This document shows, piece by piece, positions 1 to 64,000 of a stretch of DNA of 64,000 nucleotides. Source of the DNA: Candidatus Aegiribacteria sp. Its GTDB lineage: Bacteria > Fermentibacterota > Fermentibacteria > Fermentibacterales > JCC-6. The notes below the pieces were generated by a model. The model was given only the letters and a program-made list of their open reading frames with translations, made no database searches and had not been told where the DNA came from. Every line of letters begins with the position of its first letter. Positions within the stretch are counted from its first letter, which is position 1. The DNA is taken from NCBI GenBank assembly GCA_046498225.1, contig JAWOBF010000061.1:3709-67708 (forward strand). Reading direction: 5' to 3'. The position numbers and the translations under genes are program-made.

Positions 1-81
1 ACCTGTCCGCCGCGGTGGACATCATTCTGGGGGATTCAGACGGGGGTTCCGGATTGATGGGTCCATGAGAATATTACCCGC

Positions 82-846
82 ATGAAAAGAAGACGTCGAA
101 GAAGCCGGTTCGCGCGGTTCCTGGGACTGCTGCTCCCCTTCCTTCTCCCGGCAGCGGTATTCGTGGTCTGGATGGTCTCCCAGTGCCGCGGACAGGAGCA
201 GAACCCGCTTCATATCGTGGCTTCCATGAACCTGGAGGGCGGAAGGACCACAACATTCTCCACCATACTCGAGGATGGCAGCGAAGCCGTGTGGCAATGC
301 TCGGAGGGCACTTTCATAGAGACGGGAGAAAGGTCCGCCGCCGGCAGGAGCGTCACCTGGCAGCCCTCGCCCGGACTCGAGGATTCGGTCTCCATAGTAA
401 TAACCACCCCCACCGTAACGGATACGGTCAGGTTCCTTCCGGTGATACCGGACATGGTCCCTTCGGTATCCGTATCCGCCGCGTATCACCTCTCCATACT
501 GGAAAGGGCAAGGAGCATACAGATAGCCCCCGGCATCTACAGGGCCGTTTCGTCCGCCGACGACCTGTCGGGTTACGACGGCCTGGTGATACTCCTGGTC
601 AAGACCCGCGGCGACCTCAGGAAGGCTTACGGAATGCTTCCGGGAGACACACTCTTCCTCGCCCTTCCCCTGGGAGGGATAGTCCAGGCCACCGGACTGG
701 ACAACATGGAGGACGCCATGGACAACGAGGGGAGCATTCAGATAGTGTTCGAGACGGTGGAGGATTCACTTGCCGCCGAAGTCTTCGGCGATGGGCCGTC
801 ACCTGAACCTGAACAGGTAACGCCTCCTCCTGGAGAAGAGCCATAG
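82..846 (+). CDS. hypothetical exported or membrane-anchored protein (254 aa)
   Basis: N-terminus MKRRRRRSRFARFLGLLLPFLLPAAVFVVWMV has an Arg-rich n-region followed by a hydrophobic helix. Residue composition is balanced, unlike the Arg/Pro/Gly-rich overlapping frames. No family recognised. Confidence 0.5.
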   Translation: MKRRRRRSRFARFLGLLLPFLLPAAVFVVWMVSQCRGQEQNPLHIVASMNLEGGRTTTFSTILEDGSEAVWQCSEGTFIETGERSAAGRSVTWQPSPGLEDSVSIVITTPTVTDTVRFLPVIPDMVPSVSVSAAYHLSILERARSIQIAPGIYRAVSSADDLSGYDGLVILLVKTRGDLRKAYGMLPGDTLFLALPLGGIVQATGLDNMEDAMDNEGSIQIVFETVEDSLAAEVFGDGPSPEPEQVTPPPGEEP

Positions 847-2091
847 GCCGGTGATACCGGCCGCCCAGACCCAGGTCATCCACGGCCTGTACACCACACC
901 TCCGGTTCCCATTTTCTGAAGCAATCCGAACCACAGGTATACCGTCCACTCCGACAGGACGGCGGCTGCCCCCGTCAATGGCAGGAGGGCGAGGGGTGCC
1001 AGCATCATCAGGGCAAGCATGAAGGGTATAGAGACGACGGTTGCAAGCGGCGCCGCCGGATTGAACCCTCCGTATACCGAGGATACGAGGGGAGCCAGGG
1101 CCAGTGTTACCACAACTCCGGCGTAGCCCGCGGAGAGGAACCATCCACCGCGCCCCTCGAACCTCCTTCCCATCAGGATAAGGCTCAGGACGGCCGCGAA
1201 CGACATCTGAGCGCCCACGTCGTTCAGGACTTCCGGCCCCGATACGGCCAGGACCATCACTGCCGCAACCGACCATACCATGAGGAGATCCGGTGCTCTT
1301 CCCCGTAGATGCCACAGTGTGACCACAGCCGTGAGCATTATCCATGCCCGTACGGTGGATGGCCTCCCCCCCGAGACCATGACGAAGAACCCGCTTGCAA
1401 GGATTACGGCGGTTACGGCGGTCAGTCCCTTTCCGGTGATGCCCCGGAACACCGCCAGCACAGCGGCGGCCAGAATGCCCACGTGCAGACCGGAGAGCGC
1501 CAGAAGGTGTGAGGTGCCGGTTCTTCTGAACGCATCCCTGACCAGCGCGGGCAATTGCCCCCTCTCTCCCGCTATCAGGGCGGACGCCAGCGATGAGGTG
1601 CTCCTGGAGGGTATCCTATCCCGGAAGGCTGCCGAAAGTCGCAGCCTCAGCCTGTCCTGAAAGGCCTTCGAGCGTTTCACACGGAATGCTGACACGCTGA
1701 TGAACCTGCCCCTCAGCCAGCCCATGGCCGTCACCGAGTCTCCCCTGGCGCAGCTTTCCGGCAGTTCCCTTCCCGAAGCCCAGACGGTTCCGACATCATG
1801 GCTGTGAAGAAGCGCCCCGCCCGTTGTCGTGGTCACAACGGAGAACCGCCACACTCCACCCCGGCCCCGGTCGGGCCCGGAAGCGCCGGATGCGTGATGG
1901 ATGACGCTCATTCCGGCCAGAAACGCCGCAGAGCACAGGAGCAGCCTTCCCGCCCTTCCGGCGCCGGCCGCCGCAAGGAGAACCCCGGCCGCCAGGGCCG
2001 GGGCCCATATTTGGGCCGAGAACCCGACCGGGGTATAATATCCGGTCAGGAATAGGACCACGAGCAGGAAAGGCAGACGTTTGAATACCAT
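799..2091 (-). CDS. comEC: ComEC/Rec2-family competence-domain membrane protein, short form without a metallo-beta-lactamase domain
   Basis: Polytopic. The motif TSHLLALSGLHVGILAAAVL matches the ComEC channel-domain signature (SHLLAISGLH). At 430 aa it is too short to carry the C-terminal MBL domain. Confidence 0.7.
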   Translation of the reverse strand: MVFKRLPFLLVVLFLTGYYTPVGFSAQIWAPALAAGVLLAAAGAGRAGRLLLCSAAFLAGMSVIHHASGASGPDRGRGGVWRFSVVTTTTGGALLHSHDVGTVWASGRELPESCARGDSVTAMGWLRGRFISVSAFRVKRSKAFQDRLRLRLSAAFRDRIPSRSTSSLASALIAGERGQLPALVRDAFRRTGTSHLLALSGLHVGILAAAVLAVFRGITGKGLTAVTAVILASGFFVMVSGGRPSTVRAWIMLTAVVTLWHLRGRAPDLLMVWSVAAVMVLAVSGPEVLNDVGAQMSFAAVLSLILMGRRFEGRGGWFLSAGYAGVVVTLALAPLVSSVYGGFNPAAPLATVVSIPFMLALMMLAPLALLPLTGAAAVLSEWTVYLWFGLLQKMGTGGVVYRPWMTWVWAAGITGLWLFSRRRRYLFRFR

Positions 2092-2134
2092 TTCGAATAC
2101 AGTTTACTCCGAATCCCTGCACTGTTCAAGGGGA

Positions 2135-2593
2135 ATGCCGATATTCCTGCTAGACAACCTGCGGAGCGCTTTCAACGTCGGTTCGGTATTCCGCACCGCT
2201 GAAGCGGTGAGCCCCGCCGCAGTATTCCTCACCGGAATCTGCTGCAGACCGGGCAACAGGAAGCTGGCCCACACCTCCAGAGGAACTCACGCATCGGTCC
2301 CCTGGCGTTACTTCGATCTGGCGCGGGAAGCCGCCGAGTGGGTCCTGGAAAGCGGCAGAACGCTGGTGGCGGTGGAGAACACGGAGGATTCCCGTGTTCT
2401 ATGGGATGCCGATATCCCCCTCTCTTCGGCCTTCATGCTGGGTAACGAGGCGCTGGGCCTCTGTTCCGAGCTCTCGCGCATGGCCCACCTGAAGGTGCGC
2501 TTCCCCCAGACCGGTTTCAGGAAATGCATAAACGTATCCAGCACAGCAGCCATAATAGCCGGCGAGCTCCAGAGACGCAGGATGTCGGGCTGA
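2135..2593 (+). CDS. SpoU/TrmH-family RNA 2'-O-methyltransferase
   Basis: Motifs NLRSAFNVGSVFRTAEA, LGNEALGL and INVSSTAAIIAGEL are SpoU-methylase motifs. The ORF-track start at 2081 would overlap the divergent comEC start, so I prefer the ATG at 2135 (MPIFLLDN...). Confidence 0.75.
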   Translation: MPIFLLDNLRSAFNVGSVFRTAEAVSPAAVFLTGICCRPGNRKLAHTSRGTHASVPWRYFDLAREAAEWVLESGRTLVAVENTEDSRVLWDADIPLSSAFMLGNEALGLCSELSRMAHLKVRFPQTGFRKCINVSSTAAIIAGELQRRRMSG

Positions 2594-2639
2594 CTTATTT
2601 CGACCTAACCGCTATTTATCCGCTATATGATCTATAACG

Positions 2640-3971
2640 CTATCTGATATAGCCCAGGTCCCTCAGCTGGTTGTTCTGGGCCTCGCCGAAGGACACTTCG
2701 GGAGGGTCCGCCACGGGGGGTGTGGACCAGTAGTACTCCACGGATTCGATCATGGACCGGTGGACTACGCTCAGAGGTTCCTGCTCCAGCGGGTCCGACG
2801 CAAGGTCGTAGAGTTCTGTACCGCCGTCCTCGGAGTACCATATCATCTTGAGACTGTCCCTTCTCATGGATGCCTGGGGAACGTTGCTCCATAGCAGGTT
2901 GCTGGCGGGAAGGTCCCTGGACGCGCTCACCGGGGCCAGCAGGTCCGCTCCCGGAAGACCGGGGGGTGGTTCCACGTCAATGAAGGAGAGGATGGTGGGC
3001 AGAAGGTCCAGCAGCGCGGAGGGTTCCTCCCTGCGGACCCCCGCCGGCACTCCCGGCCCGCTCATGATCAGGGGAACGTGCAGGACTTCCTGGTACAGTG
3101 TCCTGCCGTGCTCTATGCCGGAATGTTCCAGGAACTCCTCCCCGTGGTCGGCGGTGACTACGACCAGTGTGCTTTCGGACAGACCGGAGGTTCTGAGGTA
3201 GCGGAGCAGCCGGCCCAGCTCCGCGTCGGTGAAGGCTATCTCACCATCGTAGAGTCCCATCATTCCTGTGAGGCCTTCCGGTGAGAGTACCGCTGCACCG
3301 CTGTTTACCGAGGTCATGGTATCCATCTGGAATTCACCGGACCGGAGGGGGCCCATGGATGAGGACGCGTACAGGGTATCGTAGGGCGAGGGCGGGTCGT
3401 AGGGTATGTGAGGGTCGTAGAAATGGACCACCGCCAGGAACGCTTCATCCCTGCCTTCAAGCCATGAGACAGCGGCGTCGGTCGTCTCGTCGGCCCTCCT
3501 GGTGCCCCTGTTTCCGGTGACGCCCCGGCAGTCGAAATGGTCGAACCCCCTGTGAAATCCGAAGTCCTCGCTCAGGAATATCACGTTCAGTATGGCGCAG
3601 GTGGACATGCCCCGGGAATGAAGGATACCCTGGAGGGTGGGGATGGAGGGGGACAGGCCGAACATCCGGCCGCCGGAGGCTCCGGCGCCATGCTCTCTTG
3701 GAGCGAGCCCGGTCAGGATGGATGAAACCGAGGGAAGCGTCCAGGAACTCTGAGCCTGTGTCTGCATCCAGGCGGTGCCCGAAGCGGCCAGGCTGTCCAG
3801 AACGGGTGTAATGTCCCGTTCGTAGCCCCAGTATCCAACGTGATCGGCCCTGAGAGTGTCGATGATTATCAGAAGGACGCTGAGGTCGGGTTCCATTTCA
3901 TCCCTGTTCCCGCCGCAGGCCGAAAGGGCCATGATCAGACACATGAGAAGCGGTACGATCGGCTTTTTCAT
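2640..3971 (-). CDS. sulfatase-fold (alkaline-phosphatase superfamily) lipoprotein with Thr at the nucleophile position
   Basis: Lipobox LSAC. Motifs LLIIIDTLRADHVGYWGY, WTLPSVSSILTGL (aligns to C-x-P-S-R-x-x-x-L-T-G of sulfatases) and DHGEEFLEH. Paralog of 57241..58599. Confidence 0.8.
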   Translation of the reverse strand: MKKPIVPLLMCLIMALSACGGNRDEMEPDLSVLLIIIDTLRADHVGYWGYERDITPVLDSLAASGTAWMQTQAQSSWTLPSVSSILTGLAPREHGAGASGGRMFGLSPSIPTLQGILHSRGMSTCAILNVIFLSEDFGFHRGFDHFDCRGVTGNRGTRRADETTDAAVSWLEGRDEAFLAVVHFYDPHIPYDPPSPYDTLYASSSMGPLRSGEFQMDTMTSVNSGAAVLSPEGLTGMMGLYDGEIAFTDAELGRLLRYLRTSGLSESTLVVVTADHGEEFLEHSGIEHGRTLYQEVLHVPLIMSGPGVPAGVRREEPSALLDLLPTILSFIDVEPPPGLPGADLLAPVSASRDLPASNLLWSNVPQASMRRDSLKMIWYSEDGGTELYDLASDPLEQEPLSVVHRSMIESVEYYWSTPPVADPPEVSFGEAQNNQLRDLGYIR

Positions 3972-6661
3972 CAGTGCTGCGCCTCCAGCCAGTTATTCCC
4001 CGCGCCGGTGTCGACCACCAGCGGCACGTCCAGGGTAACGGCGCCCGCCATTTCTTCCTGTATGATCCCGGCCACCTCTTCCGCCCTCTCCATCGGAGCC
4101 GCGGCCACCAGCTCATCGTGCACCTGGAGAACCAGGCCCGCGCCGTCGATATCCCTCAGCCGACGGTCCACTGCTATCATGGCAAGCTTTATTATGTCCG
4201 CGGCCGAGCCCTGAATGGTTGTATTCACCGCCATCCTCTCCATGGAGTTCCTGTGCGCGCCCTTCGCGGTTTTCATTCCGCTGAATTCCCTTCTTCTTCC
4301 CAGCAGGGTCCTGGTCTCCCCGTGTTCCTCCGCGAAGCTTACGCAGCTGTCGAAGAAGGATTTCACCTCCGGATAGGTGGAGACGTATCTGTCAATTATA
4401 TCCGCCGCGTCTCCCCTGCTTATGCCTATCCTGTTGCTCAGGCCCCACGGGCTTATTCCGTAGAGAATGGAGAAATTGACCTCCTTGGCCTTTCTTCTGT
4501 TCCCGGGGGAATCATCCCCGAACACCGCCCTTGCGGTGGAGCTGTGTACGTCCCTCTCCTCCTCGAAGGCCTGTCTCATGTTCCCCGGGCCGGCCAGATG
4601 CGCCAGTACTCGGAGCTCAATCTGGGAATAGTCGGCGGTCACGAAAACGTTCCCCTCGCCCGGAGGGATGAAGCACCTTCTTATCTCCCGTCCCCTGCTT
4701 GTCCTGATGGGAATGTTCTGAAGGTTCGGATGGCTGGAGCTGAGCCTTCCGGTGGCTGTCACCGTCTGACTGAAACTGGTATGGATGAGACCGTCCCTGC
4801 TGCAGATGAACCCGGGAAGTTTCCTGACGTAGGTATTCAGAAGCTTGGAGAGTTCCCGGTGCTCTATCACGGTATCCACGAACCGATGTTCTCCCCTGAG
4901 CTTTTCCAGGACCTCCATGGATGAAGAGTCCGCCCCGGAGGCGGTCTTTCTCACCGGTGTGAGGCCGAGAGTGTCGAACAGGACGCGGGATACCTGGGAG
5001 GGGCTGTTCAGGTTGATCCGATACCCGGCGGTCTTCGCGGCTGTCTCCTCCAGGTCCATCATGTCGGAGGTGAACTCCTCCTCCAGCTGACCCAGCGACT
5101 CTATGTCCAGTCCGACCCCCCTTTTCTCCATGTCGGCGATTATTCTCACCAGGGGCAGCTCCACCTCCCGGTAGATACTGAGAAGCGCCGGGTCCCCGGC
5201 CAGCTTCTCTTCCAGGAGCAGCGAGAGTTCCAGCGCGGTTGCCGAATCACATCCGCAGTAATCGGCCACCTCCTCTGTGCCCACCTCGGCCAGGGTTTCG
5301 GCCCCTTCCAGAACATCCCCGTATTCCTTCATGGGCCTTTCCAGCCAGGTGGTCGAGAGATTGGAGAGGGAATGGGACTGTATCTCCGGGCGAAGAAGGT
5401 AATCGGCTATCATGGGGTCTGCGGCCAGCCGGTCTATCCTCAGACCCAGGTTCTCGAGGATATGCATATCGTACTTGCCGTTCTGAGCGGTTATCCGTTT
5501 CCCTTCCAGCTTTTCCGCCAGGAGGGGAATTACGCGGGAGACTTCCAGGGCGTCGGGACCGGCCAGCGGAACGTACCAGGCGCTGCGTTTCTGAAACGAC
5601 AGCGACACACCTACAGGTTCAGCCTCGAAGGGGTCCCTGGAAGTGGTTTCCGTGTCAATGGCCAGAAGACCTTCCTTCCCGGTTTCCACAATGAGGTCCG
5701 ACAGGCTGTCGAGACTGCGGATAATGCGGGTGCTGCACCACTCCTGCCGGGTGCCCGCCTGGACAGAGCTGAAGAGGTCGCCCGCCGGACGTATGCCGAG
5801 TTTCTCCAGTATGCTGCTCATTCCCAGGTCGGTCAGCATTTCCGCTGCGGCCGCCCTGTCCGGCGGTTTCATCGCCAGACCTTCCAGGTCGATATCCATC
5901 TCCATGGCCGGGACAAGCGAGACCAGCTCCCTGCTCAGGTCCACCATCTCCCTGTTCTCCTCCAGTTTTCTGCGGACGGAAGTGGAGGAAATGTCGTCCA
6001 GAGAGCTGTATATCCGCTCCAGACTTCCATACCGGTCAAGCAGCTTCAGGGCGGTCTTCCTGCCTATTCCCCTGGCGCCTGGAATATTGTCGGAAGGGTC
6101 ACCGGTCAGGGCAAGGAAGTCGGCCACCTGGTCGGCCCTTACCCCCATTACCTCCGGAACGTCCTCCTCCTCCACCACTACCTCCTGCTTCTCCCCCTTC
6201 CCGGGTCTTATGACGGTGACCCGTGGGGATGCGAGCTGGAGCAGGTCCTTGTCCGAAGACAGTATTTCGACCCTGTCCCCCCTTGAGCGCGCCTGCTGGA
6301 CCAGCCAGGCTATTATGTCGTCAGCCTCGAACCCCTCCCTCTCCAGAAGGGGGATACCGAGAGCGGGAATGAGCTTTCGAGCATATTCGGACTGGATTCG
6401 GAGCTCCTCCGGCATACCCGGTCGGTTAGCCTTGTACAGGGGATAGAGCTCTACCCTGAAAACCGGTGAGGGGTGGTCGAATACCGCCGCCACCACGTCC
6501 GAACCGCGGGATTCCTTTCTTTCCAGTATCTCCCTGACCAGGAAGAACAGGCCGCTGGTGTTGGTCCCGTCACCGGCTCTTAGTGGGTTTCGCATCATGG
6601 CGAAATGCCCTCTGTAGAGCAGGGCGTGGCAGTCTACCAGGAGATAGAGCTTTTCAGGCAT
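3971..6661 (-). CDS. polA: DNA polymerase I
   Basis: 5'-nuclease N-terminus (LLVDCHALLYRGHFA), 3'-5' exonuclease block (AIDTETTS), and Pol A motifs DYSQIELRVLAHL and QVHDELV. The ATG at 6661 (MPEKLYLL) fits the family N-terminus better than the track start at 6703. Confidence 0.95.
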   Translation of the reverse strand: MPEKLYLLVDCHALLYRGHFAMMRNPLRAGDGTNTSGLFFLVREILERKESRGSDVVAAVFDHPSPVFRVELYPLYKANRPGMPEELRIQSEYARKLIPALGIPLLEREGFEADDIIAWLVQQARSRGDRVEILSSDKDLLQLASPRVTVIRPGKGEKQEVVVEEEDVPEVMGVRADQVADFLALTGDPSDNIPGARGIGRKTALKLLDRYGSLERIYSSLDDISSTSVRRKLEENREMVDLSRELVSLVPAMEMDIDLEGLAMKPPDRAAAAEMLTDLGMSSILEKLGIRPAGDLFSSVQAGTRQEWCSTRIIRSLDSLSDLIVETGKEGLLAIDTETTSRDPFEAEPVGVSLSFQKRSAWYVPLAGPDALEVSRVIPLLAEKLEGKRITAQNGKYDMHILENLGLRIDRLAADPMIADYLLRPEIQSHSLSNLSTTWLERPMKEYGDVLEGAETLAEVGTEEVADYCGCDSATALELSLLLEEKLAGDPALLSIYREVELPLVRIIADMEKRGVGLDIESLGQLEEEFTSDMMDLEETAAKTAGYRINLNSPSQVSRVLFDTLGLTPVRKTASGADSSSMEVLEKLRGEHRFVDTVIEHRELSKLLNTYVRKLPGFICSRDGLIHTSFSQTVTATGRLSSSHPNLQNIPIRTSRGREIRRCFIPPGEGNVFVTADYSQIELRVLAHLAGPGNMRQAFEEERDVHSSTARAVFGDDSPGNRRKAKEVNFSILYGISPWGLSNRIGISRGDAADIIDRYVSTYPEVKSFFDSCVSFAEEHGETRTLLGRRREFSGMKTAKGAHRNSMERMAVNTTIQGSAADIIKLAMIAVDRRLRDIDGAGLVLQVHDELVAAAPMERAEEVAGIIQEEMAGAVTLDVPLVVDTGAGNNWLEAQH

Positions 6662-7568
6662 TTCCGTACTCTCCAGACCTTTTGAGCAGCGCAAGGGATT
6701 CATTCAGGACCTCCCCGGCGGATATCCTCCGCAGGCATTCCGCCTCGCCGCGGGGACAGTTTCGTCTGTAGCAGGGAGAGCATTCCAGGCCGGCTGTTAC
6801 CCGCGCGGCATGCCTGCCCATGGGCGCCGTCCATTCGGGAGAGGTGGAGCCGAATATGGTAACGGTGGGTATTCCAAGCGCGGCAGCAAGGTGTACTCCT
6901 CCGGAGTCGTTCCCCACCGTCAGGACTGATCCCATGAGAGCGGCGGCGAGACCTGGAATATCGAGGCCGGAGGCTGCTGAGCAGCATTCGATCCCCGAGG
7001 CGAGGTTCAGCAGATATTCCCTCTCATCCGCGGAGCCGTAGAGAACGGTTTTCAGACCGGTTTCCTTGGTCAGCCGGAATGCCAGTTCCCTGAATCCGGG
7101 CCATCTCTTTGCGCCGCCGTACCTGGCGCCGGGGAAGAGGGCTGCATGCGGGGTACTGGAGGGTTCAACGGCGGGAGCAGGCACATGAGGGGTACCGGAG
7201 CCTCCTGCGACCTCGGCCAGTCTCAGGTAATCAAGCGAATGATGGTGTTCCCTGCTGCCGGGAGGCTTGAGCGGGCGCGTGAGAAGTATCCTGCGCATAT
7301 CGGTGGCGTAGCCGATCCTTTCCGGAACGCGGGAAAGGAACCCCTGAAGCGCTGATCTGAAGGACCCGGCCATGAGAAGGAGAGTCCCGTAGTCCTTCCC
7401 GGAGACCCTGGGTCCGGTATGGACCCGGATGCCGGGAAAGAAGACGGGCATCAGGCCGGCCACCCGGTCATGGGACCAGAAACCGATCCCGGCAGGGTTC
7501 CCGGCCAGCATGGATATTGCCGGAATTGACATGACAGCGTCCCCCAGCCAGTTGGGAGTCCTTACCAA
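6654..7568 (-). CDS. glycosyltransferase family 9 (ADP-heptose:LPS heptosyltransferase-like)
   Basis: N-terminal VRTPNWLGDAVMSIPA (GT9 xxGD motif) and C-terminal GNDSGGVHLAAALGIPTVTIFG. The start codon is TTG. Confidence 0.85.
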   Translation of the reverse strand: MVRTPNWLGDAVMSIPAISMLAGNPAGIGFWSHDRVAGLMPVFFPGIRVHTGPRVSGKDYGTLLLMAGSFRSALQGFLSRVPERIGYATDMRRILLTRPLKPPGSREHHHSLDYLRLAEVAGGSGTPHVPAPAVEPSSTPHAALFPGARYGGAKRWPGFRELAFRLTKETGLKTVLYGSADEREYLLNLASGIECCSAASGLDIPGLAAALMGSVLTVGNDSGGVHLAAALGIPTVTIFGSTSPEWTAPMGRHAARVTAGLECSPCYRRNCPRGEAECLRRISAGEVLNESLALLKRSGEYGNA

Positions 7569-7578
7569 AAGAGAAATG

Positions 7579-8505
7579 CTACCATCCTCTCTTGAGAAGC
7601 TTCACCCAGGCGTCCACGAAATCGGCCTCCTGCCGGGAAGCTTCCACTCCGTGCCATTTCATGAAGTTTCCCTCCCTGTCCAGGCCCACCACCGGAACCT
7701 CGAAAGCGCAGGCGTCCCCCCAGAGGTCGTCGCTGTCTGTAGCCACCACGGACGCTCCCGCTACTATGGCGGTCTTCATCTCCCTGTCCAGACCGCTGAG
7801 TTCGGTGTTCTTCCCGGAGAGGCAGACGGTCCGGAGCGGAACTTCCGCCCTGTTCTTCTCCAGCACCCCCAGAGCTGTGGCGGTAGTGACTATGTAGGGA
7901 AGCATCCTGCCTGTTACGGGGGCCATCTTCTGCTCCGCCGCCCGCCTGGCGTGTTCCCGGACCACAGGTTTCCAGCCGAGGTGGTAGGAAAGCCCCAGAG
8001 CGCCGCACATCTGTTCCAGCTTTTCGGGGAAATAGGGACTTTTCGTCATGACGGTCAGATTGACGAGACGCGACCGCTCGTCCAGCGGTGCTATCCGTAT
8101 GCCGCATTTCGAATGCAGCAGGATGTCACGGTCGGATTCAATGACCTTTGAATAGGGATAGAAGAAAAGAGTGCCACTGGACAGCTTCTCCCCCTCCAGC
8201 GACCCGGGAACCCGAGGTTTCCCGACGTAGCGGTGAACGGAGGGTCTCCAGCTCAGCATATTGAACAGGCGGTGGTCCCTTTCCGGACAGATAACGTTCA
8301 GTTCCACTTCCTGGAATTCCTTCTGAAGGCTGTTGGCGAGGAAGAGGGCCGGCCAGACATCGGATTCCATCGGACCTGAGAAGATCACCAGTCCATCCGG
8401 GTCCCGCAGGTCGGCCGGCAGATGAATAACAGTGCGGTTCAGCCGTTTCAGGTCCCTTCCGCCTATCCCCAGGACCTTCAGCAGACGTTGGAGGAAACCG
8501 CTCAT
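7579..8505 (-). CDS. hypothetical protein, possibly a degenerate GT9 (heptosyltransferase) fold
   Basis: The 308-aa ORF is coupled by an ATGA overlap to the upstream gene. Its C-terminal IVAGASVVATDSDDLWGDACAFEVPVVGL resembles the GT9 xDSGxxHLAAAxGxPxVxLF block but lacks the canonical residues. Confidence 0.45.
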   Translation of the reverse strand: MSGFLQRLLKVLGIGGRDLKRLNRTVIHLPADLRDPDGLVIFSGPMESDVWPALFLANSLQKEFQEVELNVICPERDHRLFNMLSWRPSVHRYVGKPRVPGSLEGEKLSSGTLFFYPYSKVIESDRDILLHSKCGIRIAPLDERSRLVNLTVMTKSPYFPEKLEQMCGALGLSYHLGWKPVVREHARRAAEQKMAPVTGRMLPYIVTTATALGVLEKNRAEVPLRTVCLSGKNTELSGLDREMKTAIVAGASVVATDSDDLWGDACAFEVPVVGLDREGNFMKWHGVEASRQEADFVDAWVKLLKRGW

Positions 8506-9188
8506 TCCAGGTCGTTCATCAGTGACCTGGCGTAATCACGGGAGATGAATGAGAAGCCGGTGTCGGTATAGACCGACTGCAGGACCGACATCGCCCGGCC
8601 GAACCTGCCCTGGCCATGCAGGCTCAGCGCCAGCGCCGCCCGGGCCATGCCCTCCCGGGGAAAGTTCGAGGTGAGGAACATTGCCGCCTCTTCCGCTTCC
8701 CGGAACATTCCCGCCCCGACCAGCGCCAGGGTCAGGTCCAGGGCGGAATAGTACCTCTGACGCGTCGAGACGGCCCTGTCCATGGAAAGCAGGAACATTT
8801 CGGCGGCCCGAAGGGGCTCCCCCCTGAACTGAAGGGCCATCCCCTCGGCCCTGCTCCTGAGCCAGGGGTTTCCCGTCTGCCGGTCAAGGGCGGCGCAGGA
8901 GTATTCCGCCAGCCCGCAGTTCCAGGCCAGCCTGGCGAACCAGAAATCGAGATATCCCTCCTCCAGAGGCAGGCCATCCAGCCTCAGCATCAGGTCGAGA
9001 GCATGTATGCTGTTGCCGGAATAGAGGGACTCCTCTATGAAACGGCTGATTATACGCACTTCGCCGGCCAGGTCCTTCTCCTCGCTGTACTTCCTGCCGG
9101 CTTCCACCAGGTCGCCGGAGACCTCCAGGCTGAAACCCTGGGATAGTATCATTGCCAGCAGCAGCAGGACATTAAGGTTCATCATCAC
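8502..9188 (-). CDS. secreted helical-repeat (TPR-like) protein
   Basis: Signal peptide MMMNLNVLLLLAMILSQGFS, followed by repeated Ala/Leu/Tyr-rich helical pairs. Start/stop overlaps occur at both ends. Confidence 0.55.
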   Translation of the reverse strand: MMMNLNVLLLLAMILSQGFSLEVSGDLVEAGRKYSEEKDLAGEVRIISRFIEESLYSGNSIHALDLMLRLDGLPLEEGYLDFWFARLAWNCGLAEYSCAALDRQTGNPWLRSRAEGMALQFRGEPLRAAEMFLLSMDRAVSTRQRYYSALDLTLALVGAGMFREAEEAAMFLTSNFPREGMARAALALSLHGQGRFGRAMSVLQSVYTDTGFSFISRDYARSLMNDLE

Positions 9189-9826
9189 TCCATAATGCGC
9201 GACAGTATCCGTCTCAGCAGCCTGAGGTAGCTGAGAAGGCCTGTGAGCGCCGAAAGAAGGGCGAATATCATCAGGGGTGTATAGAGGGAGGAGAATATCT
9301 GCTTATGGGGGAACGCCAGCCTTGCGGTGGCGGTTATGAGAAGAAGGTAGCTGAAGAGCACGGCCAGCCGCTCGCCTGTGGTTATGGTCACAACGGGCAC
9401 GTGTACGCTCCAGGATATGATGGAGAGCGACAGCAGCAGCAGCAGGTGGTAACCGGTAAGCAGACCCGCCACGAAGGTATCCAGCCCGTTCAGGTTGAAC
9501 GCGACGATTATCAGGGCCACGGACAGGAACAGCTTGTCGGCGGTGAAATCCATCACCTTCCCGGGGTAGGTGTTCCTCTTCATCCTTCTGGCGGTCCAGC
9601 CGTCGAGGTAATCCGATACCGCGCCCGCCAGTATGAGCCAGAAAACCGGTACCGGGCTGCTGTACCTGTAGGCCAGGAGGACGAGGACACCGGCTCCGGC
9701 GAACCGGAACCAGGTTATCAGGGCCGGTACGATCGGAAAACTCCCGGCTATCTGATGAGCCCGGTTCTGCACCTCAGCCCTTATCTGATGCAGGATATTC
9801 CTGCCGTTTGCCGGGTTCGATGTCAC
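9185..9826 (-). CDS. CDP-alcohol phosphatidyltransferase family protein
   Basis: Signature DYLDGWTARRMKRNTYPGKVMDFTADK matches D-x2-DG-x2-AR-x8-G-x3-D-x3-D. Multi-TM. The GTG at 9826 forms a GTGA overlap with the upstream stop; the track start at 9901 would give a 79-nt overlap. Confidence 0.8.
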   Translation of the reverse strand: MTSNPANGRNILHQIRAEVQNRAHQIAGSFPIVPALITWFRFAGAGVLVLLAYRYSSPVPVFWLILAGAVSDYLDGWTARRMKRNTYPGKVMDFTADKLFLSVALIIVAFNLNGLDTFVAGLLTGYHLLLLLSLSIISWSVHVPVVTITTGERLAVLFSYLLLITATARLAFPHKQIFSSLYTPLMIFALLSALTGLLSYLRLLRRILSRIME

Positions 9827-10398
9827 GGGGAGACGCCCTCCCTTATTCCGGCTGCGAAAAGGCTGTCCAGGGCGGACATGCCTATCCAGTCCCTCTCCCA
9901 TTCCATGGAGACGGGAAAGAACACACCGGCAAGCATTTCCAGGTCGGACCTCCCCGCCAGGATATTCGGATGGAACAACCCGCCGTGGGACGTTCGCATC
10001 CAGCCCATGGCGATTACTGCCGCCAGCGTGTTGCCGTAGTCGTCGTCCGTGAGGTCTGAGGGAATTTCTGGACCGGTGCTGAGAGCGTCGTAGAACTGGA
10101 AGCGGCCGTACCAGGAAAGCGCTATTCCCAGGTCACGTCTGGTAACCGGAACAACCGAACCCCTTCCGTCCATCCAGGCCTCCGCCTCTCGTATCCTGCC
10201 CCGGTTGACCAGCAGGCGCAGAAGAGGAACCAGGGCCGTCCTGTTACCGTTCTTGAGCTGGCTCTTGATGGCTCGTTCGTTGAGGGAGGGCGGGGCAAGG
10301 GAATCAGCCTCAAGTCTGGACCCGGAGGCTTCAAGCCAGAAATCATCGGCGACCGTGAGCGTCTGGGCCGATAGCGTTACAGTGAATAACAGGGTCAC
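9823..10398 (-). CDS. hypothetical exported protein
   Basis: The track ORF 9823..10593 runs through a tRNA gene. The coding part must begin after the tRNA, most plausibly at GTG 10398 (M-TLLFTVTLSAQ..., a hydrophobic leader). A GTGA coupling to the next gene supports it being real. Confidence 0.5.
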   Translation of the reverse strand: MTLLFTVTLSAQTLTVADDFWLEASGSRLEADSLAPPSLNERAIKSQLKNGNRTALVPLLRLLVNRGRIREAEAWMDGRGSVVPVTRRDLGIALSWYGRFQFYDALSTGPEIPSDLTDDDYGNTLAAVIAMGWMRTSHGGLFHPNILAGRSDLEMLAGVFFPVSMEWERDWIGMSALDSLFAAGIREGVSP

Positions 10399-10409
10399 GA
10401 CAAGAAGGA

Positions 10410-10485
10410 TGGAGCGGGTAACGGGGATCGAACCCGCGACATTCAGCTTGGGAAGCTGACACTCTGCCAACTGAGTTATACCCGC
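10410..10485 (-). tRNA. tRNA-Gly (anticodon CCC), CCA encoded
   Basis: Folded by hand: acceptor GCGGGTA/TACCCGC, D-arm ACTC-AGTTGGCA-GAGT, anticodon arm TCAGC-TTCCCAA-GCTGA, variable ATGTC, T-arm GCGGG-TTCGATC-CCCGT, discriminator U, then CCA. Confidence 0.9.
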
Positions 10486-10511
10486 TCCGTCATCTGGGAA
10501 TGAATAGGTTT

Positions 10512-11339
10512 TCATGGTCCCTCCGTCAAGTTCCTTCCGGGCAGGCTTTCCAGGACGCCTGAATATACTGCTCTGGCCTCGCCCTGCAGCCACCAGCCTT
10601 TTTCGTCGTTTCCCGCCGTAAGGGTCAGCCCGCTCCTGACCCCTATATCCACCGGCTGGGCGCAGCCGAGGAGTTCAACGGCGCAGATCGCGCATGCAAC
10701 GGCCCCCGTGCCGCAGGCCAGCGTCTCACCCTCCACCCCTCTTTCCCAGGTCCTCATGGAAATGGACCCATTGTCCGTCCAGAGATAATTAACGTTGGCG
10801 CCTGCCTGTCCGAACATTGAATGGCTCCTCAGCCTTCTTGCGGTCTCATCGAAGGGAGGTATGTCGGGTCCGCCGGTGACCGCCACCGCGTGGGGAACTC
10901 CGGTGTTGACGAAGGACAGGCTGAGTTCATGGGAACCCACCCGGGTCTTTCTGTCAAGAAAATGTATCGCGGGGTCCGTCATCCATATCCTGGCGCTGTC
11001 CGGGCCGGTCACCCTGGCCCTGTGAACTCCGGCCGCGCTTCTGAAACTGAAGTCCTCCCCCGGTTCCACGAGCCCCCTCCGCGCCGCGAAAGCCGCTATG
11101 CAGCGGCCTCCGTTGCCGCACATCTCCGCCTCTCCGCCGTCGCTGTTGTAATACCTCATCCTGAAAGGGAACTCAGGGTCGCTTCCCATTTCCAGCACGC
11201 CGTCAGCGCCTACCGAGAGTCCCCTTCGGCAGAGAGCCCTCACAAGCTCAGCGGTAACCGGAGTGTCAGTGGTTCCGTCCAGGTTGTCTATGAGTATGAA
11301 GTCGTTGCCGGCGCCGCTCATTTTAACGAATTTCAGCAT
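10512..11339 (-). CDS. dapF: diaminopimelate epimerase
   Basis: MLKFVKMSGAGNDFILIDN is the DapF N-terminus. Both catalytic Cys regions are present (EMCGNGGRC, ACGTGAVA). The 102 upstream codons of the track ORF are Arg/Gly/Trp-rich and overlap the preceding gene, so I rejected them. Confidence 0.92.
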   Translation of the reverse strand: MLKFVKMSGAGNDFILIDNLDGTTDTPVTAELVRALCRRGLSVGADGVLEMGSDPEFPFRMRYYNSDGGEAEMCGNGGRCIAAFAARRGLVEPGEDFSFRSAAGVHRARVTGPDSARIWMTDPAIHFLDRKTRVGSHELSLSFVNTGVPHAVAVTGGPDIPPFDETARRLRSHSMFGQAGANVNYLWTDNGSISMRTWERGVEGETLACGTGAVACAICAVELLGCAQPVDIGVRSGLTLTAGNDEKGWWLQGEARAVYSGVLESLPGRNLTEGP

Positions 11340-13566
11340 TATTCCCTGTTTCCTCCCCCACGCCGCCCATCTCCCTTTCCAGCAGTTCCAGCTCCAGGCG
11401 GGCTTCCCGGTTCGCCGGGTCCTCCTCAAGCACCCGGAAGTATTCCTCCCTGGCTTCCTCCGGCCGGCCCTCGGCCGCGAAAAGCCTCGCCAGCAGAAGC
11501 CTGAGGGCGGGCCTTTCGCCGGTCCACCAGGTGAAGCTCTCGATATCCTCCGCCAGGTGGTCCAGCCGGTAGCCGCCCTGAATATACAGCTGGATGAGGT
11601 CATTGAGCATACTTTCGGTAACCTCGGCGGGACCGCCGCCCGCAAGGCCCAGAAGGAGCGCGCCCGAAAGCATGTCAGGGTCGTTGATCTCTATGCCCCT
11701 GTCCGCCAGGTAGCCTGACCATCCCCTCATGTCCTCCAGGATGGCCTTTGCCTGGTCGTAGCCGCTGTAGCAGTGGGCGTACCGTTCCACGAACAGGAAC
11801 CGCCTGGGAAGGTCAGCAGCCTCCCGGTACCCCCGGCCGTAGACGCGGAGGGAGGGTCCCTGGTGGAGGAGAACGAGTGAATCCAGCGTTTCGGGCCTGT
11901 AATGAAGCTGCCGGGCTACGGCCTGTTCCGGTTCTTCCCGCAGCCCCGCGAGGTAGAGCAGGCCGCTGAAGCTACTGTCCAGCAGGAAATCCGCCTGATA
12001 CACCAGCAGCCGGCAGTCCCGGTCCCTCATGAAGGCCACCAGGCTGTCCTCCGGCATGAACATGGTCTCGGCGAACCTGATTATTGTCTCCCTGTTGTAT
12101 TCGCTCTCGAAGAAGGTATGGGTTACTACCGGACGCTCCGCGTAGGCCGAAATCAGGCCGGATATGTGCCAGTAGCTCAGAACGGCCCGATCGCTTTCCG
12201 TTTCCCTGTCCAGCCAGTCCAGGAAGGAATCAAGCTCACGGTCGCCCAGCATTGAGGATGAATCCTCGAACCGCAGTCCGACCCTGTCGATTGCTCCCGC
12301 TATGACCCCGGGAAACAGGGATTGAAGGATGATGGCCAGGGCCACGGGGACTATCAGCCATCTCCTTCTGAAGGTTGCGGCGATAACCGGAACGAGAGCC
12401 ACGGCCAGGAACACCATCAGCCTGTCGAAGAAGAGGTAGCCGGCCAGCGAGAGGGGAAGGAACCAGAAAATGAGCCTGTTCCCCCTCTCCCTGAAGAACG
12501 CCCTTGCTCCCGGCAGGGCCGCCAGGAGGGGCACTCCGAAGAGCAGAAGGAACTGGGCCGGCGAGGGGCTGGTGTAACCGGGCACCCAGAACAGCCTGGC
12601 GTCCTCCGACAGAAGCAGGGGGTTCTCCGGATGGCTGAAGAGGAACCTCAGCTTTGCCGCTATCACCGATGACACGTGACCGGTGGCGGCCTGACCGATG
12701 AAAGAGGATGCCGCGGCCAGGACAGTGGCGCACAGCGGGTACCAGACCGGTCTGAACCGGGGCAGGAGCAGAAACACCGCCATGACCGTGGCCGGGCTTA
12801 TCAGCGCCCCGTCATGCCTCATGTGGGGCAGAAGGACGGAAGCGGCTATCTGGGCGGAGGCCAGGGATATCCTGGCGGACAGGGGTACGTCTCCCCTTCG
12901 CCAGTTCCTCCAAAACAGATAAAGAAGCAGGAAGAACGAGATGAAGGCTGTGACCTTCCACGCGGCAAGTGACATGAACAGGACAACTCCCGCGGATACG
13001 CCGAATCTCATGGCGGCCCGTTCATCCTCTTCGGCAAGTGTCCTCTCGGTAAGCCATCCCAGAGCCACGAGCATGGGCAGGGCGACGGTCTCCCTGTAGA
13101 GGGACCCGCCCCTTGCCCTGAGGATGGCCGGAAGAAGAAAGGCGTAAAGACCGGAAGCCAGAAGGGAGGTCCATTTTTCGAATCCTGCCCCGCGCATCCA
13201 CAGGTAGAGCATGGGGATAACCAGCAGAGGGAAGAAAAGCGCGAAAGCCCTGATGAAACCATCGAAGTCCCCCCCCGCTATCCTGTGGATACCTCCGGCC
13301 ACGTACTCCTCGAATATGGAGTTGTGAAAGGTATTCATGCCCCGCGGATGCATAACCAGGGTATCGACTTCAGGAATATGGCCGGTCATGGAGAACATTT
13401 TCGCGTAACGGTAGGCCTGGGTGGTTTCGGCCTGCATCCTTTTCGGAGGGGGAAGCACGGAGGAGGCGACCAGGCTCCGGAAGAGGAATCCCGCCGCAAC
13501 CGCCGCGGCGAGAAGCAGGGCTGTTGTCAGAACACCGGTTCTACGGAACATCGCTGGGCTTTCCAT
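11323..13566 (-). CDS. large polytopic membrane protein, candidate GT-C glycosyltransferase (STT3/PglB-like) with a C-terminal TPR-like region
   Basis: About 12 hydrophobic segments are followed by a soluble domain. SYWHISGLISAYAERPVVTHTF aligns by eye to SWWDYGYQI...TLVDNNT of STT3/AglB, but with the Asp replaced. The C-terminal RLLLARLFAAEGRPEEAREEYFRVLEEDPANREARLELELL is TPR-like. Confidence 0.55.
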   Translation of the reverse strand: MESPAMFRRTGVLTTALLLAAAVAAGFLFRSLVASSVLPPPKRMQAETTQAYRYAKMFSMTGHIPEVDTLVMHPRGMNTFHNSIFEEYVAGGIHRIAGGDFDGFIRAFALFFPLLVIPMLYLWMRGAGFEKWTSLLASGLYAFLLPAILRARGGSLYRETVALPMLVALGWLTERTLAEEDERAAMRFGVSAGVVLFMSLAAWKVTAFISFFLLLYLFWRNWRRGDVPLSARISLASAQIAASVLLPHMRHDGALISPATVMAVFLLLPRFRPVWYPLCATVLAAASSFIGQAATGHVSSVIAAKLRFLFSHPENPLLLSEDARLFWVPGYTSPSPAQFLLLFGVPLLAALPGARAFFRERGNRLIFWFLPLSLAGYLFFDRLMVFLAVALVPVIAATFRRRWLIVPVALAIILQSLFPGVIAGAIDRVGLRFEDSSSMLGDRELDSFLDWLDRETESDRAVLSYWHISGLISAYAERPVVTHTFFESEYNRETIIRFAETMFMPEDSLVAFMRDRDCRLLVYQADFLLDSSFSGLLYLAGLREEPEQAVARQLHYRPETLDSLVLLHQGPSLRVYGRGYREAADLPRRFLFVERYAHCYSGYDQAKAILEDMRGWSGYLADRGIEINDPDMLSGALLLGLAGGGPAEVTESMLNDLIQLYIQGGYRLDHLAEDIESFTWWTGERPALRLLLARLFAAEGRPEEAREEYFRVLEEDPANREARLELELLEREMGGVGEETGNNAEIR

Positions 13567-13593
13567 GGCTTATGAAAGGACGGCGGCCGCGGA

Positions 13594-14175
13594 TCAGGAC
13601 AGGAGCCCTGAGTGCTGCTTCGCTATAATGACCGACATTATCTTGAGGGTTTCCACCGGACCGCTTCCGCCGATGGCCACGGATTCAATTGAGGGCCATC
13701 CGTAGCGGTTCAGCAGCTGCTCCATCTCCTCCACCGATGCTATGGAGGGAAGGTCCCTCTTGTTGAACTGCAGTACCGAGGGCACGTCGGATAGTTTCAG
13801 GCCGTAGGAATCCAGGTTGCTCTCCAGGTCCTCCATACTGTCGACGTTGGCGTCCATTCTCTCGGTCTGGCTGTCCGCGACGAAGATTATTCCGTCCACG
13901 CCATCAAGGATGACCTTTCTGCTCAGAGAGTAGTAGGCCTGTCCGGGAACCGAATAGAGGTGGAGCCTTACCCTGTCGTTCCCGATGGACGCGAAGTTGA
14001 CGGGAAGGAAGTCGAAGAATACGGTCCGCTCTCCCCTGGTGCACAGCGTAACCAGTCTTCCCCTGTGTTCCGGGGCTATCAGATCCCGTATCCTCCTGAG
14101 ATTCGTGGTCTTTCCCGAAAGACCGGGACCGTAGTAGACTATCTTGTAGGCAACTTCATTTACTGATCTGTGCAT
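13594..14175 (-). CDS. MglA-family Ras-like small GTPase (paralog 1)
   Basis: Motifs KIVYYGPGLSGKTTNL (P-loop), RTVFFDFLP, LYSVPGQ and FNKRD are the MglA hallmarks. Confidence 0.85.
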   Translation of the reverse strand: MHRSVNEVAYKIVYYGPGLSGKTTNLRRIRDLIAPEHRGRLVTLCTRGERTVFFDFLPVNFASIGNDRVRLHLYSVPGQAYYSLSRKVILDGVDGIIFVADSQTERMDANVDSMEDLESNLDSYGLKLSDVPSVLQFNKRDLPSIASVEEMEQLLNRYGWPSIESVAIGGSGPVETLKIMSVIIAKQHSGLLS

Positions 14176-14204
14176 TTATCCCCGTTTCTCAATGCTTCTG
14201 GAAC

Positions 14205-15554
14205 TCAGAGTATATAATTACCATCTTCTCTTCGATCAGCAAGGTCAAGAAGGATACTCTTCGCCGAGGTCCCGGATATGCTCACCGGACCCCTGACCAG
14301 ATCGGGGGCTCCGAACAGCTGCTGGTCCAGCAGGTAGCTCAGTACCGGCCTGAGCCTTCTTGCGCCTATGTCGTCGGTCTCCTGGTTGAGATGGCTGGCT
14401 ACCCTGGCCACTTCACGGGAGGCCCCCCGGCTGAGCCTCAGTTTCACACCGTCCGCTTCCAGAAGCGACGTGTACTGCTTCAGAAGTGAATTCTCCGGTT
14501 CGGTGAGGATCCTTAAAAGGTCTTCCTCCGAAAGGGGATCCAGCTCCACCCTCATGGGAAACCTGCCCTGCAGCTCCGGAATGAGGTCGGAGGGGCTCGA
14601 CCCGTTGAAGGCTCCCGCGGCTATGAACAGGATATGGTCCGTCACCACCGGACCGTACCTTGTCTGAACAGCGCAGCCCTCCACGATGGGAAGCAGGTCC
14701 CTCTGAACGCCGGCCCTGGAAACTTCCGGGCCCTTGCTCTCGCTGATCCCGATTATCTTGTCTATCTCGTCGATGAAGATGATACCCTCCTCCTGGGCCA
14801 GCGTCAGCCCCCTGGAAATGTGGTCGCTGCCCTCGAGGAGCCTGCCCATCTCCTCTTCTCGAAGCCTCTCCCTGGCCTCGGAGACCGGAAGCTCGGTCCG
14901 CTTCCTCCTGCCGCCCATCATCTTCTGCATGAGTTTCTTGAGGTTTTCTCCCGCGGCATTGTCGAAACCGGCGCCGGGCATCAGGGGCATTATCTCCATG
15001 TTTGGAAGCTGGTCGGGAAGTATCATCTCCACCCTGGTGTCCTCCAGGGAACCGCTTTCCAGCATTCTCTTCAGTTCCGCGTCGGATATGGTTTCGTAAC
15101 CGGAACTCTTCAGCGCTGCGACGAGTTTTCCCGTCACCGCCTGCTCGACATGCTCCGCCCGGTCCTTTCTTTCTCTCTCCGCTTCAATGTTCACCGCCTG
15201 CCGCACCAGCGACCGCACCATGGATTCCACGTCCCTGCCCACGTATCCGGTTTCGGTGTACTTGGTGGCCTCAACCTTCACGAAGGGGGCGCCGGTGAGA
15301 TTAGCCAGCCTTCTGGCTATCTCCGTCTTCCCTATGCCGGTGGGCCCCATCATTATCAGATTGCTGGGATATATCTCGGGCCTGATATCGTCCGGCGCCA
15401 GCCGACGCCGGTACCTGTTGCGAAGGGCTATGGCTACCGACCGCTTTGCAGCGGCCTGGCCAACCACATGGCGGTCAAGCCACTTCACTGTCTCCGACGG
15501 GGTGTAGTCTCCCTTGTCGTTCATCCGCGCGGGTTCCCTGTTCATATCAGCCAA
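14205..15554 (-). CDS. hslU: ATP-dependent protease ATPase subunit HslU
   Basis: Motifs TPSETVKWLDRHVVGQAAAKRSVAIALRNRYRR, MMGPTGIGKTEIARRLA and GIIFIDEIDKI. Confidence 0.95.
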   Translation of the reverse strand: MADMNREPARMNDKGDYTPSETVKWLDRHVVGQAAAKRSVAIALRNRYRRRLAPDDIRPEIYPSNLIMMGPTGIGKTEIARRLANLTGAPFVKVEATKYTETGYVGRDVESMVRSLVRQAVNIEAERERKDRAEHVEQAVTGKLVAALKSSGYETISDAELKRMLESGSLEDTRVEMILPDQLPNMEIMPLMPGAGFDNAAGENLKKLMQKMMGGRRKRTELPVSEARERLREEEMGRLLEGSDHISRGLTLAQEEGIIFIDEIDKIIGISESKGPEVSRAGVQRDLLPIVEGCAVQTRYGPVVTDHILFIAAGAFNGSSPSDLIPELQGRFPMRVELDPLSEEDLLRILTEPENSLLKQYTSLLEADGVKLRLSRGASREVARVASHLNQETDDIGARRLRPVLSYLLDQQLFGAPDLVRGPVSISGTSAKSILLDLADRREDGNYIL

Positions 15555-16086
15555 GCTCCTCCAGCTGTATGTCGCCTCCGGTGTAGATGCATATTCCGGA
15601 GGCTATCCTGATGCTCTCGAACGCGATCCTGGCCGGTCCCATCCTGGTGTGCCCGTCCAGGGCCCGCGCAGCGGCGATGGCGTATGGATGACCTGAACCT
15701 ACAGCCACTATTCCATCTTCCGCCTCGACTATCTCGCCGGAGCCGCCTATGAGCAGGGCATGGTCGCGGTCCACCGCGGCCAGCAGTGCTTCCAGCTCCC
15801 TCAGGTACTTGTCGGCCCGCCATTCGCGGGCAAGGTCAACCGCCGCCCTGGGAAGGTTGCCCCTGGCTGTCTCCAGTTTCTCCTCCAGCCTCTCCACCAG
15901 GGCGAAGGCGTCGGCGCCGGTTCCGGAGAATCCCACCAGGACGGTGTCGGAATAGAGCCTTCTTATTTTCCTGGCGGTGCTCTTCAGGACGGTATCCCCC
16001 AGGGTGACCTGGCCGTCCGCCGCCATGGCGGCCTTTCCATCCCTGACTATGCCCACTACGGTGGTCGACCGCAGTTCTGCCGTCAT
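15547..16086 (-). CDS. hslV: ATP-dependent protease subunit HslV
   Basis: STTVVGIVRDGKAAMAADGQVTLGDTVLKSTARKIRRLY. The ATG at 16086 forms an ATGA overlap with the upstream stop. I rejected the upstream 79 codons of the track ORF. Confidence 0.93.
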   Translation of the reverse strand: MTAELRSTTVVGIVRDGKAAMAADGQVTLGDTVLKSTARKIRRLYSDTVLVGFSGTGADAFALVERLEEKLETARGNLPRAAVDLAREWRADKYLRELEALLAAVDRDHALLIGGSGEIVEAEDGIVAVGSGHPYAIAAARALDGHTRMGPARIAFESIRIASGICIYTGGDIQLEELG

Positions 16087-19000
16087 TGGTCGCCCTCCAG
16101 CAGGTTGACCCAGGAATAGTCGCCCATACCCCTGCCGGGGTCGGGTACACCCGCGGCGTAGGCCTCCGGGTCCTCCAGGACCCGAGCCAGTGCGGAGGCC
16201 GACATGACTTCGCTCCGGTAGAGAGCGGCGTACATCATGCCGGGCCTTCCGCCCTTCGCCGCCATCCAGGCCAGGGCCTCCGGCGATACCCTGTTGCTCT
16301 CCGTGCGGAACCATCTTGTCCACGATACGGTCTCCTCGACAGGATCGTTCAGTATCCTCAGGGCCAGGTTTTCCACCACGCTGGCCTCCTGCGGGTCTTC
16401 CATGCTTCGGGAAAGAACGATACCCGAAGCGGCGGCCGATATCAGATGGCTCCGGGAGGAGAGCCTCAACATCTCTTCCATGATCCTGCCCGCTGTGGCC
16501 TGTTCATTCAGGTCCAGCCCGGAGACCGAGGATGGCTCCATGGATTCGAAGAGTATGGAAAGGCCCGTGTCCCGAATATTGATCCTGTATCCCAGCGGAG
16601 AGCTGTTCAGTATGGCGGCAAGGGAGGAATCCGCCATGGCCGCCAGGCCGGCGTAGGCCGGGTCCGCGCCGGGGTCCATCTCCTCCACTATCCTCCAGGC
16701 GCCTATGTAGTCGGAGAACAGGAGAGCGACCTCCACCCGCAGCCAGGCGAAGGCGGGGGAACCGTCGTCCAGGCTGTCGAAGAGCTGCCTGTACTCCAGC
16801 TCCTGCCGGTAGCCCAGGGTATTATCCGTGCCGGTCGCCAGGCTGGAGAGGTTCAGCGCCAGTCCCGCCAGTTCCTGGCTGTCCAGTCTCCTGGCGTTGT
16901 CCAGTGTCCGGTCGGCGATGGCCTGCAGTGTATCCGAGGCGGCAGCGGGACCGTGCATCCCGTCCACCAGTCTGGCGACTATCATGGCCCTGCGGGGAAG
17001 GACTTCGGCCCAGGCGTCGGGAAGGGTGGTGAAAAGCTCCTCCGACCTGTCGAGTACCATCTGGACGCTGTCCGGCCGGCCTCTGTCGATGTAGTGGTAG
17101 GCCAGTCTGTGATAGGCGGAAACGTAGTTCTTCAGCAGCTGCACCGCCTGGTCGCACTTGAATACGGATGGGTCCTCCACCCCGGTGAACCGGTAGTTTT
17201 CCATCAGCTCCCATCCCCTGGAGCCGTTGACGGCGTCCACCACCGGCCTGTCGGTCACTCGGAAAGCGATTCCCTCCATCATGTGGTAGGGTTCGAGGTA
17301 CTGTCTGCTCTCCGTCGCCACGGTTCCGGCGAAGTATATCTCCCTGCCGTGGATCGGCCTGTTCTTTATCATGTTCAGGAGCACCAGGTCCTGCATGCTC
17401 AGCACTCCCTGGCTGGACAGACCTTCGATTGGAATGGCCACGGCCATGGAGCCGTGGGTTACGGCCCACGGCCAGGGCTGGTCGAAGGTGGTCCTGAGTA
17501 TCTCGCCGTCCACCGGCGAATACTCGGGCATTCCGTACCTCTCCACGTGGAAGTGATGGGGGCCCCAGATATACACAGGCCGAAGCCGGTGTACAAGTCC
17601 GTGGTCGTCGAAATCCAGGAGCAGAGAATCCCTGTCCACCAGCTGCTGCACGTACCAGTTGGTGTTCATAAGGCTGAGGTTGCTGACAATCACGTCCCTG
17701 CGGACCCCCAGCACACCCTGGGCGAACCACAGGGGGAAGGTGTCGTTGTCGCCGTTGGTTATCAGAACGGCGTTCTCCGGGACGCTCTCCAGCAGATTTA
17801 TGCCGTAGTCGTGGGCGAAGTAGGAATTCGACCGGTCGCACCTGTGATGGTTCGCGGTGAACATCAGAAGAGGAATGGCAAGAGTGGCCCACGCCAGCCT
17901 GGACTTCTCGGACAGGAAGTCCCTGAAGACGGATACCAGGCCTATTCCGGAGAATATGGCGAACAGGGCGAAGGAGGCTCCGAAGAAGTAGTCCCTCTCC
18001 CTCACCTCCCCGGCCGGGGTTCCCTCCAGGCCTGTCTTGAAATTCAGTATGAAGAATATGAACAGTATGGATGACATCAGGAACAGAAAACCGAGGTATA
18101 GAAGCAGTTTCGGCCTCCTCATTCCCAGCACCACCAGTCCGTATATCGCCCCGAACAGGAGAATTATGCGCATCAGCATGGCCGCCGCCGGCCCGCCGGT
18201 GTCGCCCAGCAGCCGGTCCCATCCGCTGTCCACCCTTCCGGGCTGCCATGAGAGGTACTTCAGGTAGAGCCTGAGCTGGTGGTGGAAGGGCCCCTTCCGG
18301 TCCAGAATGGACGTCCTTCCGTACTGGTCCCTGGTGAACGCCTTCTCGAAGTTCTCCCATCTGCTTGAGTCGGTCTCGTTCACCTCCGGGTCCTGAACCG
18401 CCCGAATGGGCATGTACAGGTGAATGCTGAATGCCAGCACAACGAGGCCGAGTATGGTCAGTATGAACCAGGAGCGCTTCCAGATGTCGGTCTTCTTCCT
18501 GAAGGCGTAAATAATGTACATCAGGAGTATGGGGGGGCCGGTGACCAGCGGTACGCTGCCGTGGTTGGCAACCGCGAGTATTATCAGGTAGGAAATCAGA
18601 AGAAGGTACCTGGCCTCCCCCCAGCCGCCGTGGTCCTTCCACCCCTTCCTGTGCTTCCTCTCCGCGTACCTCTCTATCCAGCAGTCGAAGGACCACATTA
18701 TTATGAAAGTCAGCAGGAGGGCTGTGGCGTAGGTCTCCGTGGCGTTGCTGTTGCGCCATATTGAGTAGCTGAAGGTCGCTGTCAGTCCCGACAGCACCGA
18801 CATCGGCCTGTACCAGGCGGAAGTGAAGCCCATCCTCCTTCCCCACCGCTGCACGAGACGGACCAGGAGGCCGATGGTGGCGGCCCCGGCAAGGGCGCAC
18901 ATCAGGTTGACCCTGCTGGCCACTCCCGGCAGGAAGGAGAACACGATGGTGCTGAAGCGGCCGAGAAGAACGAACAGCGGGACGCCGGGCGGGTGCGGGA

Positions 19001-19160
19001 CCCCCGCGGTCCAGGATGCGGTTATGTACTCACCGCTGTCCCAGAAGCTGACGCTGGGCGCCAGTGTCAGAACGTAAGTGAGGAGCGCTGCGAGGGCCAC
19101 TGCGACCGCTATGGCCCTGTCGGTTCGAACACTTCTTGATTCAAGCTTCTTGTCAGTCAC
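16083..19160 (-). CDS. DUF2723 (TMEM260-like) large polytopic membrane protein, putative GT-C glycosyltransferase, with a long C-terminal soluble region
   Basis: The N-terminus LTLAPSVSFWDSGEYITASWTAGVPHPPGVPLFVLLGR is the DUF2723 signature. Many TM segments occupy the first ~480 aa, followed by ~540 aa of soluble sequence. GTG start. Confidence 0.8.
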   Translation of the reverse strand: MTDKKLESRSVRTDRAIAVAVALAALLTYVLTLAPSVSFWDSGEYITASWTAGVPHPPGVPLFVLLGRFSTIVFSFLPGVASRVNLMCALAGAATIGLLVRLVQRWGRRMGFTSAWYRPMSVLSGLTATFSYSIWRNSNATETYATALLLTFIIMWSFDCWIERYAERKHRKGWKDHGGWGEARYLLLISYLIILAVANHGSVPLVTGPPILLMYIIYAFRKKTDIWKRSWFILTILGLVVLAFSIHLYMPIRAVQDPEVNETDSSRWENFEKAFTRDQYGRTSILDRKGPFHHQLRLYLKYLSWQPGRVDSGWDRLLGDTGGPAAAMLMRIILLFGAIYGLVVLGMRRPKLLLYLGFLFLMSSILFIFFILNFKTGLEGTPAGEVRERDYFFGASFALFAIFSGIGLVSVFRDFLSEKSRLAWATLAIPLLMFTANHHRCDRSNSYFAHDYGINLLESVPENAVLITNGDNDTFPLWFAQGVLGVRRDVIVSNLSLMNTNWYVQQLVDRDSLLLDFDDHGLVHRLRPVYIWGPHHFHVERYGMPEYSPVDGEILRTTFDQPWPWAVTHGSMAVAIPIEGLSSQGVLSMQDLVLLNMIKNRPIHGREIYFAGTVATESRQYLEPYHMMEGIAFRVTDRPVVDAVNGSRGWELMENYRFTGVEDPSVFKCDQAVQLLKNYVSAYHRLAYHYIDRGRPDSVQMVLDRSEELFTTLPDAWAEVLPRRAMIVARLVDGMHGPAAASDTLQAIADRTLDNARRLDSQELAGLALNLSSLATGTDNTLGYRQELEYRQLFDSLDDGSPAFAWLRVEVALLFSDYIGAWRIVEEMDPGADPAYAGLAAMADSSLAAILNSSPLGYRINIRDTGLSILFESMEPSSVSGLDLNEQATAGRIMEEMLRLSSRSHLISAAASGIVLSRSMEDPQEASVVENLALRILNDPVEETVSWTRWFRTESNRVSPEALAWMAAKGGRPGMMYAALYRSEVMSASALARVLEDPEAYAAGVPDPGRGMGDYSWVNLLEGDQ

Positions 19161-20059
19161 TCTTTCCCCCTGGGATGTGCTTTGTTGTAGGCCTCTCTAA
19201 GCCGTTCCATCGTGAGATGAGTATATATCTGTGTAGTGGAGAGACTGCTGTGGCCCAGCATGTCCTGTACCGCCCTGAGGTCGGCCCCGTTGTCAAGAAG
19301 ATGGGTCGCGAAACTGTGCCGGAACGTATGCGGTGTGGCACCCGCGGCCCTGGCAGCCTTTCTCACTCCGCATGCAACAATACGCCGGATATCCCTGGGG
19401 TCAAGCTTGCGTCCTCTGACACTGACGAAAACAGTCCCGGGATCGGCTGCCCCCTCGGGGACCAGTTCCACCCTTCTCTCCATCCATCTGTCCAGTGAAC
19501 GGCAGGTTGGTTCCGGCAGGGGAACTATTCTCTCCCTGTTGCCCTTTCCGGTGACCGAAACCTGCCTTTCGGCCGTATCCAGCCCGGAAAGGGTCACCGA
19601 AACCGTTTCCGCCGCCCTCAGCCCGGCGCCGTAGAGTATCTCCACGATGGCCCGGTTCCGTATGCCCAGTACGGTGGAGAGATCGTAGCTTTCCATCACC
19701 TGTCTCACCTCCGCCACGCTCAGGAAACCCGGCAGACGCCTGGAACTCTTCGGCATCGCTACCAGCCTGGCGGGGTTGCGGCCGGCCCGCCGGGTCTCCA
19801 GCAGCCAGTTGCCGAAGGTCCGCAGGGTCGAGAGTTCGCGGGAGAGGGAGGCGGAATCCATGCCCCTTGAGGTCTCCCTTCTGAGGAAACCCCTTATCTC
19901 GTTGACGGTGAACCCTGAAAGGAGATCTTCCGAATGCTGGTATTCAAGAAACCTGCGCAGGTCGGCCCTGTACGCCCGAATGGTGTTCTCCGAGAATTTC
20001 CTTCCGTGCCTGAGGTCGCTGCAGAAATCCTCTATCAGTTCTCGATCTTCTTCTTGCAT
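19157..20059 (-). CDS. xerC: tyrosine recombinase XerC/XerD
   Basis: SAM-like N-terminal domain (NTIRAYRADLRRFLEY) and catalytic region HTFRHSFATHLLDNGADLRAVQDMLGHSSLSTTQIYTH. I chose the ATG at 20059; the upstream part of the track ORF lies inside topA. Confidence 0.9.
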   Translation of the reverse strand: MQEEDRELIEDFCSDLRHGRKFSENTIRAYRADLRRFLEYQHSEDLLSGFTVNEIRGFLRRETSRGMDSASLSRELSTLRTFGNWLLETRRAGRNPARLVAMPKSSRRLPGFLSVAEVRQVMESYDLSTVLGIRNRAIVEILYGAGLRAAETVSVTLSGLDTAERQVSVTGKGNRERIVPLPEPTCRSLDRWMERRVELVPEGAADPGTVFVSVRGRKLDPRDIRRIVACGVRKAARAAGATPHTFRHSFATHLLDNGADLRAVQDMLGHSSLSTTQIYTHLTMERLREAYNKAHPRGKE

Positions 20060-22239
20060 CCGGGACACCAGATACCTTTCCTCTTCTCCTCCAGCACCGG
20101 AAAACCGCACCGCGGGCAGGTCCTGGCCACAGGTCTGTTCCATAGAGCGTACCTGCATGAGGGGTACCTGCTGCAGCCGTAGAATGTCCTTCCCTTTCTG
20201 GTCCTCTTTTCCACCAGCTCTCCTCCGCACCCCTCCTCCGGACAGGGAACACCGGTGGGGACCGACTCCGTATGCTTGCATCCGGGATGGTTCTCGCAGC
20301 CGAGGTATCGGCCGTACCTGCCGGACTTGACCAGCAGCTTTCCTCCGCAGAGAGGGCAGGTCCTTCCGGATAACTCCGTCTCCCCCTCCTCCTCCAGCGG
20401 GGTCGAGTACCTGCATTTCGGAAATGCCGTACATGCTTTGAACTTTCCGTACTTTCCCCAGCGTATGACCATGGGAGCGCCGCATTCGGGGCACTGCTCC
20501 CCCGTTTCCTCGAAGAGCTGCTCCTTTAAGCTGTCAGTGCTCCTCATCGCATCCTTCAGCGATGATTCCAGAGGAACGCTGAGCTGCTCCAGGACACCCG
20601 AGTAGGTTTCATCCCCTCCGGCTATGGAATCCAGAAGGTCCTCCATCCTGGCGGTGAATCCAACCTCGAATATGTGGGGGAACATCTTCACCAGTATCCT
20701 CACGGTGGTGGTCCCCAGTTCGGTTGGTTTCAGGAACCTTCCCTCCTTTTCCACGTAATCTCTCTGCCTTATGGTCTTTATGGTGCTGACATAGGTGGAG
20801 GGCCTTCCTATGCCCGCCTTCTTCATCTCGGATACCAGCCTCGCCTCCGTGAACCTTGCGGGCGGGGCCGTGAACTTCTGCTCCTTCCGGAGGTCCACCA
20901 GGGACACTCCCCCCTTCCTGAGTTCGGGAAGGCTGTCCGATGTCCTGACGAAGGCCGGATCGACCCTGGAGAACCCGGGCTGGATGAGTTCCTCCCCGGA
21001 GGCGGTCATCTCGAGTTCCCCCGCGGTGACGGTAACTGCGGTGGTCCGGACCCTCGCGTCCCGAACCTGCGTCGCTACGAAACGATTCCATATCAGCCGG
21101 TAGAGGGACAGCTGGGCGGAAGACAGATGTGGTTTGAGGCTGTCCGGCGTCAGATCGACATTCACCGGCCTGATGGCCTCGTGGGCATCCTGGGAGCCCT
21201 TGGAACTCCTGTACCTCCTTACCCCGGGAGCGAGCATTTCCTCCCCGTATTCCCTCTTCACGAACTCCCTGCAGCTGTTGAGGCTGTCCGGGCTCATCCG
21301 GACCGAATCCGTACGCATGTACGTTATCAGGCCCGTCCTCTCCCCTTTGCCGATGGAGATACCCTCGTAAAGCTGCTGGGCCAGGGACATGGTCCTTCCC
21401 GGTGAATACGAGAGCCTGCTGGAAGCGGCCTGCTGAAGGGTGCTGGTGATGAAGGGAGGGGGCGGTTTCACCGATCTTTCCCTGGACCTTATGGAGGAGA
21501 TCTCCCATTTATCGGACAGTTCATTCATCCTGAGGGAAACGGCTTCGGCCTCCTTCTCGCTGCAGGGGGGTTTTCCCGGTTTGCAGCAGGGTTTTCCGTC
21601 CATCCGGGTCAGGGTCGCGGCGAACTCCCCCTTTCCCTGGCGCACAAGGGCTTCCATGACCCAGTATTCCACGGGGACGAAGGCTGTTATGTCGTCCTCC
21701 CGTTCCTGGATCATTCTCAGGGCCACCGACTGAACCCTTCCGGCGCTCTTTCCCTTTCCCATTATCCTCTGCAGCCAGGACGAGACCTTGTAGCCCACAA
21801 GCCTGTCCATAACCCTTCTTGCCTGCTGGGCGTCGACCAGCTGCATGTCTATCATGCTGGGTTTCTTAAGAGAACGGAGGACCGTCTCCCTGGTTATTGC
21901 GTTGAACCGGAGCCTCTTGAAAGTGACCCCCTTCCTCTCCAGTATCTGTGAGAGGTGCCAGCAGATAGCCTCTCCCTCCCTGTCGGGGTCCGCGGCGAGG
22001 TATATCCTGGAGAAGTTGCGTGACTTCTTCTTGAGGTCTTCCACAGTTTTGCGTTTCTCCGGCAGGATGGTATACGAAGGTTTGAAGCCGTTTTCCTCGT
22101 CCACGCCCATGTAGTTCCGCGGCAGGTCCCTGACGTGGCCGTTCGAGGCTGTTATCTCGTATTCGTCACCCAGGTAGCCCCTGAGGCTGCGGGCCTTGGC
22201 CGGTGACTCCAGTATTACCAGATACTCTTTCTTGCTCAT
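20035..22239 (-). CDS. topA: DNA topoisomerase I
   Basis: Toprim N-terminus (LVILESPAKARSL), GLITYMRTDS around the catalytic Tyr, and four C-terminal CxxC...CxxC zinc ribbons. Confidence 0.95.
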   Translation of the reverse strand: MSKKEYLVILESPAKARSLRGYLGDEYEITASNGHVRDLPRNYMGVDEENGFKPSYTILPEKRKTVEDLKKKSRNFSRIYLAADPDREGEAICWHLSQILERKGVTFKRLRFNAITRETVLRSLKKPSMIDMQLVDAQQARRVMDRLVGYKVSSWLQRIMGKGKSAGRVQSVALRMIQEREDDITAFVPVEYWVMEALVRQGKGEFAATLTRMDGKPCCKPGKPPCSEKEAEAVSLRMNELSDKWEISSIRSRERSVKPPPPFITSTLQQAASSRLSYSPGRTMSLAQQLYEGISIGKGERTGLITYMRTDSVRMSPDSLNSCREFVKREYGEEMLAPGVRRYRSSKGSQDAHEAIRPVNVDLTPDSLKPHLSSAQLSLYRLIWNRFVATQVRDARVRTTAVTVTAGELEMTASGEELIQPGFSRVDPAFVRTSDSLPELRKGGVSLVDLRKEQKFTAPPARFTEARLVSEMKKAGIGRPSTYVSTIKTIRQRDYVEKEGRFLKPTELGTTTVRILVKMFPHIFEVGFTARMEDLLDSIAGGDETYSGVLEQLSVPLESSLKDAMRSTDSLKEQLFEETGEQCPECGAPMVIRWGKYGKFKACTAFPKCRYSTPLEEEGETELSGRTCPLCGGKLLVKSGRYGRYLGCENHPGCKHTESVPTGVPCPEEGCGGELVEKRTRKGRTFYGCSRYPSCRYALWNRPVARTCPRCGFPVLEEKRKGIWCPGCKKKIEN

Positions 22240-22305
22240 TGCTCTCTCATGTCTGGTGATCGGTGGGAATTCGCCCGACCGGGACTCTCCCGGCGGGGAG
22301 TGTGA

Positions 22306-23874
22306 TCAGTCTGTATCCGTCATCCACTGGAAGACGCTGCCGGTAACCAGTTCCGACGTTTCGGGGATCACCGCCTGTCTCCTCTGGAGGTAGTAGGGGC
22401 TGGGGGATGTGGCCAGTACCCTGAAACTGTCGGAGATGAAGGAGAACATGTTAGGTGCGTAGTACTGGTTCTCGCGGTAGTAGAGAACCATCTGGTCGAC
22501 TATCGTGGAATCCAGCAGCAGGCCTATTCCGCCGATCAGGGCGGCCCTCTTCTCCGCCGGCTCGGGATGGAGTATGGACATCACCAGTATATCGTACCCG
22601 TCCTCCGTTCGAATGAGGGAAAATCTCTCCATCTCTATGGAATGGAATGCCGAGAGCTGTCCCAGCGGTTCTGCGAGGAACTGAAGGGATTCGGAAAGAA
22701 CCTCCACTTCCCGGACCGGGGAATCCGTGAGGCCCCTGGGAACCTGGTAGTCATCCGTGGCCAGTGAATCCGGCAGCGTGAGGCTCCTCAGTGATATGAA
22801 AACGGGGGGAGGCAACGAATCCGCAACCAGAGAGTCGGAGGCGGTCTCCCCGGTCCCGGTCGTATCGGGGCCGGCTATCCCGCTCTCCTGTCCCTCACCG
22901 GCGGAAGACGTATCCGGGAGCGCCGCCGGCACTGCACCGGCATCCTGTTCTGACCCGCCGAAAATATCAAAGGGATCAAGGAGCAGGAAGACTGCCAGCA
23001 GGGCGACCAGGACTGTTATGGCAATCAGCGTCGGAGATAGACCGGGGAATCGTCCGGAGCTGCCGGACTTCCTTCTCGCCGGAGCTGAAGGCCGCTCCCT
23101 GGCGGGAATCTCCCGAGCCGTCTCCTCCGGTGGTTTTCTCTCGGGCACCGAATCAAGTGGACGGTCCACCGTTCTGCCCAGGGAGGCGCACTTTTCGCAG
23201 ACGTGTTCCTTCCTGTCGTAGCATCCGGCGCAGGTGAGTTCTCCGCATGTTGTGCAGGGAACCAGTTTCTCCCCGGTAGTGGGTGTCCTTCCGCAGATGT
23301 GGCATCTCTGCACGGTAAGGACCTCCTCCGCGGCTGAAGTGACCACGAGGGGTTCGTCATCATCGGAAGCGGAAGCCCCCGAAACGAAATCGTCGTCCAT
23401 GAGCGAACTCGGAGAATCAACTATGTCGCCCAGGCCGTCATTCCGGCCTTCCCCGTCCGGCAGGACGGTTCGCTCCTCCCTCCCCTCCGCCGGGTACTCG
23501 TCATCCGTTCCAGAATATATTCCCTGCTGCAGGGAATCCTCCTCCTCCTCCTCCTCCTCCGGCTCTTCCTCCTCAGGCGGCGCGGGCGGAGGCGTTGTGT
23601 CCGCCACCGGGGCTTTTTTCCCGGTTTCTTCCGCGGGTGTCTTGTAGTACTTGGGCAGAAGGTCGACGAAAGGGTACATCCTGTCCTGAAGTATTCTGCC
23701 CTGCTCCATCTCGACGTTCTCTCTGAGAATGACCGGGGAATTCTCCACCTTTTCGGTGGCCTCCTCCGTACTCATGCCAAGCTCGCTGACCAGCAGGTCG
23801 ATGACCTTCTGCTTCTCGTCATCCCTGCTGAGCCTGACCAGGAGGAGGTCAACCATTCTGCCTTCTTCGTTCAA
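22306..23874 (-). CDS. novel multidomain membrane protein: L7/L12 C-terminal-domain-like N-terminus, acidic linker, 4x CxxC zinc-ribbon region, one TM helix, extracytoplasmic C-terminal domain
   Basis: Residues ~7-75 (VDLLLVRLSRDDEKQKVIDLLVSELGMSTEEATEKVENSPVILRENVEMEQGRILQDRM) align by eye to the L7/L12 CTD ([49 protein letters not shown]). Also present: PEEEEPEEEEEEED, CHIC..CTTC..CAGC..CEKC, and TM helix LSPTLIAITVLVALLAVFLLL. It starts 1 nt after the mglA stop. Confidence 0.6.
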   Translation of the reverse strand: MNEEGRMVDLLLVRLSRDDEKQKVIDLLVSELGMSTEEATEKVENSPVILRENVEMEQGRILQDRMYPFVDLLPKYYKTPAEETGKKAPVADTTPPPAPPEEEEPEEEEEEEDSLQQGIYSGTDDEYPAEGREERTVLPDGEGRNDGLGDIVDSPSSLMDDDFVSGASASDDDEPLVVTSAAEEVLTVQRCHICGRTPTTGEKLVPCTTCGELTCAGCYDRKEHVCEKCASLGRTVDRPLDSVPERKPPEETAREIPARERPSAPARRKSGSSGRFPGLSPTLIAITVLVALLAVFLLLDPFDIFGGSEQDAGAVPAALPDTSSAGEGQESGIAGPDTTGTGETASDSLVADSLPPPVFISLRSLTLPDSLATDDYQVPRGLTDSPVREVEVLSESLQFLAEPLGQLSAFHSIEMERFSLIRTEDGYDILVMSILHPEPAEKRAALIGGIGLLLDSTIVDQMVLYYRENQYYAPNMFSFISDSFRVLATSPSPYYLQRRQAVIPETSELVTGSVFQWMTDTD

Positions 23875-23875
23875 T

Positions 23876-24484
23876 TCAGCCTCGTTTCTCGTTCAGTGCA
23901 AGAGAAAACTGCCTGTGCAGACGTCTCATGACTATTCTGCTGGCTTTCCTGAGCGTCTCGAAGACTCCGGTGCCGTCAATCGCCACTGATTCGATGCACG
24001 GTACCCGCTCCAGCCCGAGCTTCTGTCTTATGGTATCCGTGGGCAGGATGTCGGGAAGGTCTCTCTTGTTTGCCTGAAGAACCAGGCTCAGGCCCTTGCG
24101 CTTCGTGTCCCTGAGGTTCTCCTTCAGGTCCCGCAGACTGGCGATGTTGGCTTCCATCCTGGCCCTCTGGGAATCGGCCACGAAGATGATACCGTCAACA
24201 CCCTGCAGTATCAGCTGCCTGCTGTCTGTGTACATGGCCTGTCCGGGTACGCTGTAGAGATGCAGCCTTACCTTGAAACCATATATGGTGCCTGTATTTA
24301 TGGGCAGGAAATCGAAGAAAAGGGTTCGCTCGTTGCCGGTGGCCAGGGATATGAGCTTGCCCCTGTCACTGGACGGGATCTGACTGTGTATGAACTTGAC
24401 ATTGGTGGTCTTGCCCGAAAGTCCCGGACCGGCATAGACAAGCTTGCAATCAATCTCCCTGGAACTGTAGCTAACTGTGGCCAT
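23876..24484 (-). CDS. mglA: MglA-family Ras-like small GTPase (paralog 2, closest to Myxococcus MglA)
   Basis: MATVSYSSREIDCKLVYAGPGLSGKTTN...RTLFFDFLP...LYSVPGQ...GIIFVADSQ...ANKRD is near-colinear with the MglA sequence as I recall it ([28 protein letters not shown]...). Confidence 0.9.
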   Translation of the reverse strand: MATVSYSSREIDCKLVYAGPGLSGKTTNVKFIHSQIPSSDRGKLISLATGNERTLFFDFLPINTGTIYGFKVRLHLYSVPGQAMYTDSRQLILQGVDGIIFVADSQRARMEANIASLRDLKENLRDTKRKGLSLVLQANKRDLPDILPTDTIRQKLGLERVPCIESVAIDGTGVFETLRKASRIVMRRLHRQFSLALNEKRG

Positions 24485-24671
24485 TCGTATCTTCCCCGTT
24501 TCCAGAATCCTCGTCTTCGTTATTCGAGATTCCCTCTTTCATACCTTTTCTGAACATGTGCAGAGCCTGACCCACGGAACGGGCCAGGTCCGGGATCCTC
24601 TTGGCTCCAAAAAGAAGAAGAAGAGCTACGATTATTAATATTATCTCACCGGTGCCTGGTCGAAACATCAT
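24471..24671 (-). CDS. tatA: twin-arginine translocase subunit TatA/E
   Basis: The 66-aa protein has GEIILIIVALLLLFGAKRIPDLARSVGQALHMFRKGMKE, i.e. a TM helix, the FG hinge and an amphipathic helix. Confidence 0.85.
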   Translation of the reverse strand: MMFRPGTGEIILIIVALLLLFGAKRIPDLARSVGQALHMFRKGMKEGISNNEDEDSGNGEDTNGHS

Positions 24672-24698
24672 TATTACTCCCGATCCGTTGGGGCCTGC

Positions 24699-24971
24699 TC
24701 AGAACCAGCGGTAAAGATAACCCACGAACATCAGCCCGGCAAAACTCATCAGGTTCAGCTTGAAAGCTATCTCCTCCAGGGCGAACCTGAACACTATGAG
24801 ATCGAACCCGAATGGTCCGACCGAAAACTCCAGCGCTCCCCCGAAAAAGGACCGGAGGGCGGTGGACGATTCGGGAAGCACGGCCGCGATCGACTCACCG
24901 AAAACGGTACCGGTCATCATTCCGAAGAAGGATATCGCAATCCAGAAACCGTTCGAGCGATTATGAAGCAC
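24699..24971 (-). CDS. small membrane protein, DUF4321-like
   Basis: 90 aa with two hydrophobic ends flanking a Gly/Phe-rich core (FGGALEFSVGPFGFDLIVFRFAL). It ends YLYRWF. The pattern matches my recollection of DUF4321. Confidence 0.5.
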   Translation of the reverse strand: MLHNRSNGFWIAISFFGMMTGTVFGESIAAVLPESSTALRSFFGGALEFSVGPFGFDLIVFRFALEEIAFKLNLMSFAGLMFVGYLYRWF

Positions 24972-24992
24972 AATACCTCCAGCATCCGTAAT

Positions 24993-25532
24993 CTATTCCG
25001 GCGCACAGACTGAATCAACCCCTGCGGCCGCCGATGACAGGAATCCCTTTCTCAGCAGTACTGCGGCAACAATACCTGTAACAGCCCCCGAGAGGAAACC
25101 CCATAGGGACACCGGAAGCAGAAGGGAGGATACCGGCAGTCCCGGAATCAGCGCGGAAGCCGCCAGAAGCTGAACCCACAGGCTGGATAGACTTCCGGCA
25201 ACCGACATCCCGGGTATGGAGAAGAACTTTCTCGCGGTTCCCATCACCGCCGCCGAGGCCGCCCCTCCGGCCATGGACAGAAGGTATGCCGGAGTAGCCA
25301 GGGTTCCCATGATCAGTGCGGCTCCTGTGGACCTTAGGATATTGACCCGCAGACCGGTGAGTAGTCCGTACCTGACCACGGCGGCTACTGTGACGACGTT
25401 TGCCAGCCCGGGCTTGATGAACGGGAGCGGTCTCGGGACCATGTTCTCGATGACCGCGGCGCCCGTGGCCAGTATTACCAGCAGCACTTCTATCCCGGCC
25501 CGTCCCCGCGCCGTATCAGTTCCTTCCCGCAT
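24993..25532 (-). CDS. Gx transporter family membrane protein (Hpre_diP_synt_I-like)
   Basis: IENMVPRPLPFIKPGLANVVTVAAVVRYG matches the xPxPxxKLGLANIxT motif of this family. About 5 TM helices. Confidence 0.6.
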   Translation of the reverse strand: MREGTDTARGRAGIEVLLVILATGAAVIENMVPRPLPFIKPGLANVVTVAAVVRYGLLTGLRVNILRSTGAALIMGTLATPAYLLSMAGGAASAAVMGTARKFFSIPGMSVAGSLSSLWVQLLAASALIPGLPVSSLLLPVSLWGFLSGAVTGIVAAVLLRKGFLSSAAAGVDSVCAPE

Positions 25533-26595
25533 CGGCGGCCTCCAGCAGTATCTTCTCCACCCGCAGGAACAGGTCCCCGGAGTCGAACTCCTCCCTGGCT
25601 CTGCGCAGCGCTCCCTTCGAGAGTTCGCTCCGGACGGCCGGGTCGCTCATCTTCCTGACCGCCTCCGCCAGCGCCAGCGGGTCTCCCGGCGGTACCACGA
25701 GCCCGCTCACTCCATGCATGTTCACCCATGGCACGCCGGTGGGAAGGGCGGTGCTGATGACAGGCACCCCGCAGGCCATCGCCTCCGTCTGGACCATGCC
25801 GAAGGCTTCGCTGCGCATGGTGGATGGAAGAACCAGGAACCCCGCGTTCCGGTAGAGCTCCAGCAGTTTCCTGTCGTCCGGGTCTCTCTCCATGACGATG
25901 TTCAGCCGGTCCCGCCGCGCAACTCTGGAAACGAGTCCTTCCAGAGGACCCCCGCCTGCCATTATCAGCCTTTTCTCCGGGAACTCCCTCCAGGCCCGCA
26001 GGAGTACCTCTATCCCCTTGTAGCTCCGGAATCTCCCGACGAACAGGGCGTAGCTTCCGTCCGTCTCTCCGGCGGCCGGGGTGAACAGGGACGTATCCGT
26101 TCCGATGGGAACCACTTCGGTGTTGTCCAGGCCGGAGAGGTAGGGGGAAGTGTCCCTGTAGACGGGAGAGGTTGCCAGGACCCTTTCCGCGCCCCGGAGA
26201 AATCTTCTGAGGAATGGGCCGTACAGCGGCATGAGGAATGCCTGCCTGACTATATCGCTGTGATAGGTTACGATGTAGGGCGTGCGGCTCACGGACAGGA
26301 GCCGGGCCATGACTGCTGAAGGAAGGGGAACATGGAACTGCACCGCGTCGGCTTCGATGGAGTCCAGCATCCTTCCCAGCCCCGGTGATATGGGGTTGGA
26401 CAGCACTCGGGCGACGCAGGGGTACTCCGCCACCCTGAAACCGGAGACAGTCCTTTCCCGCCCCTCTCTTCCCGCCACCAGCACCGTTACCCGGTGGCCC
26501 CTCTGCGACAGGAATGCCGAGAGGTCGTGAATGTACCTCTCTATCCCCCCCGTGAGGAAGGGGTGGACGTCCTTGTACACCTGCAGCACTCTCAA
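25516..26595 (-). CDS. glycosyltransferase family 4
   Basis: N-terminus MRVLQVYKDVHPFLTGGIERYIHDLS, and the C-terminal E-x7-E region LPSTMRSEAFGMVQTEAMACGVPVISTALPTG. TTG start in a TTGA overlap. Confidence 0.85.
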   Translation of the reverse strand: MRVLQVYKDVHPFLTGGIERYIHDLSAFLSQRGHRVTVLVAGREGRERTVSGFRVAEYPCVARVLSNPISPGLGRMLDSIEADAVQFHVPLPSAVMARLLSVSRTPYIVTYHSDIVRQAFLMPLYGPFLRRFLRGAERVLATSPVYRDTSPYLSGLDNTEVVPIGTDTSLFTPAAGETDGSYALFVGRFRSYKGIEVLLRAWREFPEKRLIMAGGGPLEGLVSRVARRDRLNIVMERDPDDRKLLELYRNAGFLVLPSTMRSEAFGMVQTEAMACGVPVISTALPTGVPWVNMHGVSGLVVPPGDPLALAEAVRKMSDPAVRSELSKGALRRAREEFDSGDLFLRVEKILLEAADAGRN

Positions 26596-27746
26596 ACGGA
26601 GAACTCCCCGTACACCCCGAGGACCTTCTCTGTCATTCCTTCTATGGTGTGAAGGGCGGCGAAACCTTTGAGCTTCCCCCTGTCCGTCGCGGTGTCCAGC
26701 GCTTCCAGAACGGCCATGGAGATGGACCGGGGATCGAACCCGGAAGCCACAGTCGAAATACCCGAGTAGATCTCGGTCAGAGCCGCGGCGGGAGTCACAA
26801 CCGAAGGTACACCCGCCGACGCGGCCTCCAGCGGCGGCAGGCCGAAACCCTCGTACAGGGAGGGGTAGACCATGAGGGAAGCGCCGCTGACACAGCTCTT
26901 CAGAAGTTTCTCGGACAGACTGCCGGTATGCAGCACTCCCGCGGTTCCCATGAGGTCCCTTCTAAGGTCCGGCGGTCCCCAGCCCCACCTTCCCGCTATA
27001 ACCAGGGTCAGCCCGGGGTGCTCCCGCCTTACTTCCGGCCATGCTTTCAGTAGAGCGCTCAGGTTCTTTCTGGGCTCGACCGTGCCTGCGAAGACGATGT
27101 AGCCGTTACGAATGTCGAAGGCGTCCCTGAAGATCTCCGGATCTTCCAAGAACGGCTCCGTGCACAGATATATCCTTCGAATCCTGTCCCTTTCCACCTT
27201 CAGGAGAGTCGCCGCCTCTTCTCCGGTGAAATCGCTGTCCACCATCACAGCGTCCGCCTTCAGGGCAACCCTTTTGAAGTGCAGTCTGTAGTAGATCGAT
27301 CTGAAGGGGGGGAACCAGGAGGGATGGCGGCAGAAAGCCAGATCATGCAGCGTGACCACCAGCGGGACCCCGGGAACCCCTCTTCCGGAGAATGCGGGCA
27401 GATGGACAAGGCCGGGCCGATGCCTCCTCCCTGTTGCCGGAATGAGCAGGTTCTCCCATATGATCTTTACCGCGCCGGACATAGGTTTCATGTCCAGTGC
27501 CCTTCGGGGGGTGGTGATAACTCCTCCCACCGCCGCGAGGACACCGGTATCTATTCCGCTCAGTCCGAACAGCAGCCTTTCGAGGTAAACACCGGTACCG
27601 CCCCTGTTGCCAAGGGCGTCAGCGTATATCAGTACCGGTCCTTTGCTCCCTCCGGGGCTAGCGGATCTCAACTTGGCACGAACTGCCGGCTGTGAGCCTG
27701 GCGGCTGAGCCGGTGACCTTGACGTCTTCGCCTGTAATGGAATCAC
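26592..27746 (-). CDS. glycosyltransferase family 4
   Basis: YPSLYEGFGLPPLEAASAGVPSVVT. The start is uncertain: the track start at 27746 overlaps the upstream gene by 89 nt, and an in-frame TTG at 27671 would cut this to 14 nt. Confidence 0.8.
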   Translation of the reverse strand: MIPLQAKTSRSPAQPPGSQPAVRAKLRSASPGGSKGPVLIYADALGNRGGTGVYLERLLFGLSGIDTGVLAAVGGVITTPRRALDMKPMSGAVKIIWENLLIPATGRRHRPGLVHLPAFSGRGVPGVPLVVTLHDLAFCRHPSWFPPFRSIYYRLHFKRVALKADAVMVDSDFTGEEAATLLKVERDRIRRIYLCTEPFLEDPEIFRDAFDIRNGYIVFAGTVEPRKNLSALLKAWPEVRREHPGLTLVIAGRWGWGPPDLRRDLMGTAGVLHTGSLSEKLLKSCVSGASLMVYPSLYEGFGLPPLEAASAGVPSVVTPAAALTEIYSGISTVASGFDPRSISMAVLEALDTATDRGKLKGFAALHTIEGMTEKVLGVYGEFSV

Positions 27747-28668
27747 GGACCATGGTTTCCTTTATGGCCGTTCCAGCCCCGAGGATGGAATTCGAGACAA
27801 TGGAGCCCTCTATTCTGCATCCCCCGGAAATGGAGACGAAGGGACCGATGATCGAGGATGCTATCTCCGCGTCCTCCTCCACGCTCACGGGAGGGATGAC
27901 CAGCGAGCCTTCAATGCCGCCCGGGTCCCTGCCCCTTCCCAGTTCCAGCAGCCGGCGGTTGGTGGTGAGAATGGTCTCCGGTTTGCCGCAGTCGTACCAT
28001 CCGTCCACCTGGAATGCGCCGAACCTGTGTCCTTCGTCCAGCATCATCTGCATGGCGTCGGTGAGCTGGTACTCGCCCCTTGTCTTCCTGCCGCTTCGTA
28101 CGAGCCTCTCCGTTGCCTCCATGAGAAGGCTGCCGGACCGGAAGCCGTATATTCCGACTATGGCCAGGTCGCTGACGAACTCCGAAGGCTTCTCCACCAG
28201 CTTCATTACTCTGTCACCCTGCATGACCACCACGCCGAACCTCCTGGGGTCCTCCACCCTTCTGACGGCTATCATATTGCGGTCTTCACTTATGGCCTCT
28301 TTAAGGTCCGCGCTGAAAAGGGTGTCTCCCAGCACCACCAGTGTCGGGCGGTCATCCGCCATGGGAGAAGCGAGGCTGATGGCGGAGGCAAGTCCGTCCA
28401 TCTTCTCCTGGAAGGCGAAATCGACCTCTATGTCAGGGTAGTTCTTCCGGGTCCAGTCCACTATCTCATCCCCCAGGTAACCTACGATCAGAGTAATGTG
28501 ATCCACCCCGGAGTCGACCAGGCCGTCGATTATGTGTCCCAGCATGGTGTTCCCCGCGAGTCGAATGAGGACCTTGGGGACGGACCATGTGAGAGGTCTC
28601 ATTCTGGTGCCCTTTCCCGCCACGGGGATTATCGCGTGCATATCAGACGTCACCATCCTTCCTGTCAC
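27658..28668 (-). CDS. sugar-phosphate nucleotidyltransferase with a C-terminal left-handed beta-helix
   Basis: MHAIIPVAGKGTRMRPLTWSVPKVLIRLAG (GxGTRxxPxT motif) plus C-terminal hexapeptide-like repeats. The start may be the ATG at 28641 (MHAIIP). Confidence 0.85.
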   Translation of the reverse strand: MTGRMVTSDMHAIIPVAGKGTRMRPLTWSVPKVLIRLAGNTMLGHIIDGLVDSGVDHITLIVGYLGDEIVDWTRKNYPDIEVDFAFQEKMDGLASAISLASPMADDRPTLVVLGDTLFSADLKEAISEDRNMIAVRRVEDPRRFGVVVMQGDRVMKLVEKPSEFVSDLAIVGIYGFRSGSLLMEATERLVRSGRKTRGEYQLTDAMQMMLDEGHRFGAFQVDGWYDCGKPETILTTNRRLLELGRGRDPGGIEGSLVIPPVSVEEDAEIASSIIGPFVSISGGCRIEGSIVSNSILGAGTAIKETMVRDSITGEDVKVTGSAARLTAGSSCQVEIR

Positions 28669-30421
28669 GGTGTATCTCGTCCAGTATTATCTGCGGATAC
28701 CTTGAGGCGACGTAATGAAGTACGAACCTCCTTATCTCATCACCGGAACCCATGGAGAGGGCGGTGGCGGCGATTTCCTCCGCTTCCTTCATCTCGATGA
28801 CCCTTATCATCTCCTTGACGTCCGGTATCAGCGTGATGGGGACGCTGAACTCGTTGAGACCGAAACCGAGAAGAAGGGGAACGGCCAGGGGGTCGCTGGC
28901 CATCTGGCCGCAGATGCCCACCCATTTTTCAGCTTCCCTGCATTTTTCGGCCACCATCGATATCTGACGGATGACCGCCGGATGGAAAGAATCGAAGAGC
29001 TCGGAGACGTAGGGGCTGCCCCTGTCCACCGCCAGGGTATACTGGGTGAGGTCATTGGAGCCTATGGAGAAAAAATCGCTGTGGGGGATGAGCAGGTCCA
29101 CAGCCAGTGCTGCCGCCGGGGTTTCCACCATTATTCCAAGGGGGGGGATATCGCCCCTCTTCACCCCTTCCCGGTCGAGCCTGGCCGCTATCTCCTTCAG
29201 CATGGACCTGACCCTGATTATCTGGCTCTGGTCCGTGATCATGGGTATCATTATTCTGCAGTTGCCGAACCTGGCCGCCCTGAGAAGGGCCCGCAGCTGG
29301 GGGGTGAACTTCTCCGGCCTGTCAAGACATATCCTGATTGCCCTCCACCCGAGGAACGGGTTCCTCTCCACCGTTGGTATGGTGTCCAGGAACTTGTCCC
29401 CCCCAAGGTCCAGGGTCCTGATTATCACCGGGTCCGGATCCAGGGTTTCGAGAACGTGCGTGTACGCCTCGTAATGAGCTTCCTCGCAGTCCCCCCCACC
29501 CGGCGCCAGCATCCTTATGAACTCGGTCCTGAAGAGTCCCACTCCCCGGCCTCCGAAACGTCCAACCTGGTCCGCCTCCTGGGAGAACTCTATGTTGGCT
29601 GAAAGCTCTATGGGAATGCCGTCCGCGGTGACGGTGGGATTCTCGGCGTTAAGGGCTATCTCGGCCTCCGCGATGTTGTATCTCTGCTTCAGATGGGAAT
29701 AGTACTCCAGTTCCTCATCGTCGGGGTCGAGTATCACGGTGCCGTGGATGCCGTCGATTATCACCGTCTGTCCCGGCAAAGCGCACTCCGCCACGTCCCC
29801 CAGACCGACAACCGCCGGTATGCCCATGCTCCTGGCCAGAATGGAAGTGTGAGATGTGGATCCACCAAGGTCGGTCACGATGCCCAGGAGCTGCCTGCGG
29901 GAGAGTCCCGCCGTCTGGGAGGGGTCGAGGTCACGGGAGACCAGGATGACCGGGTTGTTCAGTGTTTTCAGCGCTTCCCGCTCCGTGCCCATCAGATTGG
30001 CCATGAGCCTTCGGCCCACGTCTCGCACGTCCGCCCCCCTGCTTCTGAGGTAGGGGTCCTTCATGGAGTTGAACCTCTCCAGGACATCGTACAGAACCTG
30101 GCTCACAGCGTACTCCGCGCTTACCTTCTCCCGCCTTATCCTCCGTTCCACGTCGGATATCAACGAGGGGTCGTTGAGAAGGAGTATGTGGACTTCGATA
30201 AGCTGCTGCCCCTCTATCAGGTCGCTTATCCTGTCGGATATGATCTCCAGTTCCTTCCGGGTTTGCTCCAGGGCCTCCCTGAACCTGCCAAGCTCCACCT
30301 CCACCTGGTCCTCGGTCGTGAGCTCCCTCTTCCTTACCCTTATCTCCTCCACGTTCAGGAGGAAGGCGGGTCCTATGGAAACGCCCGGCGAGGCGGGCAC
30401 TCCGGTAAGTCTGATGCTCAA
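28643..30421 (-). CDS. ptsI: phosphoenolpyruvate-protein phosphotransferase (PTS Enzyme I)
   Basis: GGSTSHTSILARSMGIPAVVG contains the active-site His. Also GLFRTEF and FFSIGSNDLTQYTLAVDR. Confidence 0.95.
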   Translation of the reverse strand: MSIRLTGVPASPGVSIGPAFLLNVEEIRVRKRELTTEDQVEVELGRFREALEQTRKELEIISDRISDLIEGQQLIEVHILLLNDPSLISDVERRIRREKVSAEYAVSQVLYDVLERFNSMKDPYLRSRGADVRDVGRRLMANLMGTEREALKTLNNPVILVSRDLDPSQTAGLSRRQLLGIVTDLGGSTSHTSILARSMGIPAVVGLGDVAECALPGQTVIIDGIHGTVILDPDDEELEYYSHLKQRYNIAEAEIALNAENPTVTADGIPIELSANIEFSQEADQVGRFGGRGVGLFRTEFIRMLAPGGGDCEEAHYEAYTHVLETLDPDPVIIRTLDLGGDKFLDTIPTVERNPFLGWRAIRICLDRPEKFTPQLRALLRAARFGNCRIMIPMITDQSQIIRVRSMLKEIAARLDREGVKRGDIPPLGIMVETPAAALAVDLLIPHSDFFSIGSNDLTQYTLAVDRGSPYVSELFDSFHPAVIRQISMVAEKCREAEKWVGICGQMASDPLAVPLLLGFGLNEFSVPITLIPDVKEMIRVIEMKEAEEIAATALSMGSGDEIRRFVLHYVASRYPQIILDEIHRDRKDGDV

Positions 30422-30426
30422 ATCAT

Positions 30427-30693
30427 TCAGTCCTCTCCAAACCCTTCCCGAATGAGCCTGACGACGGAACTGACGGCTTCCTGTTCATCTTCTCCCTCCG
30501 CCTTCACCTCTATGACGCTTCCCCTGCACGCCGCCAGCGTCATCACCCCCATGATGCTCTTCGCGTTGACCGTCACTCCGTCGACCGTGAGGTCGACGGT
30601 GCTGTCGAACAGTGAAGCGGTTTTGACTATCTGGGCCGCGGGCCTGGCGTGAATTCCCAGCGTGTTCACCACTTCGGCTTTCTCAGTTTTCAA
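30427..30693 (-). CDS. ptsH: phosphocarrier protein HPr
   Basis: 88 aa with GIHARPA (His15) and NAKSIMGVMTL (Ser46). Confidence 0.9.
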   Translation of the reverse strand: MKTEKAEVVNTLGIHARPAAQIVKTASLFDSTVDLTVDGVTVNAKSIMGVMTLAACRGSVIEVKAEGEDEQEAVSSVVRLIREGFGED

Positions 30694-30711
30694 TGGAGCC
30701 TCCGGTTCGGT

Positions 30712-31683
30712 TCATTCGCCTCTGGATTCGGTCTCTTTCCTGATTATTCGGTGGATCAGGTCCCTCTCCACCTCTTCCGGCACGTTCCTGCCTTTCTTCA
30801 GCAGCAGGTGGTTCATCACCGCGACCTCCAGGAGGAGGGTGAGGTTCCTGCCGGGAAGCACGGGTATGACCGTCCTGGGTATCGGAAGGTCCAGTATTGT
30901 GCTGAGCTGCTGGACAAGGCCGGTCCTGTCGAAATCCTGGTTCTCCCTGGTCCATTCCTCCAGCTTTACCTCGAGGCTTATCTGCTGCCTGTCCTTTACC
31001 GCCCTTATTCCGTAGAAAGCGGAAACATCCACCAGCCCCAGTCCCCTTATCTCCATATGATGGGCCATGGCGGAGTCGCCGGCCCCGAACAGGGCGCTGC
31101 CTATGCGGTGCACGTGAACGATGTCGTCGGCTATGAGCCTGTGGCCCCTCTCTATGAGACCCAGGACCGTCTCGCTCTTCCCTATCGCGCTCCTTCCGGT
31201 GCACAGCAGGCCGGCCCCGAACACCTCCACCAGTGTTCCGTAGACATCAGTCCTGGGAGCGAAAACGAGATCCAGGAAATTCGTCAGGTCATGTATGAGG
31301 GGAGTGGTGTCCCGGCTGGAACGGAAAAGGGCGGCGCCGTTCTTCTCGGAGAGGTCCACCAGTTCCTTCGGAGGTTCCAGATCCTTGGTGACGATAGAGC
31401 AGTAGACGGGAAGGTCGAAGAGGGAGGTGAGCGATGAACTTCTCTCATGGTCCTGAAGGGACTCGAGGTAGGATATCTCCGTCTCTCCGAATATCTGTAT
31501 GCGCTCGTGCAGGAACTTGTGAAGATAACCGGTGAGAGCCATTCCAGGCCGGCTGATGTCGGGGGATGAAACCGTCCTGTCGTGCCCGGTGTCTCCGTTC
31601 ACCGGGCGAAGATCCAGCTCGTCACCCAGTATATCGAACAGCCTTCCGACGGTGAGTTCCTTCCTGTCGGGGATGTCTCTCAT
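30712..31683 (-). CDS. hprK: HPr kinase/phosphorylase
   Basis: P-loop and signature region GRSAIGKSETVLGLIERGHRLIADD, then HHMEIRGLGLVDV. Confidence 0.92.
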   Translation of the reverse strand: MRDIPDRKELTVGRLFDILGDELDLRPVNGDTGHDRTVSSPDISRPGMALTGYLHKFLHERIQIFGETEISYLESLQDHERSSSLTSLFDLPVYCSIVTKDLEPPKELVDLSEKNGAALFRSSRDTTPLIHDLTNFLDLVFAPRTDVYGTLVEVFGAGLLCTGRSAIGKSETVLGLIERGHRLIADDIVHVHRIGSALFGAGDSAMAHHMEIRGLGLVDVSAFYGIRAVKDRQQISLEVKLEEWTRENQDFDRTGLVQQLSTILDLPIPRTVIPVLPGRNLTLLLEVAVMNHLLLKKGRNVPEEVERDLIHRIIRKETESRGE

Positions 31684-31697
31684 GGGGACCAGCTCCG

Positions 31698-32240
31698 TTA
31701 CTCCTGTTCTCTGACCAGCTCCACCACCTGGGTCTTGCCCCCGCTGGCGGAATAGACAACACTCAGTCTGCCCGTTTCATTGTTCTGAAATACATAGCGC
31801 TCATCAGGGTCTATCTCGTAGTTGATTATGGCTTCCTCGGTGTTCAGCCTGGGTATTACCCTGGTGTCATCGATGAGTATACCCCCCTCAAGATCCGACT
31901 CCTCCGCCGGCACATAGTAGCTCACGGACTCACCGTTGGTATCGTGGTTCTTTCTGTGGTTGTGCATCTTGTCCTTGAACTTGCGTACCTGGCTTTCGAG
32001 GGTTTCGAACGCGTCGTCGAAAGCGGAGTAGATATCGTGGGACTTGGCTTTCGAGTCCAGCTTGATATGGTTGCCCCGAACCTGAATATGTACATGGTTG
32101 GTGCCGGATGTCACCTCGAGGATCACATGTATGTTCATTATACCGTCGTAGAATCGGTCGATCGTGCTCAGTTTCTTCTCAACGTGCTGCTTCAGGGCAT
32201 CCGTAAGGTCGAAATGCCTTCCGCTGATGTCAATGTTCAT
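31698..32240 (-). CDS. hpf: ribosome hibernation promoting factor (long form)
   Basis: MNIDISGRHFDLTDALKQHVEKKLSTIDRFY plus a C-terminal dimerisation extension. 180 aa. Confidence 0.9.
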   Translation of the reverse strand: MNIDISGRHFDLTDALKQHVEKKLSTIDRFYDGIMNIHVILEVTSGTNHVHIQVRGNHIKLDSKAKSHDIYSAFDDAFETLESQVRKFKDKMHNHRKNHDTNGESVSYYVPAEESDLEGGILIDDTRVIPRLNTEEAIINYEIDPDERYVFQNNETGRLSVVYSASGGKTQVVELVREQE

Positions 32241-32427
32241 TGAGTACTCCTTCCTGGAAGTTTCCCGTTATGGGCGGGACTGATGAACATGAACAAAAAA
32301 ATGCTGCTCTGCATATGCCGTTTATGCACATTCCGAGCAGCCTGGGACTCATCGATGTATTTATCACGAATAAATAATATAGTTCCCTGTGAGCGGGGTC
32401 AACTACGGAATTCGGCAACCGCGGGAA

Positions 32428-33813
32428 TCATCTGTTGTACCTGCTGATGAATTCCTCCACCTCGGGCACCCCTCCCTGGAGTATCAGGTAGCCGTTGTGA
32501 GGCTCCCTCTCCGTTATCTCTCCGGCTATGGGATTGCACATTATCTCCCTGACCTCTTCCCGGTCACCTGTCTGGCCAAGGGCCCAGCACAGCTTAACGT
32601 ACGCCACCTCCGGAAGCATGTTGGCGGCGGGTACCACTCCCAGGTCCATTATGTCCCTGCCGGTATCGTAGACGAACATCTGCACGTACCCCCACAGGGT
32701 CTGCACCGTCATGTAGACGTGGACCCCCCGGTCGCACGCTCTCTTCAGGGAGGGATAGAGGGGCTTGTTAACGTGACCCAGTCCGGTGCCGGCTATCACT
32801 ATTCCCCTGTAGCCGTTGTCCACCAGTGAATCGATTATGTCCGGCTGCATGTTGGGGTAGTAGTAGACGATGGAGACCCTGGGGTCGAAGGCGGTGTTTA
32901 TCTTCACCTTCCGGTCCCCGCGCCGCTTCCTGTAGTCCTCATTGAGGATGGTTATACTGTCCTTCCTGACCATTGCCAGGGGAATGTCGCCTATGGTCCT
33001 GAAGGTGGATCTGTAGGAAGAGTGCATCTTCCTCACCCTGGTGCCCCTGTGCAGGAGGTCGTACTGGTCGCTGGTGGGACCGAACATGCAAACCATCACC
33101 TCCGCTATGTCGCTCCTGGCCGCGGCGTAGGTGGCGTTCATCAGGTTTATGGCGGCGTCGCTGGAGGGTCTGTCGCTTGACCGCTGCGAGCCCACCATCA
33201 CTATGGGGACCGGAGGGTCCTGGACCATGAACGATAGAATCGCGGCGGTATGGTGCATGGTGTCCGTCCCGTGACCTATGACGATGCCGTCCACTCCGTT
33301 CTCGATCTCCCTGCCGATGGCCTCCGCCGTCCCCTTCCACTGCTCCGGGCCCATGTTCTCGCTGAACACTCCGTACAGCTTCTCGGTCTTCAGGTTGCAT
33401 ATGTCCGCCAGTTCCGGCACCGAGCCGTAAAGTTCTCCCGGTGAGAACGCGGGAATGACGGCGCCGGTCCTGTAATCGAGCCTGGACGCTATGGTGCCGC
33501 CGGTCCCGAACAGTTTGACGTCGGGTTTGCCGGGGTCGAAGGGAAACTCCTTCTCCGGTATCTTGTAATGGGCCTCTATTCTGCCCTTCTCCTTAATGGA
33601 CTGGACGGTGTCCACGTCTATTCCCACGTTGTAGCCGTTATGGATCTTGAGCACTATGTGGTAATCGTCCGCGGTCTCCGAGCGAGGCAGGATGACGCCC
33701 TTGAATCCCCCCCTGGTGGATTTTATCTCCACGTCCGACCACACGCCCACATCGTATTTCTTCAGACATTCGAGGCCTCTGCCCCTGTATCCCTTGTAAC
33801 GGTCGGAAGACAG
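32428..33813 (-). CDS. gatD: archaeal-type Glu-tRNA(Gln) amidotransferase subunit D (GatD)
   Basis: GatD N-terminal beta domain (VEIKSTRGGFKGVILPRSETADDYHIVLKIHNGYNVGI) plus a type-I asparaginase domain (GTGGTIASRLDYRTGAV, HGTDTMHHTAA). I extended the start to CTG 33813, which lies 7 nt downstream of GGAGGTG; the track start at GTG 33750 would truncate the conserved N-terminus. Confidence 0.88.
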   Translation of the reverse strand: MSSDRYKGYRGRGLECLKKYDVGVWSDVEIKSTRGGFKGVILPRSETADDYHIVLKIHNGYNVGIDVDTVQSIKEKGRIEAHYKIPEKEFPFDPGKPDVKLFGTGGTIASRLDYRTGAVIPAFSPGELYGSVPELADICNLKTEKLYGVFSENMGPEQWKGTAEAIGREIENGVDGIVIGHGTDTMHHTAAILSFMVQDPPVPIVMVGSQRSSDRPSSDAAINLMNATYAAARSDIAEVMVCMFGPTSDQYDLLHRGTRVRKMHSSYRSTFRTIGDIPLAMVRKDSITILNEDYRKRRGDRKVKINTAFDPRVSIVYYYPNMQPDIIDSLVDNGYRGIVIAGTGLGHVNKPLYPSLKRACDRGVHVYMTVQTLWGYVQMFVYDTGRDIMDLGVVPAANMLPEVAYVKLCWALGQTGDREEVREIMCNPIAGEITEREPHNGYLILQGGVPEVEEFISRYNR

Positions 33814-33820
33814 CTGGGAT

Positions 33821-33827
33821 CACCTCC
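33821..33827 (-). promoter_or_regulatory. Shine-Dalgarno GGAGGTG positioned 7 nt upstream of the CTG start of gatD
   Basis: The minus strand reads GGAGGTG-ATCCCAG-CTG TCT TCC GAC. An in-frame TGA lies within ...GGTGAT..., so no ATG, GTG or TTG is available between that stop and 33750. Confidence 0.6.
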
Positions 33828-33841
33828 CTATTCTTCTGCGG

Positions 33842-35788
33842 TCATGCAGGATCGGCCCTGTCGGCCGAAAGCAGTTCTCGCACCACTTCACGAACCAGGG
33901 CGCCTTCGAGCATTCCGTCGAACTTCCGCCTCACCAGGCCTGTAAGGTAGCGCTCCATCCGTTCGGGGTCCGGGTCCGCCTGTCCGACCCGCAGGATGAT
34001 CTTTCTGGCGGTTTCCTCCAGCTCCTGCCGGTCGGGAATGCTCACGTCCTTCACCGCCTCTTCCACCGGAAGGTCACGGCTTCCGCATATCCGCTCCAGA
34101 ACCGCGGCGGCGGCCTCTATGGGAAGCCCGGCGCCGCTCACCCTGGAAAGCACGTTCAGCAGAGTCTCGCCGGGTACGCTTTCCACGTCGGCTTTTTTCC
34201 TGATGTGGTTCAGGGTGCTGAGGAAGAAATGCATCAACGTCACCGGGGTGTAATCCGACATCTCCAGCGCCCTGTCGTAGAGGTCCCGGTCTTCCGAAAC
34301 GCTCATCTGACGAGCCGACTCCCCGGGCACTCCCGCGGCAGCATACCTCTCCGCCCTCTCCCACGGTCTTTCCGGAAGACGGGAGGCAACCTTTTCCATC
34401 AGCTCAGCGTTGATGGGGATCGGGGGCAGGTCGGTGTCCGGGTACATCCTGTTCGGACCCGGCAGTATGCGCTCGAAGCCCGTGGTCCCGTCCGGAAAAG
34501 ACTGTCTGGTCTCGTTTATGACACCGTCCAGGGCCTCCTCCGCCCTTATGACTATCTCATCCACGGCGGTCTTCAGGTCCTCGCCGGACCCCCAGACCAC
34601 TACGATGGCGTCCTCCGGTCCGCTGGAGGTGAGTTTTCTTATCCTCTCCCATTCCGCGGAAGAGAAGCTCTCGCCCTGGAAACCGTCGTGCACCATGTTG
34701 GGCATCCGGTCAAGGCAGGCTATCACCCTCACCCGGTCGGATATCTCATCCGCGAATGTCTTTCCCGGCTGGGTGGGCGTGGCCGGCAGTCCTGCATACC
34801 CCCTGAGGGACACTGCACTAATCTGCAGGCCGGCGTGCAGGGCCTCGGCCGCGGGTGGATATGCCGACCCGGACAGTTCCCGGGTAATGTCGGCGGCTTT
34901 CCACCTGAAATTCTCCTTATCGACGCCCTTTCGAGCCAGACTGTTCATTATTTCAAGAAGGGATACCTGTCTGTAGGCTTCGTTATGGACCAGCAGCGGT
35001 ATCTCGGGTATTCTGGAAACACCCTTTATCTCCACTCTCCGTCCTCCGGTGACGGAGACGTTCACGTCCTGCCTGGCGGCCCCGATACCTCTTCGCACCT
35101 TCCCGGACGACCTGGCGAGCCGGCTGAGTATGCGGCACACCCGCGCCACCTCCTGCGGCGTCCTCATCTGTGGCGCGGTCACCGTCTCTATGAGAGGTAT
35201 TCCCAGCCTGTCGGTGAGGTATACCCGTCTGTGCCCTTCATCGCGCACCTCCCTGCATGCGTCCTCCTCCAGGCCAAGCTGGATGATATCTATTCTCCTG
35301 TCCCCGAATGGGATCCAGCCGTCAACACCCAGTATAGTGGTCCTCTGAAAACCGGCCGGTATGGATCCGTCGAGGTACTGCTTCCTCTGTATGTGTATCT
35401 CGCTGACAAGTTTGCAGTTGAGAAGCATGGTTATTTCCAGGGCGATCTCAAGGGCCTGCTGGTTCAGCTCGAAGGGTGGGGTGTCATCGATCTCGTAGGT
35501 GCAAATCGTACGCTTGTTTATCTGATAGATTATGTTTTTTCTGGTCTTGAACTCCATGAGCGCCGTGCCGTCGTATTCACCCAGTTCCGAGAGGGTCGGT
35601 CTCATGTGGCGGAGCACCCGGGCGTCGAACCTGTCCGAGTACGGCAGGACGGGACACCTGCAGAAGAGCTTCTTTTCCGTATCCAGCTGCTGGTGTATCT
35701 CCAGGCCGCTTCGAAGACCGATGTCCCTGTAATCGGAACCGGTGGTCTCGTCCATGCTTCTGATCAAATTGGGGCGGTCTCCTTTCAT
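33842..35788 (-). CDS. gatE: archaeal-type Glu-tRNA(Gln) amidotransferase subunit E (GatE)
   Basis: GLRSGLEIHQQLDTEKKLFCRCP, EIDDTPP, LDGSIPAGFQRT, LGLEEDA, DRLGIPLIE and RQDVNVSV are colinear with GatE as I recall it, including the insertion domain absent from GatB. The start could instead be the ATG at 35755 (MDETTGSDY). Confidence 0.88.
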   Translation of the reverse strand: MKGDRPNLIRSMDETTGSDYRDIGLRSGLEIHQQLDTEKKLFCRCPVLPYSDRFDARVLRHMRPTLSELGEYDGTALMEFKTRKNIIYQINKRTICTYEIDDTPPFELNQQALEIALEITMLLNCKLVSEIHIQRKQYLDGSIPAGFQRTTILGVDGWIPFGDRRIDIIQLGLEEDACREVRDEGHRRVYLTDRLGIPLIETVTAPQMRTPQEVARVCRILSRLARSSGKVRRGIGAARQDVNVSVTGGRRVEIKGVSRIPEIPLLVHNEAYRQVSLLEIMNSLARKGVDKENFRWKAADITRELSGSAYPPAAEALHAGLQISAVSLRGYAGLPATPTQPGKTFADEISDRVRVIACLDRMPNMVHDGFQGESFSSAEWERIRKLTSSGPEDAIVVVWGSGEDLKTAVDEIVIRAEEALDGVINETRQSFPDGTTGFERILPGPNRMYPDTDLPPIPINAELMEKVASRLPERPWERAERYAAAGVPGESARQMSVSEDRDLYDRALEMSDYTPVTLMHFFLSTLNHIRKKADVESVPGETLLNVLSRVSGAGLPIEAAAAVLERICGSRDLPVEEAVKDVSIPDRQELEETARKIILRVGQADPDPERMERYLTGLVRRKFDGMLEGALVREVVRELLSADRADPA

Positions 35789-35913
35789 CGAGCCCGGAAA
35801 TGAACCATAAAAAAAAGGAAATCCTGCGTGTCATGAGGAGCAGAACCATCCTGAGGACGGCTTTCAATTATATTTCATGAGGACCGGTGAGACAATACTT
35901 GCCCGGGGCGGAA

Positions 35914-37191
35914 TCAGATGTCCAGCTCCTTCAGCCGGGAAAGCAGGGTCCTGTAGCTCACCCTCAGCATCTCGGCCGCCCTCTTCCTGTTGCCCCCGGT
36001 CTCTCTCAGAGCCCTCTTTATCAGCTGGGTCTCCCGTATCCGGGCGGCCTTGGCGGACTCCTCCAGAAGACCCTGCTCGGCTTCAGATTCCTCTATCTCC
36101 AGGATTTCCGGGCCCAGAACGCTGCCGTCCACCAGCGCGGCCGCCCTCAATACGATGCTTCTGAGCTGTCTCACGTTCCCCGGCCATCTGCAGGTCATGA
36201 GCTTCTGCGTGGCCTCCTCCGTCAGTTTCATGTGCCCGTATCCCGACTGGTCCAGGAAGTGACGCGCCAGCTGCGGAATGTCCTCCGGTCTCTCCCTGAG
36301 GGGAGCTATGGTGACGGGAAACTCGCCTATTCTGAAATAGAGGTCGTCCCTGAAAGTGCCGGCTTCCGTCTCGCTCCTGAGGTCCCGGTTGCTGGCGGAA
36401 ATGACCCTGGCGTTGGTATGGAGGGTCTCCGTCCCCCCTACCCGGGTGTACTCCCTCTCCTGGAGCACTCGAAGCAGTTTTCCCTGCAGAGGTCTGTCCA
36501 GGTCCCCCACCTCGTCCAGGAATATGGTCCCCCCCCGGGCGTGCTCGAACCTGCCAGCCCGTGTCCTGTCAGCGCCGGTGTAGGCTCCCTTCTCGGCACC
36601 GAAAAGCTCGCTTTCCAGGAGGTCCGCGGGTATGGCCGCGCAGTTCACCGGAACGAAGGGACCTTTCCCGCGTGAGCTCTCCGCGTGTATCATTCGGGCC
36701 AGGAGTTCCTTGCCCGTACCGCTCTCTCCCAGTACCAGTACGTTGAGATCCGTCCCGGCGCCCCTGGTGGCCCTGGATATGGTGGACATCAGAGACGGCG
36801 ACGAACCCACTATCTCGGTGCCGGGTGAATGGGAATAGCGTCTTACCAGCGCCAGGAGCTCGTCCAGGTCGAAGGGCTTGGTGATGAAGTCGCGCGCTCC
36901 CTCCTTCATGGCCTCCACGGCCAGGTCCACCGTTCCGAAAGCGGTCATCAGGACCACGGGTACCCAGTGTTTCATCTCCCTGGCGTTCCTGAGTATGTCC
37001 ATTCCGCTTATCTCCCCGGGAAGGCATATGTCGCTCAGTATGAGGCTGACGGTCTCCGCTTCCAGCTCTTTCATGGCCTGGGCTCCGGAAGGAACGGCTA
37101 GCACCCTCCATCCGTCCTCCCGCAGAGCCGTTGTAAGCATGTTGCGCATGGCCCGCTTGTCCTCCACAAGAAGAATGGTCTCCATGTTCAC
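35914..37191 (-). CDS. sigma-54-dependent response regulator (NtrC family)
   Basis: Receiver domain (ILLVEDK...LILSDICLPG), AAA+ domain (VLVLGESGTGKELLA, ESELFGAEKGAYTGA), and Fis-type HTH (RKRAAEMLRVSYRTLLSRLK). GTG start in a GTGA overlap with the kinase gene. Confidence 0.92.
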   Translation of the reverse strand: MNMETILLVEDKRAMRNMLTTALREDGWRVLAVPSGAQAMKELEAETVSLILSDICLPGEISGMDILRNAREMKHWVPVVLMTAFGTVDLAVEAMKEGARDFITKPFDLDELLALVRRYSHSPGTEIVGSSPSLMSTISRATRGAGTDLNVLVLGESGTGKELLARMIHAESSRGKGPFVPVNCAAIPADLLESELFGAEKGAYTGADRTRAGRFEHARGGTIFLDEVGDLDRPLQGKLLRVLQEREYTRVGGTETLHTNARVISASNRDLRSETEAGTFRDDLYFRIGEFPVTIAPLRERPEDIPQLARHFLDQSGYGHMKLTEEATQKLMTCRWPGNVRQLRSIVLRAAALVDGSVLGPEILEIEESEAEQGLLEESAKAARIRETQLIKRALRETGGNRKRAAEMLRVSYRTLLSRLKELDI

Positions 37192-38867
37192 GCCTCCTCC
37201 GGGAAGGGGAGTGGAAGAACGATCTCGAAGACCGCTCCCCCTCCGGCCTGGTTCCTGCAGCTGAGTTCCCCGCCCATGGTCCTGATTATCCTTCTGCTGA
37301 CGTAGAGCCCCAGCCCCATGCTTCCGCTGTCCCTGTCCTTGGTGGTGCGGAAGGGCCTGAATATCTCATCCAGGTCCATGGATATTCCGGGTCCGGTGTC
37401 CGTCACGGATATCACGGCGTTCCCCCGGCGGGAGGTCAGCTTTACCTCCACTTCGGATGACGGATTGGCTTCCAGAGCGTTCCGAACGATATTCCGCACG
37501 CAGGAGGCCAGGAGTTCCATATCGGCTCTAAGGCTCACCTCTCCAGCCTCCATCAGGACGGTACACCTGTCGGGACAGCTTCCGCAGGCTTCCCGGCAGA
37601 TCCTCTCCAGGTCATCCCGGTCCAGGGACGCGGAAACCGGCTCAGGGGAACGGGCGAAACTGCCGAAGGAGTTTATCAGGGCCTGGGCGGACTCCACCTC
37701 CCTCCTCACCTCCTCCAGTATGCCGCTGGTCCTGCTGTCCGAATGTCCCCTGGCGAGAAGGTCCACGAAGCCGGACAGGGCGCAGAGTGTGTTGCCCATT
37801 TCGTGTGAAATTCCCGCCGAAGCGGCTCCCACGTCAGCCATGGCAGTCTGGTCGGCTATCCGTCTTTCCAGTTCGCTTATCCTTGTGACGTCGGTGACCA
37901 GGACGGCCAGCTCATCGGTCCTGGAGCGGGATATCTCAACGGTGTACATCCTGCCGGTCCTGCCGGGGTCTCTCCGCAGCTGGAACTCCGCGGAGGAGGA
38001 TGAGGATTCCATGGAGGCGACCAGCGGTTTCAGCCGCCTGCCGGCTTCCGTCCTGTCCCACGGGAACTCCCTTCCCACGTCATCGTAATCCAGGTCGAAC
38101 AGCTCCCGGGACTGTTGATTGAACAGCTGCAGCTCCCCCCCGGCGTCTATGGCCAGAACGGCCGAGCCCAGCACGGAGAGAATGGCAGCCGACCTCTTCT
38201 CAATTCTCTCGGCCCTCTCCTCCGCTCTCTCCCTCATCCGGTTCAGCTGTCTCTCTCTCAGGTGCAGGAGTTCCACCAGCCTGTGAAAGGAAGCCCCGGC
38301 AGTCTCGGGGTCGGTCCCGCCCCCGCTGGTGAATCGGTCCGCCTCGACCAGTATCTCCCTCAGCGGGGAGATGACGGTTCGGGAAAGGTACCTGGGGGTG
38401 AGGAAAGCCAGGACGGTCAGCGCCGCGGTCAGGGCCGCAAGTCCCGCGGTCAGGCCTCCGTAGAGAGAGGATATCCTGGAGGTGGCCGGCCTTACTCCCA
38501 CCCGCATACCCCTGCTGTCAGGCTGGGAGAAGTACCAGTCCTCCCCCTCCCGGGGAACGGGGGTCTCTCCCCGCGCATGGCCGGAGGCGGCTGCGACCTC
38601 GCCGTCCCGGTCCAGGACAACCGCGTATTCAAGACCTCCGCTGTCCACCAGCGGTTCCGCCGTATCCCGAATGAACTCGTCCGGGTCGCTGCCTTCCAGA
38701 GCGCTGCCCATGGCGAAGGCCGTGACCGTTGCCATGTGACCAGACTCCGACCTGAGGTCCATGTTAACCAGGAAGGCTGTCATGAAAGCAACGGCGGTCG
38801 CGGCCGCGGCTACTCCTATGGAAAGGCCCGTGAGGAGTTCTACACTTATCATGAACTTTCTGGACAA
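37188..38867 (-). CDS. sensor histidine kinase
   Basis: Two N-terminal TM segments flank a periplasmic region. H-box GISHEMGNTLCAL, and ATPase boxes DTGPGI and GLGLYVSRRII. Confidence 0.88.
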   Translation of the reverse strand: MSRKFMISVELLTGLSIGVAAAATAVAFMTAFLVNMDLRSESGHMATVTAFAMGSALEGSDPDEFIRDTAEPLVDSGGLEYAVVLDRDGEVAAASGHARGETPVPREGEDWYFSQPDSRGMRVGVRPATSRISSLYGGLTAGLAALTAALTVLAFLTPRYLSRTVISPLREILVEADRFTSGGGTDPETAGASFHRLVELLHLRERQLNRMRERAEERAERIEKRSAAILSVLGSAVLAIDAGGELQLFNQQSRELFDLDYDDVGREFPWDRTEAGRRLKPLVASMESSSSSAEFQLRRDPGRTGRMYTVEISRSRTDELAVLVTDVTRISELERRIADQTAMADVGAASAGISHEMGNTLCALSGFVDLLARGHSDSRTSGILEEVRREVESAQALINSFGSFARSPEPVSASLDRDDLERICREACGSCPDRCTVLMEAGEVSLRADMELLASCVRNIVRNALEANPSSEVEVKLTSRRGNAVISVTDTGPGISMDLDEIFRPFRTTKDRDSGSMGLGLYVSRRIIRTMGGELSCRNQAGGGAVFEIVLPLPFPEEA

Positions 38868-38958
38868 ACCGCTCCCCCCGCCGTATAGGGTGAACTATCC
38901 CGGTCAATACTGCACAAGGGATGGTTCCGGCGCAAGTATTTCTTCGTCCCCCGGTCCC

Positions 38959-40989
38959 TCATCTTACGGTTACGGCGTCCAGGTAGATTCCGTGGAGGTC
39001 ATCGTCCGGGCCAGCCGCCGGTATGACTTCGATGAGCAGTGTATCCGCCGTGACCGGCATCTCCAGGGTCCATCGGAGCTCTCCGAGGTTCTCTGGCCTC
39101 TTCTCCAGGCCCGCTTCCCTGATGCGGGTGGTCCAGTCCGGAGGGTCCAGCATATCCGAGACGGAGAAGAGGGAATCGCTCCAGCCGCCGCAGGTGAGCC
39201 TGATGCCCGGTCCCCGTCCTTCCCCCATGCTCCTGTAGGTTATCTCCACGGCGGCCACGTCTCCGGGGTCACGGCGAACGGGTATCCTGACAGCGTCCTC
39301 CTCCCTGTGAAGACGAAGCATCCGCTGTGTGGAGAACATCCAGAATTTTCTGTGCTCCGGTTCCGTCTCCCGCGGATATAACTGGCAGAAGTCCTTCATG
39401 GAGGGGGGTATATCCTCCGCCTCCCACCTGGTCCGGGTAGTTCCTCCGGCCAGGCAGAGAAGCGCGAAACCGGCCGCCAGCACGTAACCGGTCCCGCCTC
39501 TTCGCGCGGCTATCATCCACACCACCAGCGCGGACCCCAGTATCCAGAACAGGAAGACCGGAAGACTGAACCTCACCGCGCTGGGCACCCAGGCGGCCAG
39601 AGACCCGGCGGCGCCTGCCAGGGTGGAGGCCAGGGCGTCCGTACCGTCGGCATGGTTCATTCTCAGCAGGGGATGGCAGTAGTACACCGCGCCGGCGGCC
39701 ATCGATATCCACACGAGTACCCGCACTCCGGCCCTCTTCATGACCATGCCCAGGGAAGCCAGCAGGATCGGCAGAAGGGGAAGCAGCATGCGCCCGGCGG
39801 GAGTGGGCATGCCGCTCCAGTTGGTGCCGGTCCAGTAAACTAGAACGAGAAGGTAGAGAAGTCCCGGCAGACCAAGCCATCGGAACAGGGCCCTTCTTTC
39901 CCTCCTGAGGGCCGGCAGGCCGGCCAGGCCGGCGAGCACCCACGGGGCCTTCCACAACAGTCCGCTCTCTATGTCCACCAGTGTGGAGAAGAGGGCGAGC
40001 AAGAGGTGTGAGGAACGGTACAGCGGCTGTACAAGGACGGTTTTGAGGAATTCAACGTTCCCGTATCTGACCCAGAACACCCTTCCGCCGAGGAACCCAA
40101 AGTCGAAAAGAAGGCCCGCGGCGGCGACGGACAGAAGAACAAGCGCTATGGTGAGCCGTTTTCTGCCCCTGTATTCAAGTAACAGTGCCAGCAGAAGACC
40201 GAGTGAAAGGCCGGCGAACCTGATCTTTACAAGCACCAGCGCCCCCGCAGCCGCCAGGACCCAGACTTTTCTTCCTCCCTTGAGGAACATGTAAACTCCC
40301 GTAACGAATACAGCCACCGCCAGCCAGCCGGGGTACACAAGGCCCAGAACGCCGCTTCCGGGCATGGTCAGCAGGGCGAGAAGGGGAAGTTCCCGCCATT
40401 TCCGGAATCCTGATTTCCTCATCGTCCGGGACAAGACGGTCACCGCCCACAGCGCGAACAGCGTGTTCATCAGCCTGATACCCGTAATCCCGCCGGGATA
40501 TCCCGGAAGCATCAGCGCCGGGTAGAGGCTCTGATGGTGGCGGAATCCCTCTCCGGGGTCCCCGGCCTGGCGCTGGTACTCCTGGAACCTGCCCGTCCCG
40601 CCGGGGAACAGCTCCTCCGTTATCCTGGCGTAATGGGGCTCGTCACCGGTGAAGGGAACAAGGACCAGTATCATGGGAACCAGCGGAATAACCGCCATCA
40701 GCAGACCGAGCCGTCTCCTGGAGACCTTCATGAGGCCGGGAAACACGGCCAGCATTGCCGATGAGGAGGCGACTGTGAACATTCCGGGAGCGGCCGCCCA
40801 GAAAACAAAGAGCAGCAGCGATATTCCCAGAAGCTGAAGTGACGCCGCCGGCCGGTCTCCCCTGCCGTACACGACGGCGGTTATCAGCCAGGCGAGGGGG
40901 ATCAGCCTTCCCAGTACTCCGGGAGAGGGCATGCCGGTCATCCTCCAGGCGATGAATAGGAGTATGCCGCCAAGGGCATGGAATGCCAT
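38959..40989 (-). CDS. polytopic membrane protein, candidate GT-C glycosyltransferase (ArnT/PMT_2-like) with a C-terminal soluble domain
   Basis: More than 10 TM segments. The first-loop motif GDEPHYARITEELF resembles DEARYAEIAREM of the GT39/GT83 families. A ~170-aa non-membrane C-terminus follows. Confidence 0.55.
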   Translation of the reverse strand: MAFHALGGILLFIAWRMTGMPSPGVLGRLIPLAWLITAVVYGRGDRPAASLQLLGISLLLFVFWAAAPGMFTVASSSAMLAVFPGLMKVSRRRLGLLMAVIPLVPMILVLVPFTGDEPHYARITEELFPGGTGRFQEYQRQAGDPGEGFRHHQSLYPALMLPGYPGGITGIRLMNTLFALWAVTVLSRTMRKSGFRKWRELPLLALLTMPGSGVLGLVYPGWLAVAVFVTGVYMFLKGGRKVWVLAAAGALVLVKIRFAGLSLGLLLALLLEYRGRKRLTIALVLLSVAAAGLLFDFGFLGGRVFWVRYGNVEFLKTVLVQPLYRSSHLLLALFSTLVDIESGLLWKAPWVLAGLAGLPALRRERRALFRWLGLPGLLYLLVLVYWTGTNWSGMPTPAGRMLLPLLPILLASLGMVMKRAGVRVLVWISMAAGAVYYCHPLLRMNHADGTDALASTLAGAAGSLAAWVPSAVRFSLPVFLFWILGSALVVWMIAARRGGTGYVLAAGFALLCLAGGTTRTRWEAEDIPPSMKDFCQLYPRETEPEHRKFWMFSTQRMLRLHREEDAVRIPVRRDPGDVAAVEITYRSMGEGRGPGIRLTCGGWSDSLFSVSDMLDPPDWTTRIREAGLEKRPENLGELRWTLEMPVTADTLLIEVIPAAGPDDDLHGIYLDAVTVR

Positions 40990-41020
40990 TCCCCTGCGAT
41001 CCCCGGCCAGATTCGTAAGC

Positions 41021-41842
41021 CTATTCAGTTCCGGCCTCCGCCCCGATAAAGTGTATGACGGGATGGTTCATCGGCTTCCATCGCCTCGAGAGAACGACTG
41101 AGACAGGGAACACCGGTTCGTTCATTCGAATCCGGACCTCTCCGGACGGGACGGGGAACGAAGTGTCCCCGGCCATGACGAAGCCCACCGGCTCGTCGTC
41201 CCGGACACCTCCTGCCGAAAGCAGGATACGAAGGTCTGCGGGCTCCGCCTCTCCCGCTTCCAGAACCAGTGCAGGGGCCGACAGGTCGAGTCTCTCCGAA
41301 TGTTCCCACGCAATACCCCCCCGGACGAAGTATTCCTCGGCGCGGCGGGCGGCCGGCGGTGAGGCCAGGGGGATGCCCCCTGCGGCTACAGAAGCCGCCA
41401 GGCCGGCTCCGATGAATGCGGACCTGTTAATGGAAGCCGCCGGAAAAACAGCCGCCGCGGCGGCTATGCCCAGCGGGACCAGCCCTGTCAGGGAACCGGA
41501 CAGGATCGCTGCCGCAACCGACAGGAGAAAGGCCGACCGGGAGATGACGCACTCCGAGCAGGCCATGGCGGAGAGCGCTCCGGCCAGAAGAAGGGCCGCC
41601 GCGAAACCGTCGGTCCGGACCAGCAGGGAGAGTCCCCCGAGAAGCACGCACGCCGCCAGGACCCTCGCCGGACCGCTGTAGAAGAGAATGCCCGCGGCGA
41701 GGAAGCAGGCGGAGAGAGATAGCGCGTCGATGCCTCTGAGCAGAAGCATCCCCGCCGCCGCAGCGCCCAGAATCGTGAGTCTCGATCTATTCGTAATCGG
41801 CCTTCTCCAGTTCCAGTACCTGTTCTGGTCTGTCTGGTACAA
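41021..41842 (-). CDS. hypothetical membrane protein (Ala/Leu-rich TM region plus ~100-aa soluble C-terminus)
   Basis: Longest ORF in the gap between two supported genes, with several hydrophobic helices. The start is uncertain because the track start overlaps the GT2 gene by 56 nt. Confidence 0.4.
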   Translation of the reverse strand: MYQTDQNRYWNWRRPITNRSRLTILGAAAAGMLLLRGIDALSLSACFLAAGILFYSGPARVLAACVLLGGLSLLVRTDGFAAALLLAGALSAMACSECVISRSAFLLSVAAAILSGSLTGLVPLGIAAAAAVFPAASINRSAFIGAGLAASVAAGGIPLASPPAARRAEEYFVRGGIAWEHSERLDLSAPALVLEAGEAEPADLRILLSAGGVRDDEPVGFVMAGDTSFPVPSGEVRIRMNEPVFPVSVVLSRRWKPMNHPVIHFIGAEAGTE

Positions 41843-43037
41843 GATACACCCTGCTCCAGCCCCGCGGGACCTCCGCGGAGAGGGATGAGGGGACCGTTGT
41901 TCCGGTGAAGGTCCTGCCCAGGCACTCTCCGCGCGACCACAGGCCCACTGAACCGGAAATATTGCAGGATCTGACCTCCATGGCGAGCGTACCCCTCCCG
42001 GACGGAACTTCCAGGCAGCCGAATCCCCAGGGACCGGTTAGCTTTCCTCTCCAGCCCGGCCCCGGTTTCACCCCTGAGGGGGAAAATTCGCCGCCGGAAG
42101 CCGCGGGAGGTCTTGGCCGGGGCATTCTCAGGGGTCTGGGAGCCAGCACCTCCCCCAGCACCTCCCGGGGAAGCTCAACACGGTCGGTCCCGGTCCTTCG
42201 AGCCCGTGACACGGCCCCGAGCCTCCACAGCCAGGGAATGCCCCTGAGCAGGCAGTACATCCTGGTCTTCCACTCTCTTCTCATCCAGTAACCCGGAATC
42301 CCGCGGCCGGCTCCGCCCAGATACTTCCGGGTCAGGTAGGCGGAGGACCGTAGTTCCCATCTGAGGGCCGCCTTCCTTCGGCTGGAGGCGCCCATCATGT
42401 GAATGCCCTCCGCTTCGGGCTGGAGCAGGAGATCCATGCCCCCGGCCCTGAGCCTGAGGCTCAAATCGATGTCCTCGAAGTACATGAAGATTCTCTCGTC
42501 GAAACCTCCCACGCTCCTCAGGGCATCAGTCCGAAAAAGGGAGAGGGCTGCGGTAATGCAGGGAACCTTTCTCGCGCTTCTGTCCGGGAAGGGCTGGAAA
42601 TGCAGCGAGTCCATGTCGTAGCCCCTGCCGTATTCGTTCATGGAGCAGCCGGCGCTGAGTGTCACCATAGGCCATCCCCACAGCCTCAGCAGCGGCTGCA
42701 CTCCGGCCAGTCCCCTGTTTCCGCGCAGGGTCCGGACCAGCAGTTCCAGGTCCGCGGGTTCGATGGATGCGTCCGAGTTGAGCAGCAGCATGTATTCGGT
42801 CCTGCAGGCTTCCAGAGCCCTGTTGTTGCCGTAGCCGAACCCTCCGTTCCCCGGGTTCACCACCACCTCAGCCCCGGGGACCCGCTGCCTCAGAAGCTCC
42901 ACCGTACCGTCTTCGGAGGCGTTGTCGGACACCAGTATCCTGCAGACCGGCTGGAGTTTCCTCAGCGTTTCGGACAGGGCCGGCACAAGACGCTCCGAGT
43001 TCCATGTGACCACCGCAGCGGTTATCTCCCTGCTCAT
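41787..43037 (-). CDS. glycosyltransferase family 2 with a C-terminal extension
   Basis: AAVVTWNSERLVPALSETLRKL...LVSDNASEDGT...GFGYGNNRAL, and a DxD-type motif at MYFEDIDLSLR. The ATG at 43037 forms an ATGA overlap with the upstream stop. Confidence 0.85.
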   Translation of the reverse strand: MSREITAAVVTWNSERLVPALSETLRKLQPVCRILVSDNASEDGTVELLRQRVPGAEVVVNPGNGGFGYGNNRALEACRTEYMLLLNSDASIEPADLELLVRTLRGNRGLAGVQPLLRLWGWPMVTLSAGCSMNEYGRGYDMDSLHFQPFPDRSARKVPCITAALSLFRTDALRSVGGFDERIFMYFEDIDLSLRLRAGGMDLLLQPEAEGIHMMGASSRRKAALRWELRSSAYLTRKYLGGAGRGIPGYWMRREWKTRMYCLLRGIPWLWRLGAVSRARRTGTDRVELPREVLGEVLAPRPLRMPRPRPPAASGGEFSPSGVKPGPGWRGKLTGPWGFGCLEVPSGRGTLAMEVRSCNISGSVGLWSRGECLGRTFTGTTVPSSLSAEVPRGWSRVYLVPDRPEQVLELEKADYE

Positions 43038-44278
43038 GCCGGTCCCCCTCCGGCGTGGCACTGGGACAGCCTTCTGTAGAACCGGTCCGTTACCCGTTCC
43101 CAGGTCCATTCATTCTTTACAAGCCTTTGTCCCGCCTCGCCCATGGACCTTCTGAGGGAGGGGTCGCGCAGAAGCAGTTCAGTTCTGTGCGCCAGGGTGG
43201 CCGTGTCACCGAAGGGGACCAGGAAACCGTTCTCCCCCTCCCTGATGATATCCGGCATTCCTCCGGACCAGCATCCTATCACCGGCCTGCCAAGCATCCA
43301 GGCCTCCAGCACCACGATGCCGAAGCAGTCCAGCCTGGAGGGAAGCATCACTACGTCGGCCGCCCTGATAAGGTCTATTCTATCCTCTTTTCTGATGTAG
43401 CCCGTCACCACGACCCTGTTCTCGAGGTCGGGGTTCCCGTGGACCTCCCGGTCCAGCAGGCGCTGGGCGTCGGGCATTACAGGCCCGGCCAGCACCAGGG
43501 TGGCCTTCAGCCCCCGGCCGGTGAGTTCGGCCAGCGTTTCCAGCATCTGTTCCAGTCCCCTGTCCCTGCAGTGGCCGGTAAGGCTCAGCAGTATAGTGCC
43601 TTCCACGCCCAGACGGCGCCTGGCGGCTTCTCCGTCGGCCTTCTCGAACTCCTTCGGGTCAATGCCGCTTCCGGAGACGTGGACCCTCTCCTTCTCCACT
43701 CCCATCTCCAGGTAAAGGTCCCGTTCGAAACCGCTCTGAGCCACCACGAAACTGCTTTCTCCCAGTATTCTCCTCTGGCAGCCCCGAAAGTAGTGAAGGG
43801 CTTCCACCCTTCTGAACTTCTCACCCACGTTGGCGTGAGGAACGCATACCAGCCCGGAACCATGCCGCCTGCTGTACCTCCAGCCGTGGTAGAGGGCGAA
43901 GGGCATGGCATTCGCGTGGACAAGGTCGAACCCCCTGTCCCTGGACAGCCACCGGTTCAGAGAAGGCACGAACGGATTGGGATAGAAGAATCTGTCCCGT
44001 CCGCAGGGCAGGAGCCGCCTGAGAATGCCCCTGAGAATGTCCTGCAGGGGCGGGTGGCGGACGGGAAAACGCCTTATGATTATGCCCCTGTGGACGTCCC
44101 TGCGTCTCTCCACATGCATTCCGGTCCTGGATACCAGCCAGGACATGTCCCATGCGTCGGTTGCGCAGATAACCGAGGTGTGCCCCCTCGCGGCTCCGGC
44201 CAGGGCATGTTCCAGCACGTACCGCTCCGCTCCTCCGTGGTAGGGCCATGACCTGTGAACCAGGTGCAGTATCCTCAT
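43034..44278 (-). CDS. glycosyltransferase family 4
   Basis: MRILHLVHRSWPYHGGAERYVLEHA and LPSRLDCFGIVVLEAWMLGRPVIG. Confidence 0.85.
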   Translation of the reverse strand: MRILHLVHRSWPYHGGAERYVLEHALAGAARGHTSVICATDAWDMSWLVSRTGMHVERRRDVHRGIIIRRFPVRHPPLQDILRGILRRLLPCGRDRFFYPNPFVPSLNRWLSRDRGFDLVHANAMPFALYHGWRYSRRHGSGLVCVPHANVGEKFRRVEALHYFRGCQRRILGESSFVVAQSGFERDLYLEMGVEKERVHVSGSGIDPKEFEKADGEAARRRLGVEGTILLSLTGHCRDRGLEQMLETLAELTGRGLKATLVLAGPVMPDAQRLLDREVHGNPDLENRVVVTGYIRKEDRIDLIRAADVVMLPSRLDCFGIVVLEAWMLGRPVIGCWSGGMPDIIREGENGFLVPFGDTATLAHRTELLLRDPSLRRSMGEAGQRLVKNEWTWERVTDRFYRRLSQCHAGGGPA

Positions 44279-45402
44279 TCTCCGGCTATCCTCCTGTAGA
44301 ATTCCAGAAGTCCCGCCGCAACGTCAGACCAGCGTACCCTTTCCACCGACTCGGACATGCGCCTGAGAACATCTGCCCGTGAGGGGTCCGACAGTGCCGT
44401 CATCTCCTCGACCCATTGCTCCGGCCGGTCTGGGGACAGGAGCACGCCTCCCTCACCGACGGTTTCGGGAAGCGCGGTCGAACTGCTGGAGACAACCGGT
44501 GTGTTACAGGCGAAAGCCTCCAGGACCGGAAGACCCAGCCCCTCGTAACGGCTGGGACACAGAAGGGCACGCGCGCCCCTGTAAAGGTCGGGCATGCGGC
44601 GGTCGGGCACTCCTCTGAGCACACGCAGTCCGGGGACATCCCTCATTCTCACGTTCCCCCAGCCGCCTTCCCCCACCATCACCAGAGGAATGTCGACCCC
44701 CCGGCGGCGGGATGCGGCGTAGGCCTCGATCAGCAACGGAATGTTCTTTCTCGGGACGAAATTGCCCACGTGCAGAAAATAATCTCCCGGACTCAGTCCG
44801 TATTCCTGCATGACCTTCGTGGAGGGCGGTCCGGGGGCGAACTCGTCTCCGGCTGCGCCTCCCGCCACGTACACCCTCTCCTCGGGTACTCCCAGTGTCC
44901 TCACCATGCGGCTGGCGGTCCATCGGGATATTGCGGCGGCGAAGGCTCCCCCCCTTATCATGGCGGCCTCCCTCTCGGCGAAGGACACGGTGGCCTCAGT
45001 GTGCCATTCGGAATGCTCCAGGGCGGAGAGGTCGTATACCGTCACCACGGACAGGCTGCCCGGCGGATGGAAGGGCTGCACCCCGCTGTGATGGTATATG
45101 GCGGGGCAGCCGGTGAGCCGCGCCAGCCTTCGGGGCCTCGATGAACGCTCCCAGCCCCTGCGAATCGGTATTCTTCTGACCAGCGGTATCTTCATGTAGA
45201 GTGGAGCGGGTGTTTCCAGACATTCCAGAGGGGGACCCGGGACTCCCGGATGCGCCGCCGGAACGTCCACCAGAACCAGCTCCACATCAAAATCGGGCGC
45301 CCTCACCCTCATTGCCGCGGCAAGCCGGGTGAGGTACCTTGACACCCCTCCCACCGCGTGGGGAACCGGGCTCAGGTCGAATGCGGCCCTGATGACGTTC
45401 AT
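44275..45402 (-). CDS. glycosyltransferase family 4
   Basis: CPSRYEGLGLPVLEAFACNTPVVSS. The ATG at 45402 (MNVIRAAFDL) forms an ATGA overlap with the upstream stop. Confidence 0.85.
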   Translation of the reverse strand: MNVIRAAFDLSPVPHAVGGVSRYLTRLAAAMRVRAPDFDVELVLVDVPAAHPGVPGPPLECLETPAPLYMKIPLVRRIPIRRGWERSSRPRRLARLTGCPAIYHHSGVQPFHPPGSLSVVTVYDLSALEHSEWHTEATVSFAEREAAMIRGGAFAAAISRWTASRMVRTLGVPEERVYVAGGAAGDEFAPGPPSTKVMQEYGLSPGDYFLHVGNFVPRKNIPLLIEAYAASRRRGVDIPLVMVGEGGWGNVRMRDVPGLRVLRGVPDRRMPDLYRGARALLCPSRYEGLGLPVLEAFACNTPVVSSSSTALPETVGEGGVLLSPDRPEQWVEEMTALSDPSRADVLRRMSESVERVRWSDVAAGLLEFYRRIAGE

Positions 45403-46985
45403 TCGGGGTAACCCCTTACCCAGACCGTATCGGACGGCGAAGCGCCGGGGAACAGGGGGGCCAGCGCGGCGTCGTGTATCTCCCTCTCCTCCGGAGTGTA
45501 CAGCCATCTGTGGTACATCAGGGTCTGACCGGATTCAGGGGACGCGGACACCATCTCCTCCGCGGAAGGAAGGGCCGGAAGCCTTGCCATGAAAGAATAC
45601 CTCCTGGAATACGATGACCGCGCCTGGAACCATGAATACCTTCGCACCCCGCCGTCCACCGGCAGTTCAAGCACAGTGGTCCCGGCTTCGACCTCCAGGC
45701 AGGCGGAGGGAACGGAGGTTGGAAGAACCGGTATCGATGGAAGCGCCGTCTCGAGAATAAGCAGGGCGAATACTCCCCTTTTCCATCTGTCCTTCATGTT
45801 GGACACGACCATTCCGGCGCCCAGGGCCACGAGAACACCCGCGGGAATGGCGAACCTGGATGGAGCCCTCACCCCTCCCATCAGCGGCAGCTGCTGAATG
45901 GCCCGAAATGGGAGCGGAATGCCCGAAGGCCTTCCCAGCAGCTTAAGCTCAGGGCCGAGAGCCATCAGGCAGAACAGGACCACGACCAGGAGCAGTTTCC
46001 ATCCGCGAGTCCTCCAGACGTACATGCCGAACAGGACCAGGAGGGTAAGCCCCGGTGCAACCACTCCCTCCGCCGCGTTGGGCATCCATGAGAATCTCAT
46101 TGGAACGCCCAGAAGGCTTCCGGCGGTCCCGAAAGGCGAAGGAAGAAGGAACGACTGCGGCTCGGCGGCCCAGTACACCGCTTCCCTCCAGTCCGGGGAG
46201 AGGCTCCCCGTCTGCCCCGGAGCCGTGAGCAGCATGACCGCCGGCAGAGCGGTCGCCGCCGCCCAGACCAGTGCCAGCGCTCCCGCCCTTCGAAGGCCTG
46301 AACCGCGCACAAGACAGATACCCATGGCCGAAAGCAGAGCGAACAGTGAGATGAAGGGGCTTTCCATTCCCGCAGCCAGGATGGCGGCGGCGAACAGCGC
46401 CAGAAAGGCCCCTCCGCCCCTTCGGATGTAGAGGGTGGCGGCCCAGAGAGAGGCGGGAAGGGCCCAGCAGTTCGCGATCTGGTAATGCTGCATGAGGTGG
46501 GCGGTCCTGGCGGGCAGCCAGGCCAGGGCAAGGGCGGTGAAAAGCGCGCCGTACCTGCCGGCCCCCCACGACCTGGCAAGAAGGTACCCGAAAAGCCCTG
46601 TGAGCAGCGTCCCAAACATCAGGGAGAGGCTGTGGGACAGCTCGGGCCGGGTACCGCCGGTTCCCAGGGCCCCGAAGAGGAGAGCGTCCAGCCAGCCCAC
46701 GTGATCGTACGCCAGGGACGCTCCTTCCGGAGCGTATATTGCCGGGCAGAACCTGGGGTCCTGACCGGACGACAGCGCCCGGGAGACCCACCAGAAATGC
46801 CATGCATGGTGGTAGGGGTCGGCATCGCCGGCCACGGCCGGTTCCCTGGCGGTCACTCCGATTATCCCCGCGGTCCCGGAGGAGAACATCATGATGTAGG
46901 GCATCAGCAGGAGCAGGAGTGCTCCCAGCGCCGCAGCGGTGAACAACCCCCCTCCCCGGTAACGGCCGCTATTCCCAGAGCACAT
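45399..46985 (-). CDS. polytopic membrane protein (candidate GT-C-type glycosyltransferase or polymerase)
   Basis: About 12 hydrophobic segments. The first loop carries GDADPYHHAWHFWWVSRAL. A short soluble C-terminus follows. No confident family assignment. Confidence 0.5.
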   Translation of the reverse strand: MCSGNSGRYRGGGLFTAAALGALLLLLMPYIMMFSSGTAGIIGVTAREPAVAGDADPYHHAWHFWWVSRALSSGQDPRFCPAIYAPEGASLAYDHVGWLDALLFGALGTGGTRPELSHSLSLMFGTLLTGLFGYLLARSWGAGRYGALFTALALAWLPARTAHLMQHYQIANCWALPASLWAATLYIRRGGGAFLALFAAAILAAGMESPFISLFALLSAMGICLVRGSGLRRAGALALVWAAATALPAVMLLTAPGQTGSLSPDWREAVYWAAEPQSFLLPSPFGTAGSLLGVPMRFSWMPNAAEGVVAPGLTLLVLFGMYVWRTRGWKLLLVVVLFCLMALGPELKLLGRPSGIPLPFRAIQQLPLMGGVRAPSRFAIPAGVLVALGAGMVVSNMKDRWKRGVFALLILETALPSIPVLPTSVPSACLEVEAGTTVLELPVDGGVRRYSWFQARSSYSRRYSFMARLPALPSAEEMVSASPESGQTLMYHRWLYTPEEREIHDAALAPLFPGASPSDTVWVRGYPE

Positions 46986-48399
46986 AGGATATCCAGCCGG
47001 TTCCCGTGAAGACCAGTTCCCTTCCCGGGACGTAGTTCGTTCCAGCCTTTCCCGGAAGCGGCTCGCCGTTGACCAGGCCCTTCCCCCACGCAGTTACGTA
47101 AGCGCCACAGGCTCCCGCTGGGCCGGTGAGAGACCGCCTTCCTTCGAATTTCCAGGTTACCGAGGGGGTGTCAAGCTCACGGACGAACCCGGTGGGAGGG
47201 TCCACCCATGAAGGGGAAAGTGAGCGGCGCTCCCCCTCTTCCGCATGGTCCCGCGTGAACTCCTCCGCCATTCGAACAGCCCGCTTCCAGTCTTCCCTCA
47301 GTCTCTTTACCGACCCCGTATCCTCCGCGTACATCCTGGCCGCCAGGGACAGTCCCTCCCTCAGCCGGTCATTCCTCAGCACGGCGTTCACCGCGGCGGG
47401 AACCCCCTGGACCATATTGTCAGGCGGGACCCTTATCACCGCATCGGATGGCATGTTAAGGAACGATCCGGAGGCAGATACAACAGGCGGGACTCCGGCT
47501 CTCATGGCCTCCAGAAGGCTTCCCGAGGTTTCCCCGCAGGTGGGATGACGCAGGTCGAGGACCAGGTCCAGCGTCCTTATCCAGCTCTGGTAGAGCGCTT
47601 CTTCCAGCCTGCCTGTCCGCACGGTCCACGGAGGCAGTTCATCGGGGTACCCGCCTCCTATGAGCAGAAGTCCCGCATCCGGCTCCCGTTCCCTTACCTT
47701 CTCCATGGCCCTCATCACCTGCTCCAGGTTCCTTCCCGGATGGTAGCTGCCCACCATTCCCAGGCAGACTCGAAAGGGCTTTTCCATCTTTCGAAGCTCG
47801 GGAAGAGGGCTCAGCGGGTGCCCCAGGGTCATCACGGCTCCCGGGGGGTAGGAGTCACTGATGCCGGCGGCGGCGTAATCGTTGAGACACATTGCGCTGG
47901 TGGAGCTGTTCACCGACCTTCCCACAAGGGGGTATTCCTTCAGGAGAGCGTCGTATTCCTCGCTGGAGGAGGCGGTTCCGGAAAGCTTCTTTTCAACGGC
48001 CTCCGCGGCGGGCCCGTAGCAGAACCGGAGCTCCCTCCTGTAATCGTCCATCCTTCCCCTTCTCAGGTATCCGTCCCTGAGCATGTGATGAAGCACCGTT
48101 TCATGGAACAGGGCTGTGCCGCCCATGGAGTAGAGAGCCTGCGCGATGGGAAAACAGTGGGGTGAGTTGCCCAGCTGGAATACTCTCACAGCCGGGACTT
48201 CGCTGTGGTCCAGCCTGTCAAGTGGAATATGGCGTGCAATTCCGGGGACTGAGTTCGGTTCGCCTCCCGGAGGACTCGCCACCACCCATCGGATACGTTC
48301 CGAAGTGTGCTTCAGCACCCTCTCCGCGTATGTGGCCAGACCGGTCCGCATGGGAGGAAGTGGCGTTACGAGAAGAACTTCAGTCCTTTCCTCCGGCAT
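46969..48399 (-). CDS. glycosyltransferase (GT4/GT1-like) with a ~100-aa C-terminal extension
   Basis: EVLLVTPLPPMRTGLATYAERVL and GETSGSLLEAMRAGVPPVVSASG. Confidence 0.7.
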   Translation of the reverse strand: MPEERTEVLLVTPLPPMRTGLATYAERVLKHTSERIRWVVASPPGGEPNSVPGIARHIPLDRLDHSEVPAVRVFQLGNSPHCFPIAQALYSMGGTALFHETVLHHMLRDGYLRRGRMDDYRRELRFCYGPAAEAVEKKLSGTASSSEEYDALLKEYPLVGRSVNSSTSAMCLNDYAAAGISDSYPPGAVMTLGHPLSPLPELRKMEKPFRVCLGMVGSYHPGRNLEQVMRAMEKVREREPDAGLLLIGGGYPDELPPWTVRTGRLEEALYQSWIRTLDLVLDLRHPTCGETSGSLLEAMRAGVPPVVSASGSFLNMPSDAVIRVPPDNMVQGVPAAVNAVLRNDRLREGLSLAARMYAEDTGSVKRLREDWKRAVRMAEEFTRDHAEEGERRSLSPSWVDPPTGFVRELDTPSVTWKFEGRRSLTGPAGACGAYVTAWGKGLVNGEPLPGKAGTNYVPGRELVFTGTGWISYVLWE

Positions 48400-49072
48400 C
48401 TCCCCTCCATACCCTCAGTCTCAGCCTCAGCAGCTGGACGAACATCTCGATTATGGGTCCAAGCCGCACCCATGCGAAGATACCGCTCCTGAAACTCTCG
48501 CAGGATACGCTGCCCGCCCTTCTTGGATAATGGGACACCGGCAGCTGCAGGACCCGCATTCCCAGCTTCCTGGGAAACAGCAGCAGCTCCAGGTCGGCCA
48601 CGCTGGAGGTGGACCTTATCTCGAACCTGTTGAAGATATCCCTTCTAAAGAGCTTGAAGGAGGAGTCGACGTCACGGAAGCCTCCCCAGAACAGAAGATA
48701 TGTAAGGGTATTGTAGGCGAAGGAATACATCAGCCTCATCAGGGGGTCTTTCCTGTTCCTTCTGAAGCCGGAAACAACGTCCGCTCCCTCGCGAATGAGC
48801 CAGAGTGACTCCAGCTCCCTCAGGTCGAACTGACCGTCGCAGTCCGTATAGAACACCCAGGGCATGGACGCGGTCCTGATACCCGTCCAGACCGCCCCGC
48901 CTATTCCGATGTTCACCGGGTGGCTGACGGCCCTGACGTTCCGGTGTTCCCCCGCCAGCTTCCCCGCTATTCGGGCGGTACCGTCGGAGGACCCGTCATC
49001 AACAACTATGATCTCCCCGGGAATGTCCAGGTGGTCCAGAACCTCCATGATCTTCCCGACCATGTACTCCAC
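48380..49072 (-). CDS. glycosyltransferase family 2, polyprenyl-phosphate sugar synthase (DPM1/ArnC-like); true 5' end probably upstream at a non-canonical start
   Basis: IIVVDDGSSDGT, NIGIGGA and YTDCDGQFD are present. The conserved N-terminal strand LSVVFPAFNEEENV is encoded in frame upstream of the first GTG (49072), with no ATG, GTG or TTG before the in-frame TGA. Confidence 0.75.
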   Translation of the reverse strand: MEYMVGKIMEVLDHLDIPGEIIVVDDGSSDGTARIAGKLAGEHRNVRAVSHPVNIGIGGAVWTGIRTASMPWVFYTDCDGQFDLRELESLWLIREGADVVSGFRRNRKDPLMRLMYSFAYNTLTYLLFWGGFRDVDSSFKLFRRDIFNRFEIRSTSSVADLELLLFPRKLGMRVLQLPVSHYPRRAGSVSCESFRSGIFAWVRLGPIIEMFVQLLRLRLRVWRGDAGGKD

Positions 49073-49219
49073 GTTCTCTTCCTCGTTGAATGCGGGAAAT
49101 ACTACGGAAAGACCTTCGCGATTCTGCTGTGCTATGGGACGCCCCCCGGAAAAATTCCTCGGTCAGATGTTGTCCGGTGAAAAATAGCCCAACGGAAGGA
49201 TAAAGTCTACACTTCCGCT

Positions 49220-49594
49220 TCAGGCGGAGGTGTGGAAAACGGAGGGGTTCTCCCTTCCGCAGAGCACCACGCATCCGCTGCCCCCGGCGTCGACCACCCA
49301 CTGCAGGTCGAACCTTACCGGGGTTCCATCCCTCCAGCTGTCCGCGAGGTACCAGCAGCCTTCGGGACCGGCAAGCTTTCCGGTGAGCATTCCCTTCTCC
49401 ATCACCAGCAGAGAATATCGGCTTCCCAGGGTTCCGAATACGCTCATCGAACGGGCCTGCAGAGGGCTTTCCGGGGAAGGTTCCCATCTTCCGGAATCCT
49501 CCGGCCGGCTGTTTATGAACAGGATTTCATCCATGATACCTCCCGGTCTGGTTTCCGGGTGTATCATAACATCTGGACAAGCGGATGTAAACAC
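49220..49594 (-). CDS. hypothetical small protein (124 aa)
   Basis: This ORF fills the gap between mutS and the GT2 gene on the same strand, and its residue composition looks plausible. No family recognised. Confidence 0.35.
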   Translation of the reverse strand: MFTSACPDVMIHPETRPGGIMDEILFINSRPEDSGRWEPSPESPLQARSMSVFGTLGSRYSLLVMEKGMLTGKLAGPEGCWYLADSWRDGTPVRFDLQWVVDAGGSGCVVLCGRENPSVFHTSA

Positions 49595-49598
49595 CTGT

Positions 49599-52157
49599 TC
49601 ACTCCAGGCTGTCGCGAAGCTCGTAGAGTATCTCCAGGGCCCTTCTGGGAGTCAGTGAATCCGGGTCCAGCTCCATCAGTCTCTCGGCCAGAGGGTCCTT
49701 CAGGCCGTCCGGAGCATCCAGTGAAAGCTCCAGCTGCTCCTCGTTCCCTCCTCCCGGCATCAGGTGTCTTCCGGCTTCCAGGTCCGCCAGCACCTTTCTG
49801 GCCCTTCGGACCACCCTGGAAGGGACTCCAGCCATGGAAGCCACGTGTATTCCGTAGGATTCGTCCGTGCTTCCCTCCTCTATGCTGTAGAGGAATACTA
49901 CCTTTCCCCCCGTATCCCTGACCTTGACGTTCACGTTGGCCACCGCCGGAAGAAGGCTGCCGAGAGCCGTAAGCTCATGATAATGGGTGGCGAACAGCAC
50001 CAGGGGCCTGTGTCTGGCGCTGTCATGCAGGTACTCTACCATGGCCCATGCCAGGGACAGCCCGTCGTAGGTGCTGGTTCCCCTTCCCACCTCGTCCAGT
50101 ATCGCCAGGCTGTCCGGAGTGCTGGAGTTCAGGAGGGCGGCGGCTTCCGCCATCTCCACTAGGAAGGTGGACTGACCCCTGGTTATGCGGTCGGAGGAGC
50201 CTATTCGAGTGAATATCCTGTCCACAGGCGAAAACACCATTGAATCGGCCGGCACGAAGGAACCGGCCTGGGCCATGACCACCAGAAGGGCCGCCTGCCT
50301 GAGGTATGTGGACTTTCCCGCCATGTTCGGGCCGGTTACCAGCAGTATCCGCCTTCCCCGGTTCAGGTCCAGGCTGTTGGGAACGCATTCTCCCTGCGGA
50401 AGCAGCCTGTCCAGCACCGGATGCCTGCCGTTGCTTATGGATATTCCGGGATTATCGGCCAGCTCCGGCCTGGTGTATCCCCGGCGGGAAGCCATGAAGG
50501 CCAGGGAGGACAGCACGTCCAGCCCCGCCAGCATCTTCCCCGCCGACCTTATGCCCTCTATATGCTCCGCCACGCTGGAGCGAAGGCTTATGAAGAGGCG
50601 GCTCTCCAGCTTCTCCATCTGCTCTCCGGCCCTGAATATCTTCGCCTCCATCTCCTTCAGCTGCGGCGTTATGAACCTCTCGGCGTTGACCAGGGTCTGC
50701 TTTCGAATGTAATCCTCCGGCACCTTGTCCAGATGGCTTTTCGAAATCTCGATATAGTATCCGAACACCTTGTTGCTTCCTATGGAAAGGTTGGGAATGC
50801 CGGTCCGCTCCCTCTCCCGGTCCCTCTGGGCAGTTATCCAGTCCCGTCCGCCCGAGCGTATCTCCCTGTAGCCGTCGAGTTCGGGGGACACTCCCTCCCT
50901 TATCACCCAGCCGTCGGAAAGCCTGGCCGGCGGTTCGTCGGTGAGGGTGGTATCGATCATCTTCCCCACCTCCTCAAGCAGGTCCAGTGAAGCCATATCC
51001 GTCAGCAGCTCCGAATCGGACCCTCGAATCAGCTCCACGGCATCCGGAAGCAGGGAAATCGTGTCCGCCACCGCTCTGAGATCCCTCGGCGATGATCTCA
51101 GCGTTCCCAGTTTTCCCGCCTGCCTCTGAAGGTCAGCCGCCCGCGGGAGGATGCTTCGAAGACCATCCAGGGCATCCGTGTTCCGCGTGAGCCAGGAGAC
51201 CGCGTCGTACCTGTTCTCTATGGTTTTCCTTTCCCGGGAGGGCGACGAGAGCCATTTGCGCCATTCCCTGGACCCGGCGGGGGTCACGGTCTCGTCCGTG
51301 GTCTCCGAGAGCACTCCGGAATCCTCCCCCGGCGAAGGCTCGGTAATGTTTAGGGACCTGGCGCTTCCCCTGTCGATTATCATGCAGTCATCGCGCCTGT
51401 ACATTCCGGAGAAGTAAAGGTGGGACGCGTCCATTCTCTTGGTGTCCCTTATGTACGCCAGCAGAGCGCCCACCGCTGAGATGGCGGGGCTTTCCGGTCC
51501 GCTCCCCAGACCGTCGGTGGTCTCCAGGTCGAGTACGCTGCCCGCGCTGGCCGCGGCCGTCCCCGGCTCGAATTTCCAGGGTTCCAGCACGGTTGCCTCG
51601 CATCCCGCGGGAGGCTGTATCCCCGTACCTTCGGGCAGCAGTATCTCAGAGGGGTTTCTCCTGGCTATTTCCGCGGGAAGAAGGCCCTCGTTCATCTCCG
51701 TGGCTTCGATCTCCCCGGTGGATATGTCGCAGAAGGCCAGTCCTCCCCTTCCACCCCGGGAGCAGGCGGAGCAGAGCAGCACGGTCCTGCGCTCGTCCAG
51801 CGCGGGTCCGCTGACCAGGGTACCCGGCGTTATCACCTCCACCACTTCGCGGCGCACCAGTCCCTTCGCCTGTGCGGGGTCTTCGGTCTGCTCGCATATG
51901 GCCACCCTGTACCCTGCGCTGATAAGCTTCGACAGGTAGCCATCCAGGGCATGGTAGGGGAACCCCGCCAGGGGAATGCCCTCCCCGCTCTCCCTGTTCC
52001 TGTCCCTCGAGGTGAGCGTTATGCCAAGAGCTCCGGAGACCGTCTTAGCGTCATCGAAGAAGGTTTCGTAGAAATCTCCCATCCTGAAAAGCAGTATCTC
52101 ACCGGGGTGGTCCTTCTTGATCTCCAGGAACTGGCGCATCATTGGAGTATTGGTCAT
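49599..52157 (-). CDS. mutS: DNA mismatch repair protein MutS
   Basis: MRQFLEIKKDHPGEILLFRMGDFYE, Walker A GPNMAGKSTYLRQ, and DEVGRGTSTYDG. The ATG at 52157 forms an ATGA overlap with the upstream stop. Confidence 0.95.
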   Translation of the reverse strand: MTNTPMMRQFLEIKKDHPGEILLFRMGDFYETFFDDAKTVSGALGITLTSRDRNRESGEGIPLAGFPYHALDGYLSKLISAGYRVAICEQTEDPAQAKGLVRREVVEVITPGTLVSGPALDERRTVLLCSACSRGGRGGLAFCDISTGEIEATEMNEGLLPAEIARRNPSEILLPEGTGIQPPAGCEATVLEPWKFEPGTAAASAGSVLDLETTDGLGSGPESPAISAVGALLAYIRDTKRMDASHLYFSGMYRRDDCMIIDRGSARSLNITEPSPGEDSGVLSETTDETVTPAGSREWRKWLSSPSRERKTIENRYDAVSWLTRNTDALDGLRSILPRAADLQRQAGKLGTLRSSPRDLRAVADTISLLPDAVELIRGSDSELLTDMASLDLLEEVGKMIDTTLTDEPPARLSDGWVIREGVSPELDGYREIRSGGRDWITAQRDRERERTGIPNLSIGSNKVFGYYIEISKSHLDKVPEDYIRKQTLVNAERFITPQLKEMEAKIFRAGEQMEKLESRLFISLRSSVAEHIEGIRSAGKMLAGLDVLSSLAFMASRRGYTRPELADNPGISISNGRHPVLDRLLPQGECVPNSLDLNRGRRILLVTGPNMAGKSTYLRQAALLVVMAQAGSFVPADSMVFSPVDRIFTRIGSSDRITRGQSTFLVEMAEAAALLNSSTPDSLAILDEVGRGTSTYDGLSLAWAMVEYLHDSARHRPLVLFATHYHELTALGSLLPAVANVNVKVRDTGGKVVFLYSIEEGSTDESYGIHVASMAGVPSRVVRRARKVLADLEAGRHLMPGGGNEEQLELSLDAPDGLKDPLAERLMELDPDSLTPRRALEILYELRDSLE

Positions 52158-53161
52158 TCCAGCAGCTCCATGGCTTCCCCCACAAGGTCCAGCGGGAGTA
52201 TTCCTCTCCTGCACGCCTGGTCCCCCCGGGCGCATTCTCTTCCCCCGTGTCTGTGGCAGGGTCTGCACGCCAGCCGGCCGGCCATGAAGTTCCCCTTCCT
52301 GTCCTGCCGCCAGAATCCCAGGGCAGGGGAAGTGGACGTGAAGACCACCAGCACCGGGACACCCATGGCCGCCGCCAGATGAGCGGGGCCGGAATCCGGC
52401 GATACAAGAAGGCTCAGGCCCTCCACGGCCTTTATCAGTCCCCTCACTCCCTCCTCTCCCGCGTAGGTATCCACTCCAGGTCGAAGTACTTCCGAAGCCG
52501 CCGCAGAAACCTCGCGGGAATCCCCGGGGCCCCCTGTTATGAGGACATCGGCCCCGTGAAGGTCATGAAAGAGTCTGGCGGCCTCGGTAACCACCCCGCG
52601 GGGAATGGATTTAAGCGGCCACCTTCCCCCGGCCACGATGCCCACCGTCAGACGGTCCGGTTCCCCGCTCCTTCTCTCCAGCTCCGGTTCACCTGATCCC
52701 CCGAACCCGGCGGCGGCGAGAAAGTCATCCGTCCGCAGGGGCATGGGTTCCCTGCTTCCACGCAGAATCCTGCTTCTGCTTTTCCTGTCCATCCTGAACC
52801 TGCCGGTCACGTTCATTCCCAGGGTGGCCAGCCTGGTGGTAAGGCTGTTCTGCAGGTCCACCACACTGGAAGGGCCTATCCGCGCCAGCAGCCTTCTCAG
52901 ACCCGGGAAGCCCTCTTCCCCCGGTACGGCGGGTATGATGTTTCCGTACATCCGCTCCACTATCGGCCGGTACTCATTCGAGGTCACGAAATGGACCGGA
53001 CCGGCTCCGGTGAGCCCGGCTGCCGCCGGCTGGGCCAGGATAACGTCACCCATGGAGTGAAGGCGGATTACGGCGGTACTACTGCCCGGCGAACTGGAGA
53101 TCGTAGAGTTTCCTGTATTTTCCATTCTTTTCCAGCAGCTGGGAATGGGTTCCCCTTTCAA
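52154..53161 (-). CDS. glycosyltransferase family 9 (LPS heptosyltransferase-like)
   Basis: VIRLHSMGDVILAQPA and PDSGPAHLAAAMGVPVLVVF. The start is uncertain: 53161 or the ATG at 53125. Either one overlaps the end of the ABC gene. Confidence 0.8.
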   Translation of the reverse strand: MKGEPIPSCWKRMENTGNSTISSSPGSSTAVIRLHSMGDVILAQPAAAGLTGAGPVHFVTSNEYRPIVERMYGNIIPAVPGEEGFPGLRRLLARIGPSSVVDLQNSLTTRLATLGMNVTGRFRMDRKSRSRILRGSREPMPLRTDDFLAAAGFGGSGEPELERRSGEPDRLTVGIVAGGRWPLKSIPRGVVTEAARLFHDLHGADVLITGGPGDSREVSAAASEVLRPGVDTYAGEEGVRGLIKAVEGLSLLVSPDSGPAHLAAAMGVPVLVVFTSTSPALGFWRQDRKGNFMAGRLACRPCHRHGGRECARGDQACRRGILPLDLVGEAMELLE

Positions 53162-54989
53162 ATATGCGTCCGTCCTCCACGTAGAGCACTTTTGTGGCCT
53201 TGGTGATAGTGCTCAGCCTGTGGGCTATGACCAGGGAGGTCCTTCCCTCCATCAGGCCGTCTATGGCCTTCTGGACCATCCTCTCCGAATGGGTGTCCAG
53301 GGCGGAGGTGGCCTCGTCGAATATGAGGATGTCAGGGTCCTTCAGCACCGCCCTGGCTATTGCTATCCTCTGCTTCTGCCCCCCCGAGAGCCTGGTTCCC
53401 CTCTCCCCTATCACCGTATCGAAGCCCAGTGGAAGCTCCCTGATGAACTCCATCGCGTTGGCCACCCTGGACGCCAGTTCGACCTTCTGCATGGGAATGT
53501 CCTGTTCACCGTACGCGATGTTGTTCCTTATGGTGTCGTTGAAGAGCACGGTCTCCTGGGTGACCACTCCCAGGCTCCTGCGCAGAGCTTCCAGGTCGAT
53601 GCTCCTCAGGTCGAAGCCGTCTATGGTTATCCTTCCGGAGTCCGGGTCGTAGAACCTTGGTATAAGGTCGGCTATGGTGCTCTTACCCCCTCCGCTGGGA
53701 CCTACCAGGGCCACTATCTCCCCCCTTTTCATGGAGAAGGAGATATCCTTGAGGACCGGCTCATCGCCGCCGTAGCTGAAGCAGACATCCAGGAAATCGA
53801 TGCTTTCCCGGAAGGAATCGAAGGGAACCGGGTGGGCGGACTGAATTACCGACGGTTTCCTGTCCATCAGTTTGAAGACCCTTTCCGCAGAAGCGAGCCC
53901 GCTCTGTATCCTGCTGTTGGCCTTGCTTATGGTCTTTATCGGGCTCATCATGGACAGTGCTGCGGCCAGGAACACAAGGAAGCGTCCGGTAGTCAGGTCG
54001 CCGCCCGAAAGTATCGCCTTTCCGCCGTACCACATTATGAAGCCGCTGGCGATGGCCCCCATGGTCTCCGTCACCGGGCTGGCTAACGCCCTCTCCCTCT
54101 GCAGCGATGTCTCCGTCTTCCTGTGCACGTCCAGCATTCCCGCGAACCTGCGGGACTCGAACCGCTCCATGGAAAAGGCCTTGACTATGCGTATGCCGAA
54201 GATGGTCTCCTGCAGAATGGCCGAGAAATCCGCCAGCCTCTCCTGGGAGGTATGGGTCTTCTTCCGAAGCCTCCTGCTCAGGACCAGGATGAACAGCATG
54301 GCCGGCGGGAAGACCAGCAGCGTTATCAGCGCCAGCCTCCATGAAGCCCACAGGGCCAGCCCCAGATAAACCAGGAGAAGCACCACCTGCCTGGGAACGC
54401 TCATCAGCATCTCCGTCATGGCCCAGTTCATGTTGCCCACGTCGGAGGTGAACCTGGCCATAACGTCGCCGGCCCTGGCGGACGTATAGAATCCCATGTC
54501 CAGCTCCAGCAGATGGTCGTAGAGTTTTGCGCGAATGTCGGTCACCACGCCCTGCTCCGCCCTGGATAGGAAGAACACCTGCATGAAGCCCAGCAGGTTC
54601 TTCAGGATAACTATGATAAGCAGCCCGACTATTATCACCGCGAGCACCTGCGCCGGGTCCGCCTGGCGGAAGGTAGTCCTCAGTCCCTCCACCAGGTCCC
54701 CCCCCGCGGAGAATGTCTCCCCCGGATCCAGTGACTCTACTCCGGAGCCCATCCTGGAGAGGGCGTTCCCGGTATTTTCCCTCAGCACCGGAAGGAGTTC
54801 TCCCCCCTCCCTGGGCAGGTCTTCCCTGGTGAGCACGTCATCGAAGAGGGGGAGTATCATTCCCAGGGAGGCCCCGCTGAACAGGGCGAAGAACAGCATG
54901 CACAGCATGGCCCCGGTCATCCACCTCCAGTATGGCCTGACAAAAGAGAGTATTCTGAGGACGGTACTTTTCTTTTTCATGGTAGACAC
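53079..54989 (-). CDS. msbA: ABC transporter, fused permease/ATPase, MsbA-like lipid exporter
   Basis: Six N-terminal TM helices. Walker A GPSGGGKST, signature LSGGQKQRIAIARA, and Walker B ILIFDEATSALD. It sits adjacent to a GT9 gene. Confidence 0.85.
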   Translation of the reverse strand: MSTMKKKSTVLRILSFVRPYWRWMTGAMLCMLFFALFSGASLGMILPLFDDVLTREDLPREGGELLPVLRENTGNALSRMGSGVESLDPGETFSAGGDLVEGLRTTFRQADPAQVLAVIIVGLLIIVILKNLLGFMQVFFLSRAEQGVVTDIRAKLYDHLLELDMGFYTSARAGDVMARFTSDVGNMNWAMTEMLMSVPRQVVLLLVYLGLALWASWRLALITLLVFPPAMLFILVLSRRLRKKTHTSQERLADFSAILQETIFGIRIVKAFSMERFESRRFAGMLDVHRKTETSLQRERALASPVTETMGAIASGFIMWYGGKAILSGGDLTTGRFLVFLAAALSMMSPIKTISKANSRIQSGLASAERVFKLMDRKPSVIQSAHPVPFDSFRESIDFLDVCFSYGGDEPVLKDISFSMKRGEIVALVGPSGGGKSTIADLIPRFYDPDSGRITIDGFDLRSIDLEALRRSLGVVTQETVLFNDTIRNNIAYGEQDIPMQKVELASRVANAMEFIRELPLGFDTVIGERGTRLSGGQKQRIAIARAVLKDPDILIFDEATSALDTHSERMVQKAIDGLMEGRTSLVIAHRLSTITKATKVLYVEDGRIFERGTHSQLLEKNGKYRKLYDLQFAGQ

Positions 54990-55103
54990 TATCTTTGCTA
55001 TAAATGTCGTTCAGGTCAAGTAATTCCGGACTGGAACCAAATTGACCCTTTCGGGTATATTACCTGTAAAGAGTGCGACACCAGGCTTGAAGGGTGTGAT
55101 GCT

Positions 55104-55697
55104 TTGAACGGAAGAATCATTACGGCAAAAAGGACCAGGAAGGATCCGAGGTCCGATTCGCAGCTGATGATAGACCTCTGCAACGGCGATGAAGATGCCT
55201 TCTCAGAGGTGATAAGACGTTTCCAGGCACCGATATATTCCCTCCTTATCAGAATGCTGGGAAACGAGGAGGACGCCCAGGAAATGCTCCAGCTCACCTT
55301 CTGCAGGGTCTACAGGTACCGGGAGAAGTTCGACCCCGACCGGAAGCTGGTGAACTGGATATTCACCATAGCCAGCAACCTGGCGAAGAAGGAGTGGCGC
55401 AGAAGGTCACGCTGGATAAGCGTTCCCCTGGAACACGCCAACCTGACCAGCCCCGGCAAGACGGCGCCCCATTACAGCGCAGGACGGGTGGAGCTGCGCG
55501 CCTCCATCGAAGAGGCGGTGGACAGGCTCCCACCTCATTACCGGGAACCCTTCATACTCAGGGAACAGGAACAGATGTCCTACGAGGACATAGCCGAAGT
55601 GCTGAACATCCGCCTGGGAACCGTAAAATCCAGGATAAACAGGGCCCGGAGCCGCCTGAGGGAACTGCTGGGCGACGTATGGGAAGAATGGAAATGA
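55104..55697 (+). CDS. ECF-type RNA polymerase sigma factor
   Basis: Region 2 (DAFSEVIRRFQAPIYSLLIRMLGNEEDAQEMLQLTFCRVYR...WIFTIASNLA) and region 4 (MSYEDIAEVLNIRLGTVKSRINRAR). TTG start. Confidence 0.88.
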   Translation: MNGRIITAKRTRKDPRSDSQLMIDLCNGDEDAFSEVIRRFQAPIYSLLIRMLGNEEDAQEMLQLTFCRVYRYREKFDPDRKLVNWIFTIASNLAKKEWRRRSRWISVPLEHANLTSPGKTAPHYSAGRVELRASIEEAVDRLPPHYREPFILREQEQMSYEDIAEVLNIRLGTVKSRINRARSRLRELLGDVWEEWK

Positions 55698-56164
55698 ACT
55701 GCTCCAGAGCACAGAGACTCATCAGCCTCGTTATAGACGGTCAGGCCACCCGGCAGCAGAAGAGACTGCTGGATTTCCACCTCATGGGCTGTTCCAGTTG
55801 CAGAAGGGCCATGGAGATGTCCAGGGACATATCCAGAGTGGCCCGGACGCTTCAGTCACCCCCTCCTCCGGAAGACCTGGAGAAGAGGGTGCGGCGAATG
55901 CTCGATTCCGGCGCAGACCGCGTGCATTACCTTCACCGGAGGCGCAGCGCCTTCCTCACCATCCCCGCGGCAGCCGCCATTCTCATTCTTGCCATAGCGC
56001 TTCTTCCGCTGTCATCCCCGGAGGAACCGCTGCGCAATTCATCCAGTCCCGCCCTGGCCGTGCATGACAGCAAGGGTATCGAGACCCGTGTTCCATCCAA
56101 GTCCGGCGTCAGGACAGTCCCGCTTTCCGCATACTCAAGGCAGGCAAGCCTCATCTCCTTCTGA
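55688..56164 (+). CDS. anti-sigma factor (zf-HC2 type), single-pass membrane protein
   Basis: MEMNCSRAQRLISLVIDGQATRQQKRLLDFHLMGCSSCRRAM has the H-x3-C-x2-C pattern. TM helix AFLTIPAAAAILILAIALLPL. It overlaps the sigma stop, with an ATGA at 55694. Confidence 0.75.
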   Translation: MEMNCSRAQRLISLVIDGQATRQQKRLLDFHLMGCSSCRRAMEMSRDISRVARTLQSPPPPEDLEKRVRRMLDSGADRVHYLHRRRSAFLTIPAAAAILILAIALLPLSSPEEPLRNSSSPALAVHDSKGIETRVPSKSGVRTVPLSAYSRQASLISF

Positions 56165-56170
56165 GGCATA

Positions 56171-57040
56171 ATGATCAATCTTCTGCTGATAATCCTGGTA
56201 TCGGCGGTTCAGAGTTCCTTCATGGACGACGTTCATACGGTGAGGGTGGCCGACTCTCCCGGAAGCATAGAACTCTGCACTTCGGTTGCCATATCCTCCA
56301 GGCATGCCGCGGTGCTCTCCCTCTTCTCCATCGGTGACAGCGTATCGGTGGAAACTCCGTCCGGATTCCACTACCCCGATTCTATCATAGCTTCTCCGGA
56401 CCTGGGAATGATGATCATGTGCTTTGACGAAGGTATCTTCGACAGCTACCAGGAGCCATCCACCGCAGTTCCCTCCATAGGCGACGAGGTGACCATAGTA
56501 GGACAGGGCCTCAACGGCCTGATAGAGGTGCGCGGCCATGCCCGGGAGAGGTATCCCGACGGTTCTTTCCTCGTATCGGCCGGCCTGAGGGACGGTCTGA
56601 TGGGGGCCGCCGTCTTCAGCGACGGCGGCGACTTCCTGGGAATGATAACCGGCATAATCAGTACATCCCGACAGTTTCCGAGCAACGCCGGCCGCGAGTA
56701 TCTCGTACTCTATCCCAGTCAGATATGGTACATGTGGGCCATGATGGCTGTCATGGAGAAAGGCCCCTCATCACAGCACTCCTTCGGTGTCACAGCCCTG
56801 TCCAGCATATCCCTGACAGACACCCGCCCTTCCGGAATACACCTGGTATCGGTTCATCCGGGCAGCATGGCCTGGGAATGCGGCCTTCGGCCGGGGGACC
56901 TGATCACGCACATAGACAGCACACCGGTATACCACCCCGAGACCCTCAGGGGCCTGCTTATACTTTCGGAGGACACCCTCGCTGCCAGGGTCATGAGGGA
57001 GAACTATCAGCGGGAGATATTCATACCTCCCTTCCAGTAG
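56171..57040 (+). CDS. HtrA/trypsin-like fold protein with a C-terminal PDZ domain and the catalytic Ser apparently replaced (pseudo-protease)
   Basis: Layout SRHAAV ... DLGMMIMCF ... VGDEVTIVGQG ... GLRDGLMGAAVF parallels HtrA TNAHVV ... DLAVLKI ... GNSGGPL, with Met where Ser is expected. PDZ-like region HLVSVHPGSMAWECGLRPGDLITHIDSTPV. Confidence 0.55.
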   Translation: MINLLLIILVSAVQSSFMDDVHTVRVADSPGSIELCTSVAISSRHAAVLSLFSIGDSVSVETPSGFHYPDSIIASPDLGMMIMCFDEGIFDSYQEPSTAVPSIGDEVTIVGQGLNGLIEVRGHARERYPDGSFLVSAGLRDGLMGAAVFSDGGDFLGMITGIISTSRQFPSNAGREYLVLYPSQIWYMWAMMAVMEKGPSSQHSFGVTALSSISLTDTRPSGIHLVSVHPGSMAWECGLRPGDLITHIDSTPVYHPETLRGLLILSEDTLAARVMRENYQREIFIPPFQ

Positions 57041-57145
57041 CCGCGGCTGACCTGACGATTATGCCTGCCCTCCGCTAACTTGGAACTGGCCCTTTGACCG
57101 ATGACCGCCGGGACTGCTCCGGCCATTGCCGGCAGGAACTTCTGC

Positions 57146-57175
57146 TTGACTTGGTTTGTTGAACTTTTGTATCAT
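57146..57175 (+). promoter_or_regulatory. candidate sigma-70 promoter (TTGACT-N18-TATCAT) for the downstream sulfatase-fold gene
   Basis: The hexamers were read directly in the 200-nt intergenic region. A GGGAG Shine-Dalgarno lies 7 nt before the ATG at 57241. Consensus matching only. Confidence 0.3.
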
Positions 57176-57240
57176 CTCCGGGCTATATATCTCTTGTCAG
57201 CCAGACATGCCATATCATCCTGCAAACTGGGAGTTGGATC

Positions 57241-58599
57241 ATGAAATACGTGTTGAATGCAGCCGCATTGCTCATACTGGTGTTCTCGCTATTCACATCC
57301 TGCGCCAATATCGATGAGGATGCAGCGGGACCTCCCGAAAATCCCAGACAGAACATAGTGCTGATAATCATCGATACCCTCAGAGCCGATCACCTTTCGT
57401 CCTACGGATATTCCAGGAATACCTCGCCTGCGCTGGACAGCCTTGCCGGCAGCGGAACCATGTGGACAAACGCCCAGGCACAGGCGCCATGGACCCTTCC
57501 ATCACATGCCACCATCTGGACCGGACTCTCAGTGAGGTCCCACAGAACCCTCAATCCAATTGCGGTGAGCGATGACAGCGACGAAGTGGTCAAGCTCATC
57601 TACAAGCTGGATACTGATCTTCCGTCATTGCCGGTTCTGCTGAACGATGCCGGTTTTTCGACCCGAGGCCTGGCGAATTTCACCATACTCAGCGACCTTT
57701 ACGGATTTGACCAGGGATTTGACCAGTACTCGTGTCATATCAACGGGGAAGGCAGGGCCGGTGTAAGCGTGGACTCGCTGATCATCTGGCTGGAAGACCA
57801 TCACCGGGAGAGGTTCTTCTGCATGCTGCACCTCTACGATGTGCATTCCCCCTACGCTCCGCCGGCGCCCTACAACACCGCTTTTCAGGACGACCCGGAC
57901 GCCCGGTTCTTCGACTGGGAACTGGAAGGGGACAGCATACTCAACCGGGACGGGCTGCCCCTGGCCATCGATCTCTACGATGGAGAGATAAGGTGGGTGG
58001 ACGACAGTTTGAGCAGGCTTTTCGCCTGGCTCAGGCGTAAAGGGCTGGAGGACGAGACTCTGGTAGTGGTAGTGTCCGACCACGGCGAGGAATTCCTGGA
58101 GCACGGATGGGTGCTTCACGGGAACACCCTCTATCAGGAAGCGCTTCATGTTCCCCTGATCATGTCCGGACCCGGGATCGAACCCGGAGGGGTGGATTCC
58201 ACATGGGTCGGACTGTTCGACATCCTGCCCACTCTGATCGCCTGGGCGGGAATTGAGTCCGATGCACAGTTCGATGGCACTGATATTCTAGGTTCCCCCG
58301 ATCCGGACAGAACAATTCCCTCCAGCGGGCCATCGCCTCTTCCCTGGCAGGAACAGTGGCCCATCGCTTCCGTCGTTTCCGGTTCAGTGAAGACCATCAT
58401 GATGAATGATATGGAGGACTTCGTAACTTATAAGCTGGCCGAAGATCCGGCCGAGCTGAATCCGCTTCCGGGGGATTCATCGGGCATCCAGGACGTGCTC
58501 TACTACTGGGCATCTCCCCAGATCGGTCATCCCGATTTCGCCGAATCGGATTCGAGATCCATTCAGGCCCTGAAGGACCTGGGCTATATCAATGACTGA
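57241..58599 (+). CDS. sulfatase-fold (alkaline-phosphatase superfamily) lipoprotein with Thr at the nucleophile position
   Basis: Lipobox FTSC. Motifs VLIIIDTLRADHLSSYGY, WTLPSHATIWTGL and DHGEEFLEHG. It ends LKDLGYIND, and its paralog at 2640..3971 ends LRDLGYIR. Confidence 0.85.
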   Translation: MKYVLNAAALLILVFSLFTSCANIDEDAAGPPENPRQNIVLIIIDTLRADHLSSYGYSRNTSPALDSLAGSGTMWTNAQAQAPWTLPSHATIWTGLSVRSHRTLNPIAVSDDSDEVVKLIYKLDTDLPSLPVLLNDAGFSTRGLANFTILSDLYGFDQGFDQYSCHINGEGRAGVSVDSLIIWLEDHHRERFFCMLHLYDVHSPYAPPAPYNTAFQDDPDARFFDWELEGDSILNRDGLPLAIDLYDGEIRWVDDSLSRLFAWLRRKGLEDETLVVVVSDHGEEFLEHGWVLHGNTLYQEALHVPLIMSGPGIEPGGVDSTWVGLFDILPTLIAWAGIESDAQFDGTDILGSPDPDRTIPSSGPSPLPWQEQWPIASVVSGSVKTIMMNDMEDFVTYKLAEDPAELNPLPGDSSGIQDVLYYWASPQIGHPDFAESDSRSIQALKDLGYIND

Positions 58600-58800
58600 T
58601 CGTCGGGCATGAGTTCCCGTACACCTCCGGCCGTCCTTCCGGAATACATCCGATAAGCGTTCATCCTTCAACGGTTGTTATCTATTCCGCATCCCGTTAT
58701 CATGAACCCCGGGTAACGGATTGAGCCTATAGAGCAGACAGTTTGAGGGTATGGAATACAGCCATCCGTTTTCTGCTCCGGACTCCGGAACCGGTGGATC

Positions 58801-59622
58801 ATGGGGGTCAGCTTGGGAATGATCGGAAAGAAACAGGTAGGGGTCCTGCTCGGGAGAGATCCGATCTTTGCGGTGAAACTCGCGGCAAGGCTGCTCCTTG
58901 CACCCAAAGTGCTGGTGAACCTGCTTGCCGGCCGCACCGATGATATGCCGGTCCGGTACTATGAGATAGGCAGGGACCTGCTCCTCAAATACAACAGGAT
59001 AAGGTTCGAAAAGGAATACTCCGATACCGCTGCCATCGATTTCGGAACTCTGAAGGATATGCTCGGGAAGGACCATGGCCCGCACTACCGGCAGAGGTCG
59101 GTGGTGAAGTGGAACAGTTTCCTCTATACGGTTTGCAGGTTACTGAAGCCGAAGACCGTTGTTGAGACCGGTGTCTACTGGGGACTCTCGTCAACCAGCA
59201 TTCTGGAGGCACTCGGACAGGTCGGACCCGGAAGGCTCCACTCCATCGATCTGACTCCCGAAAGGCTCCGTTCGCGGGGTCTGGCATCCGGCGTGATAGT
59301 CCCCGAAAGGCTTCGGGAAGGATGGGATCTCCGACTAGGTAAATCGAGGACGCTGCTGCCGGAACTGCTCACCTCGCTGGGCACCGTCGACATATTCATA
59401 CATGACAGTGAGCATACCTATGATAACATGATGTTCGAATACAGCACCGCCTGGCCTCATATCAGAAAGGGCGGCCTCCTCGTCTCGCACGATGTCAGCT
59501 CCGACGGCGGACCGTTCCCCGATTTCGCCGAGAGCAGGGGGATAAGGTACCATGTGCGGGACATGATCGGCTTTGCCGTCAAGAACCAGCTTCCGCCCCT
59601 CTCTCCGTCCGAACCTACCTGA
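58801..59622 (+). CDS. class I SAM-dependent methyltransferase (Methyltransf_24/CmcI-like)
   Basis: TVVETGVYWGLSSTSILEAL (SAM-binding Gly-rich loop) and VDIFIHDSEHTYDNMMFEY...GGLLVSHDV. The ~90-aa N-terminal region is unassigned and the start is uncertain. Confidence 0.65.
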   Translation: MGVSLGMIGKKQVGVLLGRDPIFAVKLAARLLLAPKVLVNLLAGRTDDMPVRYYEIGRDLLLKYNRIRFEKEYSDTAAIDFGTLKDMLGKDHGPHYRQRSVVKWNSFLYTVCRLLKPKTVVETGVYWGLSSTSILEALGQVGPGRLHSIDLTPERLRSRGLASGVIVPERLREGWDLRLGKSRTLLPELLTSLGTVDIFIHDSEHTYDNMMFEYSTAWPHIRKGGLLVSHDVSSDGGPFPDFAESRGIRYHVRDMIGFAVKNQLPPLSPSEPT

Positions 59623-60592
59623 CGAGTATGTAGACCTTCCGTTCCTCCTGGGAGCAGAGGACGGCCATGTTCCCTGACCGTGTGATATCAATACTGACGG
59701 GAAGTCCGAAATCCATGGTCCTCAGAAGGGTCTCCCCGTTCTCGGCCACCACCATCAGACCCGAGTTCGCGCAGGAGGCGAAAGCGTGCAGACCGTCCGG
59801 CATCGATGCCGCGGCTGAAGGGGTCTCCGGAAATGTAATCATCTTGTAGAGCTTGCAGTCGATGGTCCTGATGAACCACAGTTCATTGCTGCCCCCGGTT
59901 ATGGCGCACACGTAACCCGAAGGGCCCGGAAACAGGTCAATAACCTCACCGGGGACGGATACCCTTCCCAGTTCCGACCAGCTCCCGGTCTCCCATCCGG
60001 CTATCACTCCCTCGTTCCCCAGGGCGGCAAAGAGGGCTCCGTTGTCACCCGACGCAAGTCCCTGGCAGTTCTCCGCCAGAGGCTCCTTCAGGACGGCAGC
60101 CTCCATGCTGGCCAGGTTCAGCTGGGCCAGGCTGTCATTCTCCAGGGCAACCCAGGCGAGGTCCCCCGCGGGAGAAACGGCCATGAAGCTTCCCGGAGCG
60201 CTCAGTTTAACAGGCGTTCCCAGACCGGGAGCCGCCAGGTCCACCGGGTATACCCCGGGCCCGGCAAGGACGTAACCGTAGCCGTCCACATCGCTGTCCG
60301 CTATGTCGTCAATCTCCACGCCGGTATCAAGAACACCGATGGTCTCACCCGCGTAGAGGTCTATGACCGCCAGGCCGCTTCCGGCGGCCACCAGCGCCAC
60401 TTCACTGTTCGTCATGCACTTGCACAGGACCGGTTGACCCGTGCTCTCCAGCGATACCGTGGCTGCCAGTTCGCTGGGGAAACCCGGTTCCTCAGGCTCC
60501 GAATCGAAGATACAGGCGGATGACAGTAGACAGAGCGCCAGCCCCCCCGCCATCAGAACTTCCCCGGCCATATGCTGAGCGGTTCTATTCAA
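59615..60592 (-). CDS. lipoprotein with beta-propeller-like repeats
   Basis: Lipobox LLSSAC. Short strands of the form G-x-x-A/V-V/L-x-x-D/G recur (LAVIDLYAGE, YVLAGPGVYPVDL, MAVSPAGDLAWVAL, LFAALGNEGVIAGW), which is typical of YVTN/YncE-type propellers. Confidence 0.5.
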   Translation of the reverse strand: MNRTAQHMAGEVLMAGGLALCLLSSACIFDSEPEEPGFPSELAATVSLESTGQPVLCKCMTNSEVALVAAGSGLAVIDLYAGETIGVLDTGVEIDDIADSDVDGYGYVLAGPGVYPVDLAAPGLGTPVKLSAPGSFMAVSPAGDLAWVALENDSLAQLNLASMEAAVLKEPLAENCQGLASGDNGALFAALGNEGVIAGWETGSWSELGRVSVPGEVIDLFPGPSGYVCAITGGSNELWFIRTIDCKLYKMITFPETPSAAASMPDGLHAFASCANSGLMVVAENGETLLRTMDFGLPVSIDITRSGNMAVLCSQEERKVYILVR

Positions 60593-61388
60593 TACTGAAA
60601 CTGCCTTTTATACCCGCCCAGGTGCGTGAGTCCAGGTCGGACTGGTAGCCCGGGGCGACGCAGGCCGACCATCCCCTGAAAGCGGGTTCCGGAAGCTGGA
60701 TCACCACCATGCCCATGCTGTTGAAGCAGTAGATGAAGCCGGTCTGGGATTCGATGGACTCGGCCGTCCAGAAGTACTCGCCGTCATGGCTCAGACCTCT
60801 GCAGTCCGGGCTGGGAGGTTCGAAGGTCAGGGAGGTATCCTGGACCAGTTCCGGCCATTCACTGACGTCCCATGCCCTTATCAGTCCGTCGTCGTTGAGC
60901 GTCCACAGCCTGTCGTAGGCCCAGGTGGACCCCAGGACGTCCAGATCGAAGGACGCCGTGGACCCTCCGCTGCCGTCGGGCGAGTAGCGGTTCATGTTCC
61001 ATTCCGTCACGTAGAGGAATTCCCCGTCGTAACCCAGATCGTAGAAGTAGTACAGTGACCAGTCGTCGATCACCAGGTCCAGCTGGCCGGTCTGAATGTC
61101 CAGAATGTACGATCGGGGAGCGAAGGCCTCGGCCACGTGAACCTCCCCCTCCACCACCTCAAGGTCGCACAGTCTGTGATAATCGTACTGGTACCAGTCG
61201 TAGACGGTTCCGTCCATGGACATGATGTAAATCCTTGAATCGAAGTTCTGGTAGGCTGTGAACACTATCACGTCCTCGCCCCTGCTGCCGGCGGCGAAGC
61301 CGCAGAGCATCACCAGAGTTACCGCCGCGCGGTGAAGGCGGAATATTCCCATAGCTCTATAATCCTCTCCGTATGCTTCCATGTGCAC
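60585..61388 (-). CDS. secreted hypothetical protein (Tyr/Trp/Asp-rich beta-repeat)
   Basis: Signal-like AAVTLVMLCGFAAGSRG. Repeated DGE(Y/F)(F/L)(W/Y)(T/V)xE elements. It overlaps the downstream gene by 8 nt. Confidence 0.45.
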   Translation of the reverse strand: MHMEAYGEDYRAMGIFRLHRAAVTLVMLCGFAAGSRGEDVIVFTAYQNFDSRIYIMSMDGTVYDWYQYDYHRLCDLEVVEGEVHVAEAFAPRSYILDIQTGQLDLVIDDWSLYYFYDLGYDGEFLYVTEWNMNRYSPDGSGGSTASFDLDVLGSTWAYDRLWTLNDDGLIRAWDVSEWPELVQDTSLTFEPPSPDCRGLSHDGEYFWTAESIESQTGFIYCFNSMGMVVIQLPEPAFRGWSACVAPGYQSDLDSRTWAGIKGSFSIE

Positions 61389-61430
61389 TGATTATGATAA
61401 GGGAGTCTCCGATCCTTAGCAACCGAGAGG

Positions 61431-61844
61431 TCAGCCCACTACCGTGACCCTCATCTCCCTCTTCCTGGGCCGGTTGTCATGGTCCACCAGGACTATCTGC
61501 TGCCAGGTCCCTGTCAGCACCCTGCCCTCCGAAACCGGAAGCGTCACTCCCGGTCCCATCAGTGAAGCCCTCATATGGGAGAAGCCGTTGTCATCGCCCC
61601 AGGTCTCCGAATGGCGCGAGCGTATCTCCCGGGAGACAAGCTTCTCCAGGAGCTCCTTCATGTCCTCCACAAGGGCCGGTTCGTACTCGATGGTGGTCAC
61701 CGAGGCTGTGGAGCCGGTTACGGTCACCGCCACCAGGCCTTCCTCTATTCCCGATTCGGACACTATGGACCGAACCTCACCGCTTACGTTCACAATGTCC
61801 GAGAATCCGTTGCTGCTTACCGTTATCGATCTTCCATGCACCAT
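61431..61844 (-). CDS. yjbQ: YjbQ/UPF0047 family protein (secondary thiamine-phosphate synthase enzyme)
   Basis: GLVAVTVTGSTASVTTIEYEP...SHMRASLMGPGVTLPVSEGRVLTGTWQQIVLVDHD is the family signature. An AGGA Shine-Dalgarno lies upstream. Confidence 0.88.
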   Translation of the reverse strand: MVHGRSITVSSNGFSDIVNVSGEVRSIVSESGIEEGLVAVTVTGSTASVTTIEYEPALVEDMKELLEKLVSREIRSRHSETWGDDNGFSHMRASLMGPGVTLPVSEGRVLTGTWQQIVLVDHDNRPRKREMRVTVVG

Positions 61845-61905
61845 ACCGCGGTTCCTTTCCTTGTTGCCGTCCCATTTCCCGGTGGGTGTCCCCCCGGATT
61901 CCTCC

Positions 61906-61914
61906 TGCTATGAT
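61906..61914 (+). promoter_or_regulatory. candidate extended -10 element (TGCTATGAT) for the dehydrogenase gene
   Basis: It matches TGnTATAAT at 8 of 9 positions and lies 60 nt upstream of the ATG at 61974, which has an AAGGAGAAGG Shine-Dalgarno. No convincing -35 element. Confidence 0.25.
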
Positions 61915-61973
61915 ATCCATTAACCGGTCCTGATTCCAGTGTTACTGCCACAGAGGAAGAACGAAGGAGAAGG

Positions 61974-62948
61974 ATGGGACTCAGAGTGCTGATGGACGGT
62001 GACTGGGATGAACACCGTCTGCAACGGCTGAAGGACCTTCTCAGGGAAGACGTCAGCCTCTCCATTGACCCCTCCGGGGGAGACTATCAGGTGCTTGTGT
62101 CCGGAAGGCCCGCCCCGGAGCTGGTCACTGCGCCCGGCCTGCGCTGCCTTCTCATACCCTGGGCGGGCCTTCCCGGGGAAACACGCCGCCTGATGATGTC
62201 CCACCGTGATGTCTCGGTCCACAACATCCACCACAACGCCGCCTCTGCGGCGGAGCTGGCCCTCGGGCTGATGCTGGCCGCGGCCAGGAGGATAGTGGTG
62301 GCGGACAGCCATCTGAGAAGGGGCGACTGGACTCCGCGATACAGGCAGGAGGACTCCATCCTCGTCAGCGGCAGCGGGGTTCTGGTACTGGGCTACGGCC
62401 ATCTGGGCGAAAAGCTGGGGGAGGCCTGTTCCGCCCTGGGGGCCACTGTCCGGGGCATCAGACGCAGCGTTACCCGCATGAGGATGTCCGGCAGCGTCAC
62501 CCTCCACCCTCCGGAATCCCTTCACCTCCTGCTGGAGGACAGCGACATAGTTTTCCTCTGCCTTCCCCTCACCGATGAGACCCGCGGCATCATGGGCTCC
62601 GCCGAACTGAGCCTCATGCACGAAAGGTCCATCCTGGTCAATGTGGGAAGAGGCGCCCTGGTGGACGAGGAAGCCCTCTACAGGAGCCTTGCAACCGGTT
62701 CCATAGGCGCCGCGGGTATCGATGTATGGTACAGCTACCCCTCATCCCCTGAAGAGAGATGCTCCACGCAACCCTCCAGATACCCCTTCTCCGAACTGGA
62801 CAACGTAGTTATGACTCCTCACATGGGAGGCGCTTTCGGTTCGGAGATGCTGGAAAGGTCCCGGACCGTTCAGCTGGCCGAATCCATAAACGCGTTCGCC
62901 GACAAGGGGGAAATGCCCTGGAAGGTGGACCTGGACCGGGGATACTGA
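61974..62948 (+). CDS. D-isomer-specific 2-hydroxyacid dehydrogenase family protein
   Basis: NAD-binding site VLVLGYGHLGEKLG, then NVGRGALVDEEAL and TPHMGG. Confidence 0.88.
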   Translation: MGLRVLMDGDWDEHRLQRLKDLLREDVSLSIDPSGGDYQVLVSGRPAPELVTAPGLRCLLIPWAGLPGETRRLMMSHRDVSVHNIHHNAASAAELALGLMLAAARRIVVADSHLRRGDWTPRYRQEDSILVSGSGVLVLGYGHLGEKLGEACSALGATVRGIRRSVTRMRMSGSVTLHPPESLHLLLEDSDIVFLCLPLTDETRGIMGSAELSLMHERSILVNVGRGALVDEEALYRSLATGSIGAAGIDVWYSYPSSPEERCSTQPSRYPFSELDNVVMTPHMGGAFGSEMLERSRTVQLAESINAFADKGEMPWKVDLDRGY

Positions 62949-62958
62949 ACCGCGAATT

Positions 62959-63405
62959 TCATACCCTGACGGGCTCCCTGAAATACACTGTCATCGCCGC
63001 TCCGGCTATGCACAGGATAATGCCGGTCACCTGCAGAGGGCTAAGCTTCTCCTTCAGCACCAGCACTCCAAGCAGGACTCCCAGGACCGGGGCGAGGCAG
63101 AAGGCTATGGTCATCACGGTTGAAAGCTGTCCATGTTTCAGGCCGGTGTAGAGGAACATTATTCCCAGCCCCCCGGAGATGACCCCTCCTCCCACAGCCA
63201 CCAGAACCAGCGGCCTCAACCCCGCGGTCCTGAGTTCTCCCCAGTAGGGCCGCGAAAGAGCCGCTACCAGGAGAAGGCTGAAGAAGGTCCTTACGGCGGT
63301 TCCCATCACCGGGGTCAGGTTCCCCAGCCTGATACCTGTCTTCTCTATGAGCGAACCCACCGCCCAGCAGAGGGCTGTCATAAAAGCGTAGAATTCCGGC
63401 TGCAA
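62959..63405 (-). CDS. EamA-like (DMT superfamily) small membrane transporter
   Basis: Single EamA-type domain (TALCWAVGSLIEK ... IAFCLAPVLGVLLGVLVLKEKLSPLQVTGIILCIAGAAM). I prefer the TTG at 63405, which is preceded by AAAGGA with 6-nt spacing; the track start at 63534 would run into purF. Confidence 0.7.
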   Translation of the reverse strand: MQPEFYAFMTALCWAVGSLIEKTGIRLGNLTPVMGTAVRTFFSLLLVAALSRPYWGELRTAGLRPLVLVAVGGGVISGGLGIMFLYTGLKHGQLSTVMTIAFCLAPVLGVLLGVLVLKEKLSPLQVTGIILCIAGAAMTVYFREPVRV

Positions 63406-63433
63406 TGCTATTCCTTTCGTAACATTTTTCAGT

Positions 63434-64000
63434 TCATCTACCTCTGAAACAGTAAGTGCAGAGCTTTTCCTCCGGAAGCCCGATGGCCTCAACCAGGTCC
63501 TCCAGCCTCTGGTAGGCCAGTGTGTCCAGTCCAAGTCTCTTCCTTATCACCTCCACCATGGCCGCGTAATCGGAGGAATCCGGGTCCAGGTAGGCCGGGA
63601 GAACATTTTCCGAGTCTCCTTCCAGATCATGAATGGCCTTTCTGGCCGCCAGGTCCATCACGGACCTGGACCGGGAGAAGTTAAGGTACCTGCAACTGAA
63701 GAGCAGTGGCGGGCAGGCGGCCCTTATATGCACTTCCGCGGCCCCTGAATCGAAGAGTCTTTCGGCTGTTCCCTTCAGTTGTGTGCCGCGGACGATGGAA
63801 TCCTCGCAGAACAGAAGCCTGCTGCCCTGTATGAGTTCTTTGACTGGTATGAGCTTCATTCTGGCCACCAGGTCCCTTACCTGCTGGTTCTGGGGCATGA
63901 AGCTCCTGGGCCAGGTGGGAGTATACTTGACGAATGGCCTTTTGAACGGTACTCCGGAATGGTTCGCGTATCCCACCGCGTGGCCGGTGCCGGAATCGGG
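63434..64000 (-). CDS. purF: amidophosphoribosyltransferase (partial; the 5' part lies beyond the window edge)
   Basis: PDSGTGHAVGYANHSGVP and LLFCEDSIVRGTQL are PRTase motifs, and the family-typical C-terminal region follows. The frame is open to position 64000. Confidence 0.9.
   Translation of the reverse strand, partial: PDSGTGHAVGYANHSGVPFKRPFVKYTPTWPRSFMPQNQQVRDLVARMKLIPVKELIQGSRLLFCEDSIVRGTQLKGTAERLFDSGAAEVHIRAACPPLLFSCRYLNFSRSRSVMDLAARKAIHDLEGDSENVLPAYLDPDSSDYAAMVEVIRKRLGLDTLAYQRLEDLVEAIGLPEEKLCTYCFRGR

Follow-up and report, generated by a model that had tools for sequence, protein, structure and literature searches.

DPY19 and STT3 are the GT-C glycosyltransferases to which the membrane protein described here comes closest. 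DPY19 (C. elegans DPY-19, PDB 7ZLG/7ZLH/7ZLI; Pfam PF10034; CAZy GT98) represents the tryptophan C-mannosyltransferases, which act on WxxW/C sequons. The EL2 motif is Rx6LRE in DPY19-type enzymes and Rx6DNE in STT3-type ones (PMC6801728); in CeDPY19, Trp262 hydrogen-bonds the Dol-P phosphate, and the essential Arg471 is salt-bridged to the phosphate of the donor (PMC10154233). A GT-C core followed by a non-cytoplasmic TPR is found in TMTC1-4 and in the bacterial PMT_2+TPR enzymes, and the TPR of TMTC reportedly serves protein O-mannosylation (PMC11292533). As for the small GTPases, the hallmarks of Group-1 MglA are a P-loop, an intrinsic Arg finger by the G2 Thr, a G3 TVPGQ without Asp, and a G4 NKxD; SofG and Bdellovibrio bacteriovorus MglA are orphans, without an adjacent mglB (PMC4316618).

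The window, i.e., the whole stretch of 64,000 nucleotides that was analyzed, harbors on its minus strand an orphan Group-1 MglA-type gene (mglA1, 193 aa; 13594..14175), located, as the original prediction had it, between hslU (14205..15554; Pfam AAA_2/AAA; 29-nt gap) and a gene encoding a 747-aa protein (11323-13566). The distance of 27 nt that had been given between the two genes is exact (13567..13593, from the mglA1 stop to the first ATG of its neighbor, minus strand); this spacer is without promoter-like or terminator-like sites, and it extends to 42 nt if Met6 is taken as the start of the second gene, which is the choice made in the matching database entry. The strings reported earlier (KIVYYGPGLSGKTTNL, TVFFDFLP, SVPGQ and NKRD for the GTPase, SYWHISGLISAYAERPVVTHTF for the membrane protein) were all found. 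Downstream lies dapF (minus strand, 10512..11336; Pfam DAP_epimerase), which overlaps the 747-aa gene by 14 nt with a start at 11336 and is separated from it by 4 nt with a start at 11318. The genes belong to a long, tightly packed and phylum-conserved array in the order xerC, TMEM260-like gene, hslVU, mglA1, GT-C gene, dapF. The TMEM260-like (DUF2723) gene in the xerC/hslV interval (minus strand, 16083..19160; 1025 aa; Pfam PF11028, E 6e-36) is kept in the two related loci compared, and represents a second eukaryote-like protein-glycosylating GT-C of the same array. A GT2 resembling Dol-P-hexose/ArnC-type synthases, in keeping with the GT-C assignment given below, is located at 48380-49072.

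The translation of mglA1 contains the P-loop GPGLSGKTT, an Arg finger (R50) beside T51 (E49-R50-T51), G3 SVPGQ and G4 NKRD, that is, the entire Group-1 set with the G3 Thr replaced by Ser. It matches the PDB MglA structures 6hjh, 5ymx and 3t12 with E values of 5e-57 to 1e-54, and shares 51% identity with M. xanthus MglA in a sequence alignment. By its sequence, the mglA1 product is an intact cytoplasmic Group-1 MglA GTPase, having the intrinsic Arg finger, [T/S]VPGQ and NKRD in common with the M. xanthus and T. thermophilus proteins. It differs from the known members of the group in being one of three paralogs and in adjoining a GT-C gene; it is an orphan like SofG and the Bdellovibrio MglA, but is compact and devoid of the extensions of SofG.

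The AlphaFold model of the 747-aa protein (pLDDT 90.8, pTM 0.85) consists of three parts, all encoded on the minus strand: a GT-C transmembrane core with 13 TM helices (residues 1-428; 12283..13566), delineated also by Foldseek and profile matches; a periplasmic alpha/beta dome (residues 429-592; 11791..12282), matched by Foldseek to the AglB C-terminal domain 3vu0; and a C-terminal helical domain (residues 593-747; 11326..11790). The latter had been described as TPR-like, in agreement with a Pfam TPR_14 match (E 2.6e-5, residues 686-726) and with the helical repeats of the model, and the positive-inside rule together with the 13-TM topology places it in the periplasm. A GT-C fold, for which a structure prediction had been proposed as the check, was indeed found: Foldseek gave probability 1.00 to STT3, DPY19, AglB and PglB, the best matches being STT3 (8b6l_I, E 4e-14; 6s7t_A, TM-score 0.61/0.64), followed by CeDPY19 (E 1e-11, TM-score 0.58-0.66, rmsd about 6.3) and by AglB and PglB (E 1e-11 to 5e-7). 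ArnT (E 1e-4, TM-score about 0.3) and the PMT structures (E about 1e-2, TM-score below 0.3) were much more distant, and no Emb/Aft structure was present among the 50 Foldseek matches listed. A profile of the core recovered C. thermophilum STT3 (E 2e-24) and CeDPY19 (E 1.4e-19 over 449 positions) from the PDB. The 13 TM helices, the long periplasmic loops EL1 (38-100) and EL5 (290-335), and the C-terminal extracytoplasmic alpha/beta domain are those of the STT3/DPY19 class of the GT-C superfamily, in contrast with the PMT-like subclass of 11 TM helices to which TMTC1-4 and the PMT_2+TPR enzymes belong. Model and profile matches together mark the 747-aa product as a GT-C glycosyltransferase of the inner membrane, belonging to the DPY19/STT3 structural class.

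The candidate active site resembles that of DPY19 (all features on the minus strand). In the HMM alignments to CeDPY19 and STT3, the EL2 motif RARGGSLYRE (R150-x6-YRE; 13090..13119) places R150-x6-Y157-R158-E159 on CeDPY19 R211...L218-R219-E220, with R150 and E159 invariant. W203 in EL3 (12958..12960), invariant family-wide, and R382 in EL6 (12421..12423), invariant in one of the family alignments, fall on Trp262 and Arg471, respectively, and F326 and F486-E487 correspond to Y395 and Y578-E579. Within the dome, RPVVTHTFFE (12106-12135) aligns with the DPY19 peptide-sensor loop RPIVNHPHYE. E47, an acidic residue about 10 residues past TM1 in EL1 (13426..13428), is invariant or near-invariant in four family alignments and is the candidate catalytic base; it may be the counterpart of DPY19 Glu71 and of STT3 D47/D49, an equivalence suggested by position only, the HMM alignments stopping short of EL1, and the first E of the DPY19 ExE motif is absent at this site (QAE). 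The 13-TM fold, the dome, the Rx6[L/Y]RE motif, the donor-phosphate W/R pair, the sensor loop and the absence of a DxD metal site are common to DPY19 and the 747-aa protein; the latter differs in that both sensor tyrosines are Phe, in a 9-residue KPxDP insert in EL5, and in the added periplasmic TPR tail. In a 14-sequence alignment of the core, 21 columns are invariant, and only the start Met and W203 lie outside the periplasmic loops and the dome.

The signature motifs of STT3 have been lost. As anticipated, the profile alignment puts YWHIS (12160-12174, minus strand, within the dome) column for column on the WWDYG of STT3/AglB/PglB, with the Asp replaced by His; the Gly is replaced by Ser, and the following RP falls on the STT3 "DRP". 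The Asp is the reader of the +2 Ser/Thr. The metal/catalytic DNE of STT3 is changed to YRE, only the Glu being retained; no DK/MI motif is evident in the protein, and the W-H of YWHIS is not kept across the wider family. Pfam STT3 gave no match to the 747-aa protein, which reached 11.8 bits with NCBIfam archaeo_STT3 (cut-off 450) and 12.5 bits with Pfam Dpy19 (cut-off 27.2). The GT-C profile search retrieved 906 library representatives; all the ten distant members scanned match Pfam Dpy19, seven of them above the cut-off (40-98 bits), and distant relatives carry canonical TPRs. Since WWDYG is YWHIS, the acceptor is probably not an N-X-S/T asparagine, and a function as N-X-S/T oligosaccharyltransferase appears unlikely from these motifs. 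The earlier label "STT3-like GT-C/TPR" thus remains valid for the fold class, whereas by motifs (Rx6[L/Y]RE, the W/R donor site, RPxVxHxx[F/Y]E) and by family, seven of whose ten scanned distant members pass Pfam Dpy19, the protein is closer to DPY19. Its sequence relationships place it in a large bacterial DPY19-like+TPR family, intermediate between DPY19 and STT3.

The probable reading of the locus is that a GT-C of the DPY19/STT3 class and an intact MglA1 are most likely co-transcribed in one array and most likely share the operon only, with no direct physical or regulatory coupling. The enzyme would take a sugar from a polyprenyl-monophosphate donor, which, the host being bacterial, would be an undecaprenyl-P-sugar. 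R382 and W203 would hold the donor phosphate and E47 would act as the base; as in DPY19, a DxD/DNE metal site is absent. The sugar would be passed to an exported, probably unfolded, protein, which the dome loop RPVVTHTFFE and the TPR might help to hold, F326 and F486 standing where DPY19 has its "peptide sensor" tyrosines.

A different reading, which we consider rather unlikely, makes MglA1 a regulator or spatial organizer devoted to the DPY19-like glycosyltransferase, possibly with the neighboring TMEM260-like GT-C as a further client. MglA1-GTP, sitting at a pole or at the site of division, would attract the enzyme or switch it on, either by direct contact with the enzyme's short basic cytoplasmic loops or via an adaptor, so that envelope proteins would be glycosylated at defined places. 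The conservation of gene order speaks in its favor. The mglA1-GT-C adjacency occurs in 61/61 Fermentibacteria species loci, and in 39 of them the two frames can overlap, with the GT-C start 17-29 nt ahead of the stop codon of mglA1, an arrangement known from translationally coupled genes. The gene hslU is located upstream in 58/61 loci, and the adjacency outlasts the loss of hslVU from the other three genomes, where mglA1 is flanked by both GT-C genes. Moreover, the orthogroup of mglA1 and the GT-C subclade with YWHIS are both specific to Fermentibacteria, and mglA2, the sister paralog, is coupled to a membrane protein of its own. The mglA1 orthologs of the 61 loci share 64-93% identity; in a comparison of the two genes, mglA1 shows 70-93% and the GT-C 43-70%, so that mglA1 is very strongly constrained and presumably has an important conserved partner.

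There are also counter-arguments. The hslU/mglA1, mglA1/GT-C and GT-C/dapF junctions are all tight, and dapF is linked to the GT-C gene in 61/61 loci, as tightly and universally as mglA1. No MglA was found within 5-6 kb of five distant GT-C family members from outside Fermentibacteria, so that the adjacency holds in the 61 Fermentibacteria loci and is absent from these five relatives. Active site, dome and TPR all face the periplasm, and the cytoplasmic loops amount to 28 residues in total, none of them conserved at the level of at least 90% (mean majority frequency 0.39), a face hard to square with a GTPase conserved at 70-93%. The known MglA effectors (SgmX, Bd2492, GltJ, RomRX) either reside in the cytoplasm or possess a domain there; the 747-aa protein has no such domain.

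The second orphan MglA, mglA2 (minus strand, 23876..24484; 202 aa, 53% identical to mglA1), confirms the pair of paralogs about 10 kb apart; in most genomes of a 41-genome phylum sample, it is located on the contig of mglA1, about 8-10 kb away. A membrane protein follows each of the two genes, as had been noted, but that of mglA2 (522 aa, without a Pfam family) is single-pass and not a polytopic glycosylation enzyme. No Roadblock/MglB gene is present within the window, and neither MglA has an adjacent MglB: the only two Roadblock genes of the genome are beside a third paralog (MglA3), in a canonical mglB-mglB-mglA-DUF4388 module on contig C45. The three paralogs are ancestral to Fermentibacteria, and the two MglB genes encoded elsewhere in the genome are candidate GAPs for mglA1. 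The genome also encodes six PilB/PilT-type ATPases, a conventional target for MglA paralogs. The closest outgroup relatives of mglA1 occur in ordinary mglB-mglA pairs, which weighs against a dedicated regulator. For the small-GTPase control or targeting of envelope glycosylation suggested by the original prediction, nothing was found beyond gene order; the present evidence favors mere operon neighborhood, and the regulatory idea is not fit for annotation.

It is distinctly improbable that the 747-aa protein is instead a GT-C whose acceptor is not a protein but, for example, a glycan of the cell wall or one linked to a lipid (cf. ArnT, Emb/Aft, O-antigen-type enzymes), in an envelope-biogenesis array with which MglA1 has nothing to do. 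The envelope genes among the neighbors (dapF, CDP-OH_P_transf, i.e., a CDP-alcohol phosphatidyltransferase, and GT9), the alteration of both sequon-reading motifs of STT3, and the occurrence of the dome core in bacterial arabinosyltransferases (PMC10154233) would fit such an activity; against it, every top match by structure and by profile is an enzyme that modifies proteins, with ArnT far weaker, the DPY19 peptide-sensor loop is conserved, TPR fusions on GT-C reportedly mark protein O-mannosyltransferases such as TMTC (PMC11292533), and a relative in another phylum adjoins a PpiD-like chaperone and a PMT_2/TPR enzyme. The least probable proposal is that MglA1 is a cytoplasmic organizer positioning or gating periplasmic glycosylation by a bacterial DPY19-like enzyme through basic cytoplasmic loops or an adaptor; if true, it would be the first prokaryotic case of a small GTPase linked to GT-C glycosylation, and the reaction might turn out to be a DPY19-type modification, of which only eukaryotic examples have been known so far.

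Until now no more than a hypothetical protein in the annotation, the 747-aa enzyme thereby finds its place in a large bacterial family that bridges two protein-glycosylating enzymes of eukaryotes, DPY19, responsible for C-mannosylation, and STT3, responsible for N-glycosylation. Its pairing with an orphan MglA throughout the phylum provides a concrete and cheaply tested hypothesis, and the identity of the acceptor would tell whether bacteria carry out DPY19-type protein modification.

The gene for the 193-aa GTPase MglA1 (13594-14175) and that for the 747-aa DPY19/STT3-like membrane protein with a TPR tail (P0002, 11323-13566), hereafter GT-C, belong to a minus-strand run in which they are preceded by hslU (14205-15554) and followed by dapF. 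All the peptide strings quoted in the original prediction were found in ORFs of the window, and the coordinates bear out the 27 nt placed between the two genes. The second MglA-like gene, mglA2 (23876-24484), does lie about 10 kb from mglA1; it is followed by a large membrane protein, as had been claimed, but this is a single-pass protein of 522 aa. The reported lack of an adjacent MglB extends to the whole window, which contains no Roadblock/MglB gene. A sequence scan disclosed no meaningful promoter or terminator between hslU and dapF; the sole hairpin flagged there as terminator-like (13489-13513, minus strand; GC-rich, with an 11-bp stem followed by a T-rich run) falls in the 5' part of the GT-C coding sequence encoding TM1 and is probably incidental. 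A TMEM260-like (DUF2723) GT-C gene of 1025 aa (16083-19160, minus strand) is located between xerC and hslV, so that hslVU-mglA1 is bracketed by two genes whose products are homologous to eukaryotic GT-C enzymes that mannosylate proteins, one TMEM260-like and the other DPY19-like.

When P0002 was compared with Pfam, a single TPR was the only match above the cut-off; Dpy19 (E 0.04) and, in NCBIfam, archaeo_STT3 (E 0.05) remained below threshold, and the 138 close homologs, from Fermentibacteria, Aegiribacteria and Sabulitectum, are all hypothetical proteins. The AlphaFold model, built on 34 of these homologs, is confident (pLDDT 90.8, pTM 0.85) and exhibits 13 TM helices, of which TM1 and TM9 are each followed by a long loop; residues 429-592 form an alpha/beta domain and residues 593-747 a tail of helical repeats. 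The best Foldseek matches in the PDB were eukaryotic STT3 (E 4e-14 to 1e-12, TM-score 0.53-0.66), followed by C. elegans DPY19 (CeDPY19; E 1e-11, TM-score 0.58-0.66, rmsd 6.3) and then by AglB and PglB, while ArnT, PMT and ALG enzymes were far weaker. These matches thus support the GT-C fold that had been anticipated, and P0002 is almost certainly a GT-C enzyme. A profile of the Fermentibacteria proteins retrieved 906 representatives among 1.84 billion sequences, 346 of them with E values of 1e-30 or below. Distant members range from 650 to 970 aa in length; Pfam Dpy19 was matched in all ten that were scanned (above the cut-off in seven), and eight of the ten carry canonical C-terminal TPRs. 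With the TPR left out, the core profile matched the STT3 of C. thermophilum (2e-24), human STT3B (4e-16) and CeDPY19 (1.4e-19, in a single alignment of 449 positions).

In this profile alignment, Trp262, Phe264, Tyr395, Phe401 and Arg471 of CeDPY19 fall at the positions named in the DPY19 structure paper (PMC10154233), which served as a check of the numbering. W203 of P0002 corresponds to Trp262, which forms a hydrogen bond to the donor phosphate, and R382-L383 to Arg471-Leu472, the former being essential and salt-bridged to that phosphate and the latter lining the dolichol groove (PMC10154233). F326 is aligned with the peptide sensor Tyr395, F486-E487 with Tyr578-Glu579 of the peptide sensor loop, and R492 with Arg584 at the end of this loop (PMC10154233), whereas R158-E159 match Arg219-Glu220 of the Rx6LRE motif (PMC6801728). 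Where STT3 has DNE, P0002 has YRE. The positional resemblance to the STT3 WWDYG block that had been guessed was correct, since YWHIS, with His replacing Asp, aligns there; this block is restricted to Fermentibacteria and one outgroup (P0129), and the wider family has SPxILAYAxRPxVLHxKFE at the same place. E47, invariant and located 10 residues past TM1, is judged by its position the most evident candidate catalytic acid; in an N-terminal sub-profile the E47 region aligned with neither STT3 nor DPY19.

The mglA1 product, P0001, hits experimental MglA structures with E 5e-57 and shares 51% identity with the M. xanthus protein. It possesses the features that Wuichet and Sogaard-Andersen give as diagnostic of Group 1 (PMC4316618), i.e., the P-loop, an intrinsic arginine finger beside the G2 threonine (E49-R50-T51), SVPGQ replacing DxxGQ, and NKRD. 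The genome harbors three MglA paralogs. Within this set, MglA1 and MglA2, both with SVPGQ, are closest to each other (53% identity); MglA3 (199 aa, TIPGQ) is embedded in a canonical, co-directional module on contig C45 (5422-8967), consisting of Roadblock/MglB genes of 139 and 170 aa, MglA3 and a 230-aa DUF4388 (PATAN-type) protein. Among 41 sampled genomes of the phylum, 40 encode an ortholog of MglA1 (70-93% identity); MglA2 is found on the same contig, 8-10 kb away, in most of the genomes, and MglA3 elsewhere in approximately one half to two thirds. In genome G038, MglA, GT-C, hslU and dapF are all missing, likely because of an assembly gap. A search of 5.8 billion proteins revealed that the MglA1 orthogroup (at least 69% identity) is restricted to Fermentibacteria, the next matches (53-58% identity) being ordinary recR-mglB-mglA genes of other lineages. 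In the locus of the nearest of these relatives (L076, 5491-7221), the order is recR, mglB, mglA and a CDP-alcohol phosphatidyltransferase gene; the window, too, has such a gene (9185-9901), separated from the upstream mglA1 by a few genes, and the arrangement may be the remnant of an older gene order.

The adjacency of mglA1 and GT-C is kept in relatives, the former lying directly upstream of the latter in all 61 species-level Fermentibacteria loci from GTDB genomes; for 39 of these, a possible start of the GT-C frame lies 17-29 nt ahead of the stop codon of mglA1. The pair also persists in three genomes from which hslVU has been lost altogether, where the order is xerC, TMEM260-like, mglA1, GT-C, dapF. 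These data might suggest that MglA1 is directly coupled to GT-C, in keeping with the GTPase control of glycosylation originally put forward. However, the hslU-mglA1 (median gap 35 nt) and GT-C-dapF junctions (median 11 nt, with frequent 4-nt overlaps) are equally tight in the 61 loci, and dapF linkage is as universal as that of mglA1: the conservation is simply that of the whole array. Moreover, no MglA is present within 5-6 kb of five remote members of the family, drawn singly from other lineages, next to which PMT_2/TPR enzymes, a PpiD-like rotamase and GT4s are encoded; a 215-aa ORF upstream of one of them (L010) proved not to be MglA. Conventional MglA targets also exist, the genome encoding six PilB/PilT-type ATPases.

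The three genomes devoid of hslVU (G041-G043, with loci L050, L059 and L062), one of which is a complete 2.5-Mb chromosome, gave no hslU match with an E value of 1e-30 or below; the HslVU protease seems to have been lost in this lineage, and in these loci mglA1 is flanked directly by the TMEM260-like and DPY19-like GT-C genes. A PilT-like T2SSE ATPase match on contig C18 (7014-8087, plus strand) adjoins two intact PilB-like genes and contains two in-frame TAG codons, which might reflect either a pseudogene or a fault in the assembly.

The topology of P0002 also argues against direct coupling. The positive-inside rule fits the STT3/DPY19 arrangement, in which the N-terminus is cytoplasmic and the dome (the alpha/beta domain) and TPR are periplasmic. 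Across the alignment of 34 sequences, the majority frequency averages 0.79 for the periplasmic loops, where 52% of positions are at least 90% conserved, whereas the cytoplasmic loops comprise 28 residues in total (mean 0.39, no position at least 90% conserved) and offer MglA1 no conserved surface. In Bdellovibrio, MglA is bound by the TPR domain of Bd2492. In SgmX, MglA is likewise bound by a TPR domain. In spite of these precedents, the TPR of P0002 was ruled out as an MglA-binding module because it is placed on the periplasmic side of the membrane. Direct coupling of MglA1 to GT-C is therefore unlikely.

In a locus of another lineage (L010, 6001-12178), genes for a 550-aa PpiD/SurA-like rotamase and a PMT_2+TPR GT-C come after a DPY19-like/TPR gene; the array looks like an operon for periplasmic protein folding and glycosylation, which supports a protein acceptor for the family of P0002. 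P0002 is probably catalytically active. The donor would be a polyprenyl-phosphate sugar, and a candidate supplier to the several GT-C enzymes of the window is a 230-aa, DPM1/ArnC-like GT2 (48380-49072, minus strand), which is most similar to dolichyl-phosphate hexose transferase, PpgS and ArnC-type enzymes, scoring below the equivalog cut-off of each. The donor phosphate would be held by R382 and W203, E47 would act as the base with no metal, and an exported polypeptide might be held by the dome loop and the TPR, the acceptor of P0002 being, on balance, a protein.

Follow-up and report, generated by a model that had tools for sequence, protein, structure and literature searches.

A bitopic membrane protein with a bL12-CTD-like domain is encoded directly downstream of an MglA-type GTPase in Fermentibacterota

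Among the Ras-like polarity switches of bacteria, MglA has been studied the most; to our knowledge, the wiring of MglAs encoded without an adjacent MglB is known in just two cases. A Roadblock gene lies within four genes for 390 of 449 MglAs, and the remaining 59 are orphans (PMC4316618); SofG of M. xanthus and the MglA of Bdellovibrio are orphans as well (PMC4316618, PMC3983030). The locus described here raises the question of whether a membrane protein encoded directly downstream of an mglA gene, termed X, is the partner of such a GTPase. It was analyzed within a 64-kb stretch of DNA (the window) and in related loci.

The mglA1 locus and its GTPase

The genes of interest form a tight tatA-mglA1-X string, in which the coding end of tatA overlaps the start of mglA1 by 14 nt:
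24471..24671, minus strand: tatA (Pfam TatA_B_E, E=7.1e-15; ORF coordinates)
23876..24484, minus strand: mglA1, a 202-aa group-1-type MglA Ras-like GTPase
22306..23874, minus strand: X, a bitopic membrane protein of 522 aa that starts with TTG

On the minus strand, the mglA1/X junction reads ...AAA CGA GGC TGA a TTG AAC GAA GAA GGC AGA ATG GTT GAC..., such that the TTG start of X lies 1 nt past the mglA1 stop. The ORF list and this sequence agree with the ORF positions and the 1-nt gap given in the initial annotation. In relatives, the start codon of X is found at the equivalent position (TGATG, or TGA-N-TTG/GTG), and many of them carry Leu instead of Met at residue 7; the 522-aa form of X is therefore favored over the 516-aa NCBI call (P0001). 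Neither promoter-like nor terminator-like sites were found on the coding strand between tatA, mglA1 and X. It is probable that mglA1 and X are carried on the same transcript and that their translation is coupled.

MglA1 aligns over residues 1–190 with the MglAs of T. thermophilus (3t12_A, E=8.8e-64, about 56% identity) and M. xanthus (5ymx_A, E=9.4e-60). Group 1 MglAs were defined by a GxGxxGKT(T) P-loop, an intrinsic Arg (R53), a DxxG motif whose Asp is replaced by Thr/Ser and which continues with PGQ (Q82), and NKxD. MglA1 belongs to this group by its full-length similarity to solved MglAs and by its motif set, with GPGLSGKTT, RTLFFDFLP, SVPGQ and NKRD all intact, and its earlier identification as an MglA ortholog is thus upheld. 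The segments GPGLSGKTT, ER53T, LYS78VPGQ82 and NKRD align with those of the M. xanthus and T. thermophilus proteins, which do not have the C-terminal tail of ~12 aa (HRQF...) present in MglA1. Residues Gly21, Arg53 and Gln82, which we take to be those required for GAP action of the MglB type, are retained, so that MglA1 could still be a substrate of an MglB encoded elsewhere.

The search for Roadblock proteins covered about 1.2 Mb, made up of the 64-kb window and the ±10-kb surroundings of 66 related loci. Pfam scans of 25 candidate ORFs from the window gave no match to Robl_LC7 (PF03259), and the best match of an MglB HMM among 8,941 six-frame ORFs from the window and the 66 loci was an antisense ORF with an E of 0.14. 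A profile search with the M. xanthus and T. thermophilus MglBs was uninformative for Fermentibacterota: at least 8,000 sequences passed, and those listed were close relatives of the queries, the named ones from Myxococcota or Thermus. The Roadblock gene within a few genes of mglA that characterizes an MglA/MglB module is thus absent from the mglA1 locus. These Pfam and HMM results confirm that the window holds no Roadblock-like ORF, as had been reported. The accompanying description of MglA1 as an orphan, MglB-independent GTPase holds locally, but orphan MglAs as such were already documented.

A second mglA gene, 10 kb from mglA1 and absent from the initial annotation, is followed directly by a gene for another membrane protein:
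13594..14175, minus strand: mglA2, 193 aa, 53% identical to MglA1, catalytic motifs all intact
11323..13566, minus strand: polytopic membrane protein of 747 aa encoded directly after mglA2, weakly similar to Dpy19 (GT-C) and ending in a C-terminal TPR

MglA2 shares the residues of MglA1 in the four aligned segments given above, and its gene was found in every related locus long enough to show that position. The 747-aa protein matches Pfam TPR_14 (E=2.6e-5) and Dpy19 (E=0.042), and in relatives its gene overlaps mglA2 by 17–23 nt. Its homologs with an organism name are all from Fermentibacterota; a pairing of this protein with GTPases in other phyla was accordingly rejected, the family being phylum-specific like that of X.

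Architecture of the X family

The searches identified 75 homologs of X, and all those with an organism name are assigned to Aegiribacteria, Fermentibacteraceae, Fermentibacteria or Sabulitectum. About 16 full-length clusters at 50% identity were found among the 1.84 billion representatives searched, and X is present in 61 GTDB loci with titles that name Fermentibacterota groups or 'uncultured bacterium'. As far as these sequence searches reach, the family is restricted to Fermentibacterota, within which distant relatives share as little as about 28–30% identity with the window protein. The single protein gave sub-threshold matches only against Pfam, NCBIfam and PDB sequences, with no Pfam family reached at its cutoff, and family profiles and structure prediction were therefore required. 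From the N- to the C-terminus, X contains the following elements:
23641..23856, minus strand: residues 7–78, cytoplasmic, diverged homolog of the bL12 (L7/L12) C-terminal domain (AlphaFold, Foldseek, hhalign)
23359..23640, minus strand: residues 79–172, acidic, Pro-rich linker with 31 Asp/Glu in 94 residues, variable in sequence and length (alignment)
23149..23358, minus strand: residues 173–242, conserved 8-Cys zinc finger, CxxC-x12-CxxC-x4-CxxC-x7-CxxC
22972..23040, minus strand: residues about 279–301, TM helix, N-in/C-out, the single Kyte-Doolittle window above 1.6 (peak 2.81)
22804..22971, minus strand: residues 302–357, variable, disordered outer linker with many Asp, Ser, Thr, Gly and Pro residues (alignment, composition)
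22309..22803, minus strand: residues 358–522, conserved extracytoplasmic alpha/beta domain without a confident structural neighbor

The N-terminal domain is predicted by AlphaFold as a beta-alpha-alpha-beta-alpha-beta fold (strands 2–6, 42–48 and 64–68; helices 12–26, 30–38 and 50–60) with a pLDDT of 93.6. The first nine Foldseek matches in the PDB are all bL12 CTDs, the closest being 1ctf (TM 0.78/0.82, rmsd 1.9 Å, 23% identity). ClpS structures follow from rank 10 down (TM 0.56–0.67, 12–18% identity, E≥0.06) and are weaker than all nine. When the X family profile was compared with PDB sequences, the best seven matches were all L7/L12 (E 0.04–0.25), and the first non-family matches with a readable domain among the 1.84 billion representatives were proteins with tandem Pfam Ribosomal_L12 repeats (E 2.7e-9 to 6.6e-4). 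An hhalign comparison of the N-domain profile with a PF00542-type profile gave a probability of 96.9% and an E of 1.3e-10. The window protein itself does not match Pfam PF00542 at E≤1 and reaches 13.7 bits (E=0.064) against NCBIfam TIGR00855, for which the cutoff is 84.4. The likeness to L7/L12 is far above chance, and the N-domain is a true but diverged homolog of the L7/L12 CTD by fold and profile. The resemblance that had been seen in the first ~75 residues is thereby substantiated, both by the 1ctf and hhalign matches and by the structural check, in which the best nine Foldseek matches were all bL12 CTDs. A literature search on PF00542 or non-ribosomal L12 CTD domains found nothing relevant.

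The bL12 CTD is the recruiter and stimulator of translational GTPases, and its factor-binding residues are presumably V66, I69, K70 and R73, as well as K81, which contacts EF-Tu/EF-G. In the HMMER/hhalign register, the first four correspond to Q16, I19, D20 and V23 of X (variable, acidic or hydrophobic), and K81 aligns to Glu. Conserved positions include K15, the equivalent of bL12 K65, and the counterparts of A83 and P91, which are structural residues in bL12. The X N-domain has its own invariants (D3, R8, E14, R54, Q57, D65, and the beta1 and beta3 strands), unlike those of bL12. The N-terminal dimerization/L10-binding domain and the hinge of bL12 were not found in X, where the domain begins at residue 7. 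One PF00542-repeat protein that matches the X profile (P0110) has a hydrophobic N-terminal stretch and may carry a signal peptide or be secreted; if it is secreted, the L12-CTD fold would not be tied to GTPases.

The four CxxC pairs of the zinc finger (191/194, 207/210, 215/218 and 226/229), which had been recognized previously, are invariant in 36 homologs, as are H192 and H224. From sequence, we infer a binuclear cross-brace of the FYVE/RING type. All 17 members scanned match Pfam FYVE below its 27.8-bit cutoff (best E=4.8e-4), and 13 of the 17 match Prok-RING_2, also below the curated cutoff. The PI3P-binding motifs of FYVE domains are WxxD, R(R/K)HHCR and RVC; the X sequence, RCHICGRTPT...HVCEKC, lacks the basic motif. 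Membership in FYVE (PF01363) was rejected on these sub-cutoff scores and on the absence of the PI3P-binding motifs. Remote relatives of the finger are DZR, Prok-RING_2 and beta-helix proteins. In the one relative examined for its neighbors (P0098, locus L067), no GTPase was found nearby, and the finger was not retained as a marker of MglA partners elsewhere.

The topology of X is defined by one hydrophobic segment, flanked by nine Arg/Lys in the preceding 47 residues and none in the following 68. The outer domain (165 aa) was modeled with high confidence by AlphaFold (pLDDT 93.5, pTM 0.90), and H-P-E, R, L, Y and P are invariant in it. Among the Foldseek matches listed from the PDB and BFVD, the query-normalized TM was at most 0.43; these matches are weak and mostly PD-(D/E)XK-like, mostly with a TM of about 0.3. 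Although the domain has an alpha-beta-beta-alpha-beta-beta order, no Roadblock match was obtained with Foldseek in the PDB or BFVD and the domain lies outside the membrane, and a Roadblock identity was therefore rejected. The poly-Glu linker, the single TM helix (~279–301) and the outer domain without a recognized fold had all been proposed in the initial annotation and are recovered here, the last as a confident model without a Foldseek neighbor.

Conservation of the mglA1-X pair

The order tatA-mglA1-X is kept in nearly all related loci. Among loci that include the sequence upstream of X, the distance from the mglA1 stop to the conserved VDLLLVRL motif of X is 7–22 nt in 57 loci and the window, and 106 nt in two more; in the majority, the junction is a TGATG overlap. 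A literature search on Fermentibacteria and MglA found nothing relevant, and the mglA1-X pairing is real and undescribed.

The surrounding ~20-kb region (hpf-hprK-ptsHI-...-tatA-mglA1-X-topA-xerC-...-hslVU-mglA2) is collinear across the phylum, unrelated housekeeping genes included, and adjacency of mglA1 and X alone is therefore weak evidence. It is possible, if rather unlikely, that this adjacency is inherited synteny only and that X is a stand-alone bitopic envelope or signaling protein, perhaps tied to tatA or to envelope-biogenesis genes, which binds a target other than MglA. One lineage (L005/L030) has a full-length X directly after tatA without an adjacent mglA1, which makes the tatA-X linkage at least as conserved as that of mglA1 and X. 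A stand-alone role would also fit the zinc-finger relatives in membrane proteins without a nearby GTPase, and the possibly secreted L12-repeat protein, in view of which the L12-CTD fold could be a general-purpose module. Against it, the TGATG overlap survives deep divergence, as is typical of co-functioning proteins. Moreover, the lineage without mglA1 is precisely the one with the most diverged X N-domain: in L005/L030 this domain is 43% identical to the consensus, versus 52–90% elsewhere, and the ratio of N- to C-domain identity falls below 1 in this lineage only, with a typical zinc finger and C-domain. This divergence, which is a single evolutionary event, hints that the N-domain is the part coupled to MglA1. 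The neighborhood survey proposed in the initial annotation thus yielded phylum-wide adjacency with stop/start overlap, but not a strict association, given this lineage.

The same layout of a GTPase gene followed by a membrane protein gene at mglA2 also argues against mere synteny, and this second pair suggests that the MglA paralogs of Fermentibacterota are generally wired to envelope proteins. After removal of the background rate, X N-domain distances correlate with those of MglA1 (r=0.45) and MglA2 (r=0.65), while six of eight housekeeping controls lie between -0.25 and 0.33 against MglA1. A TMEM260-like protein (0.50) and topA (0.33) also covary with MglA1, the former in a single covariation block with MglA1, MglA2 and the X N-domain. 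The Mantel permutation p-values are at their floor, inflated by shared phylogeny. The covariation signal is positive and non-specific, and lends weak support to the pairing.

A candidate envelope partner of MglA1

Our best explanation, held with middling confidence, is that X is a membrane-anchored partner of MglA1, an effector or adaptor analogous to GltJ. Starting from the paired genes, the identified domains and the topology of X shown above, we infer a physical interaction in which the cytoplasmic half of X (bL12-CTD-like domain, acidic tether and zinc finger) would bind MglA1, most likely in its GTP form. The bound switch would then be linked via the single TM helix to the extracytoplasmic domain. 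Signaling could run inside-out, with MglA controlling an envelope process, or outside-in.

A more specific proposal, that a bL12-derived domain on a TM protein serves as a docking or regulatory module for MglA and takes over the role of MglB fully or partly, is improbable; docking on, or activation of, MglA by the L12-like domain would follow by analogy with bL12 and is unproven. Its narrower form, in which the domain is dedicated to MglA1 as a GAP-like or GTPase-stimulating module and functionally replaces the Roadblock GAP MglB in the phylum, is quite improbable. It has in its favor the genuine bL12-CTD homology of the N-domain, the recruitment and stimulation of translational GTPases by the bL12 CTD, the lack of a Roadblock ORF in the window and the 66 related loci, and the relaxed N-domain where mglA1 is absent. 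However, the positions that we take to be EF-Tu/EF-G contacts of bL12 (V66, I69, K70, R73 and K81) are variable or charge-reversed in X, and we know of nothing in MglA that corresponds to the EF-G G' domain or to helix D of EF-Tu, which bL12 targets. The GAP-relevant Gly21, Arg53 and Gln82 are retained in MglA1, and the absence of Roadblock genes is a local result (the window and ±10 kb of related loci). Furthermore, GltJ, the one known analog, recruits MglB in addition to binding MglA and does not itself act as a GAP (PMC11135422). That the N-domain keeps a ribosome-related role independent of MglA, as a membrane tether for a translational GTPase or ribosomes or as a ClpS-like adaptor, is highly improbable: its best structure and profile matches are bL12, the K15 (bL12 K65), A83 and P91 equivalents are conserved and ClpS is matched (TM about 0.62, 12% identity), but the basic factor-binding patch is lost, the bL12 dimerization/L10-binding domain and hinge are missing, the family invariants differ from those of bL12, and the ClpS matches are clearly weaker than those of bL12.

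As a membrane-anchored partner of MglA1, X would form with it a compact, testable pair, consisting of a 202-aa GTPase and a ~250-aa cytosolic fragment, which is conserved across an uncultured phylum and in which X reuses the ribosomal domain whose usual clients are translational GTPases. Confirmed binding would show that the bL12-CTD fold can serve Ras-like GTPases and that MglA switches can be coupled directly to envelope proteins outside Myxococcota, with two such modules in Fermentibacterota. Should X also have taken over the role of MglB, it would represent a new class of small-GTPase regulator linking MglA directly to envelope proteins, beside the MglA2/GT-C glycosyltransferase pair. Without binding, X would still constitute a new, well-defined protein family and evidence for non-ribosomal bL12-CTD domains.

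Among the closest parallels is GltJ (AgmX), a bitopic membrane switch of the Agl-Glt gliding machinery of M. xanthus that binds MglA-GTP; its ZnR-linker-GYF region in the cytosol is joined by one TM helix to a flexible periplasmic region followed by TonB-C (PMC11135422). Both GltJ and X combine a cytosolic zinc-binding domain, a small adaptor domain and a linker with one TM helix, a flexible outer linker and a folded C-terminal domain; GltJ is functionally tied to MglA, and X to MglA1 by gene pairing. The two proteins are not homologous and follow the same logic with unrelated domains: GltJ uses a 4-Cys zinc ribbon, GYF and TonB-C, whereas X has the bL12-CTD-like domain together with an FYVE/RING-type finger of eight Cys and an outer domain that lacks a confident structural match. 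Since X has no Pfam match to GYF or TonB-C at E≤1 and shares only the overall architecture, it was not assigned as a GltJ-type ZnR-GYF protein. MglA binding has been demonstrated for GltJ, via its linker, whereas for X it is proposed, and GltJ works with MglB.

With the bL12 CTD, the X N-domain shares the fold, profile homology and the conserved equivalents of A83, V87, P91 and L94. It differs in scoring below the Pfam and NCBIfam cutoffs, in the replacement of the basic factor-binding residues, and in its fusion to a zinc finger and a membrane anchor. Similarly, the X finger resembles the Prok-RING_1, _2 and _4 and FYVE fingers in its eight Zn ligands and cross-brace-compatible spacing, with weak matches for most members, and in remote relatives Prok-RING_2 occupies the same position ahead of extracytoplasmic domains. 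All matches of the X finger are below curated cutoffs, and it reads RCHICGRTP...HVC without the FYVE PI3P motifs.

MglA1 resembles SofG and the Bdellovibrio MglA in being a group-1-type MglA without an adjacent mglB. The MglA of Bdellovibrio bacteriovorus acts via a non-Roadblock partner, the TPR protein Bd2492 (PMC4316618, PMC3983030). For Bdellovibrio, bioinformatic analyses were the grounds for arguing that mglB had been lost, whereas for mglA1 its absence is established locally. In contrast to these orphan MglAs, the candidate partner of MglA1 is a phylum-specific membrane protein encoded immediately downstream, and two MglA paralogs are present.

Organization of mglA1 and X

The small GTPase gene mglA1 lies directly upstream of the gene for the 522-aa protein studied here, designated X; a second mglA paralog, mglA2, was overlooked in the initial annotation.

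23876..24484, minus strand: mglA1, 202-aa ORF
22306..23874, minus strand: X, 522-aa ORF
13594..14175, minus strand: mglA2, 193 aa, 53% identical to MglA1, motifs intact
11323..13566, minus strand: polytopic membrane protein after mglA2, 747 aa, weak Dpy19 (GT-C) similarity, C-terminal TPR

The mglA1–X junction on the minus strand reads ...CGA GGC TGA a TTG AAC GAA GAA GGC AGA ATG GTT GAC, with the TTG start of X 1 nt from the mglA1 stop. The NCBI gene call starts at the internal ATG and is 516 aa long (P0001, a Candidatus Aegiribacteria MAG protein with 100% identity). In relatives, the start codon of X lies at or overlaps the mglA stop, and leucine is frequent at position 7; therefore, the 522-aa reading is preferred. 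The distance from the mglA1 stop to the VDLLLVRL motif conserved in X is 7–22 nt in 57 related loci and the window, and the majority of mglA1/X junctions are TGATG overlaps. The distance is 106 nt in two further loci (L031, 9897..10003; L054, 1212..1318), where ~85 extra nt, suggestive of a small inserted ORF or remnant, precede a TGATG-type junction re-formed immediately 5' of X. The coding end of tatA and the start of mglA1 share 14 nt (window 24471..24484), and a search of the coding strand found no promoter-like or terminator-like site splitting tatA-mglA1-X, which is a closely packed gene string.

Judged by sequence, mglA1 encodes a canonical MglA of 202 aa, matching the MglAs of T. thermophilus (3t12_A, E=8.8e-64) and M. 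xanthus (E=9.4e-60), with the P-loop, R53, S78-VPGQ82 and NKRD all aligned to known MglAs. These matches, together with the ORF coordinates and junction sequence, bear out the initial annotation of an MglA gene ending 1 nt before a 522-aa ORF. MglA1 carries a C-terminal tail of ~12 residues (…HRQF…) that M. xanthus and T. thermophilus MglA lack and that is also absent from MglA2. The conserved tail (window 23876..23915) reads ...RRLHRQFSLALNEKRG here and ...LHRQFEILEGRA in Fermentibacteraceae, and is a possible partner-binding motif.

X is a new protein family confined to one phylum, the Fermentibacterota, of which the source organism (Aegiribacteria) is a member. Among 5.8 billion proteins, 75 are homologs of X, none with a Pfam domain, and all those named by organism belong to Aegiribacteria, Fermentibacteraceae, Fermentibacteria or Sabulitectum. 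When 1.84 billion representatives were searched exhaustively with the family profile, only ~16 full-length clusters emerged, and the record titles of the 61 X loci from a GTDB scan are Fermentibacterota groups or "uncultured bacterium". One homolog, P0077 (610 aa), has a cytosolic linker enlarged by Pro/Glu-rich repeats; the odd 121-aa fragment P0095, an EGF domain joined to a piece of the X N-terminal domain, is probably a chimeric assembly or gene-call artefact.

Architecture of X (residues, segment, conservation)
7–78: N-terminal domain (N-domain), strongly conserved in the family alignment
79–172: acidic, Pro-rich linker, variable
173–242: zinc finger CxxC-x12-CxxC-x4-CxxC-x7-CxxC, 8/8 Cys invariant
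about 279–301: hydrophobic helix, the only such segment
302–357: outer linker, Asp/Ser/Thr-rich, variable
358–522: outer domain, conserved

Nine Arg/Lys residues flank the helix before it and none after, which indicates an N-in/C-out topology.

Domains of X

The N-domain is predicted by AlphaFold on the family alignment to adopt a beta-alpha-alpha-beta-alpha-beta fold (pLDDT 93.6). Foldseek ranks 1–9 are all C-terminal domains (CTDs) of ribosomal protein L7/L12 (bL12), with ClpS ranked after; the best match is 1ctf (TM 0.78/0.82, rmsd 1.9 Å, 23% identity). The family profile retrieves L7/L12 for its top seven PDB matches, in one register (E 0.04–0.25), and its first library-wide matches beyond the X family include P0096, P0097, P0107 and P0110 (E 2.7e-9 to 6.6e-4), which contain 2–7 tandem Pfam Ribosomal_L12 domains (Pfam E down to 1e-125). 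Profile–profile alignment by hhalign gives 96.9% probability (E=1.3e-10). A single X protein has no match to PF00542 and only a match of E=0.064, below the curated cutoff, to TIGR00855. Since these four independent lines (predicted fold, Foldseek, PDB profile matches, and library-wide profile matches with hhalign) agree, the N-domain is a diverged bL12-CTD homolog, and the alignment to the L7/L12 CTD made initially by eye proved correct.

Identity with ribosomal bL12 proper was rejected: X has neither the N-terminal dimerisation domain nor the hinge. The bL12 contacts for EF-Tu and EF-G (V66, I69, K70, R73, also K81) align with Q16, I19, D20, V23 and E31 of X, which are variable or charge-reversed, and the family has its own invariant residues (strands beta1 and beta3, plus R8, E14, R54 and Q57); both argue against a ribosomal bL12. 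The L12-domain-repeat proteins P0096 (1056 aa), P0097 (692 aa), P0107 and P0110 are likewise non-ribosomal. The hydrophobic N-terminus of P0110 could be a signal peptide, in which case the L12-CTD fold would not be tied to GTPases.

The zinc finger appears to be FYVE/RING-type with eight Cys ligands. Pfam FYVE is matched by 17/17 X members scanned (best E=4.8e-4) and Prok-RING_2 by 13/17, all below cutoff; the FYVE lipid-binding motifs are absent. In remote relatives the same finger precedes extracytoplasmic beta-helix domains, and the one relative checked has no GTPase neighbour.

The outer domain is modelled confidently (pLDDT 93.5, pTM 0.90) and has no convincing structural neighbour in PDB or BFVD, where matches are weak, mostly PD-(D/E)XK-like, with query-normalised TM ≤0.43 and usually about 0.3. 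The top Foldseek matches of this region (22309..22803) are repeatedly Cas4, RecB-like, MGME1 and Rai1 nucleases in both databases. The H-P-E...R...D...E invariants misfit the order of the nuclease motifs, and this part of X lies outside the cytoplasm.

Gene neighbourhood and the proposed partnership

The best-supported reading, held with middling confidence, makes X a partner of MglA1 that is anchored in the membrane. X would be produced together with MglA1 and bind it through the cytosolic L12-like domain, the zinc finger or both, thereby coupling the GTPase to the extracytoplasmic domain. We infer each of these: the binding, its site and the direction of signalling.

The order tatA-mglA1-X-topA is kept over 66 related loci (±10 kb) and the window, one lineage excepted, in line with the pairing singled out initially. 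The surrounding ~20-kb region, unrelated housekeeping genes included, is collinear throughout the phylum; by itself, therefore, mglA1–X adjacency is weak evidence, and inherited synteny alone is a possible, though less probable, explanation. The block (window about 8000..32000) runs hpf-hprK-ptsH-ptsI-NTP transferase-GT4-GT4-PF07456 protein-90-aa membrane protein-tatA-mglA1-X-topA-xerC-TMEM260-like-hslV-hslU-mglA2-GT-C/TPR.

The exception comprises two independent assemblies (L005, 9673..11650; L030, 9604..11581), in which X (P0068-type) follows tatA after about 125 nt with no mglA1 between, and MglA2 is kept. The tatA–X linkage thus persists where mglA1 was lost. Across the loci, no tatC was noted within ±10 kb. 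In this lineage the N-domain of X diverges more than in any other (43% identity to consensus, against 52–90%) and the N/C identity ratio is, uniquely, below 1, with a typical zinc finger and outer domain. This divergence fits a link between N-domain and MglA1, but it is a single event. With background removed, rate covariation is strongest within a block made up of the N-domain, MglA1, MglA2 and the TMEM260-like protein (r 0.45–0.65), and six of the eight housekeeping controls lie between -0.25 and 0.33 when compared with MglA1; the signal lacks specificity.

The mglA2 and GT-C/TPR pair is found in all loci of sufficient length, overlaps by 17–23 nt in relatives, and its GT-C/TPR partner is also specific to Fermentibacterota. 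The homolog of TMEM260-like O-mannosyltransferases sits between the two pairs.

MglB and known MglA systems

As stated initially, the window holds no Roadblock ORF (Pfam on 25 candidate ORFs), and an MglB HMM run on the window together with the 66 loci (about 1.2 Mb, 8,941 ORFs in all) found none either (best E 0.14). An MglB database search was filled by close relatives of its two queries, those named being from Myxococcota and Thermus. Both MglA1 and MglA2 keep Gly21, Arg53 and Gln82, the residues needed for MglB-type GAP action. That the L12-like domain is a GAP-like substitute for MglB is improbable, and a ribosome-factor or ClpS-like role kept by the N-domain, for all its fold and the ClpS matches, is very improbable given the altered factor-contact positions. 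The initial observation of L12 homology is confirmed, and its interpretation as an MglA docking or GAP-like module is supported only in part.

Orphan MglAs have been described (59/449, including SofG and Bdellovibrio MglA; PMC4316618), and Bdellovibrio MglA acts through a TPR protein (PMC3983030). X–MglA1, a proposal open to direct in vitro test, would be a new form of the theme of a small GTPase with a membrane-anchored partner. The nearest known analog of X is GltJ, in which ZnR, a linker and GYF lie in the cytosol and a single TM helix leads to a flexible stretch in the periplasm and TonB-C, and which binds MglA-GTP and recruits MglB (PMC11135422); the two share this logic, but their domains are unrelated.

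Follow-up and report, generated by a model that had tools for sequence, protein, structure and literature searches.

The tRNA-dependent Glu-tRNA(Gln) amidotransferase GatDE figures in arguments on how glutamine entered the genetic code and on the gene content of the last universal common ancestor. The archaeal enzyme, with solved structures from M. thermautotrophicus (2D6F) and Pyrococcus abyssi (1ZQ1), has two subunits: GatD carries a GatD N-terminal domain ahead of its asparaginase domains, and GatE has an AspRS-like insertion and a helical/tail region. GatDE of M. thermautotrophicus reads the A1:U72 pair of tRNA-Gln. In archaea the two subunits form a complex with an ammonia tunnel that associates with a non-discriminating GluRS (the transamidosome), in hosts that lack GlnRS. 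As recently as 2022, reviews have named the enzyme as a textbook signature protein of Archaea, and reviews up to that year describe it as archaea-only, in agreement with the status that an earlier sequence-only reading of the present locus had assigned to it. Bacterial GatCAB catalyses the same overall reaction and works on U1:A72 tRNA-Gln, but as a heterotrimer, with an amidase, GatA, as glutaminase in place of the unrelated GatD. Its GatB subunit has the cradle fold and the catalytic His/Glu/Glu in common with GatE, whereas it lacks the AspRS-like insertion, has a 3-10 turn and shows KXGKXK as its tail motif. Type I L-asparaginases resemble GatD in having both asparaginase domains (N- and C-terminal) and in their catalytic residues.

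Here we describe a gatE-gatD pair from a bacterium. The window (the whole stretch of DNA that was analysed, 64,000 nt) belongs to a contig of a Candidatus Aegiribacteria metagenome-assembled genome (MAG), from the uncultured phylum Fermentibacterota. Both genes are intact, and both open reading frames lie exactly where the sequence-only reading had placed them, co-directional and 91 nt apart:

35867-35895, minus strand: sigma-70-like promoter match (TTGTCT, 17-nt spacer, TATAAT; 10/12 positions), a consensus match only
33842-35788, minus strand: gatE, 648 aa, ATG start; predicted kinase/transamidase subunit of Glu-tRNA(Gln) amidotransferase, laid out as cradle domain, AspRS-like insertion, helical domain and divergent, putatively YqeY-like tail
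33751-33841, minus strand: gatE-gatD spacer, 91 nt, with no terminator-like site on the coding strand
32428-33750, minus strand: gatD, 440 aa, GTG start; predicted glutaminase (ammonia-generating) subunit, laid out as GatD N-terminal domain followed by asparaginase N- and C-terminal domains

The NCBI call of gatE begins seven codons downstream (641 aa), and the GatE of the window is 100% identical to the NCBI protein P0001, 'GatE [Candidatus Aegiribacteria sp.]'. A site scan of the spacer found no minus-strand terminator-like site between the two genes, and the pair therefore reads as a bicistronic gatE-gatD operon; the order gatE then gatD on a single strand is kept, across phyla, at nearly every bacterial locus with both genes, an adjacency that is an indirect pointer to a putative GatD-GatE complex. 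The promoter-like match sits upstream of gatE, within the 125 nt that separate gatE from the sigma-54 regulator gene, and is suggestive of a putative promoter; four such sites were found in the scanned region, compared with 1.7 +/- 1.4 in shuffles.

The motifs quoted in the sequence-only reading are present in both proteins, GLEIHQQLDT and KLFCRCP at GatE residues 28-37 and 40-46, and TGGTIAS and HGTDTM at GatD residues 83-89 and 160-165. Against the NCBIfam profiles, whose GatD and GatE cut-offs are curated equivalog thresholds, GatD scored 520.3 bits with TIGR02153 (cut-off 324) and 516.5 bits with NF003217 (cut-off 310), and GatE scored 506 bits with NF003107 (cut-off 456) and 434 bits with TIGR00134 (cut-off 319.55). 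All six GatB models gave scores far under their cut-offs (best 154.5 bits, cut-off 338), while GatD also matched the asparaginase subfamily model TIGR00519 (403 bits, cut-off 260.5). The fusion of a GatD N-terminal domain to an asparaginase, proposed from the letters alone, is borne out by Pfam matches to PF18195 (GatD_N, 50.3 bits), PF00710 (Asparaginase, 190.1 bits) and PF17763 (Asparaginase_C, 117.1 bits). The GatE-specific insertion is likewise real: the Pfam GatB_N match extends over residues 28-465 on a model of 277 positions, and the end-to-end alignment with the solved GatE chains agrees (1zq1_C, E 5e-100; 2d6f_C, E 1.4e-91). GatD aligned with 2d6f_A at E 1e-126 and with 1zq1_A at E 5e-119, compared with 5e-45 for the best free asparaginase; it is set apart from the type I L-asparaginases by the additional GatD_N domain, the higher GatD-specific scores and a gene that adjoins gatE. 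Identity to the two archaeal enzymes is 47-52% for GatD and 33-34% for GatE, whereas these are 53-58% identical to each other. The AlphaFold model of GatE (pLDDT 87) found its best Foldseek matches in 1zq1_C and 2d6f (TM on target 0.83 and 0.79); AspRS structures were also among the matches, which is attributed to the insertion domain. Profiles, PDB alignments, trees and fold thus group the pair with GatD and GatE and not with GatB or free-standing asparaginases.

The catalytic residues of both archaeal subunits are retained. GatE H32, E174 and E201 correspond to H15, E157 and E184 of M. thermautotrophicus and are invariant in 113 sequences of the clade described below, and GatD T86, T162, D163 and K241 correspond to T101, T177, D178 and K254 and show no variation across 64 loci, a degree of conservation that speaks for purifying selection on the chemistry already described for the enzyme. 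The GatE loop that adjoins the tRNA 1:72 pair (GKVRRG, residues 229-234) is of the short basic type found in the solved enzymes (RVKRG and KVKRG) and not the 3-10 turn of bacterial GatB. We consider it probable, at roughly 80%, that gatE and gatD encode a working heterodimeric GatDE, a tRNA-dependent Glu-tRNA(Gln) amidotransferase, and that they form a resident operon within a clade of old transfer. The enzymatic activity, the tRNA substrate and the pairing of the subunits are those that we infer by analogy with the archaeal enzyme. By homology to the solved structures, a non-discriminating GluRS would load glutamate onto tRNA-Gln, and GatD would hydrolyse glutamine or asparagine to release ammonia at its Thr-Thr-Asp-Lys asparaginase-type site. 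GatE would bind the acceptor end of Glu-tRNA(Gln) and phosphorylate the gamma-carboxyl at its His/Glu/Glu Mg-ATP site, and ammonia channelled to GatE would then amidate the activated intermediate to give Gln-tRNA(Gln). The enzyme is conventional in appearance and of a known type, whose names the NCBI and JGI pipelines already give to the proteins of the clade; what is unexpected is the domain of its host.

The surroundings of the pair are bacterial. The window encodes Pol I (polA), ComEC, a heptosyltransferase, TopA, MutS, an ECF sigma factor, PTS EI/HPr/HprK, HPF and a sigma-54 two-component pair. From the list of flanking bacterial genes drawn up in the sequence-only reading, hprK, hpf, the sigma-54 response regulator, polA and the ECF sigma factor were recovered, whereas the product of the putative hslU was recognised no further than as an AAA_2/AAA-domain protein. 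Because the source is a metagenome-assembled genome, analysed as assembled sequence, an archaeal fragment mis-assembled or mis-binned into a bacterial contig had to be considered. However, bacterial genes lie on both sides of the pair on one contig, and a block of 13 genes, from a glycosyltransferase to orf440, is kept in identical order in five other, independent Fermentibacteria MAGs from different studies (L002, L003, L005, L006 and L007); two short contigs (L001 and L004) carry part of this block. Three of the closest homologous loci also sit on chromosome-scale bacterial records (CP070685.1, CP070674.1 and OW818676.1). When 45 genes are ordered by how near their codon usage is to that of the remainder of the window, gatE comes 4th and gatD 19th; their GC z-scores are -0.1 and -0.4, and their tetranucleotide distances are unremarkable, so that the pair is indistinguishable in composition from the adjoining genes. 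An artefact of assembly or binning is thereby effectively refuted. The similarity to neighbouring genes that had been judged by eye holds for all three computed measures; it supports the established acquisition proposed at that time and rules out a recent island. With a shared 13-gene neighbourhood and typical codon usage, the region is not chimeric, nor is it an island of recent origin; as judged from gene order and composition, gatE-gatD is a resident operon, vertically inherited within Fermentibacterota.

The distribution of close relatives extends well beyond this phylum. Of the 80 closest genomic loci, 78 come from bacteria, with at least 14 group labels among them, mostly those of distinct phyla. 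The window pair and these loci fall into a single clade, supported by 100% bootstrap in the GatD tree and in the GatE tree alike; it stands apart from classical archaeal GatDE and also takes in some Thermoplasmatota archaea. The GatDE reported here is therefore one instance of a very widespread bacterial clade and not a peculiarity of the Aegiribacteria genome. The description of GatDE as restricted to Archaea, a statement on distribution and not on the enzyme, fails in view of the bacterial contig, the kept synteny and the bacterial majority among the closest loci (78/80). A full-text literature search, with thin coverage of subscription papers, returned no earlier report of bacterial GatDE.

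The Thermoplasmatota members of the strongly supported clade (L043 and L056; P0290 and P0293) are as close to the bacterial enzymes as bacterial phyla are to one another (69% identity for GatD, 44% for GatE). Their hosts are archaeal, as documented by a TiaS-like gene and an archaeal-type SecY at L056 and by an A1:U72 tRNA-Gln at L043, and their gatD and gatE are divergently oriented, whereas the window pair is co-directional. Other Thermoplasmata have a classical GatD, 45% identical to that of the window. The trees were constructed by neighbour joining and their deep support is weak, so that the history of transfer is only sketched; a clade shared by many uncultured bacterial phyla and some Thermoplasmatota suggests that GatDE passed between domains at least once, long ago, and then spread among bacterial phyla. 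The occurrence of the clade in many deep bacterial phyla, and its long stem away from classical euryarchaeal GatE, would also fit a GatDE that is ancestral in Bacteria, passed down by vertical descent since the last universal common ancestor and lost in most cultured lineages instead of acquired from Archaea. Vertical inheritance from that ancestor is nevertheless very improbable, since bacterial GatD sequences share a mean identity of 69% across phyla, the same value as with the Thermoplasmatota members, compared with 58% between two euryarchaeal orders. Moreover, phyla are intermixed in the GatE tree, identities between sequences with different phylum labels reach 90-96%, archaeal sequences are placed within the clade or at its base, and the nearest group outside it includes an Asgard archaeon. 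Taken together, the identities, the mixture of phyla and the archaeal placements look like transfer and spread and not like two to three billion years of vertical descent.

The GatE tail departs from that of the archaeal enzyme. Its match to Pfam GatB_Yqey (21.3 bits) is under the cut-off of 27, yet the alignment reaches the end of the solved GatE chains, and the C-terminus of the model is predicted to be helical, with a block pLDDT of mostly 74-95. The tail motif GXXAXGX, which canonical archaeal GatE has in place of the KXGKXK of GatB, is missing, the corresponding residues being ERMERYLTG where M. thermautotrophicus has GMGAMGP. This motif is a reported trait of model archaeal GatE that lies outside the curated family definition; it is absent throughout the bacterial and Thermoplasmatota clade and most degenerate in Fermentibacteria. 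With a tail that scores below the Pfam cut-off, substrate discrimination may differ from that of the archaeal model enzyme. Two bacteria that carry clade members, both from outside Fermentibacteria, have a U1:A72 tRNA-Gln, and from these two the likely substrate of the bacterial-type GatDE is U1:A72 tRNA-Gln, in contrast to the A1:U72 tRNA-Gln of the archaeal enzyme.

These differences bear on whether the specificity of the enzyme has broadened or shifted, such that it also, or instead, amidates Asp-tRNA(Asn) and serves in place of GatCAB as the only tRNA-dependent amidotransferase of these bacteria. GXXAXGX is implicated in rejecting Asp-tRNA(Asn), and the U1:A72 pair is common to tRNA-Gln and tRNA-Asn in GatCAB-using bacteria, so that an enzyme reading U1:A72 could see both tRNAs. 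A phmmer search with GatE against the ORFs of at least 250 aa in the 80 loci recovered only the 80 GatE proteins and no GatB paralogue near gatDE, that is, none in about 1.2 Mb of GatDE-bearing contigs; neither the 64-kb window nor any flank of the related loci contained glnS, gltX, gatCAB or asnS. However, the absence of gatB from flanks of 20 kb says almost nothing on whole genomes, the motif is likewise missing from the archaeal clade members L043 and L056, which presumably are ordinary enzymes specific for Gln, and at the active site the window pair has the very residues of the Glu-specific archaeal enzyme. Such a broadened or shifted specificity is unlikely, and a GatDE that forms Gln-tRNA(Gln) is the preferred reading. 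A more far-reaching version of the latter, which we regard as tentative and on balance doubtful, is that a distinct GatDE subfamily crossed between domains and was retuned to U1:A72, with its D-loop-reading tail remodelled; Gln-tRNA(Gln), and possibly Asn-tRNA(Asn), might then be formed by this subfamily alone in Fermentibacterota and other uncultured phyla, where it would have replaced GatCAB.

An evidently functional GatDE, as judged from its conserved residues, that is resident in a bacterial phylum and belongs to a clade in at least 14 labelled bacterial groups undermines the status of the enzyme as a signature, and suggests that tRNA-identity-dependent parts of translation have also moved between domains. 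Should a retuned subfamily exist, GatDE would no longer be an archaeal signature, and the clade would provide a natural experiment in the adaptation of a tRNA-identity-dependent translation enzyme after inter-domain transfer. The locus raises the questions of how the GatE lineage deals with a bacterial tRNA-Gln whose first base pair is reversed, whether GatCAB coexists with GatDE or is replaced by it, and in which direction the transfer took place. Bacteria of the FCB superphylum are reported to carry archaeal-type genes such as those of archaeal ether-lipid synthesis (PMC7852524), and GatDE of Fermentibacterota adds to such reports.

Clustering of the flanking ORFs showed that only the gatE and gatD families recur beyond a single lineage, and hence there is no conserved link of gatDE to GluRS or tRNA genes. 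A motif screen of the flanks for aminoacyl-tRNA synthetase and amidase genes gave four candidates, and none of them concerns the charging of Gln or Asn: two are false positives from low-complexity sequence, and the other two we take, from their sequences, to be probable CysRS and TrpRS. ORFs of 900-1170 aa that span both genes in four Acidobacteriota loci had the appearance of GatE-GatD fusions, but no stop-to-stop ORF contained both proteins in one frame, and these ORFs are out-of-frame upstream extensions in high-GC DNA. Separately, with a view to extending the sequence beyond the window, no contig on record matched the NCBI GatE or a gene close to the start of the window (2640-3971), and a gene near the end of the window matched only a 2.4-kb contig of another assembly.

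The pair under study comprises two intact, co-directional genes in operon organisation, separated by a spacer of 91 nt, and both open reading frames match exactly the positions proposed in the sequence-only reading:

32428-33750, minus strand: gatD, ORF of 440 aa
33842-35788, minus strand: gatE, ORF of 648 aa

By every criterion computed, the pair is a GatDE, the archaeal-type Glu-tRNA(Gln) amidotransferase. The motifs previously quoted for it were found at residues 28-37 and 40-46 of GatE and at residues 83-89 and 160-165 of GatD. When family membership was assessed with the curated cut-offs of the NCBI equivalog models, GatD scored 520 and 516 bits (cut-offs 324 and 310) and GatE scored 506 and 434 bits (cut-offs 456 and 320); the best model of GatB, the homologue of GatE in bacterial GatCAB, gave GatE 154 bits (cut-off 338). 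The Pfam content of GatD is GatD_N plus two asparaginase domains. In GatE, the 277-position model GatB_N is spread across residues 28-465, a stretched match in which the GatE-specific insertion claimed from the sequence can be seen, and the C-terminal GatB_Yqey match is weak (21.3 bits, cut-off 27). An NCBI entry annotated as GatE, encoded on a 74-kb contig of a Candidatus Aegiribacteria sp. MAG, matches the window GatE with 100% identity. The intergenic gap preceding gatE contains a sigma-70-like promoter match, and the gatE-gatD spacer lacks any terminator-like site on the genes' own strand.

GatE aligned over its whole length with the solved GatE of P. abyssi (PDB 1ZQ1; E 5e-100) and M. thermautotrophicus (PDB 2D6F; E 1.4e-91), and the GatB chains among the solved structures matched only its cradle core (E 1e-26 or weaker). 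GatD matched the two solved GatD chains with E-values of 1e-126 and 5e-119, the best free asparaginase reaching 5e-45. Residues T86, T162, D163 and K241 of GatD and H32, E174 and E201 of GatE map to the catalytic positions of the M. thermautotrophicus enzyme and are invariant in the aligned sequences (64 of 64 GatD, 113 of 113 GatE) of the bacterial-type clade, which comprises the GatDE of many bacterial phyla and some Thermoplasmatota, apart from classical archaeal GatDE. An AlphaFold model of GatE based on 68 homologues (mean pLDDT 87, pTM 0.83) had 1zq1_C (TM on target 0.83) and 2d6f (0.79) as top structural matches, followed by GatB chains; AspRS structures were also among the matches, which we attribute to the insertion domain. 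We predict, with a probability of roughly 0.8, that the two proteins function as a Glu-tRNA(Gln) amidotransferase. Following a putative non-discriminating GluRS upstream in the pathway, GatD would pair with GatE and supply ammonia from an amide donor, and GatE would phosphorylate and then amidate the glutamate on tRNA-Gln.

The remainder of the window is clearly bacterial. Most of the genes earlier cited as evidence of bacterial surroundings (HprK, HPF, a sigma-54 regulator, Pol I and an ECF sigma factor) are present in the window. PTS enzyme I and HPr are also encoded, and the sigma-54 response regulator is accompanied by its histidine kinase. Pol I has a 5'-3' exonuclease domain, and other genes encode a bacterial topoisomerase I, MutS, a XerC/D-type recombinase, ComEC, a heptosyltransferase and an MsbA-like ABC exporter. 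The sole RNA gene is tRNA-Gly(CCC). Five further MAGs of Fermentibacteria, obtained in different studies (L002, L003, L005, L006 and L007), keep the order of 13 genes around gatDE, and parts of this block are present on two short contigs (L001 and L004). The order shared by the five MAGs excludes a chimeric join, in line with the earlier view, and indicates vertical inheritance within Fermentibacterota. The neighbour-like composition, previously judged by eye, was borne out by computation: among 45 genes ranked by how closely their codon usage resembles that of the remaining window, gatE is 4th and gatD 19th, their GC z-scores are -0.1 and -0.4, respectively, and one-third of equal-sized windows exceed the gatDE region in tetranucleotide distance from the contig profile, so that nothing is unusual. 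The genes are long resident in the genome.

Reviews published between 2008 and 2022 describe GatDE as found only in archaea and as an "archaeal signature protein", which is also how the sequence-only reading regarded it. Its interpretation of the pair as an archaeal-type GatDE in a bacterial chromosome is supported, and a resident gatDE across many bacterial phyla contradicts this standing textbook generalisation and poses the testable question of how the recognition of tRNA identity is adapted once an enzyme has moved between domains. A scan of the genome collection recovered 475 relatives, and 78 of the best 80 loci are bacterial. These 80 include 21 loci of Acidobacteriota, together with loci labelled Fermentibacterota, Bacteroidota, Ignavibacteria, Planctomycetota, Deltaproteobacteria/Myxococcota, Krumholzibacteriota, Zixibacteria, Gemmatimonadota, Calditrichota, Fibrobacterota, Latescibacterota and Cloacimonadota, and one bin labelled Thermotogae; three are on chromosome-scale records (CP070685.1, CP070674.1 and OW818676.1). 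The usual bacterial arrangement is gatE and then gatD, both on the same strand. Bacterial-type GatD corresponded to about one 50%-identity cluster when 1.84 billion representatives were searched exhaustively, and the next representatives had identities of 53% and then 48% or less. Genes for GatCAB, GlnRS and AsnRS were not found within the 64-kb window or in the flanks of the 80 loci. Archaea divide the work between the two amidotransferases, with GatDE serving Gln and GatCAB serving Asn. No report of a bacterial GatDE was found in the full-text literature, the coverage of which is incomplete, and an earlier report is possible. The enzyme itself is conventional: the annotation pipelines of NCBI and JGI already name these bacterial proteins GatD and GatE, and the databases therefore "know", even if the reviews do not.

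A related protein from a Logan assembly (P0122; 12.8-kb contig) is a single chain of 943 aa in which a GatE part, consisting of the N-terminal cradle and insertion domains (residues ~1-480) without the helical and tail domains, is joined to a complete GatD (residues 500-937) that falls inside the bacterial-type GatD clade. It is either a real fusion or a frameshift or assembly artefact.

Phylogenetic trees were constructed by neighbour joining (100 bootstrap replicates); they contain few named archaeal sequences, and deep support is weak. In the GatD tree, all loci and four representatives form one clade (100% support), whose sister (71% support) includes a protein of a Sigynarchaeota (Asgard) archaeon. 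The named GatD representatives outside the clade are all archaeal (Thermococcus, Bathyarchaeia, Nitrososphaerota, Ranarchaeia, Desulfurococcaceae and a classical GatD from Thermoplasmata). With the two solved euryarchaeal enzymes as root, the GatE tree again places the whole set in one clade (100% support) with a long stem, and phyla are intermixed. Two loci labelled "archaeon" (L043 and L056) fall inside the clade; L056 carries a TiaS-like gene and an archaeal-type SecY and is genuinely archaeal, and close relatives of the sequences of both loci are named Thermoplasmata or Thermoplasmatota. The archaeal sequences form several basal branches of the GatE tree, with most bacterial ones nested above them (62-73% support). 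Mean identities between bacterial phyla (69% for GatD, 46% for GatE) are matched by those between bacteria and L043/L056 (69% and 44%); bacteria and the two solved euryarchaeal enzymes share 47% and 32-33%, and M. thermautotrophicus and P. abyssi share 58% and 53%. Across the clade, conservation is much higher in GatD than in GatE, although the genes were co-transferred as neighbours, and the tRNA-binding tail is the most variable part of GatE.

Our reading is that at least one old inter-domain transfer was followed by spread between bacterial phyla. An archaeal origin of bacterial-type GatDE is somewhat favoured because the archaeal branches are basal and the outgroups archaeal; transfer from a bacterium to Thermoplasmatota is possible because some Thermoplasmata carry the classical type. 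Among all loci, bins with different phylum labels reach identities of up to 96% (GatD) and 90% (GatE), which reflect either a transfer in the very recent past or bins with wrong labels. Both proteins are nearly identical in L027 (Gemmatimonas), L034 (Latescibacterota), L028 and L033 (both "bacterium"). A GatE labelled "Thermoplasmata archaeon", whose contig (5.16 Mb) exceeds the size usual for Thermoplasmata, groups with a "Bacteroidetes" GatE in a well-supported subclade (P0297, P0310), which casts doubt on one of the taxonomic labels. In L043 and L056, gatD lies on the strand opposite to gatE, unlike the co-directional bacterial pairs. L056 also encodes an archaeal IleRS of 1639 aa (15202-20121, minus strand) with an unexplained C-terminal extension of ~630 residues beyond the match to the isoleucine-tRNA ligase models.

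In archaeal tRNA-Gln, the pair read by GatDE of M. thermautotrophicus is A1:U72, and the D-loop is the basis on which this enzyme rejects tRNA-Glu; bacterial GatCAB reads U1:A72 (PMC2330236). A tRNA-Gln gene is located near gatDE in three loci. The first pair is U1:A72 in L021 (deltaproteobacterial), where the adjoining tRNA-Glu has G1:C72, and in L068 (Bacteroidales), and it is A1:U72 in the archaeal L043, where the tRNA-Gln(CUG) gene lies ~200 nt from the gatD start. Members of one enzyme clade thus appear to act on tRNAs whose first base pairs are opposite. Judging from the two bacterial loci, which are outside the Fermentibacteria, the window GatDE may likewise face a U1:A72 tRNA-Gln. Two elements are specific to GatE: a short basic loop adjacent to tRNA pair 1:72, and a tail motif, GXXAXGX, implicated in the rejection of Asp-tRNA(Asn) (PMC2811023). 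The loop reads GKVRRG in the window GatE and VRTG or VRVG in many other bacterial members. Only in the tail motif does the clade differ from the model enzymes: the motif is absent throughout the bacterial and Thermoplasmatota sequences and most degenerate in Fermentibacteria.

Further features of the window were the following:

11323-13566, minus strand: ORF of 747 aa adjoining the first GTPase, no Pfam match
13594-14175, minus strand: first small GTPase, MglA/Arf-like, motif GPGLSGKTTN
16083-19160, minus strand: protein of 1025 aa with a TMEM260-like protein O-mannosyltransferase domain at its N terminus (PF11028, 124 bits), here in a bacterial genome
19157-20494, minus strand: XerC/D-type recombinase, longest ORF
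20035-22239, minus strand: topoisomerase I (topA), longest ORF
22306-23874, minus strand: ORF of 522 aa adjoining the second GTPase, no Pfam match
23876-24484, minus strand: second small GTPase, MglA/Arf-like, paralogue of the first, motif GPGLSGKTTN

Since the upstream portion of the recombinase ORF shares ~460 nt with the 3' part of topA, the true start of the recombinase is probably well downstream of its first start codon.
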